The notes below the pieces were generated by a model, which searched no databases, was not told where the DNA came from, and saw only the letters and a list, made by a program, of their open reading frames with translations. A stretch of DNA of 64,000 nt, taken from the NCBI GenBank assembly GCA_964187785.1, contig OZ076414.1, positions 1-64,000 on the forward strand. Direction: 5' to 3'. The DNA is from Amphiscolops sp. MND2022. Taxonomy: Eukaryota. The number at the start of each line of letters is the position of its first letter. The stretch's first letter is position 1. The translations under genes were made by a program, and so were the position numbers. Shown one piece after another: positions 1 to 64,000 of the stretch.

Positions 1-761
1 TGGTTCCTCACCGACAGATTCCTACGAATCCCAAAAATCGGTTTTGTTCACGCGAAAAGCTTAACCATTCATTTTATTTCAGCCCTGCATCATAAATTGA
101 GGTTTCAAAATTCCTGATCACGTCTCCCTCACGGAATATCGGTTGAAATCATTTTTGTTCGACAGCTAAATTTCCAGTTTAGTCAAAGCAGAGGCGGAAA
201 AAGAAACGTCCAATTGAAATTCTACCGAAGATATACAAGATTCTACCTATATATATATATATGGTCTTTATAACAATTTTCAGTTGATCTTGCACTGTTA
301 AAATTTTCTGTCGTCAAAACATAAAAGCGAATTTTCTTTGAAGAATTCACTCAATCCAAAAACATGCTCTCTCTCTCTCAAACTAAAATGACAACTAGAC
401 GCCAAAAGAGAAAAGCAGTAGCTGAATTAGCCTCAGCTAATCTAGAGACTCCTATAACCAGGGATAACCAACCTGAAAATCTTGTTGCTGGAACGAGTGA
501 ATCCCCTGAGATACAACCTGAAAACTTAGATGAGGTTAAATTATCGCTTAGAAAGAGATCATGTCTGACTTAACATAAATCTTAGCTGAAGGCTCGAAAA
601 AAGGCTAAAACTGACTGAACCAGCTACTGAGAAGTTAATTAACCTACCTGAAACTGAACATACTGATTCTGAGACTGAAAACTTTCCTCCAACGGTGATC
701 TCAACGCTTATGAAAACTAACACGACTACCACTAAAATGACACCGGTGAATAGTCGTAACA
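1..761 (+). mobile_element. Probable 3' end of a long LTR (3' or solo LTR) of a Gypsy family whose gag begins inside the LTR
   Basis: Frameshifted ORF MTTRRQKRKAVAEL... (from 388) resembles the LTR-encoded gag start MPTTRKQKKARK of the element at 23617-42376. It runs to ...AATAGTCGTAACA (761), a CA terminus with no TGG primer-binding site after it. Confidence 0.45.
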
Positions 762-1133
762 AAATCTGCCAGGTTATTGCATCCACTTTCAAAATCTTGC
801 AAGAATGTCTGCCGGAAACTTGTGCTTTTTCCCAACCAGGGTCTACACCAAACTACATAAACTTAACTTGGCCAATGTGCCAAATTTGGCACATTTATTT
901 TCTCTAATTCTAAACGCACTAGCTGATTCTATGGTAAAGCAAACTCCTGAATAAGATTTTCAGACAATATTGCATAGCATTTGGCGCCTTTTAACGGAAT
1001 ATTGACGTGATGTCTCCGAAATCCAAAAAATGAGACAAAAAATTCAAAAAAAATAACTGCAGATTTTCCATGTTCCCAGTTTTCGTTTCTGGCCCTTTTA
1101 ACCCACTGGTGTAAAAACTGGGTCAAGGCGGCC

Positions 1134-2372
1134 TCAGAAAGTTTTGAAACATGCTGAAAAGCAAGCAGAGACACGACGCGTGCAAAGTTTCGGCGCAAAG
1201 TCCGGAGCCAGTGCGGCGAAGCTGCACGCTAGCGGAGGACTTTGTGCAAAAAATTTTGCAGTGGACAATTTATTCAACCCATTGAAAGCTGGAACTAAAT
1301 TCTTCTGAAGTTTCCAGAAGTATGTACTTGCTCTGTAGTCAAAGAGTAATCTGACAGGGAAAATTTGGTGTTTGAGTTTTAGGTCACTTGGAGATTCGTG
1401 TTTGTTTCTGTTACAGCAAGCTTTAATGCCCCAGCTTATTGATTTTCGAGCGTGGTTATTAGATTTTGTGAAATTCCGTTCAGTAACAGTACTGGATATT
1501 GTAGGTGACTGATGACCAGAGCGTTTAGTAGTGATAAACATATTTTTTTCGGGTAGTAATTCTCTGACACAGTAAAGAGTTTTGATACCACAAGCCCATT
1601 TTTTCAGCAGGTGTTTCACTTCTAGTTCATATGTGAGGTTTTGATCCAAGTAAACTCCAAGATATTTGACAATAGTTCTGTGCTCAATGAGGTGATCAAT
1701 TTGAGTTTTTTGTCAAACCGTTTGTGGATTTTCGGCAGTAAACGATAAATTCAGTTTTTTTGTCGTTGAGGTTAAGACGATGTCTATGGAAAAAATCAAC
1801 TAAGCATTTTGCGTTTTTTTCTAACAGATTAATCGCATCTTCAATTTTCTTGCCACTCACAAATATAAAAGTATCGTCAGCATACTGTACTAGTTTGCAT
1901 GGCTTACTAACACTGTATCGCATACTATTCATGTTTATATTAAACAAAAGGGTACCTAAGATGGTGCCCTGTGGAACACCTTGGTATAATTCAATCCTGT
2001 CAGAACATGTAGTTTCGAGTACAACTTTCTGCAACCGTTGTTTTAAGAAACTCCGAATCATCGCAATAGGATTTTCGGTAAAATTTAGGTTGTGAAGTTT
2101 TTGTAAAAGGATTTCGTGGGAGATCGAATCAAATGCTTTTGAGAGATCTAAGAAGGCTGCGGCAACAACGTTTTTGTTATCAATATCAAACCGAATTTTC
2201 TCTGTGGCAGAAAGGAGAGCAACCGCAGTGGAAAAGTTTGCTCTGAAACCAAATTGATGTGGACTCAGTAGTTTGGTGTCATCCAAAAATTCGACGATTT
2301 GGTTTTGTATAACTTTTTCAAAGACCTTTGATAGAACAGAGGTTTTTGATATGGGCCGGTAATTAATATCCA
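1134..2372 (-). pseudogene. 5'-truncated non-LTR (LINE, CR1/L2/Jockey-like) reverse transcriptase, frameshifted
   Basis: Motifs NYRPIS..SVLSKVFEKVI, QFGFR, FLDLSKAFDSI, GVPQGTILG and QYADDT in ORF 1696-2562; the C-terminal part continues in ORF 1134-1649 after a frameshift. Confidence 0.9.
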
Positions 2373-2513
2373 TGATAGGTATCACTAATATCACTAATAT
2401 CAATGAGAATTTTGATTCATTTTTTAGAATGTGGGAGAGGTGAAAAAGAGCCAGTCTTCTTGGTAGCCAGAGAAGATGGGATAACCCAAAAGCTGCGTGG
2501 AAGTTGTGACAAT

Positions 2514-2567
2514 AGTAGTAAAAGTACGTGGCATTATCGTTCAGAGTAAAGTGAGTAACCAAATATG
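2514..2567 (+). repeat. Left terminal inverted repeat of the Polinton (54 bp)
   Basis: Exact reverse complement of 20574-20627; begins with the AGTAGT trinucleotide repeat typical of protein-primed termini. Confidence 0.97.
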
Positions 2568-2587
2568 ATCATAAGGCCGACTCCAAA

Positions 2588-2680
2588 TGACGTCATGATT
2601 GCGACACAATGACATAACCGAATGCAAAAACATTTAGAATAACGTCACCAATCATAACATTTCATTGGTTGACGAAAAAG
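2588..2680. promoter_or_regulatory. CRE/ATF palindrome and CCAAT boxes just inside the left TIR
   Basis: TGACGTCA at 2588-2595 (within ATGACGTCAT), followed by CCAAT and ATTGG motifs; function inferred only. Confidence 0.35.
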
Positions 2681-2987
2681 AGCGACTAACAAAAGTGGAA
2701 TGGTTTTTTCCATTTAGCAAAGCAAAAACTGAGTCTAAAAGTAGTTAGTTTGCTGGGTGATAAAGTAGTACTTTGCACAAATCCTAATTATCTTGCCTTC
2801 TTCCTTCTAGTGGGATCTGTTGTTATCCAAGTTTGAGCCTCAGCATATCCTCAAAATTCTTTCCTAGTATTTGTGCAAGGGCTACTTTTTGGCAAAAAAA
2901 ACACTGATGGTTCAAAGCGAAAAGTGTAAATTATCTACATTTGTGTTTTCGTGAATAAAACTTGTTTGAGATTAAAGCACAAGATTA

Positions 2988-3194
2988 ATGGATTTTGAAA
3001 ATTTGAGCAATGAGTCTGACAGTCTTGCAACAGACAGCGGTTATGATTCAATGGTTTCATTTGACGAAGATGATGATGGTCTTATGCATCTCAACGTTGA
3101 GGTTGTAGAACTGTTTGAACGCTTGTTGTCATGGCTGGATCAGGTTCAACAAATTGACGACATTTTGCAAGACTGGATGATTGATGATGAGTAG
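2988..3194 (+). CDS. Small acidic Polinton protein (68 aa) with a DSGxxS motif
   Basis: ATG-initiated ORF, very D/E-rich, contains TDSGYDS. Confidence 0.6.
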   Translation: MDFENLSNESDSLATDSGYDSMVSFDEDDDGLMHLNVEVVELFERLLSWLDQVQQIDDILQDWMIDDE

Positions 3195-3296
3195 TATGTA
3201 TGATGATTTCGAAGAATCTGGAAAAGAAATAAAGTTATCATCAATTCTGGCTGAAAGACAAGAAAACCAAACTTTGAAGACTCTTTTAACCTTTTT

Positions 3297-4120
3297 TCAC
3301 GAATCTGACGGACTTTTTCTTTTCCGAGACGCTACTTCAAACTGTTGTGCAAGCGTTTTTGCAGTTTTCAAGTCTTCCATTGTTAGCAAGGGCTCTCCCG
3401 ACGAGTCAACCAGGTCAGGAAATAATTCAGCAAACGTGCAAGTTTTGCTTTGCGTTTTCTAAATAAAAGTAAAAGCTTTACAAACATTCGTGAATTGAAT
3501 ACTCACAGAGGACAAAAGTCAGCTACCATCACTTGTACCTCTAAATCTGAGGTTGTAGCTTTTGAAACTTTGTCTTCGAGCAGTTCCACTTTTTTCAGCA
3601 ATTCAAGCTCCTCCATGTTCAAATTATCAGTGTTCTAAAGCAAAATTAACCTTGTCCATGTCAGAGACTTTTACAGCAAGAAAAAGCAAAGATTACCTTT
3701 AAACTTTGTTCAAGATAGCTACTTGTGGATGGCTTGTTGTTACCATCAGCTTTATCATCCTCAAAGTACCATGCGACCTTGTTTTTATCATCCTCTATGA
3801 ACAATTTCTCCAAAAGGTTCCTTTCTGATTCATCAACTTGGTATTCCGCAGCATCGTCCGGAAACAACACTTTATTTTGTTTGTTACTTTTAGGGGCAGT
3901 ATTTTTTTGACTACCTGTGCTGTCATCACCAAGAGGTGTGTCTGAAACATCATTAATACAAACTCGCAATTGGACTATATTTCACCTCTGGTTGGATTAT
4001 GTTTAAATGTTTACCTAAACCAATAATTACTTGTCTCGTCCTCTTCTTCTCTTTGCGAAAAACAGTAGGAGGAACAGTTGTATTTTTTCGAGTCGGTGGT
4101 GTCCATTCATTGTTAACCAT
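3297..4120 (-). CDS. Predicted 4-exon orphan Polinton gene (202 aa): exons 4120-4015, 3941-3697, 3634-3539, 3458-3297
   Basis: Three GT-AG introns of 73, 62 and 80 nt join the fragments into one stop-free frame ending ...ASRKRKSPSDS*. The donor of intron 3 has an alternative in-phase position. Confidence 0.65.
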
Positions 4121-4212
4121 TTCTGAAAAGTTGATGAGCTTTCGTCGAAACTGAAAGAAAAAAAACAAATATATTCAAACAAGTTTTATAGAGAAAAAAC
4201 TTCAGAGTTATG

Positions 4213-7200
4213 TTATACATTTATTGGGGATGTTGTAACACCATCAGCATGCACAAATCGTTTGTAATAAAAATATGTTATAGACATTTTGTTTTGTTTA
4301 TATGTGAACATGTTTCCTCGGTAGTAGCGAAATCCCTTGTTAGTTCCTTCGTAGGGCACTTTGTTGAACAAGACAGATTTAAATCTTTCCAATGGCGACT
4401 CTAGATTTTTGTTGCTTCCCTTGAGAGCCATTTTCATCTTTTTGTTGTTTTCGTTAAATGCACAGTAGGTTTTGCTGTTGAGACAAATCATTTCCGTTCC
4501 TTTCCATTCAATTTTGAAAAGTCCAGGTGTCCTTTTATCCATTGCACCGTGTTCTTTACAGCAGCTTCGTGTTAGAAAATTCAGTTGAGCATTTGGTAGA
4601 TAGCAATCTTCTTCTTCATGATAATGCTTTGCATTTTCTTGCATTTGTGTCTTTGCAGCCTCAGTGAAACAATCGTAGAGGTCGTTTTCTGTCAAAGCCA
4701 TGTAGAAAGAGTCTGTGTCCATCTCTATAGCCCGAAAAGACCTTGGTCGCATAATTCTGCCGAGAAAGTCGTAACGAAACTCCAACATTCTTTGTTTTCC
4801 ATTGTTTAGTACTGTAAAACCAACGAGAATGGGTTCGTCGTGTACAATTTTTCTTTTAGCCATGTTAATTTCGTATATTTTTTCATCCACAATGTCATAG
4901 GTCCGGAATTTTGGAGAGTTGATTTTTTGATCAACTTTTCTTTCGTCAACAAAAAGCGTGTTTTGAAATTTTGATTTGTTTATAAGTTGAATGCCATATG
5001 CGCTGTTTCCAATAAGTTTGGATGTTTCTGCAATCACACTGAGCGACTTGTCTACATCTCCTCGACGCCTGTTTTCTGTTACAAAATCCAAAAAATCTTT
5101 GAAGGGTTGTGCTTTTTTGTAACAAAGAAACTGGTAGCATTTTGTAACAACCAAACCATGTTCCAAACACCACTTGATGTAGTCGGTAGTTAACATTATC
5201 TTTTCTCCAAAGTAGCTGGCGACAAGACATTTCCAACCGTTTTTCATCAAACCGAATTCTTTGGCATACTCTTGCATTTCCGCAGAAAGATGTTGCCTCT
5301 CGACAGTTGTATTTTTGAAGATGGGCGGAAGTTCTTTAAAGTGTTCCTTCAAGTGATCTGGAACGTGGATGTCAATTTCAGCTAATCCATAAACTTTTTC
5401 TTTCCAAACTGCATTGAGAAATGTCTCCAAAGTTGAAAACTTTTGTGGTAGACAATCAAGTTTTCTCACAAACTCTTTTATTTCCGGGTTTGTTTCTTTC
5501 AGCTGATTCCATTGACACTCCCATTGCTCAATCACACGATATCCTGCATTTAGAATAACTTCCTTACGCTCCTTGTCATTTTCACGTATTATCGCCGGTG
5601 TTTTTCCATGAATTAGAGGCGGCTGAAACATTTAGCAGTATGAAGCACTTCAAAAATAATGTATGATTCATTGTTTCAAAATTTAAATTTTGTCAACTAA
5701 CCAAACTCATACAGTCATGAGCGTGATAATAACATCCCATAAATTCCCAAACAGTTTTACAAGACACACAGATAGCATCGGGAACGAGTGTTCTAACTTG
5801 GTGGCGCAAATTTGTGAAACGACTGGTCACTGAACAACTTGGATTTTGGTCGTGATGATGTTTGGAGATAAAAGCAACATACTGTCGTTCGGCTTGTAAA
5901 AAATTACTTTTTTCGGAAACTAGAGCGTTGTCACTGTTGCAAACGTAATGAGTCAAAGGTCCAGTTGGCATGTTTCCACCAATAGCAGATAAATACAAAG
6001 CATTGGCATCATAACCAACTATTGACTTGACTTTTTCATCATTGATTGCAGTTTCATTAATTTTTTCGTAACGACTAAACACTATACTTGGTCCTCCAAC
6101 AATGTTGTTTCGAACGCTTTGATACAAATCCTTATGTTTATAATTGAACAAAAAAATTCCTTCGCCTTTGTTTGATCGATGTAAAATTTTGTTGGCGGCG
6201 CCACTGAGTGTTAGAGTTTCCTTCAGCAAGTCAATCGAGTGTTGTTGATAGAATTGGGACATTTTGGTCACAGCCTTGTGGAGGGGATAGACATCAAGGT
6301 TATTGTAATATTGTAAATAATCCATCATTGTTTGAAACCCTTCGTGGTCCCATGTTTGTTTAATGTCCTCATATACTTCCAAACCTGTCTTGGGTCTATT
6401 TGGATCGGTGAGGCTGCCTCCGTTCCGAACAAAACTGTTAATCTCGTTCTCCAAAACGTTTTCATTCTTCAGTGAGGAAAAGAATGCTTCGTAGGGTGGT
6501 AATGAAGGTTCTTGTAAAACTTCAAAACTGGTGAGATGTTCGTAAGGAAAGAAAAACTTGCTGACTTCGCTACCGTAGGCTTTCAAAAACTTGTCCAATG
6601 ATGTACCAGCTGCAACAAAATGACTACAGTCCATGAAGCGCAGGTTTGGTGTCGAAAGAAGTAGAAAGCGAGTATTTCGTTTAATACACTTGATAGACGA
6701 CAAGCTAACGAAACGCTGCAGAGACTTTAAAAGGTATGACTTTATCAAATTCAAATCGTAGAATCCACTATTGAAACCAACAATTGGTAGCTGGTCAATG
6801 TATTGTAAGAACTGTGTTCGTGTTCTTTTCAGGAATCTGTGCAATCTCTGCTGTGTGCTGGACACAGTAGTAGTAGCGGTAGTGGTTTCGTTTAGAGCAG
6901 CTTCTTCATCATCTGAGTGTGTGTTCTCTCCCATGGTGGTGTCATCTGGTTCAAAATCTAATAACATTTCATCAATTTTTTCTAGATAGGGTAAAAATTT
7001 TTGTCGCTGGTGAGAGATATTTTTGAGGGACAAGTCCATTAAATAGTCTACAAACTTGTCTACCAAAACGTTAGGGTCTTTCTCGACTAGCCACTTTGCA
7101 GCCGATTCGTCTGTTGTAATGTTTTGATATACTGCAACCGATACGGGAATATGTTGGTGAGTAAACTCCAATTTTTTCGTCTTGATGAAACAATCATCTT

Positions 7201-8695
7201 GGTTTGTATCAAATCCATTTGTTTGCTGTTGTGATGATGACTTTTGTCTCAAAATGGATTCAAAATCAAAAGTAACAAAAGACTTGTAGAATCTATGCTC
7301 ATGCGGAACACAAACATCAAACACGGTCTCTAGCGTCGTGAAAAAAGTGTCAGTGGGCGTGTATTTCCCACCTGGATAGGAGTGATCTGACTTTTCCGAG
7401 CATGACTTTAGATGGCGATTCAATTCAAATAGTCGTGAAAAGTACTGTTCACACTTGATGCACTTGAATCGTCGAAAAAATACGTTTAAATTTCGGATTA
7501 GACAAGTGTGATTATCGACTAGAAGCAGATCAACAAAGTTGGATTGCATGTCCATTTCCAACGACTTACTTCGGTATAACAATTCACCTTGTACTACATT
7601 ATTTACATCAAGTTCGGCTGAAAACACTCGGATGGCGCAAGAACAAAACTTTTCAACGTCTGGCAGGTCCGTCAACTCAATACCGGTAAAATCTTGAACG
7701 TTCTTTTGCACTCCGCGGATGTACATTTGAAAGAGCTCCATTGTTTTAGATTCCAATCCATGCATGGAGTTTTGTTGGAAGGCAGCCAAGGCACGAAATA
7801 CGCAAAGATTATCATTAAGCCTTCCGTTTGTAGATTTGTTGTAGGTAAGCGTCCACACACTCCTTGCGGATTTAATGAAATCCGGAATATCTATTACATC
7901 TTGATCGGTGCTGCCCATTGGCAGGCGTGACAAGTGTGTGGCATGTAGAGAGACGTTGGTTAAACAGAAGAAAGTCCATTTTGTGCTGTCGCGAAAGTTT
8001 GTAAAATTCTCGATGAAGTCAGTGCTGAAAATGTCTTGTTTTAACAGTTTGAATTGTTCAAAGTTCTCTACCAGCCTTGGTTTGGGTAGGACTGTTGTAT
8101 TGTCACTTGAGTAATAGTACCGATATTCGCCAGTTTCGTTGTTTGAGAGAATGTATCCAAAACTGACATTCATTTTGGATACCCTAGTTATTTTTGCAAA
8201 AGCTTCATCGAGTACATTACAAATATTATCAATCCCTTCATCCTTCAAAAGAAAATTGACAGTTGTTTGGTGGGGTAGCAAAACAATTTGATCTCCCATA
8301 ATATGTCTCTTTCTACGAACAAGTTCTTTCAGTGATTCATCGTCCCCAAATTGGGCATCGTTCAGTTGAGAATTTGGTGATTTTAACATTTCATGTTCGG
8401 TATGTGTATGTTGTTGCAACTTGAGCATTGTTGCAAAGGTTGAATCACAGTAGCCGCATTTGAAGTTTTTCTTTTTCACATGCTTCAGAGATTTATGAGT
8501 GTTGAGGTCTTGGCTACTTTTTGCAATGTAGTTGCACTGTCCACAGTGTAAATCATCCTTGTCATGTGTCTTTTCATGTCGGTTTCGATTGTATTTGCGC
8601 GAAAACTCTTTTCCACATTTACTGCAAACAAAAGTTACAACAGATTGCTGAGAAGTTGAAGGAGTTGCTGTAGTTGCGCCATCAGACGACTGCAT
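4213..8695 (-). CDS. pPolB: Protein-primed family B DNA polymerase with N-terminal C2H2 fingers, split by a 79-nt intron (5701-5623)
   Basis: ExoI FDFES, ExoII FNSGFYD, ExoIII YNNLD; polymerase motifs A YDANALY, B KLIGNSAYG and C MDTDS. ORFs 5693-8788 and 4213-5631 are out of frame but join in phase 0 through GTTAGT...TGTTTCAG. First ATG is at 8695. Confidence 0.95.
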
Positions 8696-8882
8696 CGTGA
8701 TGAATAAGGAGCAGCAGCACTTGCCGTCGTTCTTTCGGGAGAAATTCAATCTAAACAAGTGTCTGTTTGTTACTACAAATTCAAACAATTTTCAAAGTTT
8801 TCTGGTAACTCCTGAATTTGCTGTGGGTAAACATCAGACAAACAAGTTTTGTAACAAAAATAAGCAGTGCAAATATCACATC

Positions 8883-9284
8883 ATGCTTTATGGTTTTGAC
8901 GATATACAAAAAAAGTTGATGCATTTGAATTATGATTTTGAAAATGTAAATTGTCCCTACAGTTATTTCAAATTCTTTATTATTCTTTCGGAAAAAGTTG
9001 TTTGTATTCATGGAAACTTCCTGATGGAACCTTTGTTATTGGCTACCAGACACAATCGTATACATCGAAGCAAAGAATGTGTCACGAGTCTACTTTGGAG
9101 ACGGATTGGTCGGAAAAAAAGGAGACGACACTCACCAGCAACAACCAACAGAGGTCCACAACACACTATAGCGTCGCTGATGAATATTGTTCAAATGCAG
9201 ATTGTTGTCGTGAGTAGTCTATTGGAATTTTTGCAACAGAATTCTTCATCTGAAATTTCCACCAACACCACAATAACCGAGTAA
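8883..9284 (+). CDS. Hypothetical Polinton protein (~133 aa)
   Basis: ATG at 8883 within ORF 8697-9284; first ORF of the + strand gene array; no recognisable motif. Confidence 0.4.
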   Translation: MLYGFDDIQKKLMHLNYDFENVNCPYSYFKFFIILSEKVVCIHGNFLMEPLLLATRHNRIHRSKECVTSLLWRRIGRKKRRRHSPATTNRGPQHTIASLMNIVQMQIVVVSSLLEFLQQNSSSEISTNTTITE

Positions 9285-9397
9285 TTTTCCTTTGCAAGCC
9301 TACCTTGCCAATTCAAATCATTACCTTTGTTCACTACCTACAGTTCAGTTGTTATTTGCTGATTCAAAAAATTTTGACAAAATAAAAAATTTTCATC

Positions 9398-10027
9398 ATG
9401 GCATCAACTGCTGTCATCAACCCTGTTGATTGTAAAGTGTTGAAATGTTTTAAAGTTGAAGTTAGTACAAAACGTTACCTTTTAATTACCGTTAAAACCT
9501 ATCCGTCTTCTTCAGAAAGCTACACAAGTATTCAACTGTTCAAGTTAGATGAAGAGACAAAGGAATACACACCACAAAAATATTTGACTCTCAAGTTTCA
9601 AGAATTAAACAAAATTCCTTGGGACGACGTTTACACCAACGTTGTCAATGTCTTCGACTTCTCACTAGACGTTCGCATGCCCTACCACAAGAATGATATG
9701 GACTATTTTGACTTCATCTTTGATATTCAAGACTTTATCTCAAACAAATCGAGAGTCGTCAGAGTAGCTTCCAAGCGTTATCCTCAAGCTACCTACTTGT
9801 ACTTAAAACTGTTTATTCAACATCAAAAGCGCTGGAAAATGCAACAAACAATAGACATTTCTTGGATGGAGCTATCTCATTTATTGAACGTTGTCAAAGA
9901 GATTCAGAGCTACCCAAATGGAATACCTAAAGAAGGAAGTCCAATCACAGAGACTGGCTTATTTCGTCCAATCGCAACATTGACTAACCCAGAAATCACC
10001 AGCAGCGTCAATAGCAACAGCCATTAA
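9398..10027 (+). CDS. Protein with two tandem PC4-like (ssDNA-binding) repeats
   Basis: Internal duplication: KRYLLITVKTY..YTSIQLFK..LTLKFQELNKI versus KSRVVRVASKRY..YLYLKLF..IDISWMELSHL, resembling the PC4 strand-strand-strand-helix pattern. Confidence 0.55.
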   Translation: MASTAVINPVDCKVLKCFKVEVSTKRYLLITVKTYPSSSESYTSIQLFKLDEETKEYTPQKYLTLKFQELNKIPWDDVYTNVVNVFDFSLDVRMPYHKNDMDYFDFIFDIQDFISNKSRVVRVASKRYPQATYLYLKLFIQHQKRWKMQQTIDISWMELSHLLNVVKEIQSYPNGIPKEGSPITETGLFRPIATLTNPEITSSVNSNSH

Positions 10028-10087
10028 CAAATTTTTTGAGTGCTTCATTACCTCTTTTACTCTTACAGAATTTGGTTGCTTGCTAGC

Positions 10088-10693
10088 ATGATGGCTGATT
10101 TCAACTACATTATCACGTTTGTATTGGATGTGGAGTTTTTAGAAGTTGACGTAGTTAAAGAAATTAGTGTAACCACACCGTATCACTCTGTATCTTTATC
10201 ATTCAAACCTCCCAGACCATGGAAAGATCTAACCCGTGAAGAACAACTGGAATACAACAACAATAACAACACTCTCAATGTTCCGTGGGATGAAGGCGCT
10301 ATTGACTATAAGGAACTGAGGAACGCTGTATACACCCTCATTCCACCAGGAGTCATGAAGTATGCAAAAGGAGTGCAAAAGTGTGACTTTTTCTCTCGTT
10401 TTTTCCTTTTCAAAATTCACAATTTGGAAGACATGGGCTGCCCCGACGCCTCTGCAATCCAACATTTGATAAATAATACGGAGAACAACAACGACGACGA
10501 CGACGACAAGGAGAACAGGCCATTGTGTCCCAATTTTCCCAAATATCCCAATCATTATGAAAAATGTGCGGCCATCAATAGTAAGCTTTATCTCAAGTGG
10601 TTAGCCAATAAAATTAAAGAAGACCCTGCTGCTGCAGAAATGGCGCGAAAGACTTCCCCGCTGCGCAACAATGCAACACTCACACTCATGTAA
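10088..10693 (+). CDS. Putative DEDD/DnaQ-like nuclease (Polinton accessory gene)
   Basis: VLDVEF acidic motif, FKPP.PW, YAKG..K, NLEDMGCP, and C-terminal C..H..CA..N. Confidence 0.5.
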   Translation: MMADFNYIITFVLDVEFLEVDVVKEISVTTPYHSVSLSFKPPRPWKDLTREEQLEYNNNNNTLNVPWDEGAIDYKELRNAVYTLIPPGVMKYAKGVQKCDFFSRFFLFKIHNLEDMGCPDASAIQHLINNTENNNDDDDDKENRPLCPNFPKYPNHYEKCAAINSKLYLKWLANKIKEDPAAAEMARKTSPLRNNATLTLM

Positions 10694-10722
10694 TTATCAT
10701 CATCATTTGTTAAATTTGCAGC

Positions 10723-10986
10723 ATGACTGATCAGCCGGATCTTGCAGTGCAAGAGTTCGTTTTTGATGAGAATAACCAAGAACGCAAGCCTTGGACAATT
10801 TGCGGCAAGCCTATTCCACGGTCCGAAATTGTCTTTTTCAGTCAATTACTTGTCATTCTTATGGTTATCTCATTTTGCATTTTCAAACTTTCTGTATCAT
10901 CTTCAAACGATAAAGACAAGCCGGTTTGGATTGCCTTGCTGGCCAGTGCACTGGGATCTATTCTACCCCATCCGACACTGAAATGA
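10723..10986 (+). CDS. Small two-helix membrane protein
   Basis: Two hydrophobic segments (IVFFSQLLVILMVISFCIFKL; VWIALLASALGSILP); resembles small membrane proteins of Polinton-like viruses. Confidence 0.7.
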   Translation: MTDQPDLAVQEFVFDENNQERKPWTICGKPIPRSEIVFFSQLLVILMVISFCIFKLSVSSSNDKDKPVWIALLASALGSILPHPTLK

Positions 10987-11717
10987 ACAAGGTCATTCCC
11001 ACTGACAACCATGTGTTTATGTCTCTTGTTGGTCCATCCGGCTCTGGAAAGACTACTCTTTTGTATAAACTTTTAACATTGCCAGTGTTTCAACCAAGGT
11101 ACCAATCTGTAATTTTTTTCTATCAACATTATCAAGAAGCGTACGAAAAACTGAAGCGAGATGTTGCCGAAATTGAATTCATACAAGGACTAGACTTTGA
11201 TTTGATCAATCAATCATTTACACATGACGGAAAAAAACGCTTGCTAATTTTTGATGACTTTTCAGAGGAACTTTTAAAATCTAAAGATTTCACTCGGATT
11301 GCTACCGCTGGTAGACACTTGGGCTTGCATGTTTTGTATATTAAGCATAATTTATTTCATAAATCACCCATTGGAAGAGACGTAGAGTTGCAGTTGACTC
11401 ATATTGTGCTTTTTCAATCTCCCCGTGACATTAATCAAATTGAACGACTTGGGCAACAGTTGGGCAAGCAAAAATTTTTACCTCTATGCTATAAGGATGC
11501 CACATCCAAACCTTTTGGATTTCTCATGATTGATCTGTCACCCAAAACATTGGACATTTTACGATTTTGTACAAATTTGGAGCCAACAGTTTTCTATATA
11601 CCCAGTGAAAAGGCCCGCATTACAGAAATTGACGATGACTACACAACAAGTTATTACGCTGCAGCATTTCAAGAGTCTTTCACTGGCCGACCGGTTGGAC
11701 ATGTTGAAAAGATGTGA
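10983..11717 (+). CDS. A32/FtsK-like genome packaging ATPase
   Basis: Walker A GPSGSGKT, Walker B LLIFDD, conserved GRH and HNLF motifs. Confidence 0.95.
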   Translation: MNKVIPTDNHVFMSLVGPSGSGKTTLLYKLLTLPVFQPRYQSVIFFYQHYQEAYEKLKRDVAEIEFIQGLDFDLINQSFTHDGKKRLLIFDDFSEELLKSKDFTRIATAGRHLGLHVLYIKHNLFHKSPIGRDVELQLTHIVLFQSPRDINQIERLGQQLGKQKFLPLCYKDATSKPFGFLMIDLSPKTLDILRFCTNLEPTVFYIPSEKARITEIDDDYTTSYYAAAFQESFTGRPVGHVEKM

Positions 11718-11940
11718 GGACAATTTCATTGAGTTTCTGGCCGAATCAGTTGTAAACATTTTGCAAGGTGTAGTGCCCGGAATCAGGCGGAAAGACATTG
11801 AAAAGTTCAAGCCACAAATTGTGCGAATCATTTCGACCAAAGCAACTCTTGCGGAACAGCGGGCCATATTCACTTCCCGAAAGGGGCTCTTGTTGCTAGA
11901 TGTTATTATCGAGCATGTTATTCAATACTTTTTAAGTTAG
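11635..11940 (+). CDS. Small conserved Polinton protein downstream of the ATPase
   Basis: FIEFLAESVVNILQG...K..I.R pattern typical of this gene position; ATG at 11635. Confidence 0.6.
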   Translation: MTTQQVITLQHFKSLSLADRLDMLKRCEDNFIEFLAESVVNILQGVVPGIRRKDIEKFKPQIVRIISTKATLAEQRAIFTSRKGLLLLDVIIEHVIQYFLS

Positions 11941-11945
11941 TAGTA

Positions 11946-12670
11946 ATGGAATTGAAAAAATTTGTATTGATACCTTTTTCACAGTACAAGAGTCAATTGG
12001 CATCGAGTAGGCCTGTCAGCACAGTATTGTACGATTCAAAATTGACCAATGAGGAAAAGACTAAAATTTTGCCTACATTGGACCGAAAAAAAAGAGAGCT
12101 GCTGCTGTTGTAAGCACGCCTACCACCACACTGGTCACTGCTAGCACCGTACCTGCAAGTGGTAGTAGTAGTACAACAAAGACTATTGATCGTCAAAAAG
12201 AGGCAATTTTGTTGGATGTGGGTGGAAGCGAAACTACTCAAAGACGTAGCGCTTCGTTGTACGACAAAATTTTGTCTAATCCAAAAATAGAATTGACAAG
12301 TGAAGGTACAATTAAGCTGGAAAATTCCGACACAGACATTCCTCTCAGCACATTTTTATATAGATTACAGAATCCTTTTCCAAAAAGTAGTCCAGTAACA
12401 CGACAGTTTTTGGACATTGTTGAAAATGTGAAAATCCCCGAACACTTGATTGCAAATCAGTCTCTGTTGAAACATCAAAGAAGTAGACAAAATAAAGCTC
12501 CTCCTCCTCCTCTCGGTGGCTCGGACGACGACGCCGACGATGACGAAGAGGACTTTGAAAGCGTCGACGAAGGTGCAGGTAGCAGCAGCAGCAGCAGCAG
12601 GGCAACAAGCGGCAAAGAAAAGAAAGGAAAAGAATGGTATTCAGTCAAGGGCGAAAAGAAACAATTTTGA
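11946..12670 (+). CDS. Conserved Polinton protein split by a -1 frameshift at an A8 run (12086-12093)
   Basis: MELKKFVLIP...EEKTKIL (11946-12113) continues in the -1 frame without stops into ORF 12209-12670 (LYDKILSNPKIELTSEGTIKL...IPEHLIAN). Confidence 0.65.
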
Positions 12671-13598
12671 AAAAGACAGAGAAAAAAGGTTGTTGGAAAA
12701 GGCTTGGAAGAGTGGCTTCTCAGCGTATGGATCGCGCCAAAATTTGCAAAAAGCTACAAAATTGTCCGTGAAAAAAGTTGATGACTTTTTGCAAGGTAAA
12801 AACTCCTACACAAAATTTTTCATTCCCCAGCGTAGATCCTATCCCCGATTGACAACACTTGCTTTCGACATTAACGACATTTGGTGCATGGACGTTGCTT
12901 ACGTCGATAAAATTGCCATGCCAAATGATGGTGTAAAATTTTTACTAGTCTGTGTAGATGTCCTGTCACGCTACTTGAGAGTGGAACCACTGAAGCGACT
13001 GACATCTGTTGCTGTGAAAGATGGTCTAGTTGCCATGTTGAATAAATGCCCGACAGTACATCCCAACAAAATTTGGACCGATCAAGGTCGAGAGTTTGAG
13101 GGAGAATTTCGCAAGTTTTGCAAATTTGTTGGAATACACCAATATAATTCGTTCAGTGGTACAAAAGCAGCATTTGCTGAGCGAGCCATTAGAGCCTTGA
13201 AGGCCCAAATTGTTCGGTATCTCGAAGAGGAATGGATGTGGCGCTATATTGACAAGTTGCCAGACTTTGTAAAAACTCTCAATGACCGTGTGAATCGGTC
13301 AATTGGTATGGCACCGTCAAAGGTTGAGAAAAAGCATGTGCTCAAACTTATCGCACTTAAACAAAGGTCTGCAGTGATGAAAGAAAAAAAGGCCAAGTAC
13401 AAGGTGGGCGACCTTGTACGCATTGCTTCAAAGAATGTGCCCTTTAGAAAAGGATATCTACAACAGTTTACAAATGAAATTTTTTCAATTTCCACCGTGT
13501 TCTCCACTCATCCACCGTCTTACATTTTGCGCGATGAAAAAGGCCAAGAAATTCAGGGCAAATTTTACGAAGCTGAGATTATTAAAGTACTTAAGTGA
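12540..13598 (+). CDS. Retroviral-type (rve) DDE integrase
   Basis: Catalytic triad in WCMD / WTDQGREF / AERAIR; C-terminal YKVGDLVRI...FY..E. First ATG at 12540. Confidence 0.95.
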   Translation: MTKRTLKASTKVQVAAAAAAGQQAAKKRKEKNGIQSRAKRNNFEKDREKRLLEKAWKSGFSAYGSRQNLQKATKLSVKKVDDFLQGKNSYTKFFIPQRRSYPRLTTLAFDINDIWCMDVAYVDKIAMPNDGVKFLLVCVDVLSRYLRVEPLKRLTSVAVKDGLVAMLNKCPTVHPNKIWTDQGREFEGEFRKFCKFVGIHQYNSFSGTKAAFAERAIRALKAQIVRYLEEEWMWRYIDKLPDFVKTLNDRVNRSIGMAPSKVEKKHVLKLIALKQRSAVMKEKKAKYKVGDLVRIASKNVPFRKGYLQQFTNEIFSISTVFSTHPPSYILRDEKGQEIQGKFYEAEIIKVLK

Positions 13599-13640
13599 AA
13601 AGAATACATTTCACAAATCATTTTTTAGCTCTAATCGACA

Positions 13641-14105
13641 ATGAGTGGTTCATTCCACAAACAAAACCCATTAAACAATTATTACCGTGGTCCCGTTAGA
13701 CAAAGAGGAAGTGGCATTGGTTCTTTAGCCCTCAAAGTTGCACGTCATGCACTACCACTTTTGTCCAAATACGTGTTGCCTTCTGCCAAAAGAGTGGGAA
13801 AAGATTTTGCTTTGAATTTGTTGCCCGAAGTATTTGATGTTGTCACTGGTCGTGGTGGTGAACCAGCAACAACTTCAAGCATTAAAAAGGCAGTGAAGCG
13901 GGCAGCGGGGAAAACAGTAAAGAAACAATTGGGCACTGGTGGTGCAGCAAAAAAGAAGAGACGACGACAGTCAGTTGGAAAGAGTTCCAAGACCAAAAAC
14001 AGTCGCACAGCAAAAAAGGGCCGCAAAAAACAATCAGGAGGCAAAACAACAACAAAAAAGACTCAAAAACGCAAAAAGATTGACATTTTTCAAAACTTGC
14101 CTTGA
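13641..14105 (+). CDS. Basic pVII-like DNA-condensing core protein precursor
   Basis: YYRG..RQRGSGIGSL N-terminus and K/R-rich C-terminus; QxGxG/QxGG motifs. Confidence 0.75.
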   Translation: MSGSFHKQNPLNNYYRGPVRQRGSGIGSLALKVARHALPLLSKYVLPSAKRVGKDFALNLLPEVFDVVTGRGGEPATTSSIKKAVKRAAGKTVKKQLGTGGAAKKKRRRQSVGKSSKTKNSRTAKKGRKKQSGGKTTTKKTQKRKKIDIFQNLP

Positions 14106-14140
14106 CGGTCAATAACATTCGTAATATTGTTCTCAAAACA

Positions 14141-15442
14141 ATGACAACGACGACGGCGGCGCACATAATACCTAAACCGGCAACCCACTCTAGTCTGGAC
14201 ATTTTTTCTAAGCCAGAAGTGCTAGTGTCTTTTGACAATTCTTTTGAACAAGAAACGTTGCCAGTCACTGCACACGATGCACCAGTTTTTGAGTTTGTAC
14301 TCACCACTGATCGAAACATTTACTTGGATTTGCAAAGCGTCGAATTAAAGTTGGAGGCAAAAATTGGAAAGGGCGCCAATGGCAATACTAATTTGGAGAC
14401 GGAGTTGGCTGGAGGCAACACTGTAGCTAAAGCAACCGACAAAGTCAGCTTCATCAACAACACTCTACACTCCTTCTTTTCCAATTGCGACATTTTAATC
14501 AACAATGAAATTGTACACACGTCCAACAATTTGTATGCACAGAGAGCTTTTGTTGAAACGGAACTGTCCCACACACAGGGCTGTGCCACAACAAAGCTCA
14601 TTACGCAAGGCTACAACTTTGAGCCCGCCACCGGTGATATGCTTGCCCACCGAGAAACATGGACCTTAGGCTCCGCTTCAAAGACATTTTATGGAAAACT
14701 GGCGGTGGATTTCCTGGCATGTGATCAACTTCTCATTCCCAATTGTTCTATGCGAATTCGACTGACACGGAACAAGCCCGAATACTTGCTGCAAAGTGCT
14801 GTCACCAACCCTGCCTTCACCCCAAAAATTGAACGAGTGTCAATTTTTGCTCGTTACTACACTGTTGCAGAAAACTATCACGTCAATTTACAACGATCTC
14901 TACTCAAGTGGCCTGCTAGATACAACTATTTTGAAGTACGCAGCAAGACATTTGTGATTCCAAGGGACCAAAGTCATTTTATTCGTGAAGACATTTTCAA
15001 TGCAGAACCCATTAGACGCATGGTACTGGCCATGTGTCCCAACAATCAGTTTACTGGACGTTGGACAGACACTCCGCTCGCATTCCACAAACACAATTTG
15101 AAGAAAGTGCGAGTATTGCGGAATGGTGTACCAGTGGTGGAATATAGCACAAGTTCCAACACTCAACTGTACTTTAAGACTATTCAAAACCTCCATTTTG
15201 ATCAAGACGGTCCCTTAATCAAGTTGGACAATTATGAAAATCACTACTATCTAGTTTTCGACCTTACGTCCACACAACAGTGCAATCAAGAAATTTACTA
15301 CCCCGAAATTGTGGGAGCACCAATACGGATCGAGCTCGAATTTTCGACCAACACTAGCACGCCTTTGGAGCTGTTTGTGCTGGGAGAACGATTTACAACA
15401 GTTCAAATTGATCATACAGGAAAAGTGTTGAAACATGGATAG
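14141..15442 (+). CDS. Double jelly-roll major capsid protein
   Basis: SSLDIF..P, FINNTLHSFFSN.DI.IN, LIPNC.MRIRL and F.LT motifs; ~433 aa; located between the core protein and protease genes. Confidence 0.92.
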   Translation: MTTTTAAHIIPKPATHSSLDIFSKPEVLVSFDNSFEQETLPVTAHDAPVFEFVLTTDRNIYLDLQSVELKLEAKIGKGANGNTNLETELAGGNTVAKATDKVSFINNTLHSFFSNCDILINNEIVHTSNNLYAQRAFVETELSHTQGCATTKLITQGYNFEPATGDMLAHRETWTLGSASKTFYGKLAVDFLACDQLLIPNCSMRIRLTRNKPEYLLQSAVTNPAFTPKIERVSIFARYYTVAENYHVNLQRSLLKWPARYNYFEVRSKTFVIPRDQSHFIREDIFNAEPIRRMVLAMCPNNQFTGRWTDTPLAFHKHNLKKVRVLRNGVPVVEYSTSSNTQLYFKTIQNLHFDQDGPLIKLDNYENHYYLVFDLTSTQQCNQEIYYPEIVGAPIRIELEFSTNTSTPLELFVLGERFTTVQIDHTGKVLKHG

Positions 15443-15863
15443 TGCAGCCTTGCTACAAGTTATTTCCAAAAGTCCCGCACTAAAATATCGATACTTGGGT
15501 TGCTTCGACCCCAATACTTTCATTTTCCCAATGCCAATAGACACTTTTCAAATTGTAAACACCACTACAGACGTTGAGGGACATTGGATAACGTTGATCC
15601 GCTTATCCAACGGCTTTCACTATTTTGGAGATTCCCTGAAAGCAACAAGCTTGAATCAGTACCCAATGTTGTTTACCCGACTGCCACCACCGCCAGAACA
15701 GAAAAAGACAACAACATTATTTCTACCTTTGAACACTTCAATAAAGCAGGTCGATTCCTTGTGTGGTCTCTATTGTATTTATTTTGCATGGAACTTATTT
15801 GATAATACACCTAAAGTAACGAATGATTTTGAATTGTATCAATTGTTTTGTAATCTTTTATAG
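15435..15863 (+). CDS. Adenain-like cysteine protease
   Basis: IVNT...GHW, YFGDS and Q...SLCGLYC catalytic motifs. Confidence 0.92.
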   Translation: MDSAALLQVISKSPALKYRYLGCFDPNTFIFPMPIDTFQIVNTTTDVEGHWITLIRLSNGFHYFGDSLKATSLNQYPMLFTRLPPPPEQKKTTTLFLPLNTSIKQVDSLCGLYCIYFAWNLFDNTPKVTNDFELYQLFCNLL

Positions 15864-15897
15864 AAAAAAAAATGTTTGTAAAGAAAGTTTTTTTTTT

Positions 15898-16797
15898 TCA
15901 AACAGTAATTGCAGGCACATGTTTTTTACGAAAATGTAAATTTAAAACTACAAGTCCCAAACTGGTAAAGGGAATTAATTTTCCCTTCATATCTCGAATC
16001 TCAATCTGTATACTATTGAAATTATCCAAACAAACATTTCGATACTGCAAATTGGAAAAGGATCGGTTGTCGTAAGGGTATATGACAATCAAATCCTCAT
16101 TTTTCGTTCGTTGACGAAATGTGAAGGCACGTAAAAGTTGGTTCTTCACATTGCCCACGTTACTAAAGTCTACAATATCACTGTATACAAAAATTGTGTG
16201 AAAACGTGCGATATCACAAGGGTAGGGAGCAATGATTTGGTTGGCTTCACAGTACACAGCATCCGTTCCCAATCCCAAAATTTGAGCCAAGTCATCACTT
16301 TGAATTTTGAAGTATACACGGCTCTGTCCTTCTGTAGTTCCTTCAAACGTGAATGAAAGGTTCAAAGTTTCCTCGTTGTAAGCAAAGGTCATTGTCCTCT
16401 CCATGTTTGTAAAAGTAGCAATTTGAGAATTCATTGCGTCAATAATTTGACCAATTTCTGTGTAACAACCCTTTGGAATGTTAAAAGAACGATATTGATT
16501 CAAAAAGGGCACATCTGGATAACTATTTATAAGTTCCTTGCTGACAGTATCAGGTTTGTTTACAACAACGCGATATCGTTGAAGAGTCGGTGTAGGAATA
16601 TAGCCTAGCGTGAATTCACCGTCTGTGACATTGTATACTCGGTTTGGGAACGAAATGTCTGTGAGTGCAACTTCCCATTCACTGCCTCTGCCCAAATTGA
16701 TTGGATTTGACATAAAGTTTGAAAAAAATGCCAGAGTATTATTTGGATAAATGTCCAAACTTGCATTAGACAATAGATCAATATAAAAGGAAGTCAT
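15898..16797 (-). CDS. Minor capsid (penton-like single jelly-roll) protein
   Basis: FY..L.SNAS...YP.N, WEVAL.DISFP, FVYSDIV...VG...LLR and LHFRK motifs. Confidence 0.9.
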   Translation of the reverse strand: MTSFYIDLLSNASLDIYPNNTLAFFSNFMSNPINLGRGSEWEVALTDISFPNRVYNVTDGEFTLGYIPTPTLQRYRVVVNKPDTVSKELINSYPDVPFLNQYRSFNIPKGCYTEIGQIIDAMNSQIATFTNMERTMTFAYNEETLNLSFTFEGTTEGQSRVYFKIQSDDLAQILGLGTDAVYCEANQIIAPYPCDIARFHTIFVYSDIVDFSNVGNVKNQLLRAFTFRQRTKNEDLIVIYPYDNRSFSNLQYRNVCLDNFNSIQIEIRDMKGKLIPFTSLGLVVLNLHFRKKHVPAITV

Positions 16798-16854
16798 CTT
16801 TAGGGAACTGGATAGGAAACACAGAATTTGATTGAATGAGAGTCACTCACTCAT

Positions 16855-17499
16855 TCATTCATCTTCACTGCTGCTGCTGGAGCCAATCATCAGCTTTACC
16901 CTCTTTAGATTTTTCTTTTTTGGTTGGCGACAACATTTTTCGTCGTCGTCGACATCCGCCGATGCTATAGTTTCTGCGTTGCTATCTGTATTATCGGATA
17001 TCGACCAATAAGATCGTAAGGATTCTTCGTATTCTTGTGTTCCCAACTGATTCTCCGTAATGGGCACTAGCGTGTTTTCCAAACGATTGAACTCTCTTCT
17101 CAATTCCAGACTCAAACAACCTGGATGTGTGCACTCCATTTCTTTCCAGTCATACGTTTCCAACAACATCAAATCAACAGAGTATTGGCGGGGCAGTTGT
17201 GGCGGACTAGGAGCTGTCAAGTCAAAAACACTTTGGTTGTCAGTGTCACTTTCTCCTTGCTCGTCGTCGTCGTTGTCGTCGTCGTTCGATCTGAGCATTT
17301 TTTTTGCAGTATCAACTGTAACTTGAGCACTAATTAAGTGTAATAAATGAACCGGTAGGAGAAAAGACTCAACAATTTTCCATTCATCATTTGTTGCTGA
17401 GTTTTTCACTTCCTTTATTAGGATTGCCGACGCTCCGAAATGTGTCTTGTAGGCAAATATACGTTCGACGTCAATACGTTGTGTGAATATGTAAATCAT
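16855..17499 (-). CDS. Hypothetical acidic Polinton protein (~214 aa)
   Basis: Open ORF from the ATG at 17499; D/E/S-rich tracts; no family recognised. Confidence 0.55.
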   Translation of the reverse strand: MIYIFTQRIDVERIFAYKTHFGASAILIKEVKNSATNDEWKIVESFLLPVHLLHLISAQVTVDTAKKMLRSNDDDNDDDEQGESDTDNQSVFDLTAPSPPQLPRQYSVDLMLLETYDWKEMECTHPGCLSLELRREFNRLENTLVPITENQLGTQEYEESLRSYWSISDNTDSNAETIASADVDDDEKCCRQPKKKNLKRVKLMIGSSSSSEDE

Positions 17500-18349
17500 T
17501 GTTTCCAACAACAACAAAATTATTCTGAAAACAATAATGTTAAAACTACTGCAAAAAAAACAACAATCATTTTGTGTTAAGGAGATTCAGCAGTGACCAG
17601 TAGAATGGATGAGAGCTCCTTTCTTGAAGAAGCGTGTTTTTATTTGATGGGAAAAAGTTTATAAAAATTATACATTCTAATGCAAAAATTTTTGCAGTGT
17701 GGAAAAAGGGCAGAATTTGCTATGTTACGTTGATCATTGTGAATCTTGTATAGTTGTCGGGTGGTAAACAAGAGCTACTCTAACTGCTATTCTCAGTCAA
17801 TAAAGATGAAAACAAAAAAAAGTTTTGAAAAAAAAATTCAGAACAAAATATTGAGTGAACCCTAGACATGGGCACATCAAATTCGTCTAATTTTTCGTCC
17901 CGAATCTAAATTTCGCATCAAAACGGCATTTCTCGTAAAATTGGAGTTTTTCAAAATTTTTGCCCCATGGGGGGATTTTTTCCCTTTCGGAAAATAATTT
18001 TTCAAGAAGGTTTTTTTTCGTCTTTCCAATGATATATATGACGATGGGTGTTCATGATAGTCATTGACAAGTGAAATTTCGAGTTTTAAAATTGAAAAAA
18101 AAAGACTGAAACTAAGTTTTTCCGTGAGTCAAGACCATGCATTCATGTTTAAATTTTAATTCCAACCAGAATATGTCAATGAAAGCGCATTTCAGAGTTT
18201 TTCATTTTTATCCATGATAAGGGGTTGTTGACGTTCCAGTTTTAACGTTAAACAAAGTAGTAATTGATTATGTACAAAACTAGATTCAAATCCAAAAAGT
18301 GAGTCTTGAAGAATGTTACTGTTAAATGAAGAAAAGTACAACTTAGCTA

Positions 18350-19041
18350 TTAGTTGTTTTTGGGAGACGCCAATTGGAGAACATCGAGCAAAGTTCGTTC
18401 CAAAAACTGCCGAGTGTAGTGAAATTGGTCAGTCATGTCGACACCTCTGGTACGCATCTTGTGCACGTTCAAAGATTTGCACTTTTCGAGCTGTTTCTGC
18501 AAAACTTTATCGACCCTTTTTTTGTTCGAATTGGGAAGAAGTTGATTACGTCTCGCCAGACCAATCACTAGTTTGACACCTTTCGTTTTGCAAACTCTGT
18601 TCCATAGCATTAGTTTTTCCGTAAGGTCTTTAGGTGACAGTGTCGAAACACTATTGTTCCCTTAAACACATTGTTTCCCAATCAACTATCATTTTTTATC
18701 GCAAAAAAACTCAATTTTGTTGCTACGGGACAACAGGGTTAGGGTTAGGGTTAGGGTTAGGGTTAGGTTTGAAAAAAAAACAACTAACTTGGTGGCATTG
18801 TGAGTGAATTGTAGAGAATGTCGGGAAAGATAAAGACGAACTGACACCCTGGTCGAGAAAGGGCTCGGAACAACAAGGAGTCAAGTGTAGGTTTTGAAAA
18901 GTTTTGTTTAGAAGAGGAGGAGGAGTATTCATGACGACCGCCACTTTCGGCGAGAATTTGGATATGTTTATAATGAGATGAATCCTTAATGATTCTACAA
19001 AGATTTGAAGCACCAATAACAATCGCGTGCTTTATTTCCAT
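18350..19041 (-). CDS. Predicted two-exon SGNH/GDSL-like hydrolase (187 aa): exons 19041-18789 and 18660-18350
   Basis: Block I IVIGASN, block II SGG, block III LYNS, block V DQFH (DxxH). A phase-1 intron 18788-18661 (GTTAGT...TTTAAG) joins ORFs 18784-19125 and 18350-18610 in frame. Confidence 0.72.
18736..18767 (+). repeat. Interstitial telomeric repeat GGG(TTAGGG)4TTAGG
   Basis: Read directly from the sequence. Confidence 0.97.
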
Positions 19042-19151
19042 GAAACCTGAAAACAGATGATGTGGTATTTGAGAGTCAGAGCAGAATAGTTTTGGTACTA
19101 GAACAAATCGTGCAAGCACAGACAAAAACGAAAAACATGCAAATAATTATA

Positions 19152-19505
19152 TTAAAGATTGTTCTTTGTACAGTAGAGTTTGTAGGAACTATCTACACGT
19201 TTTTGGAGGGCCTGGAGGATACCCTTATCAAGGGTACCTTTCCTCCAGGCCTCCAGACATGCGCGCAGGAGCCCGCGCTCATGCTTTCTCATCGCCCAGA
19301 AGGCGAAAAGATCGAGCACGGGCTCCACTGTTACTCCTTTGATGTACGAGTGGATTCCCTGCAGCGAAAAGTTTGTGAACGTTAACATTTGAGAGGAAGT
19401 TTCAACGGCCAAAAGCTCTAGAAAACAAAGATTGAACAACCTACCTCGTCGCCGATCAACATGGTCAAAACGTCGCAGGTGTCCCTTGACACCTCCAAGA
19501 GACAT
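19152..19505 (-). CDS. Hypothetical Polinton ORF (117 aa), overlapping strong hairpins
   Basis: ATG-initiated ORF upstream of the SGNH gene; no motif. Confidence 0.35.
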   Translation of the reverse strand: MSLGGVKGHLRRFDHVDRRRGRLFNLCFLELLAVETSSQMLTFTNFSLQGIHSYIKGVTVEPVLDLFAFWAMRKHERGLLRACLEAWRKGTLDKGILQALQKRVDSSYKLYCTKNNL

Positions 19506-20573
19506 CCGGACCTGGGCCTCTGGTTGATGAGGCCCCAGGCGAAGTGATCTATTTTATCCAGTTCACTCCACAGAAGCATTTTTGATTTTTTAGTTTATGT
19601 GGGTATGTGTGGGTGAACTGAGGTTTTCAAAGTTTTGAGCACAGAATGAATTTTTGAGCTCGGTAGGCTCAACTCTTTTTTCAAGACTCCAAGCACCTCC
19701 TTCGGTTTCTTTCCAGTTTCACTTTTATCTGGGAAACATCAAAGATTTTAACCCAGGCGAAATTTCCATATCTAATCATTTGGAAACTCGGATAAATAAC
19801 CACATTCACTTTTTAGGGCCCATAAGACCCGGATCAAAGGCTCCGCTATCTTTTGAACCTGTTTTCAAAGTCTTGCAGGGTCCACCTTAATTCCTTTGAA
19901 ATTCGGAACCCACTAAATTTGAGTTGCCAAGTGATGAATCAAAGAAAAGACCGACACTCTGTTAATTGGCATTGTCTTTTCAGTTATAATTAACAAAAAA
20001 ATGTTGCCTTCACAATTCCAAAACAAATTAAAAGGCATTTTGATTGCTTTTTTTCCAAAAATTTAGCATTTTTTCCCGACATTTTCATGTTTTTTTCAGA
20101 CATTTTAGGTCATTTTGTCTCTTTACAGAATGTGAAAATTCGGTGTAAAAAGAAGCTGGGATGATTTCCATAAGCTTGCTGGAATAGTTAATGACTGTTT
20201 CCATTACGCAAATGAAGGCAATATCAGGGAAATTTGTTCCACAGCAATCACACTTCTAAAGAAAGGTAATATAATCTAAGAGCACATTCATTTCAAAGTT
20301 GCTAGATTAAAAGAATTTTTATTGATTCCATTTCCTTTCATCCCATCTGCGTTCCATTTCCATTCCTAACAAACCACTCCTTCCATTTTTATTACTTTCC
20401 AGCACGCCAAGGTAAGGAACTTTCCTTTCATTGCCTGAAATACGAACAAAAATTTATCGGGCCTGTATTTTGTTTTCGGATTTTGTTCGGCTCTCGGTGA
20501 GTATTTTCATATTCGGATACGTCATGTTCGTATCGCAAATATTACGTAACGTTTCAGAAAGTTTTGTGATCAC

Positions 20574-20627
20574 CATATTTGGTTACTCACTTTACTCTGA
20601 ACGATAATGCCACGTACTTTTACTACT
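20574..20627 (-). repeat. Right terminal inverted repeat of the Polinton (54 bp)
   Basis: Exact reverse complement of 2514-2567; followed by GACAAT. Confidence 0.97.
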
Positions 20628-21540
20628 GACAATCATGTGGCTGGCGGTGAACATGCCAGATATGCGAAGTTGGAGCTAACAGAAAACCAGCACTTTTCAG
20701 CCAATCAGATTCTCGAAAGTTGTAAACATAAAACGCAGAAAGGTTGGTCACATTAACATGTGTAGTTCTGTAAAAATGTATGCCCCCCACCACCGAAATT
20801 TTTTGAAAGTGAATTTCCTTAAAAAGTTCAGACTAGCCTAATTAAATAAAAACCTTCTTTCATAACCAGAAGTTAACGTCTATTGGAAGTTTTTTGTTTG
20901 AACAAAACATTTTTCACACATTTTGACTATAATTACGCTCTTTTTTTTGTTGAAGTTGTTGATTTTTTTTTATCGATAATGCGTGGCTTCATACACAAAA
21001 ATAGTGTGAACAAAGTTTTTATCTCAATTGTAAACTGTCACCCATGGAAATAAATTCAAAACTGAAGGTTTCTGGTTTGTATTCAAGTCTTTTTCTTACA
21101 ATATTCCCACTAACTTTCCAAGAAAAATTGGCGGTGGGGGGACAGAAAAGAGCCAAAGTGCATATTTGGGTAAAACATTTGCCTGAGAAGTTGATTGATT
21201 TTTTCACAAATGAAAAACATGAAAAAGGTCACGTTTCATTACTGCTTAAAAGAATGCTGTCAAAAATTATTTTGTCTCTGAATCTAACTTCACTTATTTA
21301 ATCAACATTTTGTTGAACAGGCAAAACATCTACGGGCGGGTTTTTACTGGGCCTCAAAGATGCGGGAGCTTCCAGTGAAACCAAACTCACAGCTCGTGCA
21401 GTTTCGACGCCTGCGGTTCAACATGTTTTAATTGACTCGAGCACGAACGAGTTTTGGACAAGGGACCCTAAAGTGTCTGATTTGATTGGAGCAAATTTCG
21501 AAGGTGCTCCACTGATAGAAACACACAAGTTAGTGTAAAT

Positions 21541-21887
21541 CAGAGTTTTGACATCGCTAATTTTTTTCGCTAATCGCTAAACCGTTAATTTCAAAATCGC
21601 TATTTCGCTGAAAAACTTTTTCTTCAACCATTAAGTGTTTCTGCCATGAACGATAACTTGATTCAATTTTGCAAGAAAAAATCAGATTTTTCTATACTAT
21701 GTGGGTTTTACAGATGAAGAATTGGTATTTTTCGAAATTCATTTTAAAACTCCTGGTATTTTCCGAAGAAATTTTGAATTTGAATAATTTATTAGTTGCC
21801 GCTAATTTGAATCGCCAATAGAATCAGTGAAAAATTCTGCGGGGGCGCTAATTCGCTAAATCGCTGATTAGTGGTGTCAAAACTCTG
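21541..21887. mobile_element. hAT-type MITE (347 bp)
   Basis: TIR CAGAGTTTTGACA(T/C)C; 8-bp TSD GTGTAAAT (21533-21540 and 21888-21895); subterminal TCGCTA repeats. Confidence 0.9.
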
Positions 21888-23336
21888 GTGTAAATGAATA
21901 TACAATAAACTTAGAATGAGCACTCGTTTAACTGTTCAAAAACATAAAATTTTCCTAAAGTTTGAAAAACTGTTTTGAATAATCTCACAGTGCCGAAAAT
22001 GAGCTAAATGAAAATAACTGTACTCTTTTTAAAACCTGCAGAAATATCTGAATTCGGGTTATTGAATGCATAAAAGTTAATTTGGCTGTTTGAAACTTCC
22101 ATTTTGCTAACCGAATTTTGCATTTTTACCTCATAAAACAGCCATGCATGGAACCATAGGCTGTCCTTGACCCAAAACTATTTTTTTTTGGAATCCGAAG
22201 ATATTGTGTAATATTCTATAAATAAACTAGTAAAGCTTTTTCGAAACTGGATCTCAAGTTTTTCAGTAGAAAAGTTATTAAAATTTTGAGGAAATGACAT
22301 TTTTCCAAAGAATCTATCCATCATCCTGAAGAATCTTGAAAGCTAAAGTCAGAATCTAAACATTTTTGTCATCAGATGATGTTTCTGTTTTTTTTTCAGA
22401 GGAGGTAAAAATTGTCTTTTGGGACTTGCACTTGGTATGAGTAGCCCGGGGAAACGAACGAAGTTTCAAGACGTAACAGAGACTGTTTCCACCGAGAAAG
22501 ATACATCAGGTGATATTCAAAAGTTTCAAACCTGCAACTAAAAAGAGCGAAATTTTGTAAGCGTGGAAAAAAGTTTTTAAGCTTGGACTCCTCTTGCATG
22601 AAATAAGAGAGACTTAGGTAGAACACCGATTTTAACAATCCGGCTCTCGAAAGTTAACTAACGCCAATTTTTTTGAGATAAAAGCAGTAATACGAAGCAC
22701 CATGTTTGAAGTGCATTCTGACTTTTTTTTGCAAGTTTTTGAATAAATCAGTCACACTGCAACAACGAACTGATATTCTTGAATTTCTAAATATTTGGCT
22801 CTGTTATGGCGTTGGTGAATACAAAAATGCTAGAAGTATCCGTTCGGTCTAAACTTTGTTTGAATTGAAACGTTTTTGAGACGCAAAATGTGTGAATTTT
22901 TTTTTGGGAAAATCAAAAACGTTATACGAGAAATGAAAACGTTATATCCGAAATTTGAAAGCGCTACATCCGATACTTCGAAAATGTTTGATACGAATTT
23001 AACTATATGTTAGATGTTATATGCTAACGTGAATTTCTGCTATTTTGGACAATTATATCTAAAAATTTGGGTACATTTTTTGCCTGAAGTGTCAAAACAG
23101 TTATAGAGAATATCCTCAAAGTATTTACATTCATATAACATTCTCTAACTATTGAAAAGTTTTCTTCACCAACAAAATTTGGTTTCGTGTTGGGGGGATT
23201 AGCACCAAGGTGTACCTGGGGGGGATAGAACACATTGTCCAAAGTTGAATTTGATGGTGGTAGTTTTACCAGATGTGTTTTTGTTTCCGATCACCCAGTG
23301 GGCAAACGGTCGATTTTCCAGGCGGTTGAAAAGAGG

Positions 23337-23562
23337 AAAAAGAAGAAAAAACATAAAAAGAAGAAGCGTCGAGAGAGGAGGCGACGAGAAAGAGAAAGAC
23401 AACGACAAATAGAAAGAGCAAGACAAAGACAAAGAGAAGTAGAAAGAGAAAGGATGAGGAGAGGAAGACGAGTGAGGGGAGGAAGAAGACCAGCAAAAGG
23501 GGGAAGAGGAAGGGGAAGAGGAGGAAGAGGAGGAAGAAGGGGGAGAGGAGGAAGAGGAGGCG
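23337..23562 (+). repeat. Purine-rich low-complexity tract (GA/GGA/AGA repeats)
   Basis: Almost pure A/G sequence such as GAGGAAGAGGAGGAAGAAGG. Confidence 0.85.
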
Positions 23563-23616
23563 TTCCTCCGGGTAAAGATTTTTTTTATTTTTTAAAAAAT
23601 TAAATTACTTTGTAAT

Positions 23617-25627
23617 TGTCATGAACATTACGGTATGGTTTGTCACCGTGTTCATTGTTTAGGGTAGTTTTAGCTTTCACATTGTGCTGAGCTTCGGAAT
23701 AACTTTCCGGTCTCTCATCGGATCTCTCCCATCCCCTTCTAGTCTCTGGTCCTGCACCGGCCATAATAACGTTTTGGATCTGAGGCAAAACCTGGTTATT
23801 GATGGCATCACTTATGGCTCTTTGGATCTGTGAACTAACGCTGTTCATCATCTCATCCATCTCTCTAGATATTCTAGAGTTCAATTCACTCGATAACCTA
23901 TTGATCTCAGCTTGGGAATCTACACTAACTGAATTATGACCATAACCGGCGCTAGTTCCGGTGTCACGGTTTCTATGATCGGAATGGAGATTTATTTCTT
24001 CATCTTCCAAATTATTACTTGTAATGCTTTCTTGCCTCCTAATCGAGGTGCCATTAAGGCTGTCGTCTCTTTCTGTCCCATTAAAGTGATTCTCACCTAA
24101 CATAATATCAAGGTTCTCAATGTCTGAGAAAATCTCTAATCCCCTAGATTTTCTTGCCTTCTTTTGTTTTCTTGTAGTAGGCATTAAGACGGAACCGGGT
24201 TGAAAACTTGAACTGTCAATTTCGGAAAAGTTAACAGTGAAACCGTTTTGGATAACTTTACTAGCATGGACCAAAATGAATTAATGAATTCCCCAAGCGG
24301 GGCAATGGTATATATACCGCACGGGGAGTGGCAAACGCATTTTTTGCATGACCAGTAAATCATATGACATGTAGCATCAAAGAAATTATCCCAGCGTTTA
24401 CATATTTCGGGATTTTCAACTAACAATTCTCGGAAAGAATTTAATCAATTCGGTAACATCAAGCAAATCATTGACTAAACTATTTGCATCAAAGTGTCGC
24501 CGAATTGTAATCATAAGGTCACGCGGCCGTTCAAATTCCTGTTTTGACATCTTCAACAAGTATTCAAAAGGCACACGGTACATCGAATAGCATCAATTAA
24601 AATGTTTACACCGCTAATTTTTCAGGAATGCTGACAATCTCGTGTCAGCACGTGTCCTGTTAGCAGGCTAAATCAACTTGTATCCAACAATGTTACTTGT
24701 AATAACATACATTGGCTTTTATATACTACACCCATAAATTACATGTGTGAACTGGCTACTAAATCCGGACAGGTCTTTTGGACCAATAATAACAGCAACA
24801 TCATACACTGGTATTGATTGTATCAATTAGTTTCAAGAACTGCATGATTGTTTGTAACGTACTTGTAACTATACATGACATATAAAGTACACTAAATAGT
24901 TGAAACTAGCATCTGGATAATAAGTTTGCAAGAGGGCCTTAACCGGCCATTGTCCGGTTGGCCATAGCAGCAAAGGATGGAAATCAGGCAAATGGCCTTA
25001 TTCGGCCTAATATTTGAATGAGTAGAATAAAGCGCCAATTAGCTAAAATGCACGTTTAATTAGCACAGGGACATGGTTAGACAATTATTTAGCGAACTAT
25101 AGCGATGTCTACGTTAATATTCTCTCATCTGAACACTAAGGCCGGAACCGGCCGTTTGACTAAAGCGTCAATTAATTGAAGATGAAATTCTGGCACATGG
25201 CCTTAACCGGCCATTAATTAAATACAGCACTAGTAATACTCAAATGGATGAATATGATTGGCTAATATGTTGAGCTCAAGTGACGTTTCCGGAATTGGAG
25301 TTTACGTCCACTTGAACTCGTTTCCTTTACGCTTTCTAGCTGCCTTTGTATTGCTATAACAGCGCGTTTTTATTGCATATCTAACTTTACATTGTCAATA
25401 CATCATCTGTGCTTTCAAATGCTGGCATTAACGGACTAATACCTGCAAACTATATACTAAACGCAAAATTAGCAACGATAATAGGTACAACTTGTAAACC
25501 AAAAAATAAAAACAAAGTTTGTGTTTTAATGTTTACCTCTAATATGTTGGTAATGTTCCGGCCGCTATTTCCTGCCCTTCTGCAGTAGTTGTAATTCTTG
25601 TGCCGTCACAGGTGGCAGCCTGCGACA
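23617..25627 (-). repeat. 3' LTR (2011 bp, TGTCGC...CATGACA)
   Basis: Full-length homologue of 40364-42376 (inverted) and of 39260-40363 (direct, partial); contains an intact copy of the gag N-terminus (ATG 24184). The U3 end is inferred from the junction at 40364. Confidence 0.88.
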
Positions 25628-26324
25628 CTGCGGGTGCTAGGAAGAGCAAGCTTCCTGCGTTCAAGCCATTTTCATAAGCCTCTCGTCGTAGGGCGGTGAT
25701 ATAAGCGGGCTCGCTGCCAGGCGTCGATCTCCGCATGTAACAGTTCACCTTCTCTTCTTTTATTTGATCTCTCGATTTGCCGCAAACCATGCAGCCTGTA
25801 TGCAAACGTTGGCTCACGTCCTGATACGGCTTGATGTTTTGTATGTGGTAAGACGCATGGAAAGTTCCAGAGGTAGACTGTATAAGCGGGGTGTCAATGC
25901 TTGGTCCCCTTTCATGATCTGGGGGAGACATTGGGGACTCTAGAACAGGCAGTACAGTTGCACAGAGCTCAACTTTTGATTTCCTTTGCCTTTTCGACGG
26001 AGCCATGCACATCTCCTTATTAAAATACTCGAATCCCAGTTTAGGTGTAGAGGGCGGAACAGGCTGGGCACAACTTGGTCCAGCTGCCATCTCGTCTACT
26101 AGTGCTTCTGTCGTCATCCCTCGTCCCGCGATGGGGATTGGAACTGCTTTCACCTCCCGCTCTATTCTTTCTATGATCGCTTCCGTATCTGTGGACCAGT
26201 CTGAGTCCCAGGAACTTGAGACTTCATTTTCACTATCGCTCGAAATGTAGATCACAGAATCTGCTGAACTTTCTGAGTCTTCTTCAAGATCGAAAAGCTT
26301 TTTAGCTAGATTATATCTTTGCAT
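25539..26324 (-). CDS. Accessory ORF (261 aa) running into the U3 of the 3' LTR
   Basis: Open ORF with an acidic S-rich N-terminus and a CMVCG motif; the last ~29 codons lie in the LTR. Confidence 0.6.
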   Translation of the reverse strand: MQRYNLAKKLFDLEEDSESSADSVIYISSDSENEVSSSWDSDWSTDTEAIIERIEREVKAVPIPIAGRGMTTEALVDEMAAGPSCAQPVPPSTPKLGFEYFNKEMCMAPSKRQRKSKVELCATVLPVLESPMSPPDHERGPSIDTPLIQSTSGTFHASYHIQNIKPYQDVSQRLHTGCMVCGKSRDQIKEEKVNCYMRRSTPGSEPAYITALRREAYENGLNAGSLLFLAPAVSQAATCDGTRITTTAEGQEIAAGTLPTY

Positions 26325-26676
26325 TATGATTTTCTTAGCAATTTTGCTGATTGGAAAAGTCGACTAGTTTGAGTGAGATTTCAGAGTGGAATGAATTCAC
26401 CAACTCAAAAATTTAGTCGACTCGGACCTTTTCCCGGCAGTTCGTTTTTGGCGGTTGAGTTTTCGGTAAATCGTCCTGATCCGACGTAAACATTCCTGAA
26501 TGGAATTTTATAATTAGTCGGCAACCTTTGATAATACGGTGTTTACCCTTCATCAGCACCATCAATCTGAGATGTGTTAATGACGCTTGAGTTGTAAGTA
26601 TTATCTCCACCCGTTTCAAGTGGGTAATTAACAGTTTGCCTGAGAGCGATTAACGGCACGCGACGCGGAATTCTTT

Positions 26677-26774
26677 CAAAATGGCTTCAGCCAATCAGCT
26701 TTAAGCTTCGATAAATTGCAAAATTAAATAACAAAAATGGCGAAAATAATAAATCCAAATAATCCAAGATGGCG
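26677..26774 (+). promoter_or_regulatory. Cluster of three YY1-like motifs in the divergent intergenic region
   Basis: CAAAATGGCT, AAAAATGGCG and CAAGATGGCG match the AANATGGCG consensus; they lie between divergently oriented ORFs at 26324 and 27370. Confidence 0.35.
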
Positions 26775-27369
26775 AAAATTCTAACTAAAAGGTAACTAAG
26801 ACAACTGAACGAAACGGCAAAATAAAACAGGGCAAACGGCCATAATCGGCCATTAACTAAATAGGCTGCAAATAATGAAGATCTTTGTACATTTCGCTGG
26901 CAGACTCCATGTACAGAATAAATATGTAAATAACCAAATAATATTAGTCTGGTAAACTTTCTTCAGCCACGAACTCCAACTTCTAATTCAATTACCCCAA
27001 TTTAATTCCAGTTCAATTCTGATTATTTTACTTCTGCTTTCTTTATCTGAAATCCTTCACCAGACAGCTTTCGCTACTCATCTTTAACCTCTCCAACAGC
27101 CTTCCTCTCTGAAGTATCCCCGGGACCCGTCCCTAATCCGGATTCGGCCAGATTCTACATCTCTGGAGCCTGATTGGTTCGACATTGATAGGCGAAGCAG
27201 AGCAGAATGTCTTCAGTTGAAGGTTGGTTTGCTTTGGTTTTGAACCTAATTTAACTTGATCAGGGCTAAATTTGTTCACAAAATGCTTCCTGTTTCCATC
27301 AGCAAACACGTGATAACACGTTTTTTTCAAATTTTCAAAGTACTTACGGAAGTTTTCTAATGCGGTAGA

Positions 27370-30300
27370 ATGGATTTCTTTCAAGGAAGCTCACCGCCAA
27401 ATTTCATCTCCTTCTGTTTAGAACATCAGAATGTTGATGAACCACAAGTCCAAAGCAACACTACAACTGGCAATCCCACTGGGCCTCCTCAACGTCCAGT
27501 TCCCATTTCAATGCCCAGCAGTGCACCTTCTCCTCCTCCATTTCCCTCAGTCAGAGCTGTTCTCAGTCAAACAATGCAGATGGCTGTTGATTCTCCTTTC
27601 AGCAATGAGAGCAACATTGATGTCACCACTTATGCGGATGAGATGGTTCAGCGGATGGAAATTTCCCAAAGCCTCATCGGTGTTGATCCTGCTCGCCACG
27701 ATGAGGAAGGTCCATTTACGGCCCAAATCCCAACTGCACAGGCCACAATTCGGGATCCTGAATTTGTACGCTCAAGCACTCCAAATTCATCCAACCAGCC
27801 TGGGGCTACAGTAGTCAGTCTTTCCCAGCTTGAATCATCCCTCTTCGTTGTGCCAAAGACACAAGCTGACCTCCCTGAATTACAAGTCAACCAGGACCAG
27901 ACTCAAGAGGTGTCTGAAGCTTCATTCCTCCAGTCTGAAGAGAATGCTCCATCCTCAGTCATTGAACCACCGCCACTTCCTGGGAGAAATGAGCGGGCCA
28001 AAGCCTCGGGTGAACATAGCGACACCAACCAAACACTGGAAAGTGCAAGTCAGTCCGAAATCCCTGCTCTGTATGGGACAAACCCCTTTGACTCTGTTCC
28101 ACTATCTGAGGGAGGTGGCGAATCTGGGTCTGAGATTCATGACCCGGGCCAACCGGGCAAGTCAAGGGCAGGCCTACCGGTACAAGGTGAAGTTCTGCGA
28201 GATCTGTCAGGGCGAAGTAGAGCAACCCTGAAACAGTATTTTGAGACTGAGGACCCATACACCTTCCCTGTCGGACAAAGGGTCGTTGCCTTCACTGAGC
28301 CACAAGTCTACCATTTACTCCGAGTTTTGACTGATGAGGCCATAAATATGACTTGCTCCACTATGGAGAAGATGGTAATTGGAGCTGTCAGTGGGACATC
28401 TGCAACAGCCCCTTCATGGACTGAAAGATTTCGGTCAGTAGCTCGTTCCTCTACTTCAGGTCCCAATCAACGAGTTGGGTCCAGCTCCGAAGGAATTCTG
28501 ACTGAATATGGTTCAGGGTCAGAATCCCAAGCTGACACGAGTATGCTTCAGGATGTCAGCGACTTCTTCAATCCTGATGAGAGTGATGGTGTCACGGAGA
28601 TGGCCCTAATTAACCAAGCCTTTGGCATAACCGCTTCTGGGAGTTCTCCTCCTGTAGCACAACCGGGACAGTCACGAGGCCTTTCTGAGGAAGGAACTGA
28701 GTCAGCCGAGAAGAGTAGCCTCGATGCCACATTGTCCGAGGTCCGTAACCGGTCTTCTGCCCAGAAGTCCCGTCAGGGAGTTGTGGCAGCCAAATCTGCT
28801 AAAGCCAAAAGGGGACCAAAGCGCGGAGTACCCATGAGGGAGGAGTTTTTCTCCAAAATAAGGTGGACGAGGTCTTTCATCTCTGGGCCAACTGACCCTC
28901 TCCACAACCCACACATGGTATGGTGCCACATGTGTAAGAAAAACTTCAGCATTAAAACTAAGGGCACCGTTGAGATCTTGCGCCACCATAGAACAGAAAA
29001 GCACCTACGTCGCGATCAAAGGTGGAGATATGAACACCTCAGAACAACTGATTCGGTGACCGGAAAGATTCAACATCGGGTTCGTGGGAGGAATGGCAAA
29101 ATCCTCAATAAGAGTGATCTAGCCCATGAACTGCCTAAATTCATCCACACTGAGCTCATCGATGTAGGAGAGAGACACCCCTTTTATGAGGATTATCTGA
29201 AGGGTCATACTTTCGCACCTGTTACGCCTCAGTCGCGGTTGCGGACTCAGATTTGCCTTGTTGGAGACTTTGTCCAAAGTTCGGGAGACCTGGCTCTGCT
29301 TCGTAAACTGTGGGCGAGGGCTGGCAACTATACAGGGTACCAAGCGGCCTTCCAAGACTTCGATTGGAGCGAAGATCTTATACTGGTATGTTTAATCAAC
29401 TGCTTTTCATAGAGTCATGGTTAGCATAACAGAGGGTTAGAAAAGCAGCAGCACATAATCTTCCAATTTTGTTCCATTTCAGGCCATCTTCCAACACATC
29501 TTCAATTGCATGATGGAAGACGTGTCCAATCAGGTTGCCGCTTCCCAACATTTTGGGATCGAATTTGAGAAGAGGGGGACCAATCGCTACATGTCCCTCC
29601 GATTCTGGAATGGTGCCCAGCTTTGTCGGGTCTTCATCTGCCGGAGTGGTCTTACCGGCACTGGGCTTAGTGAAGAACTGGGCTCTCTGTCACGGCTGTT
29701 GTCCGTCATTTCTACAACCCCCGATGTAGTCGCCATCTCAGGATGTGCCGTCGACCTGATCAGGACAGTGGACAAACATCCCTCTTACCCTCGGGGCGTG
29801 CAGAGCTGTTTCCGCTTCGAGTGCCTCAACCTCCAAACGCTGATGCACAAGATGAATTACAGTGTGTTTGGCCACATTGACATGTTCTGGTGCTTCAACG
29901 CCTGTTAGTTTCACTTGGAGGATGCCTCTCAGAAGACTGGATCATTTAATCAGCTGAACTAATTCGAGTAAGTTCACTTTGTGAATTCAGTCTGTAAGGT
30001 ACTAGTGTGAAGAGATAAACTACACCAATTGGTCTCTTGATCCTAAGAGCTGTAATGTTTTAGGCGATTACAACTTGTACACTCGAAGTGAAAAAGGTAC
30101 CAGATTTGTGCCGGGACCTGCTGAAGAAATGGAAGTCAATTCTGCGATACCTCTCAGTCCATTCTCGCAGACAGGAAAACCAAGGAGTCCACAATAAGGT
30201 TATACCTCTTTAATGGTACTTATTTCCTTTAGGAGGAGTTCAGGCTAATTGCCACCCTTTTGGTACTGTGGGTAGGGTTATTTGTCTCGTATTCCCCCGT

Positions 30301-31629
30301 GTCTTTCGCAGGCTCAGAGTTTTGAGTGGTCCCTCATCATTTACAATTCCTTCACCGCCAAATTAGAGCTGTTCCAGCGCCTGGTCAGCGATTGTGAGTA
30401 TTTCCTATTTCGTGATAGTCACTTTGGTCTGTCGTCCTTTAAGGACCTTTAGATTTTGTATTTCAGACGTCACCAGTTTCGCTATCAATCTCGCTCAAAG
30501 ACGGGACGCTTCCTTCTTCCTGTGCGGAGAGAAATGCAGTTACATCAACCGTCTCTGTTTTCGTGTTTTCCGACCCGACACCGTGCCATTAGAGAATGCC
30601 TGGTTTCTGCTAATGGACTTCCAGCTTGGCCAAGGCACACTCAGGGACGATGAAGACTTCCTGGTGCGTCTTAAGATAGCCAGCAGAGTTGCCACTGCCT
30701 GTAACCTGAAAGCAGCCGGACTCCACTTTAACGAAAAGTCCAGTAAGGCAGCCATTGCCAAAACAGCTGAAGTTGCGAAGTCAGATTTTGTGTCCAGCGC
30801 CAAGGACTTTATCAAATTTCTGTTGTCAGGGGTCCTCCAACACACAGAGCTCGCTTCTGACCTTATCAAGGGACTAGCCGCGTTCGATCCCTTTATTTTG
30901 TTCCAAAGGCCTGTGGAAGTCGCCTTACACCATTTCGACTATTTGTATTCGACATTCCAGTTGCGTTCCTGGGTCTCTGCATCGAATGAGTCAGTTTGCC
31001 GAGATGAATATGTGGCCTTGTTGGACTATCTCCGTGCCAATCATTCCACCGAATTCGGTTCCATCAGTCATCCTCCTGACCTCATTGACTTTTTTATGGG
31101 CTTAGATTTCCTTCAAACCCACGACCACATTTGTTACTTGTTCAAGTTGAGCTGTTTGTGTATAACATCTGTTAGCCCCGAGTATCCCCCAGTGTCTTTT
31201 GGAAAGATTGACACGAGAGGACTTCAGTCCCGTTTGGCAGACGTTATCTTGCCCTGCCAGAGTTACTTGACATCAGTGCCTGATTCCCTGCTTGCCTGTT
31301 GCACTGAGTCCTGACTTGAGAAGTTCTGTCATTTGTCCACTTCGTTTGGACAATCAAGTTTCGCTGCCGATTATGACCCTTGGACCTTCGTAGACGGTTT
31401 CGGCCGTTCTGCTATTTACAAGACTCTTGTGACATCTTATCGTTCTGTTCTTGCTGGGTCAGACTTCCATTTTAGGAGTCCCACTCTTCCTGATGTTTCT
31501 TCTGTGCAAGACGCACCTGCTGTCAAGCTGCCTAGTGAAGGCAAACGTAGACGGATGGAAAGGAGTTGTTCCCGTAGTAGATCCTCATCTGTCATTGAAG
31601 AATCCCCTGCTGGTAGCTCTAAAAACTAA
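27370..31629 (+). pseudogene. Antisense multi-exon accessory gene of the Gypsy element, with a BED-type zinc finger and a possible hAT-like C-terminus
   Basis: Exon 27370-29385 has WCHMC...HHRTEKH. Intron 29386-29482 (GTATGT..TTTCAG) and intron 30394-30466 (GTGAGT..TTTCAG) are in frame; further acceptors at 30232 and 30311; in-frame nonsense codon at 31312. The middle exon boundaries are uncertain. Confidence 0.7.
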
Positions 31630-31871
31630 CTGTACATATGTATTTATGTACTTACAGACTGTAAATTTTGCTGATTTTCTGTTTGTATTATTTGTTTCAT
31701 TTTGTTTTTCTTGATTTCCTGATCCCGTATTTATTTTCCTTGCAAGGGATCGTCCAAATGTTCCATTATTTATTCAGAAAATTTTGCTGCATGGGACTGA
31801 TAAAAAAGAAAATAAAAGAGAAAAAAGCAGAACAGTTCAGGGCTAATTTCCTGAACCGAATTTAATTTTCT

Positions 31872-34800
31872 CTAGTATCTGTAGTCTTCTGAGTAGTTTG
31901 GGTTGGGGGTTAGGCCTGAGATTAAATTTCCCTCCTCGAGGGCTCAGACTTTCGTTTCTATTCTCATTTTCAGGTATTTCGGGCACGATAATATCTTCCC
32001 CCCTTTTTGGAGAATTTTGTAGGTCATTATCGTTGGTTGAATTTCTTTCTGAAATGATTTCGTCCTTTTTCAGGTCATTTGCTGTTCTCGGCAAATGTTT
32101 TCTTGAGTTTTTGGCGAAACGGCCTCTTTCGGCCAATCAGATTCTCCATTTGGTATTGCTTCGGTAGCGTCATTTCTCCTCGTGGCGTCATCACTTAAGC
32201 GTCCATTCCGACTGTGTACCGCGTTGTTGTTATTCATTTCTTCTCGCGTGATTATGTAATCTGCGTCATTTGTATTTTCTGCCGGATTCGGCTGTGCGCC
32301 GCTCGGCAAGCCAGTCGGAACAGGTGTGCTGCCTCGTGTAGCTAGCTGTTCACCAAAGTCGGTTTCCCACGTTATGATATATAAATCATCTTGCGGGATG
32401 ACAATTTCTTCATCTGGCTGTAGCCGTTGTTCTCGGAAATTGTCCTCAAGCGGTTGGTTGGGAATAAATTTTGTAAGGCGAATTCGATGCAAAATTTGAG
32501 TTTTATTTGTATTAAGTCGTCGTACTATGTAGTTTTCGTTGGGTAAAACTTTTTGGACTATAAATGGTCCAACCCATCGATAATCACGGAATGGAATCTT
32601 TGATCCTTGATTGTCCGCTTTCGGCTGTAGGACAAAACAGTACTCGCTCTCCTTTAATGGAGCAGCTTTCGCCTTGCGATCGCAATATTCTTTGTATTTA
32701 ATATACGACTGCATAATATTCTGCTTCGTCTTGTCAATCAAGGTTTTCGTCCGGTTTTGGATTTCTTCAGCAAATTCGGTTGTAGGGCTGATCTTTTCGT
32801 TTGGATTATTTCCAAGCTTGTGATCCAGAATATTGTAGGGAATTCTGCCATGGAATACCCTTGTTGGTTCACAACCGATGCTGGTATGATAGCTAGTTTT
32901 ATGATTAAGTACTGCTAATGGCAAGTATTTGTGCCATTGTTGGCGGTATTCCCCGCATGCCATTTTGCGATTTGTCTTTAATGAGGCATGGGTCCGCTCT
33001 AATTTCCCAATTGTCTGCGGGTGTTTCATCGTTGAACATTTGAGTGTGATGCCCAAAATCTGCGTAACCTCCGCAAAAATCGTAGAAGTGAATGCAGTAC
33101 CCTTATCAGTGATAAGAGTTGTTGGTAGATATGCATGCTTGGTCATGATGTCAATGAGCGCTTTTGCCACATTGATCGCTGATGAGTCCGTAAGAGGATA
33201 TGCGAACAAATATCTGGAAAATACGTCGATTGCCGTTAGGACATTTTCTTACCCTCCACTTGGGGGGAGATTCGGCAATATGTCGATTTGCATGGCGTCT
33301 TCAGGTCCAAGGTCCCACTCGGGCAAGTTGAGCAGCTCAGGTGTGGTTGTTGCGTTGGGGACTCTTTTGTCTCTGGCACATTGTTCGCACCCTTCTACCC
33401 ACTTTTTGACGTGTTTAGCCATGCGAGGGTAGTAGTACCTCTGTCTTATTTCCTGTAACATTTTTGAAATCCCGGGGTGTTTATGCGCTGTCCCGTGAAG
33501 GGATTGAAGCAAATCCCGGAGTAAGTGCTGCGGGAGCAAAATTTGATAGTTTTTAATATTGCCTGTTTCATCAAAATATTGCCTCGTCAGGATTTCGTCC
33601 TTTAGTACAATTCGTTCCAGATTGTTTGCGTAATGTCTATATCGGGCATCCTGGTGCAGTAGATTTTCTGAATACTCTTCATGAAGCAGTTTTGCTTTCA
33701 ATTGTTGTAGTACTGCATCTTTGGATTGCTCGATAATGATTTGGTTCGTTTTCCTCAATCGGACTTGTATATCGGGGTGTTGCTTGACCAGATGTGTTGA
33801 CAGAGTTTTTATAGTAACAGTGGGCTCATCAGTTGCTGGATTTTTCGTGATTGCTTCTTTCCTTGCCCAATACTGTTCTTCTGTCTCATCGTCGTCATTG
33901 GTGTAGAAGATTTGTTCTTCTTGTGACACCCCTGCGGATTGGACATTGATTTCGATTGGTAGTGTTTGTATCTTCGCGAACATTTTAAATCTTCGCGAAT
34001 TTTCATCACCAATTTGTCCTTCGGATCTGCTTCCAATCGGGACAAATAGTCGGCAGCTGTATTTTGTGCCCCTGGGATGTGTGCTATGACAAAATTGAAC
34101 TGGATGACATAATCACACGCGTTCCACAGGGCTGGGGGTATTATTTTCGTTTGGAAAAATCTTGTGACAGCTTTGTTGTCCGTAAGGATGATGACCGGTT
34201 TTGGCGCACCCCAGAAGATATGTCCGAATTCTTTAAATGCAAAATAAATTGCTAGAAATTCCTTTGCATATATTGACATCTTGATTTGTGCTGGGGTGAA
34301 AATTTTTGATCCATATGCGACCGGTGCATACGATTTTCTGAGTGATGTAAATTTCTGACTTGGGTCGTCTTCAATTAGGACCGCGTACCCGGCTGCACCA
34401 AAACTTGCGTCAGTCATTAGTGCTATTTGCTTGTTCGGAATGGGTTGCTGTAGGGCCAAATCGCAACATTTGTCTAGTGCTTTGTTGATTTCTTCGAATT
34501 GCTGGACTAATTCTTTCGATACTAGGACTTTTTCGTCACTTTTCAGCATCTTGTAGAAAGGGGCAAGGCGTTCTGAAAGTCTTGGGACATAATTTCTGAA
34601 GTAATTCAAAAATCCCAAATAACGCTGTAAAGCCTTTTTCGACTTTGGGAACTTAGTCTTTTCTAGGAAGTTTTGAACATTCTGCTTTTGGGGTTTAACG
34701 CCTTGTGGGGTAATTGTCCGTCCAAGAAAATCAATCTCTTTTGCACCAAAGTGACATTTGTGCATTTTCAATTTAAGGCCTGCTTCCTGGATGCATTTGA

Positions 34801-37691
34801 ACGTAGCTCTCAGGTTCGTCATGAGGTGGTCAGCATCATTGGCTGCGATGCCGATATCATCCACGTACTGGGCGCACTGATCCGCTTTGATAACTTTATC
34901 GAGGTATTCCCTCATAAAACTCGAGAATGCGGATAGTGACCGGCTAAGACCTTTTGCCAAACGTCTGTAGGCGAATGTGCGACTGGCAAAATTGAAAGCC
35001 AACATTTCGATTGAACGTTGGTCGGCCATTGGTAGGCAGTGATATGCCTGCGAACAGTCTAATTTACAGAACAGTTTTTTGCCTGCCAAGTGTTGGGCGG
35101 CATCAACTAGTGTACTGACGGGGTGATTATTGTTGATATAATCATCCGAGATGAGGTTGTTGATTTTTCTCAAGTCAACCAAGAGTCGGAGTTTCCCATT
35201 CGGCTTCTTTTGTGCAAATATTGGACTCGCGTATTTCGAAAATGGCAGTGTAGTTATTATGCCCTATTTGTGTAACATGGCTAATTCAACTAGGATGTCC
35301 TCCTTCAAATTGATAGGAGCTGGAAGGCTTTGACTATAGGCTGGGGAATCGTCCTTAGGCGTCAGTTTCACCTTGAATTCCTCGTTCATGCCTATATCAA
35401 ATCGGTGTCGTGCAAAGATGTCATGGAATTCGACTAACAGTTCCTCAATTTTCTCCTTTTCTTCAGGAGTAAGGGTGGAATCTTTCCAATCAAAGTTTTC
35501 TAAGAATTGTGCACGCGATTCCTCATCTTTGGAGGGGTCAAGTGTCTCCAGGTCCTGTAAGGCCTGTAATTCTCGAAGGATTCGTTTTTGTATAGGTGTG
35601 TGTTCCTCAGGATTTCCAGAATTTTCTGGAGTCGGGAACCAATAATTTTCGGAGTTTTGCGGATTTCTATTGGTCTTGATTAGACTGCTGACATAGTGGG
35701 CTGCCTGCTCCTGGTCATTCTGCAAAAGCATTACAGTGCATAGACAAGCTTTTTCTGGCCATTTTGCGGAAACCACGACAAGGATTTGCGGAATCCATGA
35801 CACGCTTACAGAATTCCAATCTCTTTGATGTTTGCGGAATCTAAGAAAAGCCCTGCCTTTGATGTTGCGGAAAGTAAGAAAATCTTACTTTCCACAAATT
35901 CAAATCTCGGATTCCACGGAAAAATTTAATGAGCCAATTAACCGTCTTGGACTCAATTATCTATCTTAGATTCCGCAATTGAAACTGGTCCTCAATTTAA
36001 TCTCTTGGATTCCGCAAAAAAATTCTAGTCTCCTCAAATTACACCCTAGCCTATTCTGAGAATCCTAGATCCCTGGATCTCCTTAAAAGACCTGAGATTG
36101 GTACCAAATAGAATTTTCGAGAGTTTTAATGTGATTATGTTGGTATTGAAGTTCTTTTTTGAAGAACTTTTGAAATGATGGAAACCCTTGATTGGGACCA
36201 AATAGTTTTAGTGTTTTTATGTTTGTATTGAAGTTCTTTTTATGAAGAACTTTTGAAATTATGGAAACCCTTGATTGGGACCAAATAGTTTTATACGGTA
36301 CATAAATTATACTTGAAACTTTGTTTTCCAAGAAATTTCGATTTTATGGGAAACCGTGTTTGCAAACGTTCATTTAGCAAACAATTATTGCGTCCATACT
36401 GTCAATTAAGTAAATTAGTTTGATTCAGAGATAAAAGGAAAATAGCCGACACTTCTACGGATTCTGAGATCAAGTTGAGGATTAAGATTTTGTGGATTCT
36501 AGGACACCAAATTTTCAAGCAATTTGATTGGTTCACAAAATTGTTGTGGAATCCGGGACCATGAAATGCGGAAAGTAAGACAAAAAGTTGCCGACAGCTC
36601 TGCAGCACAGCTAATGTTTTAAGTATTTGTTATTGGATTCCACAGAATTGCGTTGACGCTGTCTCGGTTTCCACAAAACTAGTGGAAATTAATCAATTTT
36701 GCACGTTTGAAGACATGTCGGTGGAATCTAAGGGGTTACACGCACAGAATTGTGTTTGTAGAAAATTAGCCTGTCTATGCACTGTAATGAGGTGCCAGGT
36801 TGATGCCGGGTCTACCGGTTTGACATACTTCATCTGTTCTGGCGTCATGACAGAGAAATTGGCAATATGAAGTCCCTTTTTGAGTTTATAAGGGTGGTCT
36901 GTGAAATTGTTCACTGGTATCAATATTTTGCCGTCATTCAGAGTGATCAAAGCTGGGCAGAATGTGATGTCGCCCTCTTCATGTAGAAGGTCGCTCGGTT
37001 GCAAAATTCCAGTGACAGCATTCTCAGGGTACAGAAGGGAATTGGTCCTAATTAGGACTCTATCATTTGGTGGAATAGTTATCTCAATAGGGTTGAGAAT
37101 TGGTTCTAATACATTCGAATTTTTCTGGTCCGCTGTTTTGAGCTGCATTGAGGAGAACGGGAAATTCAGTATTCCTTGTCTCATGTCCAGAACTGTATGG
37201 TTTCGTTGAAGGAACATTAGGCCAATAATCGGACCTGTCAGGTGTTCCATGACTATAAAGATCTCATGAAACTCGATGTAACCAACTTCAAATTTGAGCT
37301 CTATGGTACTCTTAGGAGTTTCCAATTGCCCATTAGCGACCATTATTTGGAAATTCGGAGGCGGACCTTCCCGGATAACAGATTGTGAAGATAAAAGTCG
37401 AAATTTCCGGAGGTCCATTTCAGGAATTGCACTGGACAGCGCTCCAGTGTCAATAAGTCCATCTATGGTCAATTCCCCAAAGTCCATTGGGAAGTACAAC
37501 ATGCGTTTCTTGCATTTGAGATTGATGTTGGTCGACGGTGGTATACAGTCTGGTTCACCGTCTCTAGTGATTAAGACATTTTGGAACTGTTTCTCGTCTA
37601 TCAATGATTGTGGTATGGGTTCAACATTGCTGTCATGGGTCTCGGTCCCCAATGGGTTTGGGAACACTGGATGGTTTGTGCCATCATTCAT
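31872..37691 (-). pseudogene. pol: Gypsy pol (protease, RT, RNase H, integrase), disrupted by stops, frameshifts and an insertion
   Basis: LIDTGA protease; YVDD RT; TDAS RNase H; H..H..C..C integrase zinc finger; TDKGTAF and LERTH integrase core; GPF motif. Confidence 0.95.
35729..36789. mobile_element. Non-autonomous DNA transposon (1061 bp), CMC/CACTA-like, inserted in pol
   Basis: 22-bp TIR CATTACAGTGCATAGACA(A/G)GCT; 2-bp TSD AG; removing it restores ...TWHLLQND in frame; many subterminal GCGGAA/GATTCC repeats and an internal ~90-bp tandem duplication. Confidence 0.85.
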
Positions 37692-38133
37692 TTGCCAGTT
37701 TTCAATTATTGCTCTGGTCTCCTTATTGTGGGTGATTGGAGGGTTCTCGTGGACTGTCCGATTGTAGTGTTCAATATCATCTAGAACGTATTGAAGTTGT
37801 AATAGTTCTTGGTTATAGATCTCGGTGTCCCAATAGGGATCTCCGCCGTAGTCTTGATCGATATACGTTGGATTGTAGTTATCGACTAGGGGAATGGGCC
37901 TGAACCGAGTAGTAAAGAAGGTGTATAGTCAGGGTCCCAAACAGGAATTGGTTTTTGGAATAAATGGGTGTTGTTATAGGTGATGGTGATAGCTTTGTCC
38001 ATCTGTTGCTGCCAGACAAGAGAGGGATAGCCCATCAATTGTTGAGTATATTGATGAAAAGTTTTTGTTGGAGGATCCGACCTGATGTATTGGCGGACGG
38101 ATATCAGTTCGTTGTATTGGAGTCGTGGCGAAG

Positions 38134-39829
38134 TTAGTTTTTTGACTCATCATTAGAAGATGAGGACTGGGAGTTTGAAGATGTTGACCTGTTTTGCTGT
38201 TTCTGAGCCTTTAAATTGGGTTTACCGTCATTAGCGTCATCTGGTCTGGTGCGTTTGGGTTTGAGATCCGCACCAGCACCTTGCCAACATCTTTCTTCCG
38301 GGTGGTTCTTTTTGCCACAGGTGCCACACTGTGGATACGTTTTCTTCTGAGTTGACTTGCCTTGTTGGGCATCTTTCTCTTTCTTCTTTTTGAGCTTTTT
38401 ACAGTCTTTGACCATGCGGCCCTTTTCCTTGCAGTAATTGCAAGTGATGTCTGACATTTGCCCAGTGGACAGAGGAGTTTTAGGCTTGGCAGATGAGGAA
38501 GTCATTGTCGCCATTGGTAGGTCATCTGATTCCTCAAGGGCGTTGAGCTCCAATTCTCTCTCCAAATGAGCAACAATTTCGTCGTATGAGCCATTTTCTA
38601 GTCTGGCCATGTTGACAGACCGTTTCAACTTAGGTGGCAGTTTTGCGTAAAGCAAGCTGTCAATCATTTTCTGTGCATGATCACCAAACGCCTTTTTGCT
38701 CCCTGGTTTAATTCTTTGAGAAAATCAGGCAGTTTCATTGTATTGGGATCGAAGACCAGACGGTGTCATTTATGTTTGGCAGTCGCCTGTGACTCGGGCT
38801 TGACGTATTTTTGTCTAAAGATGACCAATACGTCCTCTAGAGTTTGTCGGTTGCTTGAGCTGATGTTTCTGAATGTCTGAAGAGCATTCTTCCTCAATAA
38901 AGAGCGGAAGTGATTGATCTTCATTTGCTCAGTCATTTCTGGTTGCATCTTGATCATAGTGTGAAATAGGTCTTCGAACCGCTCCAATTTGTCACTTTTG
39001 CCATCGAATGTCATAGTATTTGAGTTGACTGGGCGTATTGTGAGTTGCTGGGCTGTCGGTCTATTCTGCATCGTAGTCAAGACGTCTGCCAGTCGAGTGA
39101 TGGGGTCAGGGTCAGCAGCCGTAGCAATTCTCTCCTGCGCTGGGATCGTCGTGTCGAGGTTAATGTCCTCATAGGACCTGTCGAGATGATTCCTTGATGA
39201 GATTCGTCCTGTGAGAAACTCAGAAACTTGATTTGGAGATTCGTTGTCTCCTGTCACCATGTCATGAACATTACGGTATGGTTTGTCACCGTGTTCATTG
39301 TTTAGGGTAGTTTTAGCTTTGACATTGTGCTGAGCTTCGGAATAACTTTCCGGTCTCTCATCGGATCTCTCCCATCCCCTTCTAGTCTCTGGTCCTGAAC
39401 CGGCCATAATAGAATTTTGGATCTGAGGCAAAACCTAGTTATTGATGGCATCACTTATGGCTCTTTAAATCTGTGAACTAACGCTGTTCATCATCTCATC
39501 CATCTCTCTAGATATTCTAGAGTTCAATTCACTCGATAACCTATTGATCTCAGCTTGGGAATCTACACTCACTGAATTATGACCATAACCGGCGCTGGTT
39601 CCGGTGTCACGGTTTCTATGATCGGAATGGAGATTTATTTTTTATTCATTTCTAAATTATTACTTGTAATGCTTTCTTGCCTCCTAATCGAGGTGCCATT
39701 AAGGCTGTCGTCTCTTTCTGTCCCATTAGAGTGATTCTCACCTAACATAATATCAAGGTTCTCAATGTCTGAGAGAATCTCTAATCCCCTAGATTTTCTT
39801 GCCTTCTTTTGTTTTCTTGTAGTAGGCAT
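38134..39829 (-). pseudogene. gag: Gypsy gag (starts inside the LTR), with stop codons
   Basis: FDGKSDKLERF..F capsid-like motif; zinc knuckles CNYCKEKGRMVKDC and CGTCGKKNHPEERC; stops near 39635, 39437 and 38766. Confidence 0.88.
39248..39259 (-). promoter_or_regulatory. Primer-binding site TGGTGACAGGAG (tRNA-Leu-like)
   Basis: TGG immediately follows the LTR end ...CATGACA at 39260; the tRNA identity is inferred from similarity to TGGTGTCAGGAG. Confidence 0.75.
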
Positions 39830-40363
39830 TAAGACGGAACCGGGTTGAAAACTTGAATTGTCAATTCCGGAAAAGTTAACAGTGAAACCGTTTTGGATAA
39901 CTTTACTAGCATGGACCAAAATGAATTAATGAATTCCCCAAGCGTGGCAATGGTATATATACCGCACGGGGAGTGGCAAACGCATTTTTTGCATGACTAG
40001 TAAATCATATGACATGTAGCATCAAAGAAATTATCCCAGCGTTTACATATTTCGGGATTTTCAACTAACAATTCTCGGAAAGAATTTAATTCGGTAACAT
40101 CAAGCAAATCATTGACTCAACTATTTGCATCAAAGTGTCGCCGAATTGTGATCATAAGGTCACGCGGCCGTTCAAATTCCTGTTTTGACATCTTCAACAA
40201 GTATTCAAAAGGCACACGGTACATCAAATAGCATCAATTAAAATGTTTACACCGCTAATATTTCAGGAATGCTCACAATCTCGTGTCGGCACGTGTCCTG
40301 TTAGCAGGCTAAATCAACTTGTATCCAACAATGTTACATGTAATAACATACATTGGCTTTTAT
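39260..40363 (-). repeat. Truncated 5' LTR (U5-side 1104 bp)
   Basis: Direct repeat of 23617-~24721; breaks off at ...GGCTTTTAT. Confidence 0.9.
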
Positions 40364-42376
40364 TGTCGCAGGCTGCCGCCTGTGACGGCACAAGAAATAC
40401 AACTACTGCAGAAGGGCAGGAAATAGCGGCCGGAACATTACCAACATATTAGAGGTAAACATTAAAACACAAACTTTGTTTTTATTTTTTAGTTTACAAG
40501 TTGTACCTATTACCGGTGCTAATTTTGCGTTTAGTATATAGTTTGCAGGTATTAGTCCGTTAATGCCAACATTTGAAAGCACAGATGATGTATTGACAAT
40601 GTAAAGTTAGATATGCAATATAAACGCGCTGTTATAGCAATACAAAGGCAGCTAGAAAGCGTAAAGGAAACGAGTTCAAGTGGACGTAAACTCCAATTCC
40701 GGAGACGTCACTTGAGCTCAACATATTAGCCAATCATATTCATCCATTTGAGTATTACTAGTGCTGTATTTAATTAATGGCCGGTTAAGGCCATGTGCCA
40801 GATTTTCATCGCCAATTAATTGACGCTTTAGTCAAACGGCCGGTTCCGGCCTTAGTGTTCAGATGAGAGAATACTAACGTAGACATCGCTATAGTTCGCT
40901 AAATAATTGTCTAACCATGTCCCTGTGCTAATTAAACGTGCATTTTAGCTAATTGGCGCTTTATTCTACTCATTCAAATATTAGGCCGAATAAGGCCATT
41001 TGCCTGATTTCCATCCTTTGCTGCTATGGCCAACCGGACAATGGCCGGTTAAGGCCCTCTTTCAAACTTATTATCCAGATGCTAGTTTCAACTATTGAGT
41101 GTACTTTAAATGTCATGTATAATTACAAGTACGTTACAAACAATCATGCAGTTCTTGAAACTAATTGATACAATCAATACCAGTGTATGATGTTGCTGTT
41201 ATTATTGGTCCAAAAGACCTGTCCGGATTTATTAGCCAGTTCACACATGTAATTTATGGGTGTAATATATAAAAGCCAATGTATGTTATTACATGTAACA
41301 TTGTTGGATACAAGTTGATTTAGCCTGCTAACAGGACACGTGCCGACACGAGATTGTCAGCATTCCTGAACTATTAGCGGTGTAAACATTTTAATTGATG
41401 CTATTTGATGTACCGTGTGCCTTTTGAATACTTGTTGAAGATGTCAAAACAGGAATTTGAACGGCCGCGTGACCTTATGATCACAATTCGGCGACACTTT
41501 GATGCAAATAGTTTAGTCAATGATTTGCTTGATGTTACCGAATTGATTAAATTCTTTCCGAGAATTGTTAGTTGAAAATCCCGAAATATGTAAACGCTGG
41601 GATAATTCCTTTGATGCTACATATCATATGATTTACTAGTCATGCAAAAAATGCGTTTGCCACTCCCCGTGCGGTATATATACCATTGCCCCGCTTGGGG
41701 AATTCATTATTTCATTTTGGTCCATGCTAGTAAAGTTATCCAAAACGGTTTCACTGTTAACTTTTCCGGAATTGACAATTCAAGTTTTCAACCCGGTTCC
41801 GTCTTAATGCCTACTACAAGAAACCAAAAGAAGGCAAGAAAATCTAGGGGATTAGAGATTCTCTCAGACATTGAGAACCTTGATATTATGTTAGGTGAGA
41901 ATCACTTTAATGGGACAGAAAGAGACGACAGCCTTAATGGCACCTCGATTAGGAGGCAAGAAAGCATTACAAGTAATAATTTAGAAATGAATAAAAAATA
42001 AATCTCCATTCCGATCATAGAAACCGTGACACCGGAACCAGCGCCGGTTATGGTCATAATTCAGTGAGTGTAGATTCCCAAGCTGAGATCAATAGGTTAT
42101 CGAGTGAATTGAACTCTAGAATATCTAGAGAGATGGATGAGATGATGAACAGCGTTAGTTCACAGATTTAAAGAGCCATAAGTGATGCCATCAATAACCA
42201 GGTTTTGCCTCAGATCCAAAACATTATTATGGCAGGTTCAGGACCAGAGACTAGAAGGGGATGGGAGAGATCCGATGAGAGACCGGAAAGTTATTCCGAA
42301 GCTCAGCACAATGTGAAAGCTAAAACTACCCTAAACAATGAACACGGTGACAAACCATACCATAATGTTCATGACA
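40364..42376 (+). repeat. Full-length LTR in inverted orientation (2013 bp)
   Basis: Reverse complement of 23617-25627; starts TGTCGC and ends CATGACA followed by the TSD. Confidence 0.92.
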
Positions 42377-42984
42377 GTAATCATGTTTGAAGGTTAGAGA
42401 AGATAACAAATGAAATGACTTACAAATGTTAAACAAATCATATGAAACATAATGAACATCATCATCAACAAACATCAATTTCAACTTTAAGACAAATTAC
42501 CAATTTCCAGGTTGTGAGAAAAATATCAGTATGTTCTCTGAGGAGAAAAAACTACCCTAATCTTTCTTAAGCTTATAAAAAAGTGAATGTTTATTGGTTT
42601 TTCAGTCCATGAGCATACGATAGTGTTTACTAAAAACTTTACAAAGAGAGTTTCGAAGAGGCCCTGTCGTTGACGAAAAACTTCCAATTTTGGATTTGGA
42701 AGTCATTGCGGAAACTCCGCGTTTTTTTTGCAGTCCATGACCAAGTGATGAAACGTTTCAAATTTCAAAATTTCAAAGACGAAAGGAGTTTTTTTTAGTC
42801 GACGCTTTTCTTAAGAAAAGAGTCGACCATAGTCATGGCTTTTTGTCAGTGTTTTTTTCAAGACCACCTGAAGTTACCAAAATAGTTCTACCAAAAGTTC
42901 TACAAAATTTTGAGAAGACGCCAAATGGTACCTGTTAGCCCAAGGAACTGAACCAAAAAGGTTTCCTGCGTAACATACAATACC

Positions 42985-43150
42985 GGAAAAGACCAAAGGG
43001 TCCCCTTTCAGTTTTTTTGGCATTGCGAGACTTTTTTGAATTTTTTTTCATTAAAGGTTCCAAATTCACCAAGACTTTGACATTTTGAAGTTCTTTTGCT
43101 ATTTTTGAGCCTTAGATATGGCGCCGACTTGGGCCGGTCCCGGCTCGTTC
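42985..43150. repeat. Possible interspersed-repeat end with a GC-rich terminal segment
   Basis: GC-rich GCGCCGACTTGGGCCGGTCCCGGCTCGTT after an AT-rich body; cannot be classified from one copy. Confidence 0.25.
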
Positions 43151-44683
43151 CTAAAACAGTTGTAATGCTGAGATGAGTTCGTGCGACGGCTGTGAGTCAG
43201 AACAACTCTTTGTTGCAATTCGAGATAGTGATTGAATCAAAATAGACAAATAATTGGGCAGCTTGACCAAACAGGATGCGCGCTAGCTTTCCCATCATAA
43301 AATCGCAGATTCGATTTCCGAGACTGGCAAACGTTTGGGACATATATTGAAATGTTCGAAAAGTAAATCTTTCAAACAACCATGAAATTGTTGCCTTAAA
43401 GGTCTTGCTAGCCATTGTTTATTATTTTTGGAATTATTGCGAATCAATTATTGTTCTTTTGCCTGCCCGCTTAAATACACAACAATCTCGATCAATCATT
43501 TTGGCCTCGATTTGTTATCAAAAATATCTGTAGGTTTTTGGCCGTCAAAATATTATTGAATTCTTTCGTCTCTCTAAACTTGCCAAAATCTAGCTGTTTT
43601 TATACTTTTAACGTGGTAGTTTTTGCAATCACAACAACGACATAAATAGTGTCAATAGCTGTTAAACAGACAAAAAACGTCTCAAATAGGCGCCTGTCTA
43701 ATATTTTAAATGTCTTAAATTCTTTCAATTGGATGATGTTTCAGAAATTTTCATGAGATTCGGAGTACCGGATGTTGAATTCCTAAGCTAGGTTAAGATA
43801 AGAGAAGACTGTAAAAGATCAGTTGTATTTTGTAACTCTATCTCGTATCAAAACTATACGATTAATGTCTACAAAATATAAATCTATGGTTTCAAGTTTG
43901 TTTGTAAACAACTTGTTCGGTAGTCTGAGTTTTGTAGAGTTCATCCGGGATCAAGACCGTATTACACCGGAAATATTCAATGGGGTAATTTGCTCGAAAA
44001 GTGTTTTTCTCAAAGGGAAAGTTTGTTTTTCTCAAACAGCTAAATTGGCGAAAAAATGCTGCTTAGATTTTTTTACATTCTTTTACTAAGAAACGAAAAC
44101 ATTTCCACATCGTTAACCACTTGGTCAGTTTGTTGTCACACCCTCGCTTCTCAACTACTGAGCTTGTGATGTAATCATCGTTGCTCAAATTGCAGGCTGA
44201 AAGTGACGCGAACTCGCAAACTACAAAATGACTTCAAAATTTTTCTCAATAAAATACAGTTTGAGTGGAAAATCAGTTCTGAAAAATAAAAAATTGTATT
44301 GAATCACAACAGCAAATATTCAGGGAGAAAAGATACTTCATTTCGTCTTTCTGGTTTTACTTGTTTCCCGACATCTTTAATTTCCGACTATTTATTGCAA
44401 ATGTATGTTTCTTACCATGCTCAGCTATCTAAGCTTTCATAATACAACTTGATTTTCTCTGAACGTTTTCTTCAATGACATCCAAAAACGTCGGGAGATT
44501 CAACTTTTGATAGAACAAGCATTGTTTTTTTTTCACATAGAAACGAATTCAAGCGTTTCTTTCAAATCATACATTTCTTCTGAAGGTGTCGATCTTACTT
44601 AAGTTTGAAATTGCAGCGATTCTTCTGAGTTGCTGGCGTGTGTTGCGTAACAGTATACGAACTCTATCGATTATTTCGTAGTA

Positions 44684-44990
44684 CAGTCTTACCACGACGT
44701 CATGCCAATCGTTGCACAGGATCTAGCTCAATTGGACGACCGCTCAACTAACCGATTGATCAATTGAAAGACTATGAGCTGTTTCTAAAATATTATTGGT
44801 TGATTCATCTTCGCTGACAGACTCCGATTACGTAATCATTACAAGTTGTGAGCGGAACTGAAAATGGAATGCGTGCAAAATCGATCAATTGCACAGTCGT
44901 CTAACTGAGCGGTCGTCCAATTGAACGGTTCCCTGTGGACAATTACAGCTGGGACATAACGTAATCATTACCTCAATTGTGGTGTGATTG
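44684..44990. mobile_element. Old Tc1/mariner-like MITE (~307 bp)
   Basis: TA flanks; degenerate TIR CAGTCTTACCAC/CAATCACACCAC; stronger inner inverted repeat TCAATTGGACGACCGCTCA. Confidence 0.45.
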
Positions 44991-47265
44991 TACTGCGACT
45001 CGAATGGAGACTCAACCCTGGAGGCTTCTGAATCGTGGAGTTTGAGCTTCTGAAATTTTCTTTATCTCAAATAATGAAACAGTTTTGAGATCTTTGATAT
45101 AGGGTTCCAACAGAGAGATACAAGAAATAGGAAAAGGATGCATTTTGAATTTCTGCCACAATCAAATCATTGAGTTTTTCATATACGTAATTTCGGCCAG
45201 TGGCGTCATAGTATGAGCGACGTCTAGAATAATTTTTTACCACTCGTGGTTCAAACAAGGGCGGCAAAAAATAAAAGTTATGCTCTTGCGTGCCATCGAT
45301 ATTCATTTTTTATTTTCCGCCCACATATAATGGGGGAGGAAAATCATAATCTGTGTTGCGTTTTTTACAAATTCTGCCAAAACTCCACTTTATCTCCACT
45401 CCACTTCACTCAGTTACTTGACTAATTTTTAGCGGAAAATATCCCGGTGCTTAGCGGTCGTCTTGTGTCACATCGTTTTTTCGTACAAACGCCACAGTTT
45501 GTTTCTGTTGAAGGGAAAATTTTGGCCGTTCAACTCAGAAATGTGAAAGGAAGTTTTAATTTTGGAGCGAAAATTCAACTTTCTTGTGAAAAGAGCTCCA
45601 TGCCAACTATACCTTCAATGTCTTCTTTGAATATGATAGCAGATTTTACACGTGAAGCCTTAGATTCTTCATAAGAGCTCTAGAAAGTGCCACCTTAATC
45701 TCTGAATACCCTGTACATTCAGCACTATATCACTGATATGAAAAATATATTTTTTCAGCCATGTTAAGAAACACGATGAGGAACAATGGAAAGCACCACG
45801 AATTCTTCTCCATGAGAATCAAGGGGCCCCCTAGAGGTCGATCGAGGTACTGGGGCCACGCCCACAAACCCACCCTCAGCCGGACCCTGCTAGTGGGGTC
45901 TGTTGTTATTGCACTCTGCCTTTCCCATTTTCGGGCAAACGACATTTTGGGAGAAATTTGACACCGTTGTTGAAACTTTGTTGAAGTGTACGACTCATCG
46001 AAAAATGTTCAATGCATTCAAATTTCACATTAAAAAATGTCTGTCAGCCGTTTGATATCCAGCCGTAACTAAAACTGCTTGTAAAACAAAATTCGGTTGG
46101 AATTTTTGCTGAAGCTCTTTTTGTGGGTTCTAAAAATAGATCACGGAGTACATTCTCGATTTTTTTTCACAATGGTTTTTAACAGAGATTTCAACTTGCA
46201 TTTGATAAACGGAGTTTTAAAGACTAGCTCCGCAATTCAATTCGAAAGTGAAATAAAATTGAAAAAAAAACTAGATCAAAAGAACGTGCTTTTTATATAA
46301 ACTGCTTCAAAGTTAAGGAATGCATCGAAGCTGCACGCTCCATTATGATAATTTGTTCATTAGATTCTGGGTTGAAATAAATGTGTAGTCCGAGAAACCT
46401 TGAAACTTGTTTCCTCACTGATTTCAACTTCATTCTTGAAAGCCAGAGACTTTGCTCTTTTGTATATCCATGTATAGCCATTTTGAATTTGTTGGTGTAT
46501 CTATTGAGTTAGTTTGAGCCATCAGTATTACCTTGAAACTTCCAGGCACAAAATCTACATGGACATAAAACCTTGCTAACATTTTGAAGAACGACAAGAA
46601 AAAATAGGATTGTTGAATATTATTTGTAGCGATTTTGTAGTTTTCCCAAAAAAGGTTCTATATTGGAAGACGCCCTAAAATGCCCCATGAAAAGCAACTT
46701 CGATCAAAGTATCATCTAAGTTTCTTCGATATTTTTGATGATGCGTTGAAAATTTTGATTTGACGAACTTCTGCAGAAAAAGTTGTTGTTTATAGTAAAG
46801 AAACTGAGAACAATGTTGAAAAAAATGGAATCTCAAATTTGGGAAACAATATTTGATAGTTCCTCATAGATGAAAATCAGTGAACAAATAACACGAATTC
46901 AGGTGAAAGCGATGAGAATGATGAGTTATCTTCAAAATCTAGAAGTGAAAGTTTTTAAATCATTACATTGATTGTAACTTAATTGTCAATTTTCAAGTGA
47001 CGATTCAGCTGTCGAATCCAAAAAAGAGGAAGTTTTGAGGTTTGCATCTCGATCTTTGTATTTATTATTATTGGCTTGTATCTGTGATTATCACTTTAAA
47101 ATTTTCATCATCATTTGTGTTCAATTCAACTTTATCAATATAAAATTATATCCTCTTTCTGAAGGATGATTTGTAAACGAAAGAAAATCAGCAAAGTAAC
47201 CACATTTTTCGTAAGAATTGCCGAGTTGGCTTGTAGAGTACAAAATTGAAGGATGTAAGGATATA

Positions 47266-48505
47266 CAGTACAGTTCCAAAATTTTGAGTACGGCTTTCAC
47301 TGCTAACAAAATCTCATGATCGTGAAATCATTTCACTTGTTTCAACGCTTAGCCATAATCAGAAATCGGAAATGCCAACACCGTTGAATTCTTTCCTAGC
47401 TTGTCAAATTGTTACATTGAAAAACGCAGGCCTTTCTTATCAAAAAATTGCTGAGGAGCTAGGTTTAAAAGCCAAATCGACAGCTCAATCAGTTTATAAA
47501 TGTTATATCAGAAAAAACTGTTATGTGCCGAAAAAATCAACTAGTCGGCCACCAAAATTATCGGAAAAAACCGAGAAAAAATTGGTGAGGGATGTATTGA
47601 AAGACCCCAAGAGAAGATTTGAGAACATTTGGGTGAAATACAATTCTTTTTCCACTAAAGAATCATTATCAAGAACAACTGTGAGAAGAATATTGAAGAA
47701 ACATGGTGTTTTTATCAGATTGCAACAGATTTTTTAGCAGAAGGAGATCACCATCAAAAACAACTCTGCAAATTTTCGAAAAAAAATGGTCCAATCAAAT
47801 GATGAAAAAAGGCGCCGGGTTTTGGTATTCCGTAGAGTCTACAGACGAAACTCGTGTAAAGCTCACCAATGACGGAATAGTTCGAGTTTTCCGCAGAAAA
47901 AACACTCGATGTCATGAAAAAAATGTGAGGAATGCGTCAACTGACCAACGATCTATCATGTATTGGGGCGCAATTCGATCAGATGGCCGAAAAAAGCTGG
48001 TGAAATGTCCGAATACGCTGAACAGCATCATTTATCTCGTTATTCTGATCTGTTATGACGAAAAAATGCTTTTCATTTTCGAGGTTTGGTGTTCCAACAA
48101 GACATCGCACCTGTTCATACGGCATCAACTATAAAAAACTTTTTCCTTGAAAACGAGTGGGAAGTCCTTGATTGGCCACCTTACAGTCCCGATTTGAATA
48201 TTATTGAGAACCTTTGGACTATAGTAAAGAGAAGGCTTGCAGAACAAACAGTTTTGTGGGAGAATTTAGATGAAAAAGTGCAAGAAATTTGGAATTCCAT
48301 TGATCTAGAGACCATTCAAAAATTATATGACAGCATTCCTGACCGTCTGAAAGCAGTTGTTGATAGTAATGGACGTGTTTCCCGATTCTGAGAAGGCTGC
48401 TTCAATACAGTTAGTATTATTTTGTTTAGAGTTTATCTTGGATTTGTTTGATTTGTTGTTTTTTAAAAACGTATTTGCCGTACTCAACATTTCGGAACTA
48501 TAGTG
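47266..48505 (+). mobile_element. Tc1-family transposon (1240 bp) with a frameshifted DD34E transposase (47372-48391)
   Basis: ~29-bp TIRs CAGTACAGTTCCAAAATTTTGAGTACGGC / CACTATAGTTCCGAAATGTTGAGTACGGC; TA TSD; motifs TDET, FQQDIAPVH and WPPYSPDLNIIENLW. Confidence 0.93.
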
Positions 48506-48680
48506 TATGATTGCTTTCATTCGGCTCTCCACTTAGGTTTCTATGTTCATCTGAATTGCTGTGTTTCCTCTCATTTTGGCACCATGATACGTACCAAGAT
48601 GTCATGCCAACATGAAGGGAAGTACAATAGTTCAGATGGACATAAAAACCTAAAGGCAGAGCTGAATGAAAGCGATCACA
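48506..48680. repeat. Foldback / small MITE with ~50-bp inverted arms
   Basis: 48508-48557 is an imperfect reverse complement of 48626-48678. Confidence 0.75.
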
Positions 48681-51600
48681 TCTCCTTCTTTTTTGTATTA
48701 CATATCCCATCCTCTTGCACGGCGCTAAAGAACTATGCCACGGAAAAACATTAAAAACAGCTGCAATTGAATTTCCGTAATTTTGAAATAGATTTTTCTT
48801 TTGAAAGGAAACTTCCGTCATTTTGCCATCATCCACACACCGCTCGTTTAGCCCCATCACATAGTTTTGAATGACACTCATTCAATCCGATGAATGTGGA
48901 ATACCTCCTCTCTTCGAAATACTTGGAATACTTAAATTCGTGGGACACGTAAGAAAAAAAACACTGAAAAACATGATGTTTTCACGCAAAAAAAACAACA
49001 AAAATCCCGGGAACTTTTGTTCTTGAGTCTCCAATGAAACGGAAGTGATCAAAGTGCAGGTTCGCTTGTGCTTAGTTTTATAATTTCATGTCCTTCTGCG
49101 CTAGATTATGATGTACTCAATTGATATCATCATTGCGACGAGAAGCAACTTTGCTTCAGAAACAGCCAGCGCTACGACAATACCTTGTGGTCATTGGGTA
49201 TGTTTTCCCTGAAACTTTACGCAACGTCCATTAAGAGACGTACATGCTAGTACTGGGATGATATCCAGGTTGCTTCGACAGGAGACCATGGTCTTACTAC
49301 AACTCTAGACGCTAGTTTCTCTCTCATCCTATGTAAATTTACCCAAGTTGTGATATCCTAATGCATTATCAGGCATTTATTGTTACTCCCACTGTTTATA
49401 CTTTTTATACCAAAAGTATAGCAGCAAAATCAGTTTGTCTATACAGTCGATGTAGAATGAGTTTGTAGCCTGGAAGGTATCACAAGTCATGGAAATGGAC
49501 GAGTCCACAATCAACGACACAATCATGACACTCAAGATCGCCCATGTGTTCACAGCTGAAAAAAATACAAAGTTTTCAATGAGGTCTGTACCAGCATAAT
49601 ATACGGAGCAATCAAGTTACCAAGTGATAATATGATTTTTCATATTTTAGTTTACGAAAAAATGAATGCCACACTTCCAACTATCATGCAATTGTATATC
49701 AGTACCAAAAAGAATTAGCTGATACTTTAGGGTACTCAATTTAGTCTAGCTTGTTTTCTGTCAGACGACATAAACGACGCCCCGGAAATTGGCTGAGGAT
49801 GGTAGAATACACACTTTTACTCTTGCCACTTCAGTAAGCCTATTGAATTTCTTAGTTTTTCACTTGAAAAACTTAAACACCGTCATGTTAGTGTGCAAAC
49901 AAGCCTCACGTTTGAACCGAGTACCATTTGTATTGACACTCAAATTAACGCATATGTAACGATAAGCGCTGGCGCTTGACCAGATTAAGAATAGGAGGAA
50001 CCAAAACCATGGATAGGGTCCGTGACTCATAACTCCATAGCCTTAGCTAATTCTACCTCCAGTGGGTGCCAGTCCCGAGGAGGGGATGTCTAGTCGGATG
50101 CTCTCTGGCCTGGTCCCAGTCTTTCATTACCAATAGTAACAGGCATCTGTCGTCGCTCATTCTAGAAACCACTGCTTAACTAGCCTATAAAAATGGGGTT
50201 GGAATACTGAATAGACTTGGTAACATAGATAAATGGGAAATCTGGAAATCACCATCAAAGAAGTAGATATCAAATAAAGACAGCTCTCGAGCACATCATC
50301 TCGCGGTTCTTCTCGTCTCACGGCCAGCTTGCCTGGTGTTCTGAACTGCTTTCTGGCAGGTATTTTGGTCAAAATATGCTTTATCTGCCATGTCAAATTT
50401 GAACGACTTTTTGGTCGAAATTTTTGTGGTACCAGCAACTGCCGTTACAATATTTCGAATGCCCGATTATTTAATGTAGTTTTTGGATTAATGTAACTTC
50501 CCTTCAAATTATGAATACAAATGGACATCACTGAAATTACAACTAGTTTTGTCCGTTCTGGAATTTGGTTTTTACCTGGTCGACTCAGGGGGCCATACGC
50601 AAACGTCAATAACACATTGCACACAGTTTTGGTACATTTGGTCGCAAGTTGAATTGGATTCTTTCGTTTGATAGCAGAGGTTCCTCTCCAATGCACAGTG
50701 CGGATGATGGGTATCCCCTTTAACAAAAAATGCTGTTTAGAACTTTTTGCATTCAAATAGCGAATGTTTTGTTTTGAGGAAAAAAACTGATCGTCACTAC
50801 TAGTCTCAAGATTTGAAGTAAAATGTCTTTCAAACGAACTTCGGAGAGCGTTTGAAATTAAAAGGCTACACAGGTTTTCATTCTTTGGAAACGTTCCCCT
50901 TTGGCAGTTGAACTTCTGATAAACCCACTCTTCGTTGCTTTTATTTCCCCATGTTTTCAATGAAAAACTAAGATTTGAGCAAGTGATGTTGTTTTTCAGC
51001 ATTTTTATGTGAGAAAACCCAATTAGTCTAAGCGTCATCAACTGGAACGCGACTTTTGTGAGTGATTTAATGTCGGTTCTTCGTTATTTTGTTTGCAATC
51101 GGGTCGAAGTTGCCGAAAAAAGTTTGGCAAAATTTTACATTACGTCCGAGATCTCAGGAGAACCAAAATGAATCGAAAGGTCCTCTTTTTTTTAAAAAAA
51201 AAACATTTCATTTCGGATTAAAAAGCTATGTTAGGGTTCGCCAATCACATTTATCAAGATTTCTTCAACAAGTGACGCTATCTGCCAGCCTAACTAGAGT
51301 GTGTCTCTGAAAACTAGAGTAAAAAGCTTTAGGAAGCTGAAAACCGATTTGAGAGGCTCTTTTTCGTGGAGAAGTGACACTGAAGAAATCACTGCCAAAG
51401 TTTCAATTTCTCGATGCACTGTCGAGGCTAAAGAGCGCCAAAGTATTCTAATGGTTGAATGCAAAGTCACAAAACAAAACTACGAAAAAGTTTGGGCCTG
51501 AGTTTTCTTCGGTGCTCTGTTACTTTCAATTTTTTCAATTCACAAAAAAGGTCTTGCTTAGATTTTTAAAAGTGTTTGTAGTTGTCAGGTAGAAAAAGCT

Positions 51601-52429
51601 TTTTTAAGCGTGAAGAGTCCTCAATTATAATTTTTGGCTCTGTGCGATTTTCACTTTAGTTGTAACAGGAGTCAACTTCCGTGCTAGTTCGATCCACCTA
51701 AATTTATGTTCAGGATGAAAGAAATGGCCTTCGATCAATGTTCAAGTTTGAGCAATTTGGCGTTTAATGGATGAAGTGGGATGAATGAAAAACTCTAGAT
51801 TGAACTCACTCCACTTTAGACTACTTACATTGTTATTATTTAATCGTGATTGTCTGGAGGACAGTATTGAATGCAGTGTTTATCAATAAATTGAAGTATT
51901 AACGTGCCTTTGCGTTCACACATGAATTTCTCATTTTTGCGACAAACTTCAGAGTCATTCTTTTGATAAATTTCCTAATTCCAAAACAGAATCCTACTAA
52001 ATTTGATATTTTTAGGGGACATTGTGGCTACTGTTGGAGAAACAGACTTCCTCATTTCGTCAGTGTAGGAAATCTAACGAGTAATATCCAACGAGTCAAA
52101 AGCCAAAAGCGGCCACCTTTTGGGTAAAGCCGTGCCAATGGTCCTGATTCTCCAGGCCATACCCCAAATTGCTTACGAGCGAAAAACTAAACGCGAAAAA
52201 GTCAATTTTGTTTCTAAGGTCTATGCTGAAATAAAAATGAACACTAGTTTTAAATAACACAGTTCTTCATCAGAGTTTGTGTTTTTGTCATCGAAGGACT
52301 CCTGGGAAGACGGCATATCCGTACGAGAAATACAAAACGCACGGATCCGGAGAAAATGGCCCCAATCCCCGTGACCGAAGCATAATTGGACGAAGGGCGA
52401 AACTAATGAGGATCTACCGCTCGAAACAC

Positions 52430-53860
52430 TATTGATAAGTTTTTGCACGAATCCGATGATCTTTTCATGAAACACAAAGGCGACATAGGTAAGTATAAAA
52501 CTGCCAAGCACCCGTTGGAGGTAGACCTATACCACACCGAAAAAGCGCACTTCGGATGTCACCCGAAAAGGCCGAACGTGCCAACCAAGAAGAACGCAAC
52601 CTCTAGCTCTGTGGATGATCCACCCACTTTTATCTCCTTGGCCGAGTGGCCTTATGATGGTGAAGAAACAAGTGGAGAGCTACGATTTTGTTGTGACTTC
52701 CACCCACCCCTTCAATGAAGTGACGCTCAAAGATGTTGTTCAAATCACATAACGCCATGTGGCGTCAAGGTATAGCCACGGTCTTTTCGAGGATACAATA
52801 ATGACACACATGGCCTTGTTTTTGGCAAGATCATCGGTCAATATGTCAGCCAATGTCTAACATGTCAGCAAGTCCGAAACAAACCTGGCGATTGAGAGTA
52901 TCACATCAAAAACATCCAGAGTGACATTTCAATGAACTCGTGCAATACGAGCACTTGAATATCTGCCCTCCACATACAAGAATACCGGAATTTTAGTGAC
53001 GTCTGTATAATCGCTGATGCCGTTTCATGTAGTCACGACGAGTGTGAAGCTGCAACAACTGCACAACGTTTCCTGTAGAATAGGTTTGCCCGACCTGAAA
53101 CGCTGACGAGGAGGCAATCAGACAAAACTGCCTCAAGCTCAAATGCTGAGATTTCGACCAAACTCATGAAGGCGTCGGAAGTGACCAAGGCACTTTCGCG
53201 ACCGGTCACCCACGAACTCAAGGTCTGGTGGAGACAGAGAACCAAACTGTACTCACCTTACTTCGCGTCTTCTGTTCTAGACGCATGCGTAATTTTAAAC
53301 TTCGAACGAGAACCAGTACAAATGGTATGATGAATCATAGCTGATCTCCTTCAAAACAAATATGTTGTATCATCAGAACCTGGTGCTGAAAATCACCCGA
53401 CATAACGATAATTGCTTCTTGGTAGTGCCTACCAGTCGATGATGCGTTCCCAGTTGGAGGATCTGTTCGCAATCCGATGACATTACACAGAGGACACATT
53501 GCTTGATCAATCACCAGGCCGCGAGATAGTACATGCCGGTCCCTACGACCACAATTAGTGGAATGCATACGACTGACTTCCTGCATGAAACTCAATTCGT
53601 GCAAGCTCAACACCACATTGCTATGTGCTGTCGTGCCACGTTGGAAACCAAGTGAGCAGCCCTATGCTACATCTTCCGCGAGCATGGCACTGAAAAAATA
53701 TTCCAATTACCCCAAATTTGGTTCTCTTAAAACACTACCACCCTTAATGATTAATGAAACCCCGCAGGTTTCGCACCCCTTGAAAATGCGTTCCTCCCCG
53801 CGATACCCTATGACACATCGGGGTTGTTCCAGCTTGTTTAGAACGCCTTAGGACGGTCTT
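52430..53860 (+). pseudogene. Heavily decayed Gypsy pol remnant (RT N-terminus and integrase pieces)
   Basis: DLFMKHKGDIG....H and GELRFCCDF (RT); YVSQCLTCQQ (integrase zinc finger) near 52840. Confidence 0.6.
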
Positions 53861-55949
53861 AGAATGTGACAATGCGACCGAAATTCACTTGTTTTTCCTA
53901 GACCCGGAACGTCTAGCTCCCAAAGAAACTCCACAACTTTTGTACTTGTATTACAGATGATCTTACTCTTGCACGGAGAAGGGAAAGTTCACGCAGGACA
54001 TGTACCTTCGTCAATTTCGTCTCGTGTCATTCCGACTTCAACAAGTTTCGAAGATTGAATCCATGGTCGAAAAGATGAAAATGAATTGTTATTCTACCAA
54101 AGTTAGGAAACAGTTATTTGACGTTCTAAAGTTCAACTTCTTTCCAAACGATCTTTCAGATACTGCTTCTGGTTAAAAACTGCACACATTTGGGATGGTT
54201 AGTGTCGTGTTTGAAAACGAAAAGTTTTTTGAAAAAAAAGGTAATGTAATGCACGAAAAAGACGTTTTAGGTAGAGCAAATAGACAATGTGAAAATGTTT
54301 CTTTTTCATCAGCTGTCACGGTATAATTTTCAACGTATGAAATGTGAGGAGCAAAGAGTTCGGGTATATCATACATTGCAATTGCACTAGTTTCTGCATA
54401 TTCAATGATTTGATTACGCGATATTACAATTTAAAAAGAACCGCTTATGATGAAGGAAACAAACTAAAGGACTAACCACCGAAGAGAAGAAGTGCCAATC
54501 CGAAGAAGAAGAGCATTTTCATGGACAAAGTCATTTTTGCAGAAGTTTGAGAACGATTTGTTACGGTTGTGTCGGAGAGAAACTAGAGCAAATGATAAAG
54601 TCGACTGAATCCTAACCTTAAATAGTCTCTTCAAACCAGATGTTATTGTATTAAAAACTGAAAATGGGTAAATTGTCGATTGATAGTTTTATGGGTGTTT
54701 ATTAATTTATTATTCGAAGTGAAATTAAAGACCAGTTGCTCAGTAATTGAATCATTTGACGTTCAAAGCTTAAAACGGCCAATTATAGAACAAAATGGAC
54801 CTTTAGGCGGGTATGAAACTCATATGTTGTTGAAAGCTAAAAACAACCTATCTTAGAATCAAGTCGACCTTTAGAAGAGCAATAAACTCATGTGTTGTTG
54901 CAAGCTCAAAAAAGACTGTCATAGAATAAAATGGACTTTTAGGCGGACATTAAACACACACTGAAGATTGAAGATGGAAATGAACGACAAGTTGTAATAA
55001 TTTTCGAAAATGGATACCAAATAGATTCTAACTTTTAAAAAGCTTGTTTCTATTTCCAAAGTAAACTTGCTTTAGTTTTCGAATATTTTCAGTTGCAACA
55101 AAATGTTTTTTTAAACCCAAAGGCAACTTCTGTAGAGTTTTTTGCACTGGCTATTACAGAGGGAATGATTTTTCTTTAGTCAAAGAGTACTGTTATACTT
55201 TTATTGAAATCTTTCACTTCACAAAGTTTTTCGTCTTTGAGCCTCTAAGTGGTATTTTGAAATAAATAACGACATAAACAATAAACAATGAGGGACGTCT
55301 TCAAAAGATCAACATAACTGAGAAACTGCTCTTTCCGGGAGGTATGCTTTCAGTGCTTTGTGTACTTTCTCACTGGAATGAACGACATACACAATGGTAC
55401 CAAAAAAGTTAAGACAGCTAATACCACAGACGAAAACTTTGAAAACACATTTTTTCTTTAGGGAAGCAATTGATTGACAATAAAGGCCCGGGTCAAAGAT
55501 TCTCTAAGTGTGATTGCAAAAACAATGATAACTTTTGTTTTTAAATTGAATGGAAAAATGCAAAAAGTTTCCTCATAGCCTAATTGAAAGAATTTTGGAA
55601 GTTTTCGATTTCTATTACACAATGTCTCAAAAATTACTGGTCAGAGAAAAATCTCCCCCGAACTTTCCTGTAGCACTGGACTTGTTCTATAACTTTTTTG
55701 AATGTTATTTTTTTGGCAAATCAACTGCTAAAACAATTGTAATGAAATAAAAACAATCATTTTTGAAGTTGCAAATGAAATATTGCTTTCTGCGGTCATT
55801 TTGCAGTGAAATTCAAAAATTCGTTTTCAAAACATAATTGAGCTCAATGCTTCTTGACGTTCAACAAAATTCTGCTTTCTACAATGAGGATTGTACAAGG
55901 GAACAGTAGTATTAGTTTGACTGGAGGTTGATTTCATTGCTGTTTTAGA

Positions 55950-58900
55950 AAATGAAGTCATTGCAGATGAGGAGGAGGAAGAAAAGAGACACTGGACGGA
56001 AACGACTGAGGTGGCTGAACTGAAAGGTCGAGGACTGCAGAAGGTCCTGGAGAGGAAATGACGGAGGGTGGTTGCGTGGACAACTGAGAGGAAGGATGCC
56101 ACGAGAAAGGAAGAAAGGGAGTGGGAAGAATAGTAGTTTCTGAAACAACGGAAATGTTTAAAAGTGAACCAAATTTGAAGCTAGTTTTGTACGAAAACTT
56201 TGGTGCTTTATCGTTTGATAGTGTTTGTGCAAGTTTGGTTTGATATTGCAGTTGTTATATTGTATCATAGTTTGAAATATTTGAGAGTAAAGATTTGAAA
56301 ATTGAGAGTAAAAGAGATTTGAAAAAGCAAATTGAAAGAGCCATTGGTCAACAAGTTTCACTAAGAAAATTTGGATCATAAAACGTTACAAAGTCAAAAT
56401 TCAAGGTGTCAAGAATTAAAGAAGCGTAATACAAAGTATGAGTTAGAAGTAGTTCAAAAGAATTTAAGAGGTTTTAAAAAATTACAAAAAGGTTAAAGAG
56501 TTTTTCTGTATGGAGGAGTTTGAAGTGTACGATAAGAAAAAGAAAGTGAGATTTACCTGAGAATCGTTAGTTGGGTTAGAAAAAACAATGTTCAAATTTT
56601 CAAGTGTTCTCTGTATGGCTTTTGATGATTGAGTATTTCGCTGTGAGTCAAAGTTCAACGATTGTAATATTTTGAGAATATGATCATAGCAGTCGAGAAT
56701 GTGTGTGAGTGTTACAGACGGAGAATCCGAAGGGGTCGAAGAAAGGATCGAGTTTGTAAGTGATATCACGAAGAGTTCGTGATGTAAGGACATTGTTGAG
56801 TTTGTCAGTAGTGGTTGTTGGTTGTTTTGGAGTGTATTGTTCAGGAGTAGTGTATTGTGTTTCAGATTTGGCTTTTTCTGCCTTGACCATGAAGGCAATG
56901 ATTTTAGCAGAAACGAACATAAGTTCGTTATATGAATAAGCTTGTTTCGATAACGCTGTATAATAGGATTTCTCTTTGTCATTAGGAGGAGCAAAAACAA
57001 GGTGTTTAATGACAGTCAGAGGTTTTGCAGTGATAGTAGGAACGTTACATGGCAAGAGGAAGTCGTCGAAGTGTATCAGATATTCCTGAGGAACATTTAT
57101 AGGTCTTGATGTTAATGGCAAGAGACAAAAGTATTGTTTTATAGGGTCGTAGTTTCGTAGTTAACCCGTTATGAGAGAGTGGTCAATGGTATATAGATGT
57201 GTCATAGTATATGGTGATGTGTTTTTGTAGTTGACGAAAAAGTAATTTTTAGGTTTTTGATGTTTAAGATTTGTAACATAGGTATTATGTTGAGTTGTTT
57301 TTTGCGAAGGTGAAAGAAAAGAAGGGTCGTCTTCATCAGTTTTGAGATCATAGAATGACAGTCTAAGAAAATTGAACTGAAGTGAGAAAATTTGTTCATT
57401 ATTGTCAAGCCAATAGTGATATGGGGTCATTGTTTTCGAGGCAATAGAAGTCTTGGTTTTTGTCATATAGTTTGAATGTGTAGTCAGTTGGGTGCATATA
57501 TAGAGATGTGAGTTGAGATTCGAATGTGAAATTTTCGTTCGATAGAATCGGTATGAGATAATCATTTCTTTGTGTTGAAATTGAATCTTTTGGAGAGATG
57601 AGTGGTGGATATACAGGAGAAGTAAGAAAGATAGGATCTTTCATTATGACGTAGTTCTTTTTCGATGGTGGAGGTGATGATGGAGATTGTTCAGGAGGTT
57701 TGTGATTTTAAGATGAATTTTCGTTATTATCAGTGTCAGAAGATTTGTGAGTAGTGTCCATTTGTTCTATTTGATTGCTTGTAGGTTCAATACGACTGAG
57801 AAAAGAAATCGGTTAATTGTTACACAAAGGTGTGGTTGATGGATCTGAGATGTTTGAAATGTTTTGTGAATCCAGTTGTGATTGAAGATCTATATGAGCT
57901 TGAATCAGATTGAAATGTACTAACGAGTGGCTTTATCTTGTTTTGAAGGAGTGGTTTGAGACAAGATACGAAATTTAATAGTAGGTTGATTTGAGCGTAT
58001 TGTAGATATATTGATTGAAGAATCAATTTTGTTGGGAAAGAGGAATCAAGTTTGTTGAAAACTGAAGACTATTTCAGGGAGTTGAATATGGTGGAGAAAA
58101 GCGTTCTATATTTTTGAATGAAGAGCTCTTAAGATTGTTCAAGTCAGAGTGGTGGTCAACTGGTATCACGTGAAGAAAAGTGCTGAAGGACCGATGTTAA
58201 AAAGATGGTGGAAAAGAATAATTCGTTTTTGAACAAATCTTGACAGGAGTTTCCCTTTCAGTGTTGTCAAGTGGTGTAGACGTCAACTGATAAGTGTCAG
58301 AATTGGAAGTGACATTTGTATAATGGGGTAATGAAGTATGTGACATAGGTTGTGTGACTGGTTTTGAGTTGTCCATAATGATTGTATCATAGGATTTACG
58401 TTTTGGAAGGAGTTTAGGTTTTAAAATTTTAGGTAGTTTAGGGGTAGGACGTTTACTATAAAACGGAGGTGGAGATATAATCCCGTTTGAGTTTTGGGTA
58501 TGGTTGTTTCTATTTGGAGAAAGTTGAAGATTATCGGAGGGATAATCTGAATTTATGGACGTTTGGTCTAATGGGTTTTCGGTAATGGTTGACAAAGAAA
58601 ATTTTGAAGAAGTTTTGTTCGGACCCAATGCTTTTTTAGAAGGAGTGTCTTTTAGATCTTTTATCATTTCAGATGTAAGAATGTTAAAGAAACCATGTGC
58701 AATATAACTAAAATAGTTATGTTTTGTTCAAGATTATAATTGATAGAAACTGTTCTGTAAACTTCAATAAGAAGTGTATAAAAATACAGAGTACCTGTAT
58801 AAAAAGGAATGCAGAGAAGTATATTCCACAATGTGTAAGAATGTAGCATGGGTAACCAAAAAGAGTTATTAATGCATCAGCAAACCATGATGAGGCAAAA

Positions 58901-61900
58901 AGATGGGGTAAAATTTTAGAGTTCATCATGTAGTCCAATGCGAAGAGTAATATAAGGTTTTGTTTGAGAAATGTGTTCATCAGAATATTCTGGAGTATTA
59001 GAAAAAATGAATGAATAACTAAGAGCTTTTCCAAGTAATTGAAATGTTGTATTAGAATGTTTCGAAAAGAGAATTCTGTTCCAAAATTGATCGAGTTCTG
59101 CATTTGAATATAAACTAGCATCTTGGGCTGTAAATGTATTCGGACGTATTGTAGTTTTGATTTGATTAGGTGTCAGAAAAAGAGGAGGTTTTCGTTTTAT
59201 AGCTTCTGGGCAAAGAAAATAAAAATCTTGATTGTCAGTATCAGGGTCAAGTTCTAAAATGTTTCGTGGGTTTTTATCACAAGGTATAGGAGTAGCATAA
59301 TCATAAGTTTGTCGAGCAATGGGATCTACATACAAGAGGGTATATTTGTAACGTGTAGGATTTCTATCAAAGCAACGGTCAGCTTTGTATAAAGGTGATA
59401 AGAATTGAGGACAGTCATTAAACCAGGCTGTAAAGCCTTCTACATATGGGAAGTTACTTCGATTTCCAGTTAAGAGGAATCCTGCAAGTTGAGGATTTTG
59501 TACGGACATAACAAATTTTGTAAGAAGTTGATTACGTTCTAATTCACAGATGGTATGAAGCGTATTAAGTTCTTGTACAGTGATAGAAAGAAAAACGTGG
59601 TTAATAGTATAATATGTTTTAGTATCAAAATGAGCATCGTAGTCAATGGTTGCAAAGTTATTAGATACATTCAGTGCTGGAAAAATAAGTGTTTTGTTGT
59701 CGAGTCTAATACTATTTTACCAGAAATATATTCAATTATTATAGATTGAAGATTACGTTGTCCTATAGGCATATTGAAACCTTCTCGATAAGTAACAAAA
59801 AGATCTGAATATTTTGTAGTAAAAAGAGGTTCCGGTTTGCCAAAAAATGTTTGAGTGTGTGGAACGAGTTCAAAACGTGAGAGACTTGGGTTATGTGGGT
59901 TTTGTGTGTGAGGTGCATGAATGTATAGAAAGGGAGTGCCTTTTATTCCAGAGGGAGTGTCAGATTTATTTGGCAAAGGAGAATGAATAAAGAAGAATCT
60001 TTCAATCCAATATCTATCATTAATTTTAGTCATTCTACCTACAAAGTCTTGTAGTGTGAAAATTAAACAAAATTCGTCACTAAAATAAACAAGTGTGAAC
60101 GAAGTTTTAGTAGTAGGTTTACAAAAACCGTCAGCAAATTACTATGGAAGTGAGTGTCTGTCGATTATCATTAGGTTTTTGGTATCGTCATAAGTAAGTT
60201 CTATTTCAGAGACGGAAAGTCTCCAACTAAGTAAATTCACTTCGAATTGGTTATGTGCTGGACAATGGTGAAAAGGATTGGTCTTTGGGTCATAAATCCA
60301 AGATGTATCTGCTGGCATGTAAGTAAAAGTACCAGTATACATTGTATTGAATTTATAGACTGTAAAAGGAGATTGTTATTGTTTTCTCTTGGAAGTAATG
60401 ATCTTCTGAGAGTGTAAACTTACGGTTGTAATTGAAGTTGTTTAATATTTTGTTATTTGTACCATTAAGATGTCTAATAGGGTTTTTACATTCTAATGGA
60501 TCTAGAGTGATAGGAAGAAGTAATGTGTTTTTGTTCCATACGGCTCGATCAACACGTCTATATTTAACTGAGCCTTGACAACAATTTTTTCATTTCTTCC
60601 TAGCGTAAGCTTCACATTTAAAAACTTCAACGCGTTTAGCTTTTGCTCGAACATAAACTCGGGCTTGAACTTAAGCTTGTTGAATGTTCGAGGGGCTTCC
60701 GTACATGGTTTCACGTTCAATAAAATGAATTGTCTCAAATTATCTTGTTTTTCACAATCATAGTGAGAAACCATAAGATTTGTAATTTTTGGATCATCTG
60801 GAGGAAGATAATTGTCTGTATCTGTAAGTTCAACAGGCGTTGCATGGGAATATATAAAGATGTTACATAGAGAAATGTAAAATAATATTTGTAAATAGAT
60901 TGTGAACATATTTGTTTTAGAATGATGTAGTGTATTTGAGGCCTGAATATGGGTTGTGAAACATGATTTTGCCAAACGGTAAATCTGGAAGAGTAGGATC
61001 TCTGTTGAAATCTACGTATGTAACTAAAAACGGAGCAGGTGTAGTTTTATGTTCTAGTTTTGCTACTTGAAATATTGGATGAGGATTTAATCCTTGAAAA
61101 TTACTTTTTACTTCAAATGTTAATTCTAGGTTTGGGTGTTGAAGTCTTTGAAGTTCAAGTTCTTTACGTTTTCCAGAAAATGTATCGTAGTTATTTATGA
61201 ATCGTTGTGCAAGAAGAGTAAAACGAGGATCAAATCTAGGTTCGTATATAGTGATTCCGTCATTACGTATTGGATAGTCAGCACAGTTAGGAGTAGGAGG
61301 TCTAGAGTTGTCTGCAGTGAAATAATCTGGGAGACGTACTGTAGGTTGTACAGGAGTAGGTACTAAAACTTCGGAGAAAATGTTACCAGATAGGTATGCA
61401 GCCTGTACGTCAGATGATATTAGAGATGCAGTGTCTATACCAGACGTAAAATAAGAATGTGAATTGAGTTAAGAAAAGTGTGTTTCAGAAGATTGTGGTT
61501 GAGCGTGTTGTCTCAGAAAGCGAGAAGTTGAACTGCTGGATAATGCAGAAACATTAAGAGTAGATGTATCAGTACTTAGTCGTCGATTAGGTAGAGGATT
61601 GTATTTATGTTGAGGTATAAATATTGTACTTATTAAGTCTTGTGTGGGTTTATATCCTTGTGTTGAATCGTCGTCTAACAAGTTAGATAGTGACGTAGAA
61701 AGTTTCTTGAGTGGTTTGAGAGTAGGATATATTTGTGATTTTGTACTGGATTCATTGTCTGTATTATAAGTTGTTTTGGGTATTTGTACTAAATCTGATT
61801 GAGGTGGAAGTAGTCTAGCTGTTTTGATAGCTGTTCCAAGTTTTTGTGGTTTATATTCTATGTATTTTGCAACAGATTCTGAATTTGGTATATGGACCAG

Positions 61901-64000
61901 AGGAATATTGATAGGTGATGAGTGGAAGCCAGATGGTGGAGTTATAGGTATTTCATTTATAGGAGGTCGGTTTATATTAGAAGATATAATAGAAATAATG
62001 GTCGACGAGGTATCAAAAATGTTAGAAATTGGTCTTGTAGGTGGTGTAGTTACATTACGTGAGTGACTTGTTAAAACTGTTTGAGAAGTGGAACTTGTTA
62101 AACTTGGCGCTGATGGAGATGTATCAGAAGACGATTCCAGGTTGTCAGAATTTTAGTACTTGTTAATTGTTTGTTTTTTTGCTTCAATTTTTCAGAGCTG
62201 GTCCTGATTAGGTGTTGCTGTTTTAAGATCTTAAAAAGTTACGAATGATCAGTGGTTTAAAAGTTTGGAGGATGAAAGGAAAAATCTGTAATCCTTTCCT
62301 GGTTGTTGTGGTAATTTATGATGAGGTTTAAGAGTTCTATTTTGAGATGTATCATTGGGTGCAGGAAGAGAAGAGCTGTCAGTAGGGTGACGGATACGAG
62401 TATAATATGGATTAGTATCATGAGTTTTACTGATTGTCTTAAAAGATGAAGTGTCATTTTAAGAAGTGTCAGGATTATATGGATGAATGGTATTATAGTA
62501 TTCATCATCAGAAAGAAGAGTAATTGTTTGCGTATTTATTGGGTTTGGGAGTATCTGTATTAATAGAATCTGAAAATCGCGTTAAGTTACGAAGATGGGG
62601 ATATAAGAGTGGTTCTTTTGGATAATAAGGTATTAAATGCTTTCGATGAATATGAAATTTACTACCATCTTGTGATAGAAGTTCATAAGTTACGTCTCAG
62701 AGTCGATCTAATGTTTTGTAGAGACCAATATGAAGAGGTTTGAATTTGTCTGAGAATTGAACATGAGTGAAATTACGTTTCAAAACAAAGATACCAAGTG
62801 GCAGAGGTTTATCTTCATGATAAGTTTTTGTTATATATGCTTGAGAATTGCTGTCTGTTAAGTATAGTTATGTACTATTGAATAAATTTGTAACACAGCA
62901 GTTTCAACTGCAAGAAACCATTGTGGAATAGGTTTTGAGAGTGTTTTGTAAAAGAATGGGTTTCGGTCAGTTTTGTCATACTGAGTGTTCTGGTAATTTT
63001 GAACAATATTTGGATATACATGTGTTATTCTTGTTACGGTTAAGGCTTAAATCGGTTGTTGAAGGAATTCGAGGTCGTATATGAAAGCCTAATTCATGAG
63101 GGGAGACATTGAGTGCTGAAAAGGGTCGTGAGTTATGTGCTTACATAAAAAACCGTACATTAAAAAAGCGTACATATGCAATTGATGTGCCCAATCCTTG
63201 GAAGTATTTTGTAAAAACATACGATTATGTGTACTAAGGTTTTTGTTTTGAACTTAAACAAGTCCATTAGTCCAAGGGAAGTAAGAGGTGTTCTAGGAGA
63301 GTGTCTAATACCCATAAGTGTACAAAGGTGTGCCATATCGGTGTTAATATATTCTGATCCACGATCAGTGACAAGATTTATGGGTGGACCAAATTTGACA
63401 ATCCAGTGATGTAAAAGTGTCGTAACTGCTGTTTTGGCATTGTTAGATTTGATAGCACTGCAACGACAAAGTGACGAAAAGCGTCAACAATGACGTGTAT
63501 AAACCATTTGTTCTGTGATACGTCCTTGGTGTCCATTGAGATACGATAGTTGAAAGAAGGAGCATGTTCTGAAAAAGATTGTAGAGGAGCAGTATTATGT
63601 TTCATATTAAAGTGTTTATTGCGCTGACCATCAAGACAGTCTTGTCTGAAAATGGATAACCATTGTTCATGGAATAGAATATAATAGTATTGTGAAAATG
63701 TATTGTAGGTAATTTTAGTGCCAGAATGACAATGAGCATGTAGCTTGTTGAAAGCTGTTTTAAAAAGTCTAAAGGGAAGGCAAATCCTGATTTTACTATA
63801 AACTAAGAGTGTAGTTGTATTTGGCTGTGTATCAGAAAAGTATTTGTTTTTTGTATATAAACTGATGAGGTTAATGCCATCATCAAAAAGTAGTGGGAGA
63901 AGATTTTGTAATGTGCGTGTAGAAAAGGAGAACCATGTTTTAAAGGTGTAGGATATTCATGTTTAGCATTGTGACGTATCCAGTGATATACAGTTTTCAA
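55950..64000 (-). mobile_element. 3' half of a degenerate env-bearing Gypsy element (continues past the window end)
   Basis: Integrase fragments ISMDTK...HVIVDAF (63378-63605), followed by S/T-rich ORFs, env-like fragments and further ORF fragments. The 3' LTR was not located. Confidence 0.8.
58197..60909 (-). pseudogene. env: env-like glycoprotein, fragmented (probably class III fusion, chuvirus-G-like)
   Basis: Signal peptide MFTIYLQILFYISLCNIFIYSHA; YDC...LLNVKPC; DCP..LY.ADRCFDR.P...YVDPI.RQT..ATPI.CD; transmembrane segment near 58720-58900; tail at 58197-58667. Confidence 0.75.

Follow-up and report, generated by a model that had tools for sequence, protein, structure and literature searches.

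The first 64,000 nucleotides of contig OZ076414.1 from the marine worm Amphiscolops sp. MND2022 (the whole stretch that was analysed, called the window below) harbour an integrated copy of a Polinton/Maverick family that has many members and has transposed recently. Its polymerase gene pPolB and two accessory genes very probably carry true spliceosomal introns, so that a complete polymerase would require the host spliceosome. An earlier note had proposed five introns of 79, 73, 62, 80 and 128 nt. All five segments indeed begin with GT and end with AG, and with all of them set aside the exons are stop-free and the phases add up. Frame restoration alone is weak evidence because, when the pPolB junction was shuffled 5000 times, 25% of the outcomes contained a frame-restoring GT..AG pair within 9 nt of both ends. 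The support beyond chance comes from conservation across copies.

A complete element of a mobile family

The complete element, which belongs to family A, spans positions 2514-20627 of the window (18,114 bp, ~18.1 kb; no strand assigned). It is bounded by 59-nt terminal inverted repeat arms (2514-2572 and 20569-20627; complementarity 97%) with AGTAGT...ACTACT at the ends, and by the 6-bp target-site duplication GACAAT at 2508..2513 (+ strand) and 20628-20633. The genome contains dozens of family-A copies. All six near-identical sister copies have their own perfect 6-bp target-site duplication, the sequence of which differs between copies, and a duplication with at most one mismatch flanks 23 of the 25 further copies that have both ends in view among 40 fetched. 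Family A has recently transposed with the introns in place.

Several genes of the element are uninterrupted. These are the packaging ATPase at 10983..11717 (+; Pfam Pox_A32, E 4.7e-10), the retroviral-type integrase at 12471..13598 (+; Pfam rve, E 1.5e-11), the double jelly roll major capsid protein at 14141..15442 (+), and the likely adenain-type protease at 15435..15863 (+) and likely minor capsid protein at 15898..16797 (-), which show 35% and 33% identity, respectively, to sister-family genes. The AlphaFold model of the capsid protein (pLDDT 70) matched the PBCV-1, iridovirus, Sputnik and mavirus capsids in Foldseek with E-values of 1e-15 to 1e-12 (best 2.7e-15). The protease and minor capsid frames had no Pfam or PHROG match; both are common to family B, the sister family in the same genome, and to metagenomic elements at 33-36%, and their labels as protease (from motifs) and minor capsid genes are tentative. 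The gene upstream of the integrase (11946..12670, +), presumably PW-like, is disrupted by a frame break within an A-run near 12,090, both here and in two of the six near-identical sisters; most other copies are unbroken there. Thus, the description of the element as intron-rich was overstated: of the core genes, pPolB alone contains an intron, and no more than one, and the ATPase, integrase, major and minor capsid and protease genes are continuous.

Terminal inverted repeats, target-site duplication, pPolB, integrase, A32-like ATPase and double jelly-roll capsid are all found, which places the element in the Polinton/Maverick class. The accessible part of a study of vertebrate, adintovirus-like Mavericks describes the same architecture: about 18 kb, (AGT)2//(ACT)2 ends, terminal inverted repeats, a 6-bp target-site duplication, and genes for pPolB, integrase, A32-like ATPase, double-jelly-roll capsid and likely protease and minor capsid proteins, with accessory regions at both ends (PMC8097293).

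The probable intron in the polymerase gene

The gene for pPolB, a protein-primed family B polymerase, lies on the minus strand. Exon 1 (5702..8695, 998 codons) is predicted to encode C2H2 zinc fingers, exonuclease motifs, polymerase motif A and the first half of a VSR-like domain. Exon 2 (4213..5622, 469 codons) encodes polymerase motifs B and C, so that the exonuclease and polymerase motifs are spread across both exons. Between them lies a phase-0 intron of 79 nt (5623..5701; GTTAGT...TTTCAG). It falls within the VSR-like region, where the pPolB homologue profile matches Vsr endonuclease structures (E 5e-6). A direct Pfam search with each exon gave no match; a homologue search with exon 2 yielded 1111 sequences at E<=0.001, and PF03175 is present in many of the 120 matches listed. 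Translation of an unspliced message would end at a stop three codons past the exon boundary, with a product of about 1000 aa that has neither motif B nor motif C; excision of the 79 nt would join the exons in a single frame of about 1,470 codons.

The GT and the AG of this intron are each kept in 55 of 55 copies, and its length varies between 77 and 80 nt in 39 copies. Among the indels shared by at least three of these 39 copies, the five in exons are all multiples of three and the two in the intron shift the frame. Moreover, both exons are under purifying selection: pN/pS is 0.18 for shared against 0.79 for single-copy changes in exon 1 (Fisher p 1e-25) and 0.13 against 0.98 in exon 2 (Fisher p 1e-17), where a shared change is one present in at least three copies relative to the window copy and is not tree-mapped. 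Compared with other pPolB proteins, the segment is an addition: uninterrupted homologues, which carry -15 to +10 residues (median +3) at the junction in 122 of 125 cases, never show +26 residues there. The check across paralogous copies that the earlier note had called for identifies the introns as family traits, with no continuous pPolB frame in any family-A copy; the longest frame among 40 copies is 1043 aa, and in another set of family-A hits it is at most 492 aa. Two apparent shared stops, in 13 copies each, occur in exon 1.

A metagenomic relative, L286, shares 43-59% amino-acid identity with this pPolB and has, at the same phase-0 junction, a 69-nt GTAAGT...TTTTAG segment that is unrelated in sequence. 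After 27 collinear residues follows a second GT-AG segment of 62 nt. The evidence for the shared position is this single contig, which also has a frameshift upstream. L286 and family A pair with an SH-aLRT of 100% at about 1.06 changes per site in a quick, midpoint-rooted IQ-TREE analysis of 35 of 127 rows. Sister family B has continuous pPolB frames of 1,441-1,510 codons and likewise AGTAGT ends. Most likely, the pPolB intron was gained once, on the long branch to family A and L286, and would since have been copied along with each DNA replication of the element; it would persist through transposition because there is no RNA intermediate to purge it. Five other metagenomic junctions that seemed broken (L296, L307, L338, L344 and L337) were rejected as intron sites, the breaks being frameshifts, stops or a mis-assignment. 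No relative matched in IMG/VR scans, and a search of G000 with P0131 revealed no close family.

Accessory genes and competing explanations

The small accessory gene, also on the minus strand, comprises four exons (4015..4120, 3697..3941, 3527..3634 and 3297..3458) with a predicted product of about 202-206 aa that belongs to no known family; a search for homologues found none. Intron 1 (3942..4014, 73 nt, GTAAAC...TTTCAG) keeps GT and AG in 67 of 67 copies, and intron 2 (3635..3696, 62 nt, GTAATC...CTTTAG) keeps GT in 64 and AG in 65 of 65. For intron 3 (3459..3526) the proposed 80-nt extent did not hold: the GT at 3538 is kept in only 34 of 67 copies, as against 66 of 67 at both 3532 and 3526, and the donor probably sits 6 or 12 nt further on, giving 74 or 68 nt. 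The acceptor at 3459 is kept in 64 of 67 copies, and exon 3 would end at 3539, 3533 or 3527, all in a single frame.

It is conceivable, though rather improbable, that the pPolB gene and the second accessory gene have real introns and that the four-exon model is over-fitted, joining short pieces of AT-rich DNA by chance GT-AG pairs. The lack of any homologue or family, the failure of the 3538 donor in half of the copies and the shuffles mentioned above would fit, as would selection tests that were not significant for any single exon; one frameshift in exon 2 is common to five copies. However, the ends of introns 1 and 2 are kept despite variable interiors, in which a quarter to a third of the positions carry shared changes (24 of 69 in intron 1). 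Furthermore, pooled pN/pS is 0.42 for shared against 0.81 for single changes (p 0.014), and intron 3 varies in length (79-85 nt) by frameshifting indels, the exons remaining mostly in frame.

The second accessory gene, named 'SGNH' in the earlier note, a label that did not find confirmation, has exons at 18789..19041 and 18350..18660 (-) and a phase-1 intron of 128 nt (18661..18788, GTTAGT...TTTAAG) that holds (TAACCC)n repeats and T-runs. GT is kept in 48 of 48 and AG in 49 of 49 copies (49 of 58 loci were usable), and the intron measures 115-155 nt over 30 loci. In exon 2, pN/pS is 0.18 for shared against 0.99 for single changes (p 0.008); four exon frameshifts are each common to 3-6 copies. 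Neither exon matched Pfam, and nothing usable came from searching PDB sequences with an alignment of exon 1. The alpha/beta model of exon 1, of low confidence (pLDDT 55), retrieved generic alpha/beta matches, with a LINE ORF1 esterase (Z 4.2) among ties; Atlas SGNH clusters matched the gene at 0.81-0.82 only. An Atlas search with P0134 had no match. Nine relatives of the accessory gene are present in databases; judging from protein letters only, which is not taken as proof, three of them share a 'PP/AQ-S' point at which they end or run on. Exon 2 of either accessory gene has no homologue among longer proteins, which is weak evidence.

Two further explanations are each very improbable. According to the first, unspliced RNA directs separate translation of the two pPolB halves, the second half starting at an in-frame ATG that lies 9 nt ahead of the acceptor. 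The window copy has this ATG, as do 33 of 55 copies, and purifying selection on both halves would be expected either way. However, it is missing from 22 of 55 copies, 16 of which have GTG, whereas the AG is invariant; the break would halve the VSR-like domain, and in L286 the ATG is absent and the frame is interrupted again 26 codons later. According to the second, old insertions killed the ancestral genes, and the intron-free family B, with its continuous pPolB and AGTAGT ends, mobilises family A in trans. In line with this, both pPolB exon frames are open in only 9 of 40 family-A copies. Dead genes, however, are not expected to give pN/pS values of 0.13-0.18 or shared exon indels in multiples of three, 18 splice-end positions changing at inner-intron rates would all be spared shared changes with a probability of about 0.011, and decay offers no account of the matching junction in L286. 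The claim that the split gene is not a product of pseudogene decay is thus borne out: it is kept under selection in a recently transposing family. Ribosomal frameshifting, read-through or self-splicing, for which nothing was found in favour, can practically be dismissed, as in-frame stops and lengths of 77-80 nt in the pPolB segment fit no single shift, and the segments of 62-128 nt have GT-AG ends, with no Rfam family matched in a scan of the whole element.

Spliceosomal removal remains the preferred reading. With the third small-gene donor corrected, the ends are conserved, the interiors vary in sequence and length and the exons keep frame, which is the pattern of U2-type introns, as are the GT-AG termini, host-like donor and pyrimidine-rich acceptor. 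Among 64 called host introns, no donor is commoner than GTTAGT (6 cases) and no acceptor commoner than TTTCAG (11 cases), and TTTCAG recurs, as had been noted, at the ends of the pPolB intron and small-gene intron 1. Called host introns have a median of about 655 nt, only 4 of 64 being under 130 nt, and the element introns are far shorter than most. GTTAGT does recur at 5701, at 18788 and at 29904 (+) near the end of an ORF in a Gypsy element, but this alone means little because the hexamer occurs eight times within the Polinton. Splice-site scores are moderate (top 0.1-9% versus other GT/AG sites in the element), and a comparison of eight introns revealed no convincing likeness (best uncorrected p 0.02 of 28 pairs).

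RNA processing, known systems and meaning

The host genome contains spliced-leader RNA genes, with 2077 matches to the published acoel leader, many in tandem arrays, in the units of which the leader continues into GTAAGT and a U-rich Sm-like site is present. Acceptor motifs just upstream of several element start codons hint at trans-splicing, for instance TTTTCAG 5 nt before the ATG of the 'SGNH' gene. An acceptor score of 7 was reached before 4 of 16 first ATGs and 35 of 605 other ATGs (p 0.014); this enrichment is weak, as it lost significance when the threshold was set to 5 or 6, and a rank test gave p 0.10. Of six short spacers, two beat shuffles (p 0.01 and 0.02) and one lacks an AG. In family B the motif precedes some genes only, and six dispersed leader loci had no match to the element. 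The spacer upstream of the small gene (4123..4211, -) contains conserved acceptor-like AGs at 4151 (63 of 67 copies) and 4123 (67 of 67) and a donor-like GT at 4211 in 57 of 67 copies, the other 10 having AT there, like the window copy; the spacer could be a 5'-UTR intron or a trans-splice acceptor. More speculatively, and rather less likely than not to be correct, the lineage may be dependent on RNA processing in acoel-type genomes, combining pPolB introns with spliced-leader trans-splicing of tightly packed, probably polycistronic transcripts at unpaired acceptors shortly before start codons (4151/4123, 19047, 17549/17525 and 10721), with recurrent gain of polymerase introns across animal hosts.

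Adenoviruses, a lineage with related capsid and protein-primed polymerase, use the host spliceosome without integrating, and their splicing serves mainly to attach leaders to long reading frames, unlike the short intron in the middle of the polymerase described here. In papers, as far as their available portions go, Maverick core genes are usually described as intronless, from which an intron in a Polinton polymerase departs. The searched literature contained no report of a spliceosomal intron in a Polinton polymerase; subscription journals, Repbase and supplements may bear on this. The portion consulted on nematode Mavericks describes intron-bearing accessory genes near the terminal inverted repeat, like both accessory genes here, but calls the core genes including the polymerase intronless and the cargo host-derived (bioRxiv 2022.07.12.499685); here, an intron lies in a core replication gene, and no host family is known for either accessory gene. 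In dinoflagellates, spliceosomal-type introns occur in full-length Maverick-like proviruses; however, these Introners are repeated, transposon-derived and in about 90% of cases consistent with insertion after integration (PMC11957031), whereas the eight introns compared here show no convincing likeness and are a fixed feature of a family that replicates. Polintons of marine nematodes and molluscs have a VSR nuclease domain inserted in pPolB, which recalls the Vsr match and intron location in family A; in the available text of that study no mention of introns was found (PMC10748475).

For vertebrate 'intact' Mavericks, the accessible text reports no introns and defines intactness by intronless ORFs (PMC8097293). 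Such a test can discard working elements. The suggestion that functional Polintons are overlooked would hold for screens of this kind and not for tBLASTn-based surveys (as in the part seen of PMC10748475), which would still find the element. Family A further differs from the vertebrate elements in that its pPolB is interrupted in every copy examined, yet under selection. The intron indicates that the polymerase message would be made in the nucleus by host machinery, presumably RNA polymerase II, which would transcribe the element genes there, unlike that of a virophage in a giant-virus factory. It also offers an assay for Polinton expression, as a junction read would distinguish a transcript from genomic DNA. 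If the wider dependence on RNA processing were true, splicing would lock the host range of a virus-like element and also switch it on or off. Moreover, intron-bearing and intron-free families in one genome, together with a relative with two introns, constitute a natural experiment on intron gain in a DNA virus lineage.

The Polinton and its surroundings

The Polinton/Maverick at window positions 2514-20627 is bounded by a terminal inverted repeat (2514-2572 pairing with 20569-20627) with AGTAGT...ACTACT termini, and GACAAT is duplicated, with one copy on each flank. It encodes an A32-like ATPase and an rve integrase (Pfam), a double jelly-roll capsid whose predicted structure resembles the PBCV-1, iridovirus, Sputnik and mavirus capsids (Foldseek), and a zinc-finger-led protein-primed DNA polymerase (pPolB, minus strand) split over two frames. 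This architecture matches the one given for Mavericks in the accessible parts of PMC8097293. A 194-codon frame at 8652-9284 (+), favoured by shared changes, begins about 5 nt from the opposite-strand pPolB ATG; the two lie back to back, and the 5' ends of both transcripts must overlap. The element presumably also has protease and minor-capsid genes. In the gene at 11946-12670 (+), which we take to be PW-like, the frame is broken at an A-run near 12,090 in the window copy and in two of six near-identical sisters, which may reflect real slippage or an assembly error. Close to the left end, a short acidic frame at 2976-3194 (+) gave no match in a Pfam search, and its shared indels are mostly multiples of three.

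A non-LTR reverse transcriptase fragment (1134-2568 (-); Pfam RVT_1) adjoins the left end of the Polinton. In the Gypsy-type element at 23617-42376, stops break the reverse transcriptase, RNase H, integrase and protease frames; this element also has long direct and inverted repeats, large antisense frames (27361-31629) and a GTTAGT at 29904. Between 56000 and 64000, the GC skew is strongly positive (0.2-0.5), and many short minus-strand frames are present.

Predicted introns across the family

According to the earlier note, five predicted spliceosomal introns interrupt three genes of the element. All five segments (79 nt in pPolB; 73, 62 and 80 nt in a small accessory gene; 128 nt in a gene labelled 'SGNH') indeed start with GT and end with AG, and exon-by-exon translation gives open frames with phases that sum correctly. 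Alone, this is weak evidence because shuffling the pPolB junction yields a frame-restoring GT..AG near both ends in 25% of cases and GTTAGT is found eight times within the element. The multi-copy family of the element (family A) carries the argument. DNA searches yielded at least 124-139 candidates per region (87-100% identity), 40 of which were scored for each; these counts are lower bounds. Both GT and AG of the pPolB intron (5623-5701, between exons 5702-8695 and 4213-5622) are intact in 55/55 copies. The same holds for intron 1 of the small gene (4014-3942; 67/67), and intron 2 (3696-3635) retains GT in 64/65 and AG in 65/65 copies. For the 'SGNH'-gene intron (18788-18661), GT is intact in 48/48 and AG in 49/49 copies (49/58 loci usable). 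The copies rule out copy-specific insertions, the case that had been named as refuting the introns.

Among 39/40 copies, pPolB indels common to at least three copies comprise five in the exons, all multiples of three, and two in the intron, both frame-shifting. The pN/pS of shared substitutions is 0.18 in exon 1 and 0.13 in exon 2, and that of single-copy changes 0.79 and 0.98, respectively. Both exon frames are open in 9/40 copies, and a continuous pPolB frame was found in none of 40 family-A copies. A split polymerase, with two proteins made from pPolB, would have to start the second one at a candidate ATG that is missing in 22/55 copies. Decayed elements helped in trans by family B, the sister family in the same genome, are contradicted by this selection, and recoding that bridges the segments is contradicted by their variable lengths and stops. 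Furthermore, each of six near-identical sisters has its own perfect 6-bp target duplication (13 other pairs lacked a match to the strict end probe), as have, with at most one mismatch, 23/25 further copies having both ends in view. Therefore, the family jumped with its introns in place.

The accessory genes are less uniform. In the small gene (4120-3297 (-)), the acceptor of intron 3 at 3459 is intact in 64/67 copies; the proposed donor at 3538 is probably misplaced, as GT is present in only 34/67 copies and changes to GA or AA without frame loss. Two further in-frame GTs, at 3532 and 3526, persist in 66/67 copies each and score 5.3 and 1.4, respectively, in the window copy with a host-derived donor model; a length of 74 or 68 nt is probable for this intron. 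That the small gene is over-fitted is a rival reading: no homologue was found and no exon is significant by itself in per-exon selection tests. Against it, the pooled pN/pS is 0.42 for shared versus 0.81 for single changes (p 0.014). The evidence for a real gene is moderate. In the 'SGNH' gene (19041-18350 (-)), whose SGNH identity is unconfirmed, selection acts on exon 2 (p 0.008), and exon 1 tends in the same direction (p 0.13). Four exon frameshifts are each common to 3-6 copies, and therefore the gene may be dispensable in cis. Its intron contains a telomere-type (TAACCC)n repeat (18735-18766) that varies among copies by 6-nt steps, and a serine-codon repeat in exon 1 varies in multiples of three, up to +72 nt. 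The description 'intron-rich Polinton' fits the accessory genes, not the element overall.

Relatives and age of the polymerase intron

Family B shares 37-39% identity with family A, and its pPolB is uninterrupted, in frames that reach 1,510 codons; its members (L103-L112, L117-L121) are about 17 kb long, with AGTAGT ends and a different gene order. At the junction, where 122 of 125 uninterrupted homologues could be positioned, these proteins exceed the two exons together by a median of three residues, and none has the 26 extra residues expected from intron read-through. Since database proteins are continuous by selection, the DNA survey weighs more. It retrieved 80 metagenomic loci with pPolB exon 2, and the junction is covered in 48: 42 are continuous, five show frameshifts, stops or mis-assignment and were rejected as introns, and one (L286) has an intron. 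This segment (2767-2835; 69 nt, GTAAGT...TTTTAG) lies at the same phase-0 junction as the family-A intron and is followed by 27 residues collinear with family A and then, about 26 codons on, by a second GT-AG segment (2915-2976; 62 nt) without counterpart in family A. An acceptor-like site is also present 3' of the L286 stop codon. The intron sequences of L286 and family A show no likeness. In a quick, midpoint-rooted tree of 35 of 127 rows, the two are joined as a pair (100% support); their stem is long, roughly one change per site separates them, and the relatives around them are continuous. A single gain on this stem is the simplest reading, short of proof. The junction falls in a VSR-like domain (compare the VSR domain of Polinton pPolB in the accessible text of PMC10748475), after motif A and before motifs B and C.

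As far as the accessible texts go, intact vertebrate Mavericks are without introns (PMC8097293), whereas the window family probably has one in pPolB; nematode Mavericks have intronless core genes and intron-bearing cargo (bioRxiv 2022.07.12.499685), dinoflagellate elements contain introners, mostly acquired post-integration (PMC11957031), and cryptophyte PLVs contain group I introns (PMC12220804). The literature searched, which was short of some journals, Repbase and supplements, contained no description of a spliceosomal intron in the polymerase of a Polinton.

Predicted host splicing of the element

In 20 stretches of dynein heavy-chain genes, 64 host introns were called by homology. Among these predicted introns, GTTAGT is the commonest donor (6/64) and TTTCAG the commonest acceptor (11/64); their lengths have a median of about 655 nt, with 4/64 under 130 nt. 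The viral intron ends are host-like, and the introns are unusually short for this host, which a packaging limit perhaps favours.

Element mRNAs might also be trans-spliced to a host spliced leader. The host genome contains 2077 matches to the spliced leader of the acoel Symsagittifera roscoffensis (PMC9911081), which points to this species or one closely related to it as the likely host. Where the leader lies in arrays, GTAAGT follows it and the unit carries a U-rich Sm-like site, as in SL RNA genes; SL RNA gene-like units with a period of ~904 bp are arrayed in tandem at G000:C1, ~16.23-16.42 Mb (L378). Dispersed leader exons (L233, L238, also L234-L237) lack the SL-gene donor, and at L233 the leader is followed by a LINE-like ORF1 and endonuclease frame that were recognised by eye; this suggests retrocopies of trans-spliced retrotransposon RNA. 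Several element genes have an acceptor-like site just 5' of the ATG (17549 scoring best in the element; 4151, 4123 and 19047 conserved), with weak enrichment (4/16 first ATGs versus 35/605 other ATGs, for one threshold among four). In the spacer that separates the pPolB stop from the small gene, 57/67 copies have a donor-like GT at 4211; the window copy and its six closest sisters lack it, and it is lost in the youngest subfamily. The segment 4123-4211 (-) would fit either a 5'-UTR intron, possibly a sixth, or an acceptor used in trans.

The genes of the element would be transcribed in the nucleus by host polymerase II, and the host spliceosome would remove the 79-nt pPolB intron, giving a single polymerase some 1,470 residues long; replication from DNA to DNA would preserve the introns. 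Comparative evidence supports the introns well, with splicing as the prediction, and points to a working Polinton family whose core polymerase gene carries an intron that is both fixed and old.

Follow-up and report, generated by a model that had tools for sequence, protein, structure and literature searches.

Two short reading frames lie near the right end of a Polinton in Amphiscolops sp. MND2022, and the question they raise is whether they are the two exons of one gene and whether that gene encodes an SGNH hydrolase. LINEs (in their ORF1s), Penelope-like elements, LTR elements and Terminons of rotifers, Helitrons and virophages have each acquired SGNH esterases independently, and such capture is already known in other mobile elements. 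Across the literature searched, supplements and Repbase entries aside, no report of an SGNH gene in an animal Polinton was found. If the case presented here is true, it extends SGNH capture to another element class and strengthens the view that lipid esterases are recruited again and again by mobile elements to handle membranes. The product would be small, soluble and assayable, and should Polinton virions ever be isolated, it could be sought in them. The locus also bears on genome annotation, given that ORF-based annotation misses spliced Polinton accessory genes. From the analysis of a 64,000-nt stretch of contig OZ076414.1 (hereafter the window), we conclude that the candidate is a real accessory gene, probably spliced and probably with a divergent SGNH fold.

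The host element and its surroundings

The element that carries the candidate (Table 1) is a Polinton, as the initial annotation had proposed. Its ends are inverted arms of 59 nt (2514-2572 and 20569-20627) that are 97% complementary, its termini are of the AG type (AGTAGT...ACTACT) and a 6-bp target duplication, GACAAT, flanks both. Pfam identifies a retroviral-type integrase (rve, PF00665, E 1.5e-11) and an A32-type packaging ATPase (PF04665, E 4.7e-10), and long ORFs have the size and order expected for a protein-primed PolB, major and minor capsid proteins and a protease. The names polymerase, capsid and protease are tentative and go by motifs; these ORFs have no match in Pfam, and homologues exist in related Polinton loci. 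The protein collection searched contains many members of the family, with 167 in the major-capsid cluster and 178 in the cluster of the C-terminal polymerase part. The candidate gene lies near the right end of the element, on the minus strand, and is transcribed toward the element's centre.

Table 1 Features of the Polinton and of the candidate gene (positions in the window; exons, intron and acceptor as predicted).
Feature	Positions	Strand	Remarks
Polinton/Maverick element	2514..20627		18,114 bp; host of candidate gene
DNA polymerase gene intron	5623..5701	-	79 nt, phase 0; internal control
Exon 2	18350..18660	-	311 nt, 102 full codons + stop; D-x-x-H motif (Asp162, His165)
Predicted intron, phase 1, GT-AG	18661..18788	-	128 nt; donor GTTAGTTG, acceptor TTTAAG
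Telomere-type hexamer array, TTAGGG-type	18735..18767		5.5 copies inside candidate intron
Exon 1	18789..19041	-	253 nt, 84 codons + 1 nt; Ser12, Gly34, Asn78
Splice acceptor TTTTCAG	19041..19060, ending at 19047	-	5 nt before exon-1 ATG
Upstream two-exon ORF	19152..19579	-	exons 19579-19445, 19358-19152; intron 19444-19359

Frames abutting the left end of the Polinton (1134-2568, minus strand) carry what we take to be the reverse-transcriptase-like motifs of a LINE, and the Polinton seems to have inserted into this LINE. Further along the window, positions 23600-42400 hold a decayed element, presumably Ty3/gypsy-like by its motifs, whose end region recurs at 98% identity in direct as well as inverted orientation and which contains a GC-rich insert bearing long ORFs (27361-31314). 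A Tc1/mariner-like transposase remnant lies at 47288-48134 (plus strand). The stretch at 55500-64000 (minus strand) has a strong GC skew and looks like a decayed retroelement and not like mitochondrial DNA. The retroelements in the vicinity of the Polinton, together with the TTAGGG-type repeat, suggest an animal host.

Within the Polinton, short ORFs with acceptor- and donor-like sites follow the polymerase stop (4174-3620, minus strand) and are probably a further spliced gene. In the 70 nt before 6 of 17 ORF starts of the element (2988-19579) lies a YAG whose 12 preceding bases include nine or more pyrimidines, compared with 3 of 50 internal ATGs, a control that consists of coding DNA and is hence lenient; the excess could reflect leader splicing of an adenovirus-like kind or trans-splicing.

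The intron, the relatives and the range of the gene

The start codon at 19041 (ATG, minus strand), the GT at 18788, the AG ending at 18661 and the stop ending at 18350 are all present, and the join of 18788 to 18661 gives two exons of 253 and 311 nt (Table 1) and a product of 187 aa. The unspliced reading of exon 1 stops immediately at the GTTAGTTG donor at 18788, and the frame of exon 2 is open from 18661 to its stop and is closed upstream by another stop. Among the 26 open donor/acceptor pairs found, 23 of which have a GT donor, the conserved end of exon 1 together with most of exon 2 is kept only by 18788/18661 (187 aa), 18784/18651 (185 aa) and 18788/18628 (176 aa). The second of these leaves an open product and is a weaker donor/acceptor pair. 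Acceptors at 18628 and beyond would delete a stretch retained in the relative P0103, and donors at 18841-18874 would delete the conserved F-P-D-x-L-x-N stretch; both were rejected, as was a second intron of 26 nt with a micro-exon, which is too short and has no support. Viewed against U2-type spliceosomal criteria, the candidate intron has GT...AG ends, a branch-like motif (TTGAT, with its A at 18682) and a position shared by relatives.

Exon 1 has 28 homologous database entries, and 23 of them reach block III. The same Ser codon is the end point in 19 of these 23, including four entries at 53-64% identity, and four entries read through from exon 1 into a spacer with many F, L, I and V residues. 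As read from peptides, not DNA, and in entries that are related and so not independent events, the spacer of P0103, P0104 and P0106 (45-54% identity) opens with S-E or S-K, which fits a phase-1 GT donor (dipeptides compatible in this way make up 2% of background); the spacer start of P0105 is incompatible with such a donor. At the other end, P0103 has in-frame exon-2-like sequence directly after an I-G pair, which allows a TAG acceptor, and P0104 has the YAG-compatible V-G at the matching position; such pairs are common (14% of background), and it is the position that counts. In P0106 both halves lie in one frame, and its second part shares 50% identity with exon 2 across 58 residues (E 5e-14). 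A copy-specific lesion as the cause of the split was rejected, the split being common to the family.

The polymerase gene of the same element serves as an internal control. Within the element, the donor 8-mer of the candidate intron is found at only one other place, the polymerase intron. An unsplit relative of the polymerase, from L202 (1452 aa), aligns nearly end to end with both parts: its residues up to 975 cover the first part and those from 993 onward the second, which fits the polymerase intron within about three residues. The donor of the polymerase intron is also where 5 of the 15 listed entries of the N-terminal polymerase part end. The shared end point of the relatives, the read-through spacers and this control all back the proposed splice at 18788/18661. 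Judged from sequence, the candidate intron is very probably real, and the acceptor at 18661 is quite probably used in the family.

The polymerase intron (5701-5623, minus strand) is common to sister copies and absent from L202. Two related Polintons, L202 (1-14165) and L203 (1-11796), have an ATPase 56% identical to the one here and an unsplit polymerase, and their gene order differs from that of the present element, a minor-capsid-like gene lying between integrase and major capsid.

Exon 2 has nine close database entries, in addition to the C-terminal part of P0106. The key residues are widely retained: 25 of the 28 entries keep Ser and 22 of 23 keep Asn, Asp is present in all nine and His in seven of nine. 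The gene is present in the protein collection only as unspliced pieces, and its linkage to Polinton core genes is indirect, through entries that apparently share a contig. At least 12 of the 17 close exon-1 entries and at least 4 of the 9 exon-2 entries apparently share a contig with core-gene entries among those listed, these counts being lower bounds with up to 15 members listed per cluster, and one apparent contig carries exon 1, exon 2 and capsid entries. For the 11 more diverged exon-1 entries, no link to Polinton core genes was found among those listed. Likewise, in 11 loci of related Polintons, all of them incomplete and with an ATPase 51-59% identical, neither the exons nor the SGNH profile had a match (best E 0.39). 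Because the close entries link to core genes and the 11 partial related loci are without a match, we regard the candidate as an accessory gene of its own Polinton family.

Homologues longer than 147 aa were not found (another search spanned only lengths of at least 497 aa). No relatives of either exon were found in viral or JGI metagenome contigs, and none of the capsid or polymerase in viral contigs. Three of the database entries, P0101, P0123 and P0007, are rearranged sister copies, in which either the exon-1 start is fused to sequence matching 19957-19868 or the upstream ORF is deletion-fused to exon 1.

An additional upstream exon had been suggested on the basis of an acceptor near 19047, and the acceptor is present in the sequence (TTTTCAG). 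Before the exon-1 start, the frame encodes L-F-S-G in this copy and likewise in the P0096 group, which is 64% identical. The two-exon ORF upstream encodes about 113 aa and has its own stop. Its scanned parts have no match in Pfam or PHROGs, and its first exon is 62% identical in P0007, where the reading frame continues through a similar spacer. By way of a phase-1 donor at 19237, this ORF could be spliced in frame to exon 1, which would add 87 residues for a total of 274 aa. The acceptor at 19047 could be the link to an upstream coding exon or belong to a 5' UTR intron, the latter being as likely because the upstream ORF has a stop of its own. Further possible exons extend up to about 19900 (minus strand; acceptor 19729), with in-frame stops in this copy.

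Fold of the predicted product

The initial annotation read all four SGNH blocks, with the triad kept, in the joined protein, and this is only partly borne out. The triad residues Ser, Asp and His are present, Ser12 within GAS, and the spacing is close to that of bacterial SGNH domains. It is 66 residues from Ser to Asn and 84 from Asn to Asp; of 41 bacterial domains, the 27 whose motifs parsed have medians of 65 and 81. In block I, Ser12 follows a strand (5-9) and aligns to the Ser of GDS. The residue before it is Ala, as in most relatives (Thr in P0103 only), where SGNH structures usually carry Asp, Asn, Gln or Thr, according to the part of the review cited (PMC10792757). In block II, Gly34 comes after strand 2, 22 residues after Ser, and is invariant in 15 aligned rows; hhalign sets the bacterial block II further along. 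Block III keeps its usual spacing and has neither G-x-N-D nor any Gly or Asp around Asn78, which lies 6 residues past the predicted strand, at a place that hhalign aligns only with a gap of 4 residues. In block V, Asp162 and His165 align to the D-x-x-H of the profile before the last helix. With these departures, blocks I and III are atypical.

Profile comparison gave a weak, colinear match. With a custom profile of 41 bacterial SGNH domains, the X-joined read-through scored 18.3 in hhalign (E 0.022, 135 colinear columns), and 20.4 when entered as a single sequence (E 0.007), at a reported probability of 2-5%. Compared with the 18.3 of the joined query, the halves alone scored 13.7 and 14.3, the swapped order 14.1 and four alpha/beta control folds 10.6-14.1, and 60 column shuffles had a mean of 11.4 and a maximum of 17.6. 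In the global alignment GAS pairs with GDS and D-x-x-H with D-x-x-H. In hmmsearch the joined product obtained 1.4 bits, a score also reached by 4 of 500 shuffles and lower than the 2.0 bits of exon 2 by itself.

That neither half is recognizable alone holds for Pfam and PDB sequence searches and fails for the ESM Atlas, in which exon 2 alone reached GDSL clusters at ranks 2, 3 and 7 (0.92, 0.92 and 0.90; family shares 14-46%). Of the Atlas hits for exon 2 that carry a family, the top ten all belong to one GDSL-type family or clan, a result also reached by a third of shuffled proteins. For exon 1, unnamed and mostly viral clusters came first, and GDSL appeared only at 0.81-0.82. In Pfam neither half has a family at E <= 1, curated SGNH models (PF13472, PF00657 and their clan) matched neither half, and 16 aligned members gave only unrelated weak rows against family models. 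Sequence and profile searches of the PDB gave no convincing match and PHROGs only weak rows. Foldseek found no match in PDB and BFVD at E <= 0.001, a result that does not exclude the fold.

Whole SGNH domains have a flavodoxin-like fold with five strands; the model of exon 1 (pLDDT 61) is beta-alpha-beta-alpha-beta. Its top structural rows are generic alpha/beta proteins (Z 4.2-5.7), and lipase 3bzw (Z 4.1, rmsd 3.8, 59 aligned) and the esterase 4c1b (Z 4.0, rmsd 3.7, 63 aligned) are tied with many alpha/beta chains. The single-sequence model of exon 2 is all helix and unreliable (pLDDT 55); the predicted secondary structure of exon 2 is helix-strand-helix-strand-helix. On motif spacing, the weak profile match and language-model neighbours, the SGNH assignment is a likely one: the spliced product has a good chance of adopting the fold, and its being catalytically active is about a coin toss.

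The parallel to the esterases of LINE ORF1 proteins, drawn at the outset, proves apt. The candidate has the same order of Ser, Gly, Asn and Asp-x-x-His as the ZfL2-1 ORF1p esterase (4c1b), and three of its measures equal those of that enzyme: Ser-to-Gly 22 (S143-G165), Asn-to-Asp 84 (N195-D279) and a C-terminal half of 103 residues (half-domain 200-302), as given in the section cited of PMC3905857. Ser-to-Asn (66 versus 52) and Gly-to-Asn (44 versus 30) differ. The exon-1 model aligns to 4c1b residues 133-200, which are the N-terminal half, and the candidate intron falls 7 residues after Asn, compared with 5-6 for the half-domain hinge of ZfL2-1. Both proteins are basic and both are encoded by mobile elements, the candidate in a DNA virus-like element and ZfL2-1 in a retroelement ORF1. 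Unlike ZfL2-1, the candidate has Ala before Ser, and the H191 (strand 3)/S228 (strand 4) pair of the ZfL2-1 class has no counterpart in it: going by predicted-strand offsets, not a structure, Asp lies four residues before Asn and the strand-4 segment is without Ser. SGNH domains related to ZfL2-1 occur in CR1, L2, RTEX and Penelope elements, and the ZfL2-1 esterase shows charge-driven binding to acidic liposomes with slow turnover, both as described in part of PMC3905857.

The 187-aa product has 30 Lys+Arg and 14 Asp+Glu. It contains no hydrophobic or transmembrane segment (best 19-residue hydropathy 0.94) and no signal peptide, predicted strand 1 beginning at residue 5. Given its basic charge, its pI of about 10 and the lack of a hydrophobic segment, the product as modelled would be neither secreted nor anchored. 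Viral haemagglutinin-esterases are SGNH-type, secreted or membrane-anchored glycoproteins of enveloped RNA viruses, whereas the modelled product has neither secretion signal nor anchor; the suggested likeness to them is therefore unsupported, and receptor destruction was rejected as a role of the 187-aa product.

Proposed function and rival readings

Known systems provide several points of comparison. Stand-alone SGNH genes captured by mobile elements, as in the candidate's case, are described in the cited parts of work on rotifer Vesta LTR elements and Terminons, which carry GDSL/SGNH ORFs (PMC5408684, PMC6431247), and on fish Helitrons, which carry the SGNH gene texim (PMC4021074). For the rotifer genes a membrane role has been proposed, as a hypothesis (PMC5408684, PMC6431247). 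These carriers are of another element class than Polintons and are likened to the candidate by description. In Polinton-class elements, lipolytic genes include PLA2X in adintoviruses (PMC8502044), lipase-3 in Mavirus and OLV (PMC3671162), a virion-borne putative lipase of the alpha/beta-hydrolase type in PgVV (10.1101/2022.07.28.501842) and the SGNH hydrolases noted in wastewater virophages (PMC13768754). As far as the cited portions of these sources go, such genes resemble the candidate in coding for a small lipid-ester hydrolase of a non-enveloped dsDNA element with a proposed aid to entry, and differ from it in having PLA2 or alpha/beta-hydrolase folds or in being SGNH genes of protist virophages. 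Nematode Mavericks carry intron-bearing cargo, wasp and krma, next to the terminal repeat (10.1101/2022.07.12.499685, in part), which is like the candidate in being an accessory gene with an intron beside a terminal repeat. That cargo consists of proteases and kinases and the nematode core genes are intronless, whereas the candidate's element has a spliced polymerase.

In the reading that we favour, the accessory gene would be transcribed toward the centre of the element and spliced by the host spliceosome at the phase-1 intron, giving a soluble, basic protein of 187 aa, or a longer one with upstream exons. This protein would adopt an SGNH fold with a Ser12-His165-Asp162 triad and with Gly34 and Asn78 at the oxyanion hole, bind acidic membranes by charge and slowly hydrolyse lipid acyl esters. 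The esterase would aid a non-enveloped particle or a replication complex in crossing or docking on host membranes. The membrane role is hypothetical and drawn by analogy, because ZfL2-1 binds acidic liposomes and Polinton-class viruses carry lipolytic genes. For the account as a whole, a spliced gene of a Polinton family for a membrane-binding SGNH esterase, we see even chances. In a bolder version, which is very unlikely, the membrane-penetration enzyme of this Polinton lineage would be an SGNH esterase borne by the particle in place of a PLA2 or alpha/beta lipase, with the hinge intron as a splice switch. In its splice-switch part, the stop inside the donor could set the whole enzyme against an N-terminal half that pairs with it or blocks it.

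The atypical blocks I and III, the high pI and the loss of His in 2 of 9 entries would also suit an SGNH fold with little or no catalysis, a basic nucleic-acid- or membrane-binding scaffold like the OSK domain of Oskar, and non-catalytic SGNH domains are known (PMC10792757; the Athena-L GDSL derivatives, PMC5408684; both as described in part). However, the five key residues stand at canonical spacing here and are mostly retained in relatives, Ser and Asn also at 53-64% identity, and OSK is entirely without the triad (PMC10792757); we consider such a scaffold unlikely. A more radical doubt is that the product is a spliced alpha/beta protein of another family and that its SGNH motifs are coincidental. 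This agrees with the lack of a significant family or PDB sequence match and with the generic alpha/beta proteins in the top rows of the exon-1 model, but the colinear match from GDS to D-x-x-H beats the four alpha/beta controls and all 60 shuffles, the motif spacing agrees with SGNH, and the ten best Atlas family hits for exon 2 are GDSL-type (as are those of a third of shuffles), which makes coincidence quite improbable. An active SGNH enzyme could, on the other hand, be cargo that acts on host molecules, deacylating lipids, glycans or proteins, with no part in a particle. Models for this are, in the parts cited, the intron-bearing nematode Maverick cargo (10.1101/2022.07.12.499685), which the candidate resembles in its intron and its place near the terminal repeat, and texim in Helitrons (PMC4021074). 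The lack of a match in the 11 partial loci of related Polintons and of a link between the diverged homologues and the listed core-gene entries would fit it too. Yet those 11 loci are incomplete, the core polymerase of the family also has an intron, so that an intron does not mark recent capture, and no full-length or named cellular homologue was found among 1.84 billion representatives (14 hits). We give host-directed cargo only a small chance.

A last alternative concerns this copy and is compatible with the other readings: the gene would be real in the family and mis-spliced here at a TAG acceptor at 18723, which would yield a 97-aa product without the Asp/His half. The hexamer array gives rise to five CTAAC motifs 16-40 nt before 18723, and the first AG downstream of them is that TAG, which has a pyrimidine-rich run, whereas the proposed acceptor at 18661 is AAG with a purine-rich run. 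The array may hence favour the rival acceptor in this copy. However, TTGAT lies 21 nt before 18661 with no AG between, so that 18661 is its first downstream AG, and the two exons have open frames and match their closest sister entries at 93-99% identity. We regard mis-splicing as rather unlikely and retain 18661 as the acceptor of the favoured reading. In P0105 the spacer is 10 codons shorter, consistent with an absence of hexamers there. The array itself (18735-18767) is an interstitial telomere-type hexamer array within the intron of a mobile element.

What the first reader, a model, noticed from the sequence alone, without database searches (positions are those of the whole stretch)
23617..42376. 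LTR retrotransposon integrated through two U5 ends: inverted LTR termini with a perfect TSD
Seen: GTAAT-[full LTR, -]-internal-[PBS, half LTR, -]-[full LTR, +]-GTAAT. Both outer ends are the same ...CATGACA end, and the internal junction falls exactly on TGTC of the other LTR end with no microhomology. Known: normal proviruses have direct LTRs with one U3 and one U5 end. Model A: half-site autointegration of the U3 end into its own 5' LTR, repair to a U5/U5 linear DNA, then integration. Model B: head-to-head insertion beside a solo LTR followed by palindrome-centre deletion.
Basis: partly seen in the sequence, partly recalled or inferred. Interest (0 to 1): 0.8.

Follow-up and report, generated by a model that had tools for sequence, protein, structure and literature searches.

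The report
Retrotransposon inserted by two identical ends
A dead copy of an ordinary jumping gene sits in a eukaryotic chromosome with the same end on both sides and its other end buried inside itself, probably the fossil of a mis-paired insertion reaction known mainly from test tubes, not a new kind of element.

Summary
The anatomy is confirmed to the base: GTAAT, full LTR (23617-25627, -), Ty3/gypsy gag-pol, PBS, U5-side half LTR (39260-40363), full inverted LTR (40364-42376), GTAAT. Relatives' proteins that read out of the LTR fix both termini independently, so all three junctions lie exactly on LTR ends: two U5 ends at the duplication and one U3 end joined to LTR position 906 without microhomology. 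The arms differ by 16 substitutions, so they are not a same-template artefact. The three LTR copies diverge roughly star-like (13:8:8 events; 9:8:8 outside a probable 290-bp conversion tract), which fits one origin at insertion. Best reading (0.6): integrase joined a U3 end into an LTR of its own cDNA pool, and a U5/U5 intasome inserted the product. Whether one cDNA or two donors were involved cannot be told. Double insertion plus deletion, nesting plus deletion plus flip, and host template switching remain possible. As written, no U3 promoter faces the internal domain, so the structure should not propagate. It is not DIRS-like. No reads or empty allele could be checked. Verdict: a real, rare, one-off aberrant integration of an abundant ordinary family.

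The parts
23612..23616 (.). [quoted passage not shown]
   Evidence: frequency 0.00098 in flanks
23617..25627 (-). LTR A, full 3' LTR (2011 bp); U5 end outermost, U3 end towards the internal domain
   Evidence: termini fixed by relatives; P0001 reads through the same LTR end into the same flank residues
23603..24184 (-). LTR-encoded N-terminal part of gag, open in A and reading into the flank
   Evidence: 1040 related clusters; relatives P0007, P0019, P0045 continue into internal gag
25539..26363 (-). Family-wide extra sense ORF (274 aa, no Pfam match) that runs 89 nt into U3; no purine tract at the U3 border
   Evidence: 233 representatives
27361..31629 (+). Broken antisense ORFs in the 3' internal region, with a BED-like C2H2 motif (recalled label) and a weak hAT/FAM200 lead
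   Evidence: no Pfam match; atlas scores up to 0.91, leads only
32070..35884 (-). Broken pol: RT, RNase H, then integrase (H2C2 + rve); Ty3/gypsy order
   Evidence: Pfam; Ty3 RT and Ty3 Gag-Pol among best solved matches
35732..36786 (.). 1055-bp TA-flanked element with short terminal inverted repeats, inserted later into pol
36693..39259 (-). Broken gag (DUF1759, CCHC motif) and aspartic protease region
39242..39259 (-). Primer-binding site, starts TGG directly after the U5 end of B, inside the gag frame; tRNA not identified
   Evidence: no tRNA gene in the window
39260..40363 (-). LTR B, U5-side part of the 5' LTR (LTR positions 906-2011); left arm of the inverted repeat
40363..40364 (.). Inner junction J1: exact U3 terminus joined to LTR position 906, 0 bp microhomology, inside a TATA-like motif
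40364..42376 (+). LTR C, full LTR in inverted orientation: 905-bp U3 spacer (40364-41268) plus right arm (41269-42376); U5 end outermost
41908..42198 (+). Probable B-C gene-conversion tract (partner about 39438-39728): no B/C difference in 291 bp; B and C share a frameshift and a stop absent from A
   Evidence: P = 0.12 as largest gap, 0.05 for the 187 bp between the two shared lesions
42377..42381 (.). Right copy of the target-site duplication GTAAT

Best explanation
A one-off aberrant integration of an ordinary, abundant Ty3/gypsy element, formed at or near the time of insertion. Shown in the sequence: three junctions lie exactly on LTR termini (U5, U5, U3), with a 5-bp duplication. Inferred step 1: integrase joined a U3 end to the opposite strand of an LTR at position 906 in the element's own cDNA pool (autointegration or donor-into-donor), losing the U3-side 905 bp. 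Inferred step 2: the resulting linear DNA had a U5 end at each side, and a U5/U5 intasome inserted it concertedly, making the duplication. End-joining of an intact U3 end to a trimmed one after U5/U5 insertion is counted with the two-donor route. Afterwards the copy decayed by about 1% per LTR, took a TIR element in pol, and the adjacent arms probably exchanged a 290-bp tract. It has no function and cannot reproduce this structure.
For: All three junctions lie on termini verified from relatives. J1 has 0 bp microhomology and an untrimmed U3 end, whereas host-primed aberrant HIV ends usually show short homology and are often truncated (PMC5041404, Discussion). Star-like divergence: 13:8:8 events on the whole arm (P = 0.42), 9:8:8 in the 817 columns outside the tract, 15 A-C events in the 905-bp spacer. 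Three routes reproduce the observed order symbolically. Precedent: purified HIV-1 integrase used U5/U5 pairs preferentially, with mostly 5-bp duplications, and gave donor/donor products (PMC8742673 passages); inversion products of autointegration are abundant in particles of one plant LTR retrotransposon (PMC7197481 passages) and described for Ty and HIV.
Against: Single example; no intermediate seen. B and C share two disabling changes absent from A and from relatives (Q at codon 121 in 114 of 120 relatives; no frameshift tail among 120), so a later conversion must be added, and its statistical support is modest (P = 0.12 and 0.05). The star test is weak: C's share could be 0.17-0.50 (90% interval), and the tract was defined after looking. 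The 5-bp target at J1 scores neutral against the family's inferred target profile (-0.24 bits). In the passages read, autointegration ends in circles, not re-integrable linear DNA. The U5/U5 precedent is in vitro and retroviral; I found no in vivo report.
Confidence: 0.6

Rival explanations
1. Host template switching on an ordinary provirus or a one-ended integration intermediate: synthesis leaves LTR B at position 906, copies the LTR backwards from its U3 end, and returns to the original duplication through the 4-bp GACA shared by both termini.
For: Gives the observed isomer and keeps an ordinary duplication. The termini share 4 bp. It would explain changes shared by B and C without conversion. 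Aberrant HIV ends can be joined to viral DNA in either orientation (PMC5041404). The U3 terminus can form a 9-bp hairpin (z = -1.95, marginal) that might focus a break there.
Against: The first switch hits the exact U3 terminus with 0 bp homology. The second must pick one of about 20,800 available 4-bp pairs. In PMC5041404 host-made ends usually give long duplications or deletions, not 5 bp. Outside one tract B and C are no closer to each other than to A.
Confidence: 0.13
2. One reading: two insertions at the same GTAAT, head to head at their U3 ends, one reduced to a solo LTR; the near-perfect palindrome then lost its centre (the middle GTAAT and 905 bp of one arm).
For: Reproduces the order. 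Inverted LTR tandems with a target motif at the junction exist in Drosophila (Rover; PMC5932611 passages). A deletion at a palindrome centre naturally has one end near the U3 terminus (established knowledge, recalled).
Against: Target choice in this family is loose: 72 distinct tails of 77, about 1 bit over 5 bp (inferred from amino acids, wobble positions poorly determined). The deletion must stop exactly at the terminal TG without homology. C is not measurably older than A or B.
Confidence: 0.12
3. Ordinary nested insertion: the element inserted in opposite orientation into the TATA region of a solo LTR whose duplication was GTAAT; the U3-side 910 bp of the solo were then deleted precisely through terminal microhomology, and the 905-bp spacer flipped between the arms.
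For: Every integration step is canonical, and J1 is then a normal U3 junction. The deletion would join two ends matching at 7 of 9 bases. Nested opposite-orientation insertions are reported (PMC5932611).
Against: Needs three separate later or earlier events, one of them base-precise. The solo should be older, but no copy or arm segment is an outgroup.
Confidence: 0.08
4. Assembly or library artefact (fold-back chimera, or mis-join of two loci).
For: No reads were available. The family has over 1000 related protein clusters. No protein spanning J1 or the right junction was found (0 of 15 hits; 0 of 13), although short ORFs are sparsely held. The orientation of the spacer could be an assembler's choice.
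Against: The arms differ by 16 substitutions and one 4-bp gap, so they are not two reads of one template. J1 has no overlap on which to mis-join. The matching 5-bp flanks have about 0.001 chance. P0001 shows the left junction in a second sequence version (3 of 194 residues differ).
Confidence: 0.07

Closest known systems
Ty3/gypsy (Metaviridae-type) LTR retrotransposons
   Same: gag-PR-RT-RH-IN order, H2C2 + rve integrase, TG...CA LTR, PBS next to U5, 5-bp duplication. The parent family is a member.
   Different: This copy has inverted outer LTRs (U5/U5), a third half LTR, and no U3 in front of the internal domain. The family also lacks a purine tract at the U3 border and has ORFs crossing both LTR borders.
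Inversion circles from autointegration (MLV, HIV-1, Ty1, Arabidopsis SISYPHUS)
   Same: J1 is the junction made when an LTR end attacks the opposite strand of the element's own DNA (PMC7197481, PMC2644782, PMC4751563 passages).
   Different: Those products are extrachromosomal dead-end circles with two such junctions. Here there is one, the molecule carries a complete extra U5 half, and it sits in a chromosome with a duplication.
Two-donor U5/U5 concerted integration by purified HIV-1 integrase (PMC8742673)
   Same: Two U5 ends inserted 5 bp apart; donor-into-donor products occur in the same reactions.
   Different: In vitro with short substrates. Here it would be a heritable chromosomal event of a retrotransposon.
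Aberrant one-ended HIV/ASLV proviruses (PMC5041404)
   Same: One end can be joined to further viral DNA in either orientation.
   Different: There the second host junction is host-made, usually with short homology, truncation and long duplications or deletions. Here both host junctions are exact LTR termini with 5 bp duplicated.
Inverted LTR tandems by double insertion (Drosophila Rover, PMC5932611)
   Same: Two LTR copies head to head at one site.
   Different: No target copy at the inner junction here, one arm lacks 905 bp, and the family has little target specificity.
DIRS1-like retrotransposons
   Same: Inverted terminal repeats around a gag-RT-RH cassette.
   Different: DIRS1 uses a tyrosine recombinase and internal complementary regions and makes no duplication (PMC3266345 passages). 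This element has a DDE integrase and a 5-bp duplication.

Membership tests
Ty3/gypsy LTR retrotransposon | pol order protease-RT-RNase H-integrase, gypsy-type RT | tested here: met
   Pfam; best solved RT match is Ty3 RT; Ty3 Gag-Pol is the best integrase match. No tree was built, so the clade is not assigned.
Ty3/gypsy LTR retrotransposon | LTR begins TG and ends CA; 4-6 bp duplication | tested here: met
Ty3/gypsy LTR retrotransposon | PBS next to the U5 end of the 5' LTR | tested here: inconclusive
   TGG start directly after U5; the matching tRNA could not be tested, none in the window
Ty3/gypsy LTR retrotransposon | Polypurine tract before the 3' LTR | tested here: not met
   No 11-of-12 purine window within about 125 nt; 47 of 51 relatives with the motif have the same coding sequence there, so this looks like a family trait
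Canonical integrated LTR element (this copy) | Two direct LTRs, one U3 and one U5 outer end | tested here: not met
   Outer LTRs inverted, both ends U5
Autointegration inversion product | Exact LTR terminus joined to the opposite strand of the element's own sequence without homology | tested here: met
Autointegration inversion product | Second, reciprocal U5 junction 5 bp away; circular extrachromosomal form | tested here: not met
   No reciprocal junction in the element; the U5 ends join host DNA
Autointegration inversion product | Junction made by integrase | not testable with these tools
   Inferred from the exact terminus only
DIRS1-like | Tyrosine recombinase instead of DDE integrase | tested here: not met
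   rve and H2C2 found; no recombinase family among the 12 element ORFs scanned
DIRS1-like | No target-site duplication; internal complementary regions | tested here: not met
   5-bp duplication present; self-BLAST shows no further internal match to the termini at E 1e-10 (very short matches would be missed)
Same-site double insertion | Copy of the target at the inner junction | tested here: not met
   a later deletion has to be assumed
Self-propagating inverted-LTR element | Promoter facing the internal domain; further copies with the same junction | tested here: inconclusive
   No U3 faces the internal domain in the written isomer; 0 of 15 protein hits span J1; no DNA collection of this genome could be searched

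The most novel reading that the evidence does not exclude
In living germ lines, integrase sometimes pairs like ends from two donors: a U5/U5 complex inserts into the chromosome while a U3 end attacks an LTR of the cDNA, so 'suicide' autointegration products are rescued as heritable insertions. Such U5/U5 elements with perfect duplications would form a recurrent class that direct-repeat LTR finders cannot see, and they would seed kilobase inverted repeats. This family, which lacks a purine tract and keeps a conserved motif at its U3 end, may be prone to it because its U3 end is made in an unusual way.
Probability: 0.3. Interest if true: 0.72.

Novelty: new variant of a known kind. Interest (0 to 1): 0.45.

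Why it matters
It is usually assumed that in vivo an intasome holds the U3 and U5 ends of one cDNA and that autointegration is a dead end (recalled; the second point also). A chromosomal copy with two exact U5 ends, a normal duplication and an autointegration-type U3 junction would be fossil evidence that like-end pairing, so far seen with purified integrase, also happens in a germ line. It gives a precise signature that can be counted in any long-read genome. The single copy is dead and has no evident function, so the importance rests on whether more cases exist.

Tried and rejected
1) That the true LTR is only 1.1 kb (B complete, C an inverted 3' region) or starts further upstream at a purine tract near 25755: rejected, four relatives join foreign sequence exactly at TGTCGC. 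2) That B starts at the RNA 5' end, making J1 a reverse-transcriptase jump: not favoured, since J1 lies inside the TATA-like motif, upstream of where a start is expected (spacing recalled, start site not mapped). 3) DIRS-like element: rejected. 4) B and C from one RNA template and A from another: not favoured, since A shows no excess outside one tract. 5) Second-haplotype evidence for the right end or J1: none (0 of 13; 0 of 15); weak negatives. Members of the P0001 cluster could not be listed, so its 4 members are unknown. 6) Contiguity of the flanks through a shared gene or repeat: no Pfam link among 56 flank ORFs and no element match elsewhere in the window; undecided. 7) Atlas searches on the antisense ORFs gave leads only. 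The sigma-70 scan is irrelevant to a eukaryote. 8) Literature: searches found no chromosomal U5/U5 element (48 and 52 returned 0 papers); the library lacks most subscription papers, and Garfinkel 2006 was not held. One search did not confirm my recollection of tRNA re-priming on plus-strand strong-stop DNA, so that source of a U5|PBS break is unverified. PMC12312487 (passages) concerns DNA transposons and was not used. 9) The ratio of 77 diverging to 11 internal tails was not used as a solo-LTR rate, because the length filter removes intact gag proteins. No structure or complex prediction was run.
Full report
Observation. Self-BLAST gives a full LTR A at 23617-25627, a half LTR B at 39260-40363 in the same orientation, and a full LTR C at 40364-42376 in the opposite one. 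GTAAT flanks both ends, a word with frequency 0.00098 in the flanks. The element lies on the minus strand: gag, protease, RT, RNase H and integrase follow in Ty3/gypsy order (Pfam), Ty3 RT and Ty3 Gag-Pol are the best solved matches, the frames are broken at several places, and a 1055-bp TA-flanked TIR element splits pol. The window is eukaryotic repeat-rich DNA; I did not try to identify the organism.

Which end is which. The CATGACA end is U5, because in B it abuts a TGG-starting PBS and the gag frame crosses it. Both termini were tested with relatives, since ORFs cross both LTR borders. A search with the LTR-encoded gag part found 1040 clusters. Of 148 proteins fetched lacked the anchor, 11 continue into internal gag, and 77 diverge right after VHD; 76 of these 77 begin with a residue whose codon can start with the terminal A, and they show 72 distinct 3-residue tails. 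For the other end, 51 of the 298 fetched proteins carry the SQAA motif; 4 join unrelated N-termini exactly there and 47 carry internal sequence. So the inner junction J1 is on the true U3 terminus. It has 0 bp microhomology in all three comparisons, and it cuts a TATA-like motif at LTR position 903-910. No purine tract lies within about 125 nt of the U3 end; the relatives suggest this is a family trait.

Is it real. The adjacent arms differ by 16 substitutions and one 4-bp gap, so they are not two copies of one template, and J1 offers no overlap for a mis-join. P0001 ends in the same flank-encoded residues as LTR A and differs at 3 of 194 positions: the left junction exists in a second sequence version. 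No such support was found for J1 (0 of 15) or the right end (0 of 13); short ORFs are sparsely held, so these are weak negatives. The cluster members could not be listed, reads and empty alleles were not available, and contiguity of the flanks stayed undecided.

Relative ages. Private events on the shared 1.1 kb are 13 (A), 8 (B) and 8 (C), compatible with equal age (P = 0.42); A and C differ by 15 events over the 905-bp spacer. Against a simple star, B and C share a frameshift and a stop in the gag frame that A and the relatives lack. Both lie in a 291-bp stretch where B and C are identical; outside it the counts are 9:8:8 in 817 columns. I read this as one gene-conversion tract between neighbouring inverted arms. 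The support is modest (P = 0.12 as largest gap; 0.05 for the 187 bp between the two lesions), the tract was defined after looking, and C's share of events could be 0.17-0.50. The data fit one origin at about insertion time and do not prove it.

Mechanism. Three junctions sit exactly on LTR termini, which is what integrase chemistry specifies. The best reading is a U3 end joined into an LTR of the cDNA pool and a U5/U5 complex inserting the product. A symbolic check shows three routes to the observed order: attack on a 5' LTR with later loss of the second copy's interior; attack on a 3' LTR with a later flip of the spacer; or an LTR-sized second donor, equivalent to a half-site lariat opened at the U5|PBS border. 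The flip isomer is an ordinary complete element followed by an inverted half LTR. Purified HIV-1 integrase prefers U5/U5 pairs, gives mostly 5-bp duplications and makes donor/donor products (PMC8742673, passages; its supplementary figure not seen). Inversion products of autointegration are documented as circles (PMC7197481, PMC2644782, PMC4751563; passages). The junction positions are shown; the enzyme and the order of steps are inferred. Confidence 0.6 for this group, about 0.35 two donors and 0.25 one cDNA.

Rivals. Host template switching (0.13) keeps an ordinary duplication through the shared terminal GACA and explains changes shared by B and C, and aberrant HIV ends can be joined to viral DNA in either orientation (PMC5041404, passages and Discussion). 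It must hit the U3 terminus without homology and choose one of about 20,800 4-bp pairs. Same-site double insertion with centre deletion (0.12) has a Drosophila precedent (PMC5932611, passages), but this family's target preference is about 1 bit (75 of 77 tails used; rough, from amino acids). Nesting into a solo LTR with precise deletion (7 of 9 bases match) and a flip (0.08) needs three events. Artefact 0.07.

Comparison and novelty. The parent family is a Ty3/gypsy member; this copy fails the direct-LTR test. It works like an autointegration product at J1 but lacks the reciprocal junction and is not a circle. It is not DIRS1-like: DDE integrase and a duplication, against tyrosine recombinase and none (PMC3266345, passages). 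As written, no U3 faces the internal domain, and the flip isomer would yield ordinary progeny, so it is not a self-propagating new architecture. Nine searches found no chromosomal U5/U5 element, in a library that lacks most subscription papers.

Verdict. A real and rare structural variant of a known kind: a dead, single copy whose junctions most likely record like-end pairing by integrase in a germ line. It would surprise a specialist moderately, and it offers a countable signature, but one copy cannot separate the routes. Interest 0.45; 0.72 if a genome-wide class is found (probability 0.3).

Noticed in passing
window 2514-20627: Polinton/Maverick-like element (label recalled): 54-bp identical terminal inverted repeats starting AGTAGT, 6-bp duplication GACAAT, with an A32-type ATPase, an rve integrase and long unassigned ORFs; an RT (RVT_1) ORF lies at its left border.
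   Followed up: partly
window 25539-26363 (-) and 40364-40390: An extra ORF, with 233 related representatives, runs into U3. Its SQAAACDG stretch at the U3 terminus is nearly invariant even in 30-60% identical relatives and can form a 9-bp hairpin (z = -1.95). It may be a cis element standing in for the missing purine tract.
   Followed up: partly
window 23603-24184 (-): gag starts about 570 bp inside the LTR and crosses the U5 end and PBS, so every solo LTR carries a 189-codon frame that reads into the flank.
   Followed up: yes
window 27361-31629 (+): Antisense ORFs inside the element with a BED-like zinc-finger motif and a weak hAT/FAM200 atlas lead; captured transposase-derived gene or nested remnant not decided.
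   Followed up: partly
window 35732-36786: 1055-bp TA-flanked element with TACAGTG-starting inverted ends and an internal 83-bp tandem repeat, inserted in pol.
   Followed up: partly
window about 56000-64000 (-): Strongly G-skewed region with an rve fragment (63163-63483) and an ORF matching Pfam Monjiviricetes_fusion (58919-59716): probably a second, env-bearing retroelement running off the window.
   Followed up: no
window 47288-48388 (+): Tc1-like transposase remnant (HTH_Tnp_Tc3_2, DDE_3).
   Followed up: no
window about 23322-23571 (+): Arg/Gly-rich frame between a possible splice acceptor and a GTAAAG donor 40 bp left of the duplication; the element may lie in an intron. No Pfam match.
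   Followed up: no
window 41260-41268: LTR C carries GTAAT, the duplication word, 2 bp from the position homologous to J1 (A has a different base there); probably chance.
   Followed up: no
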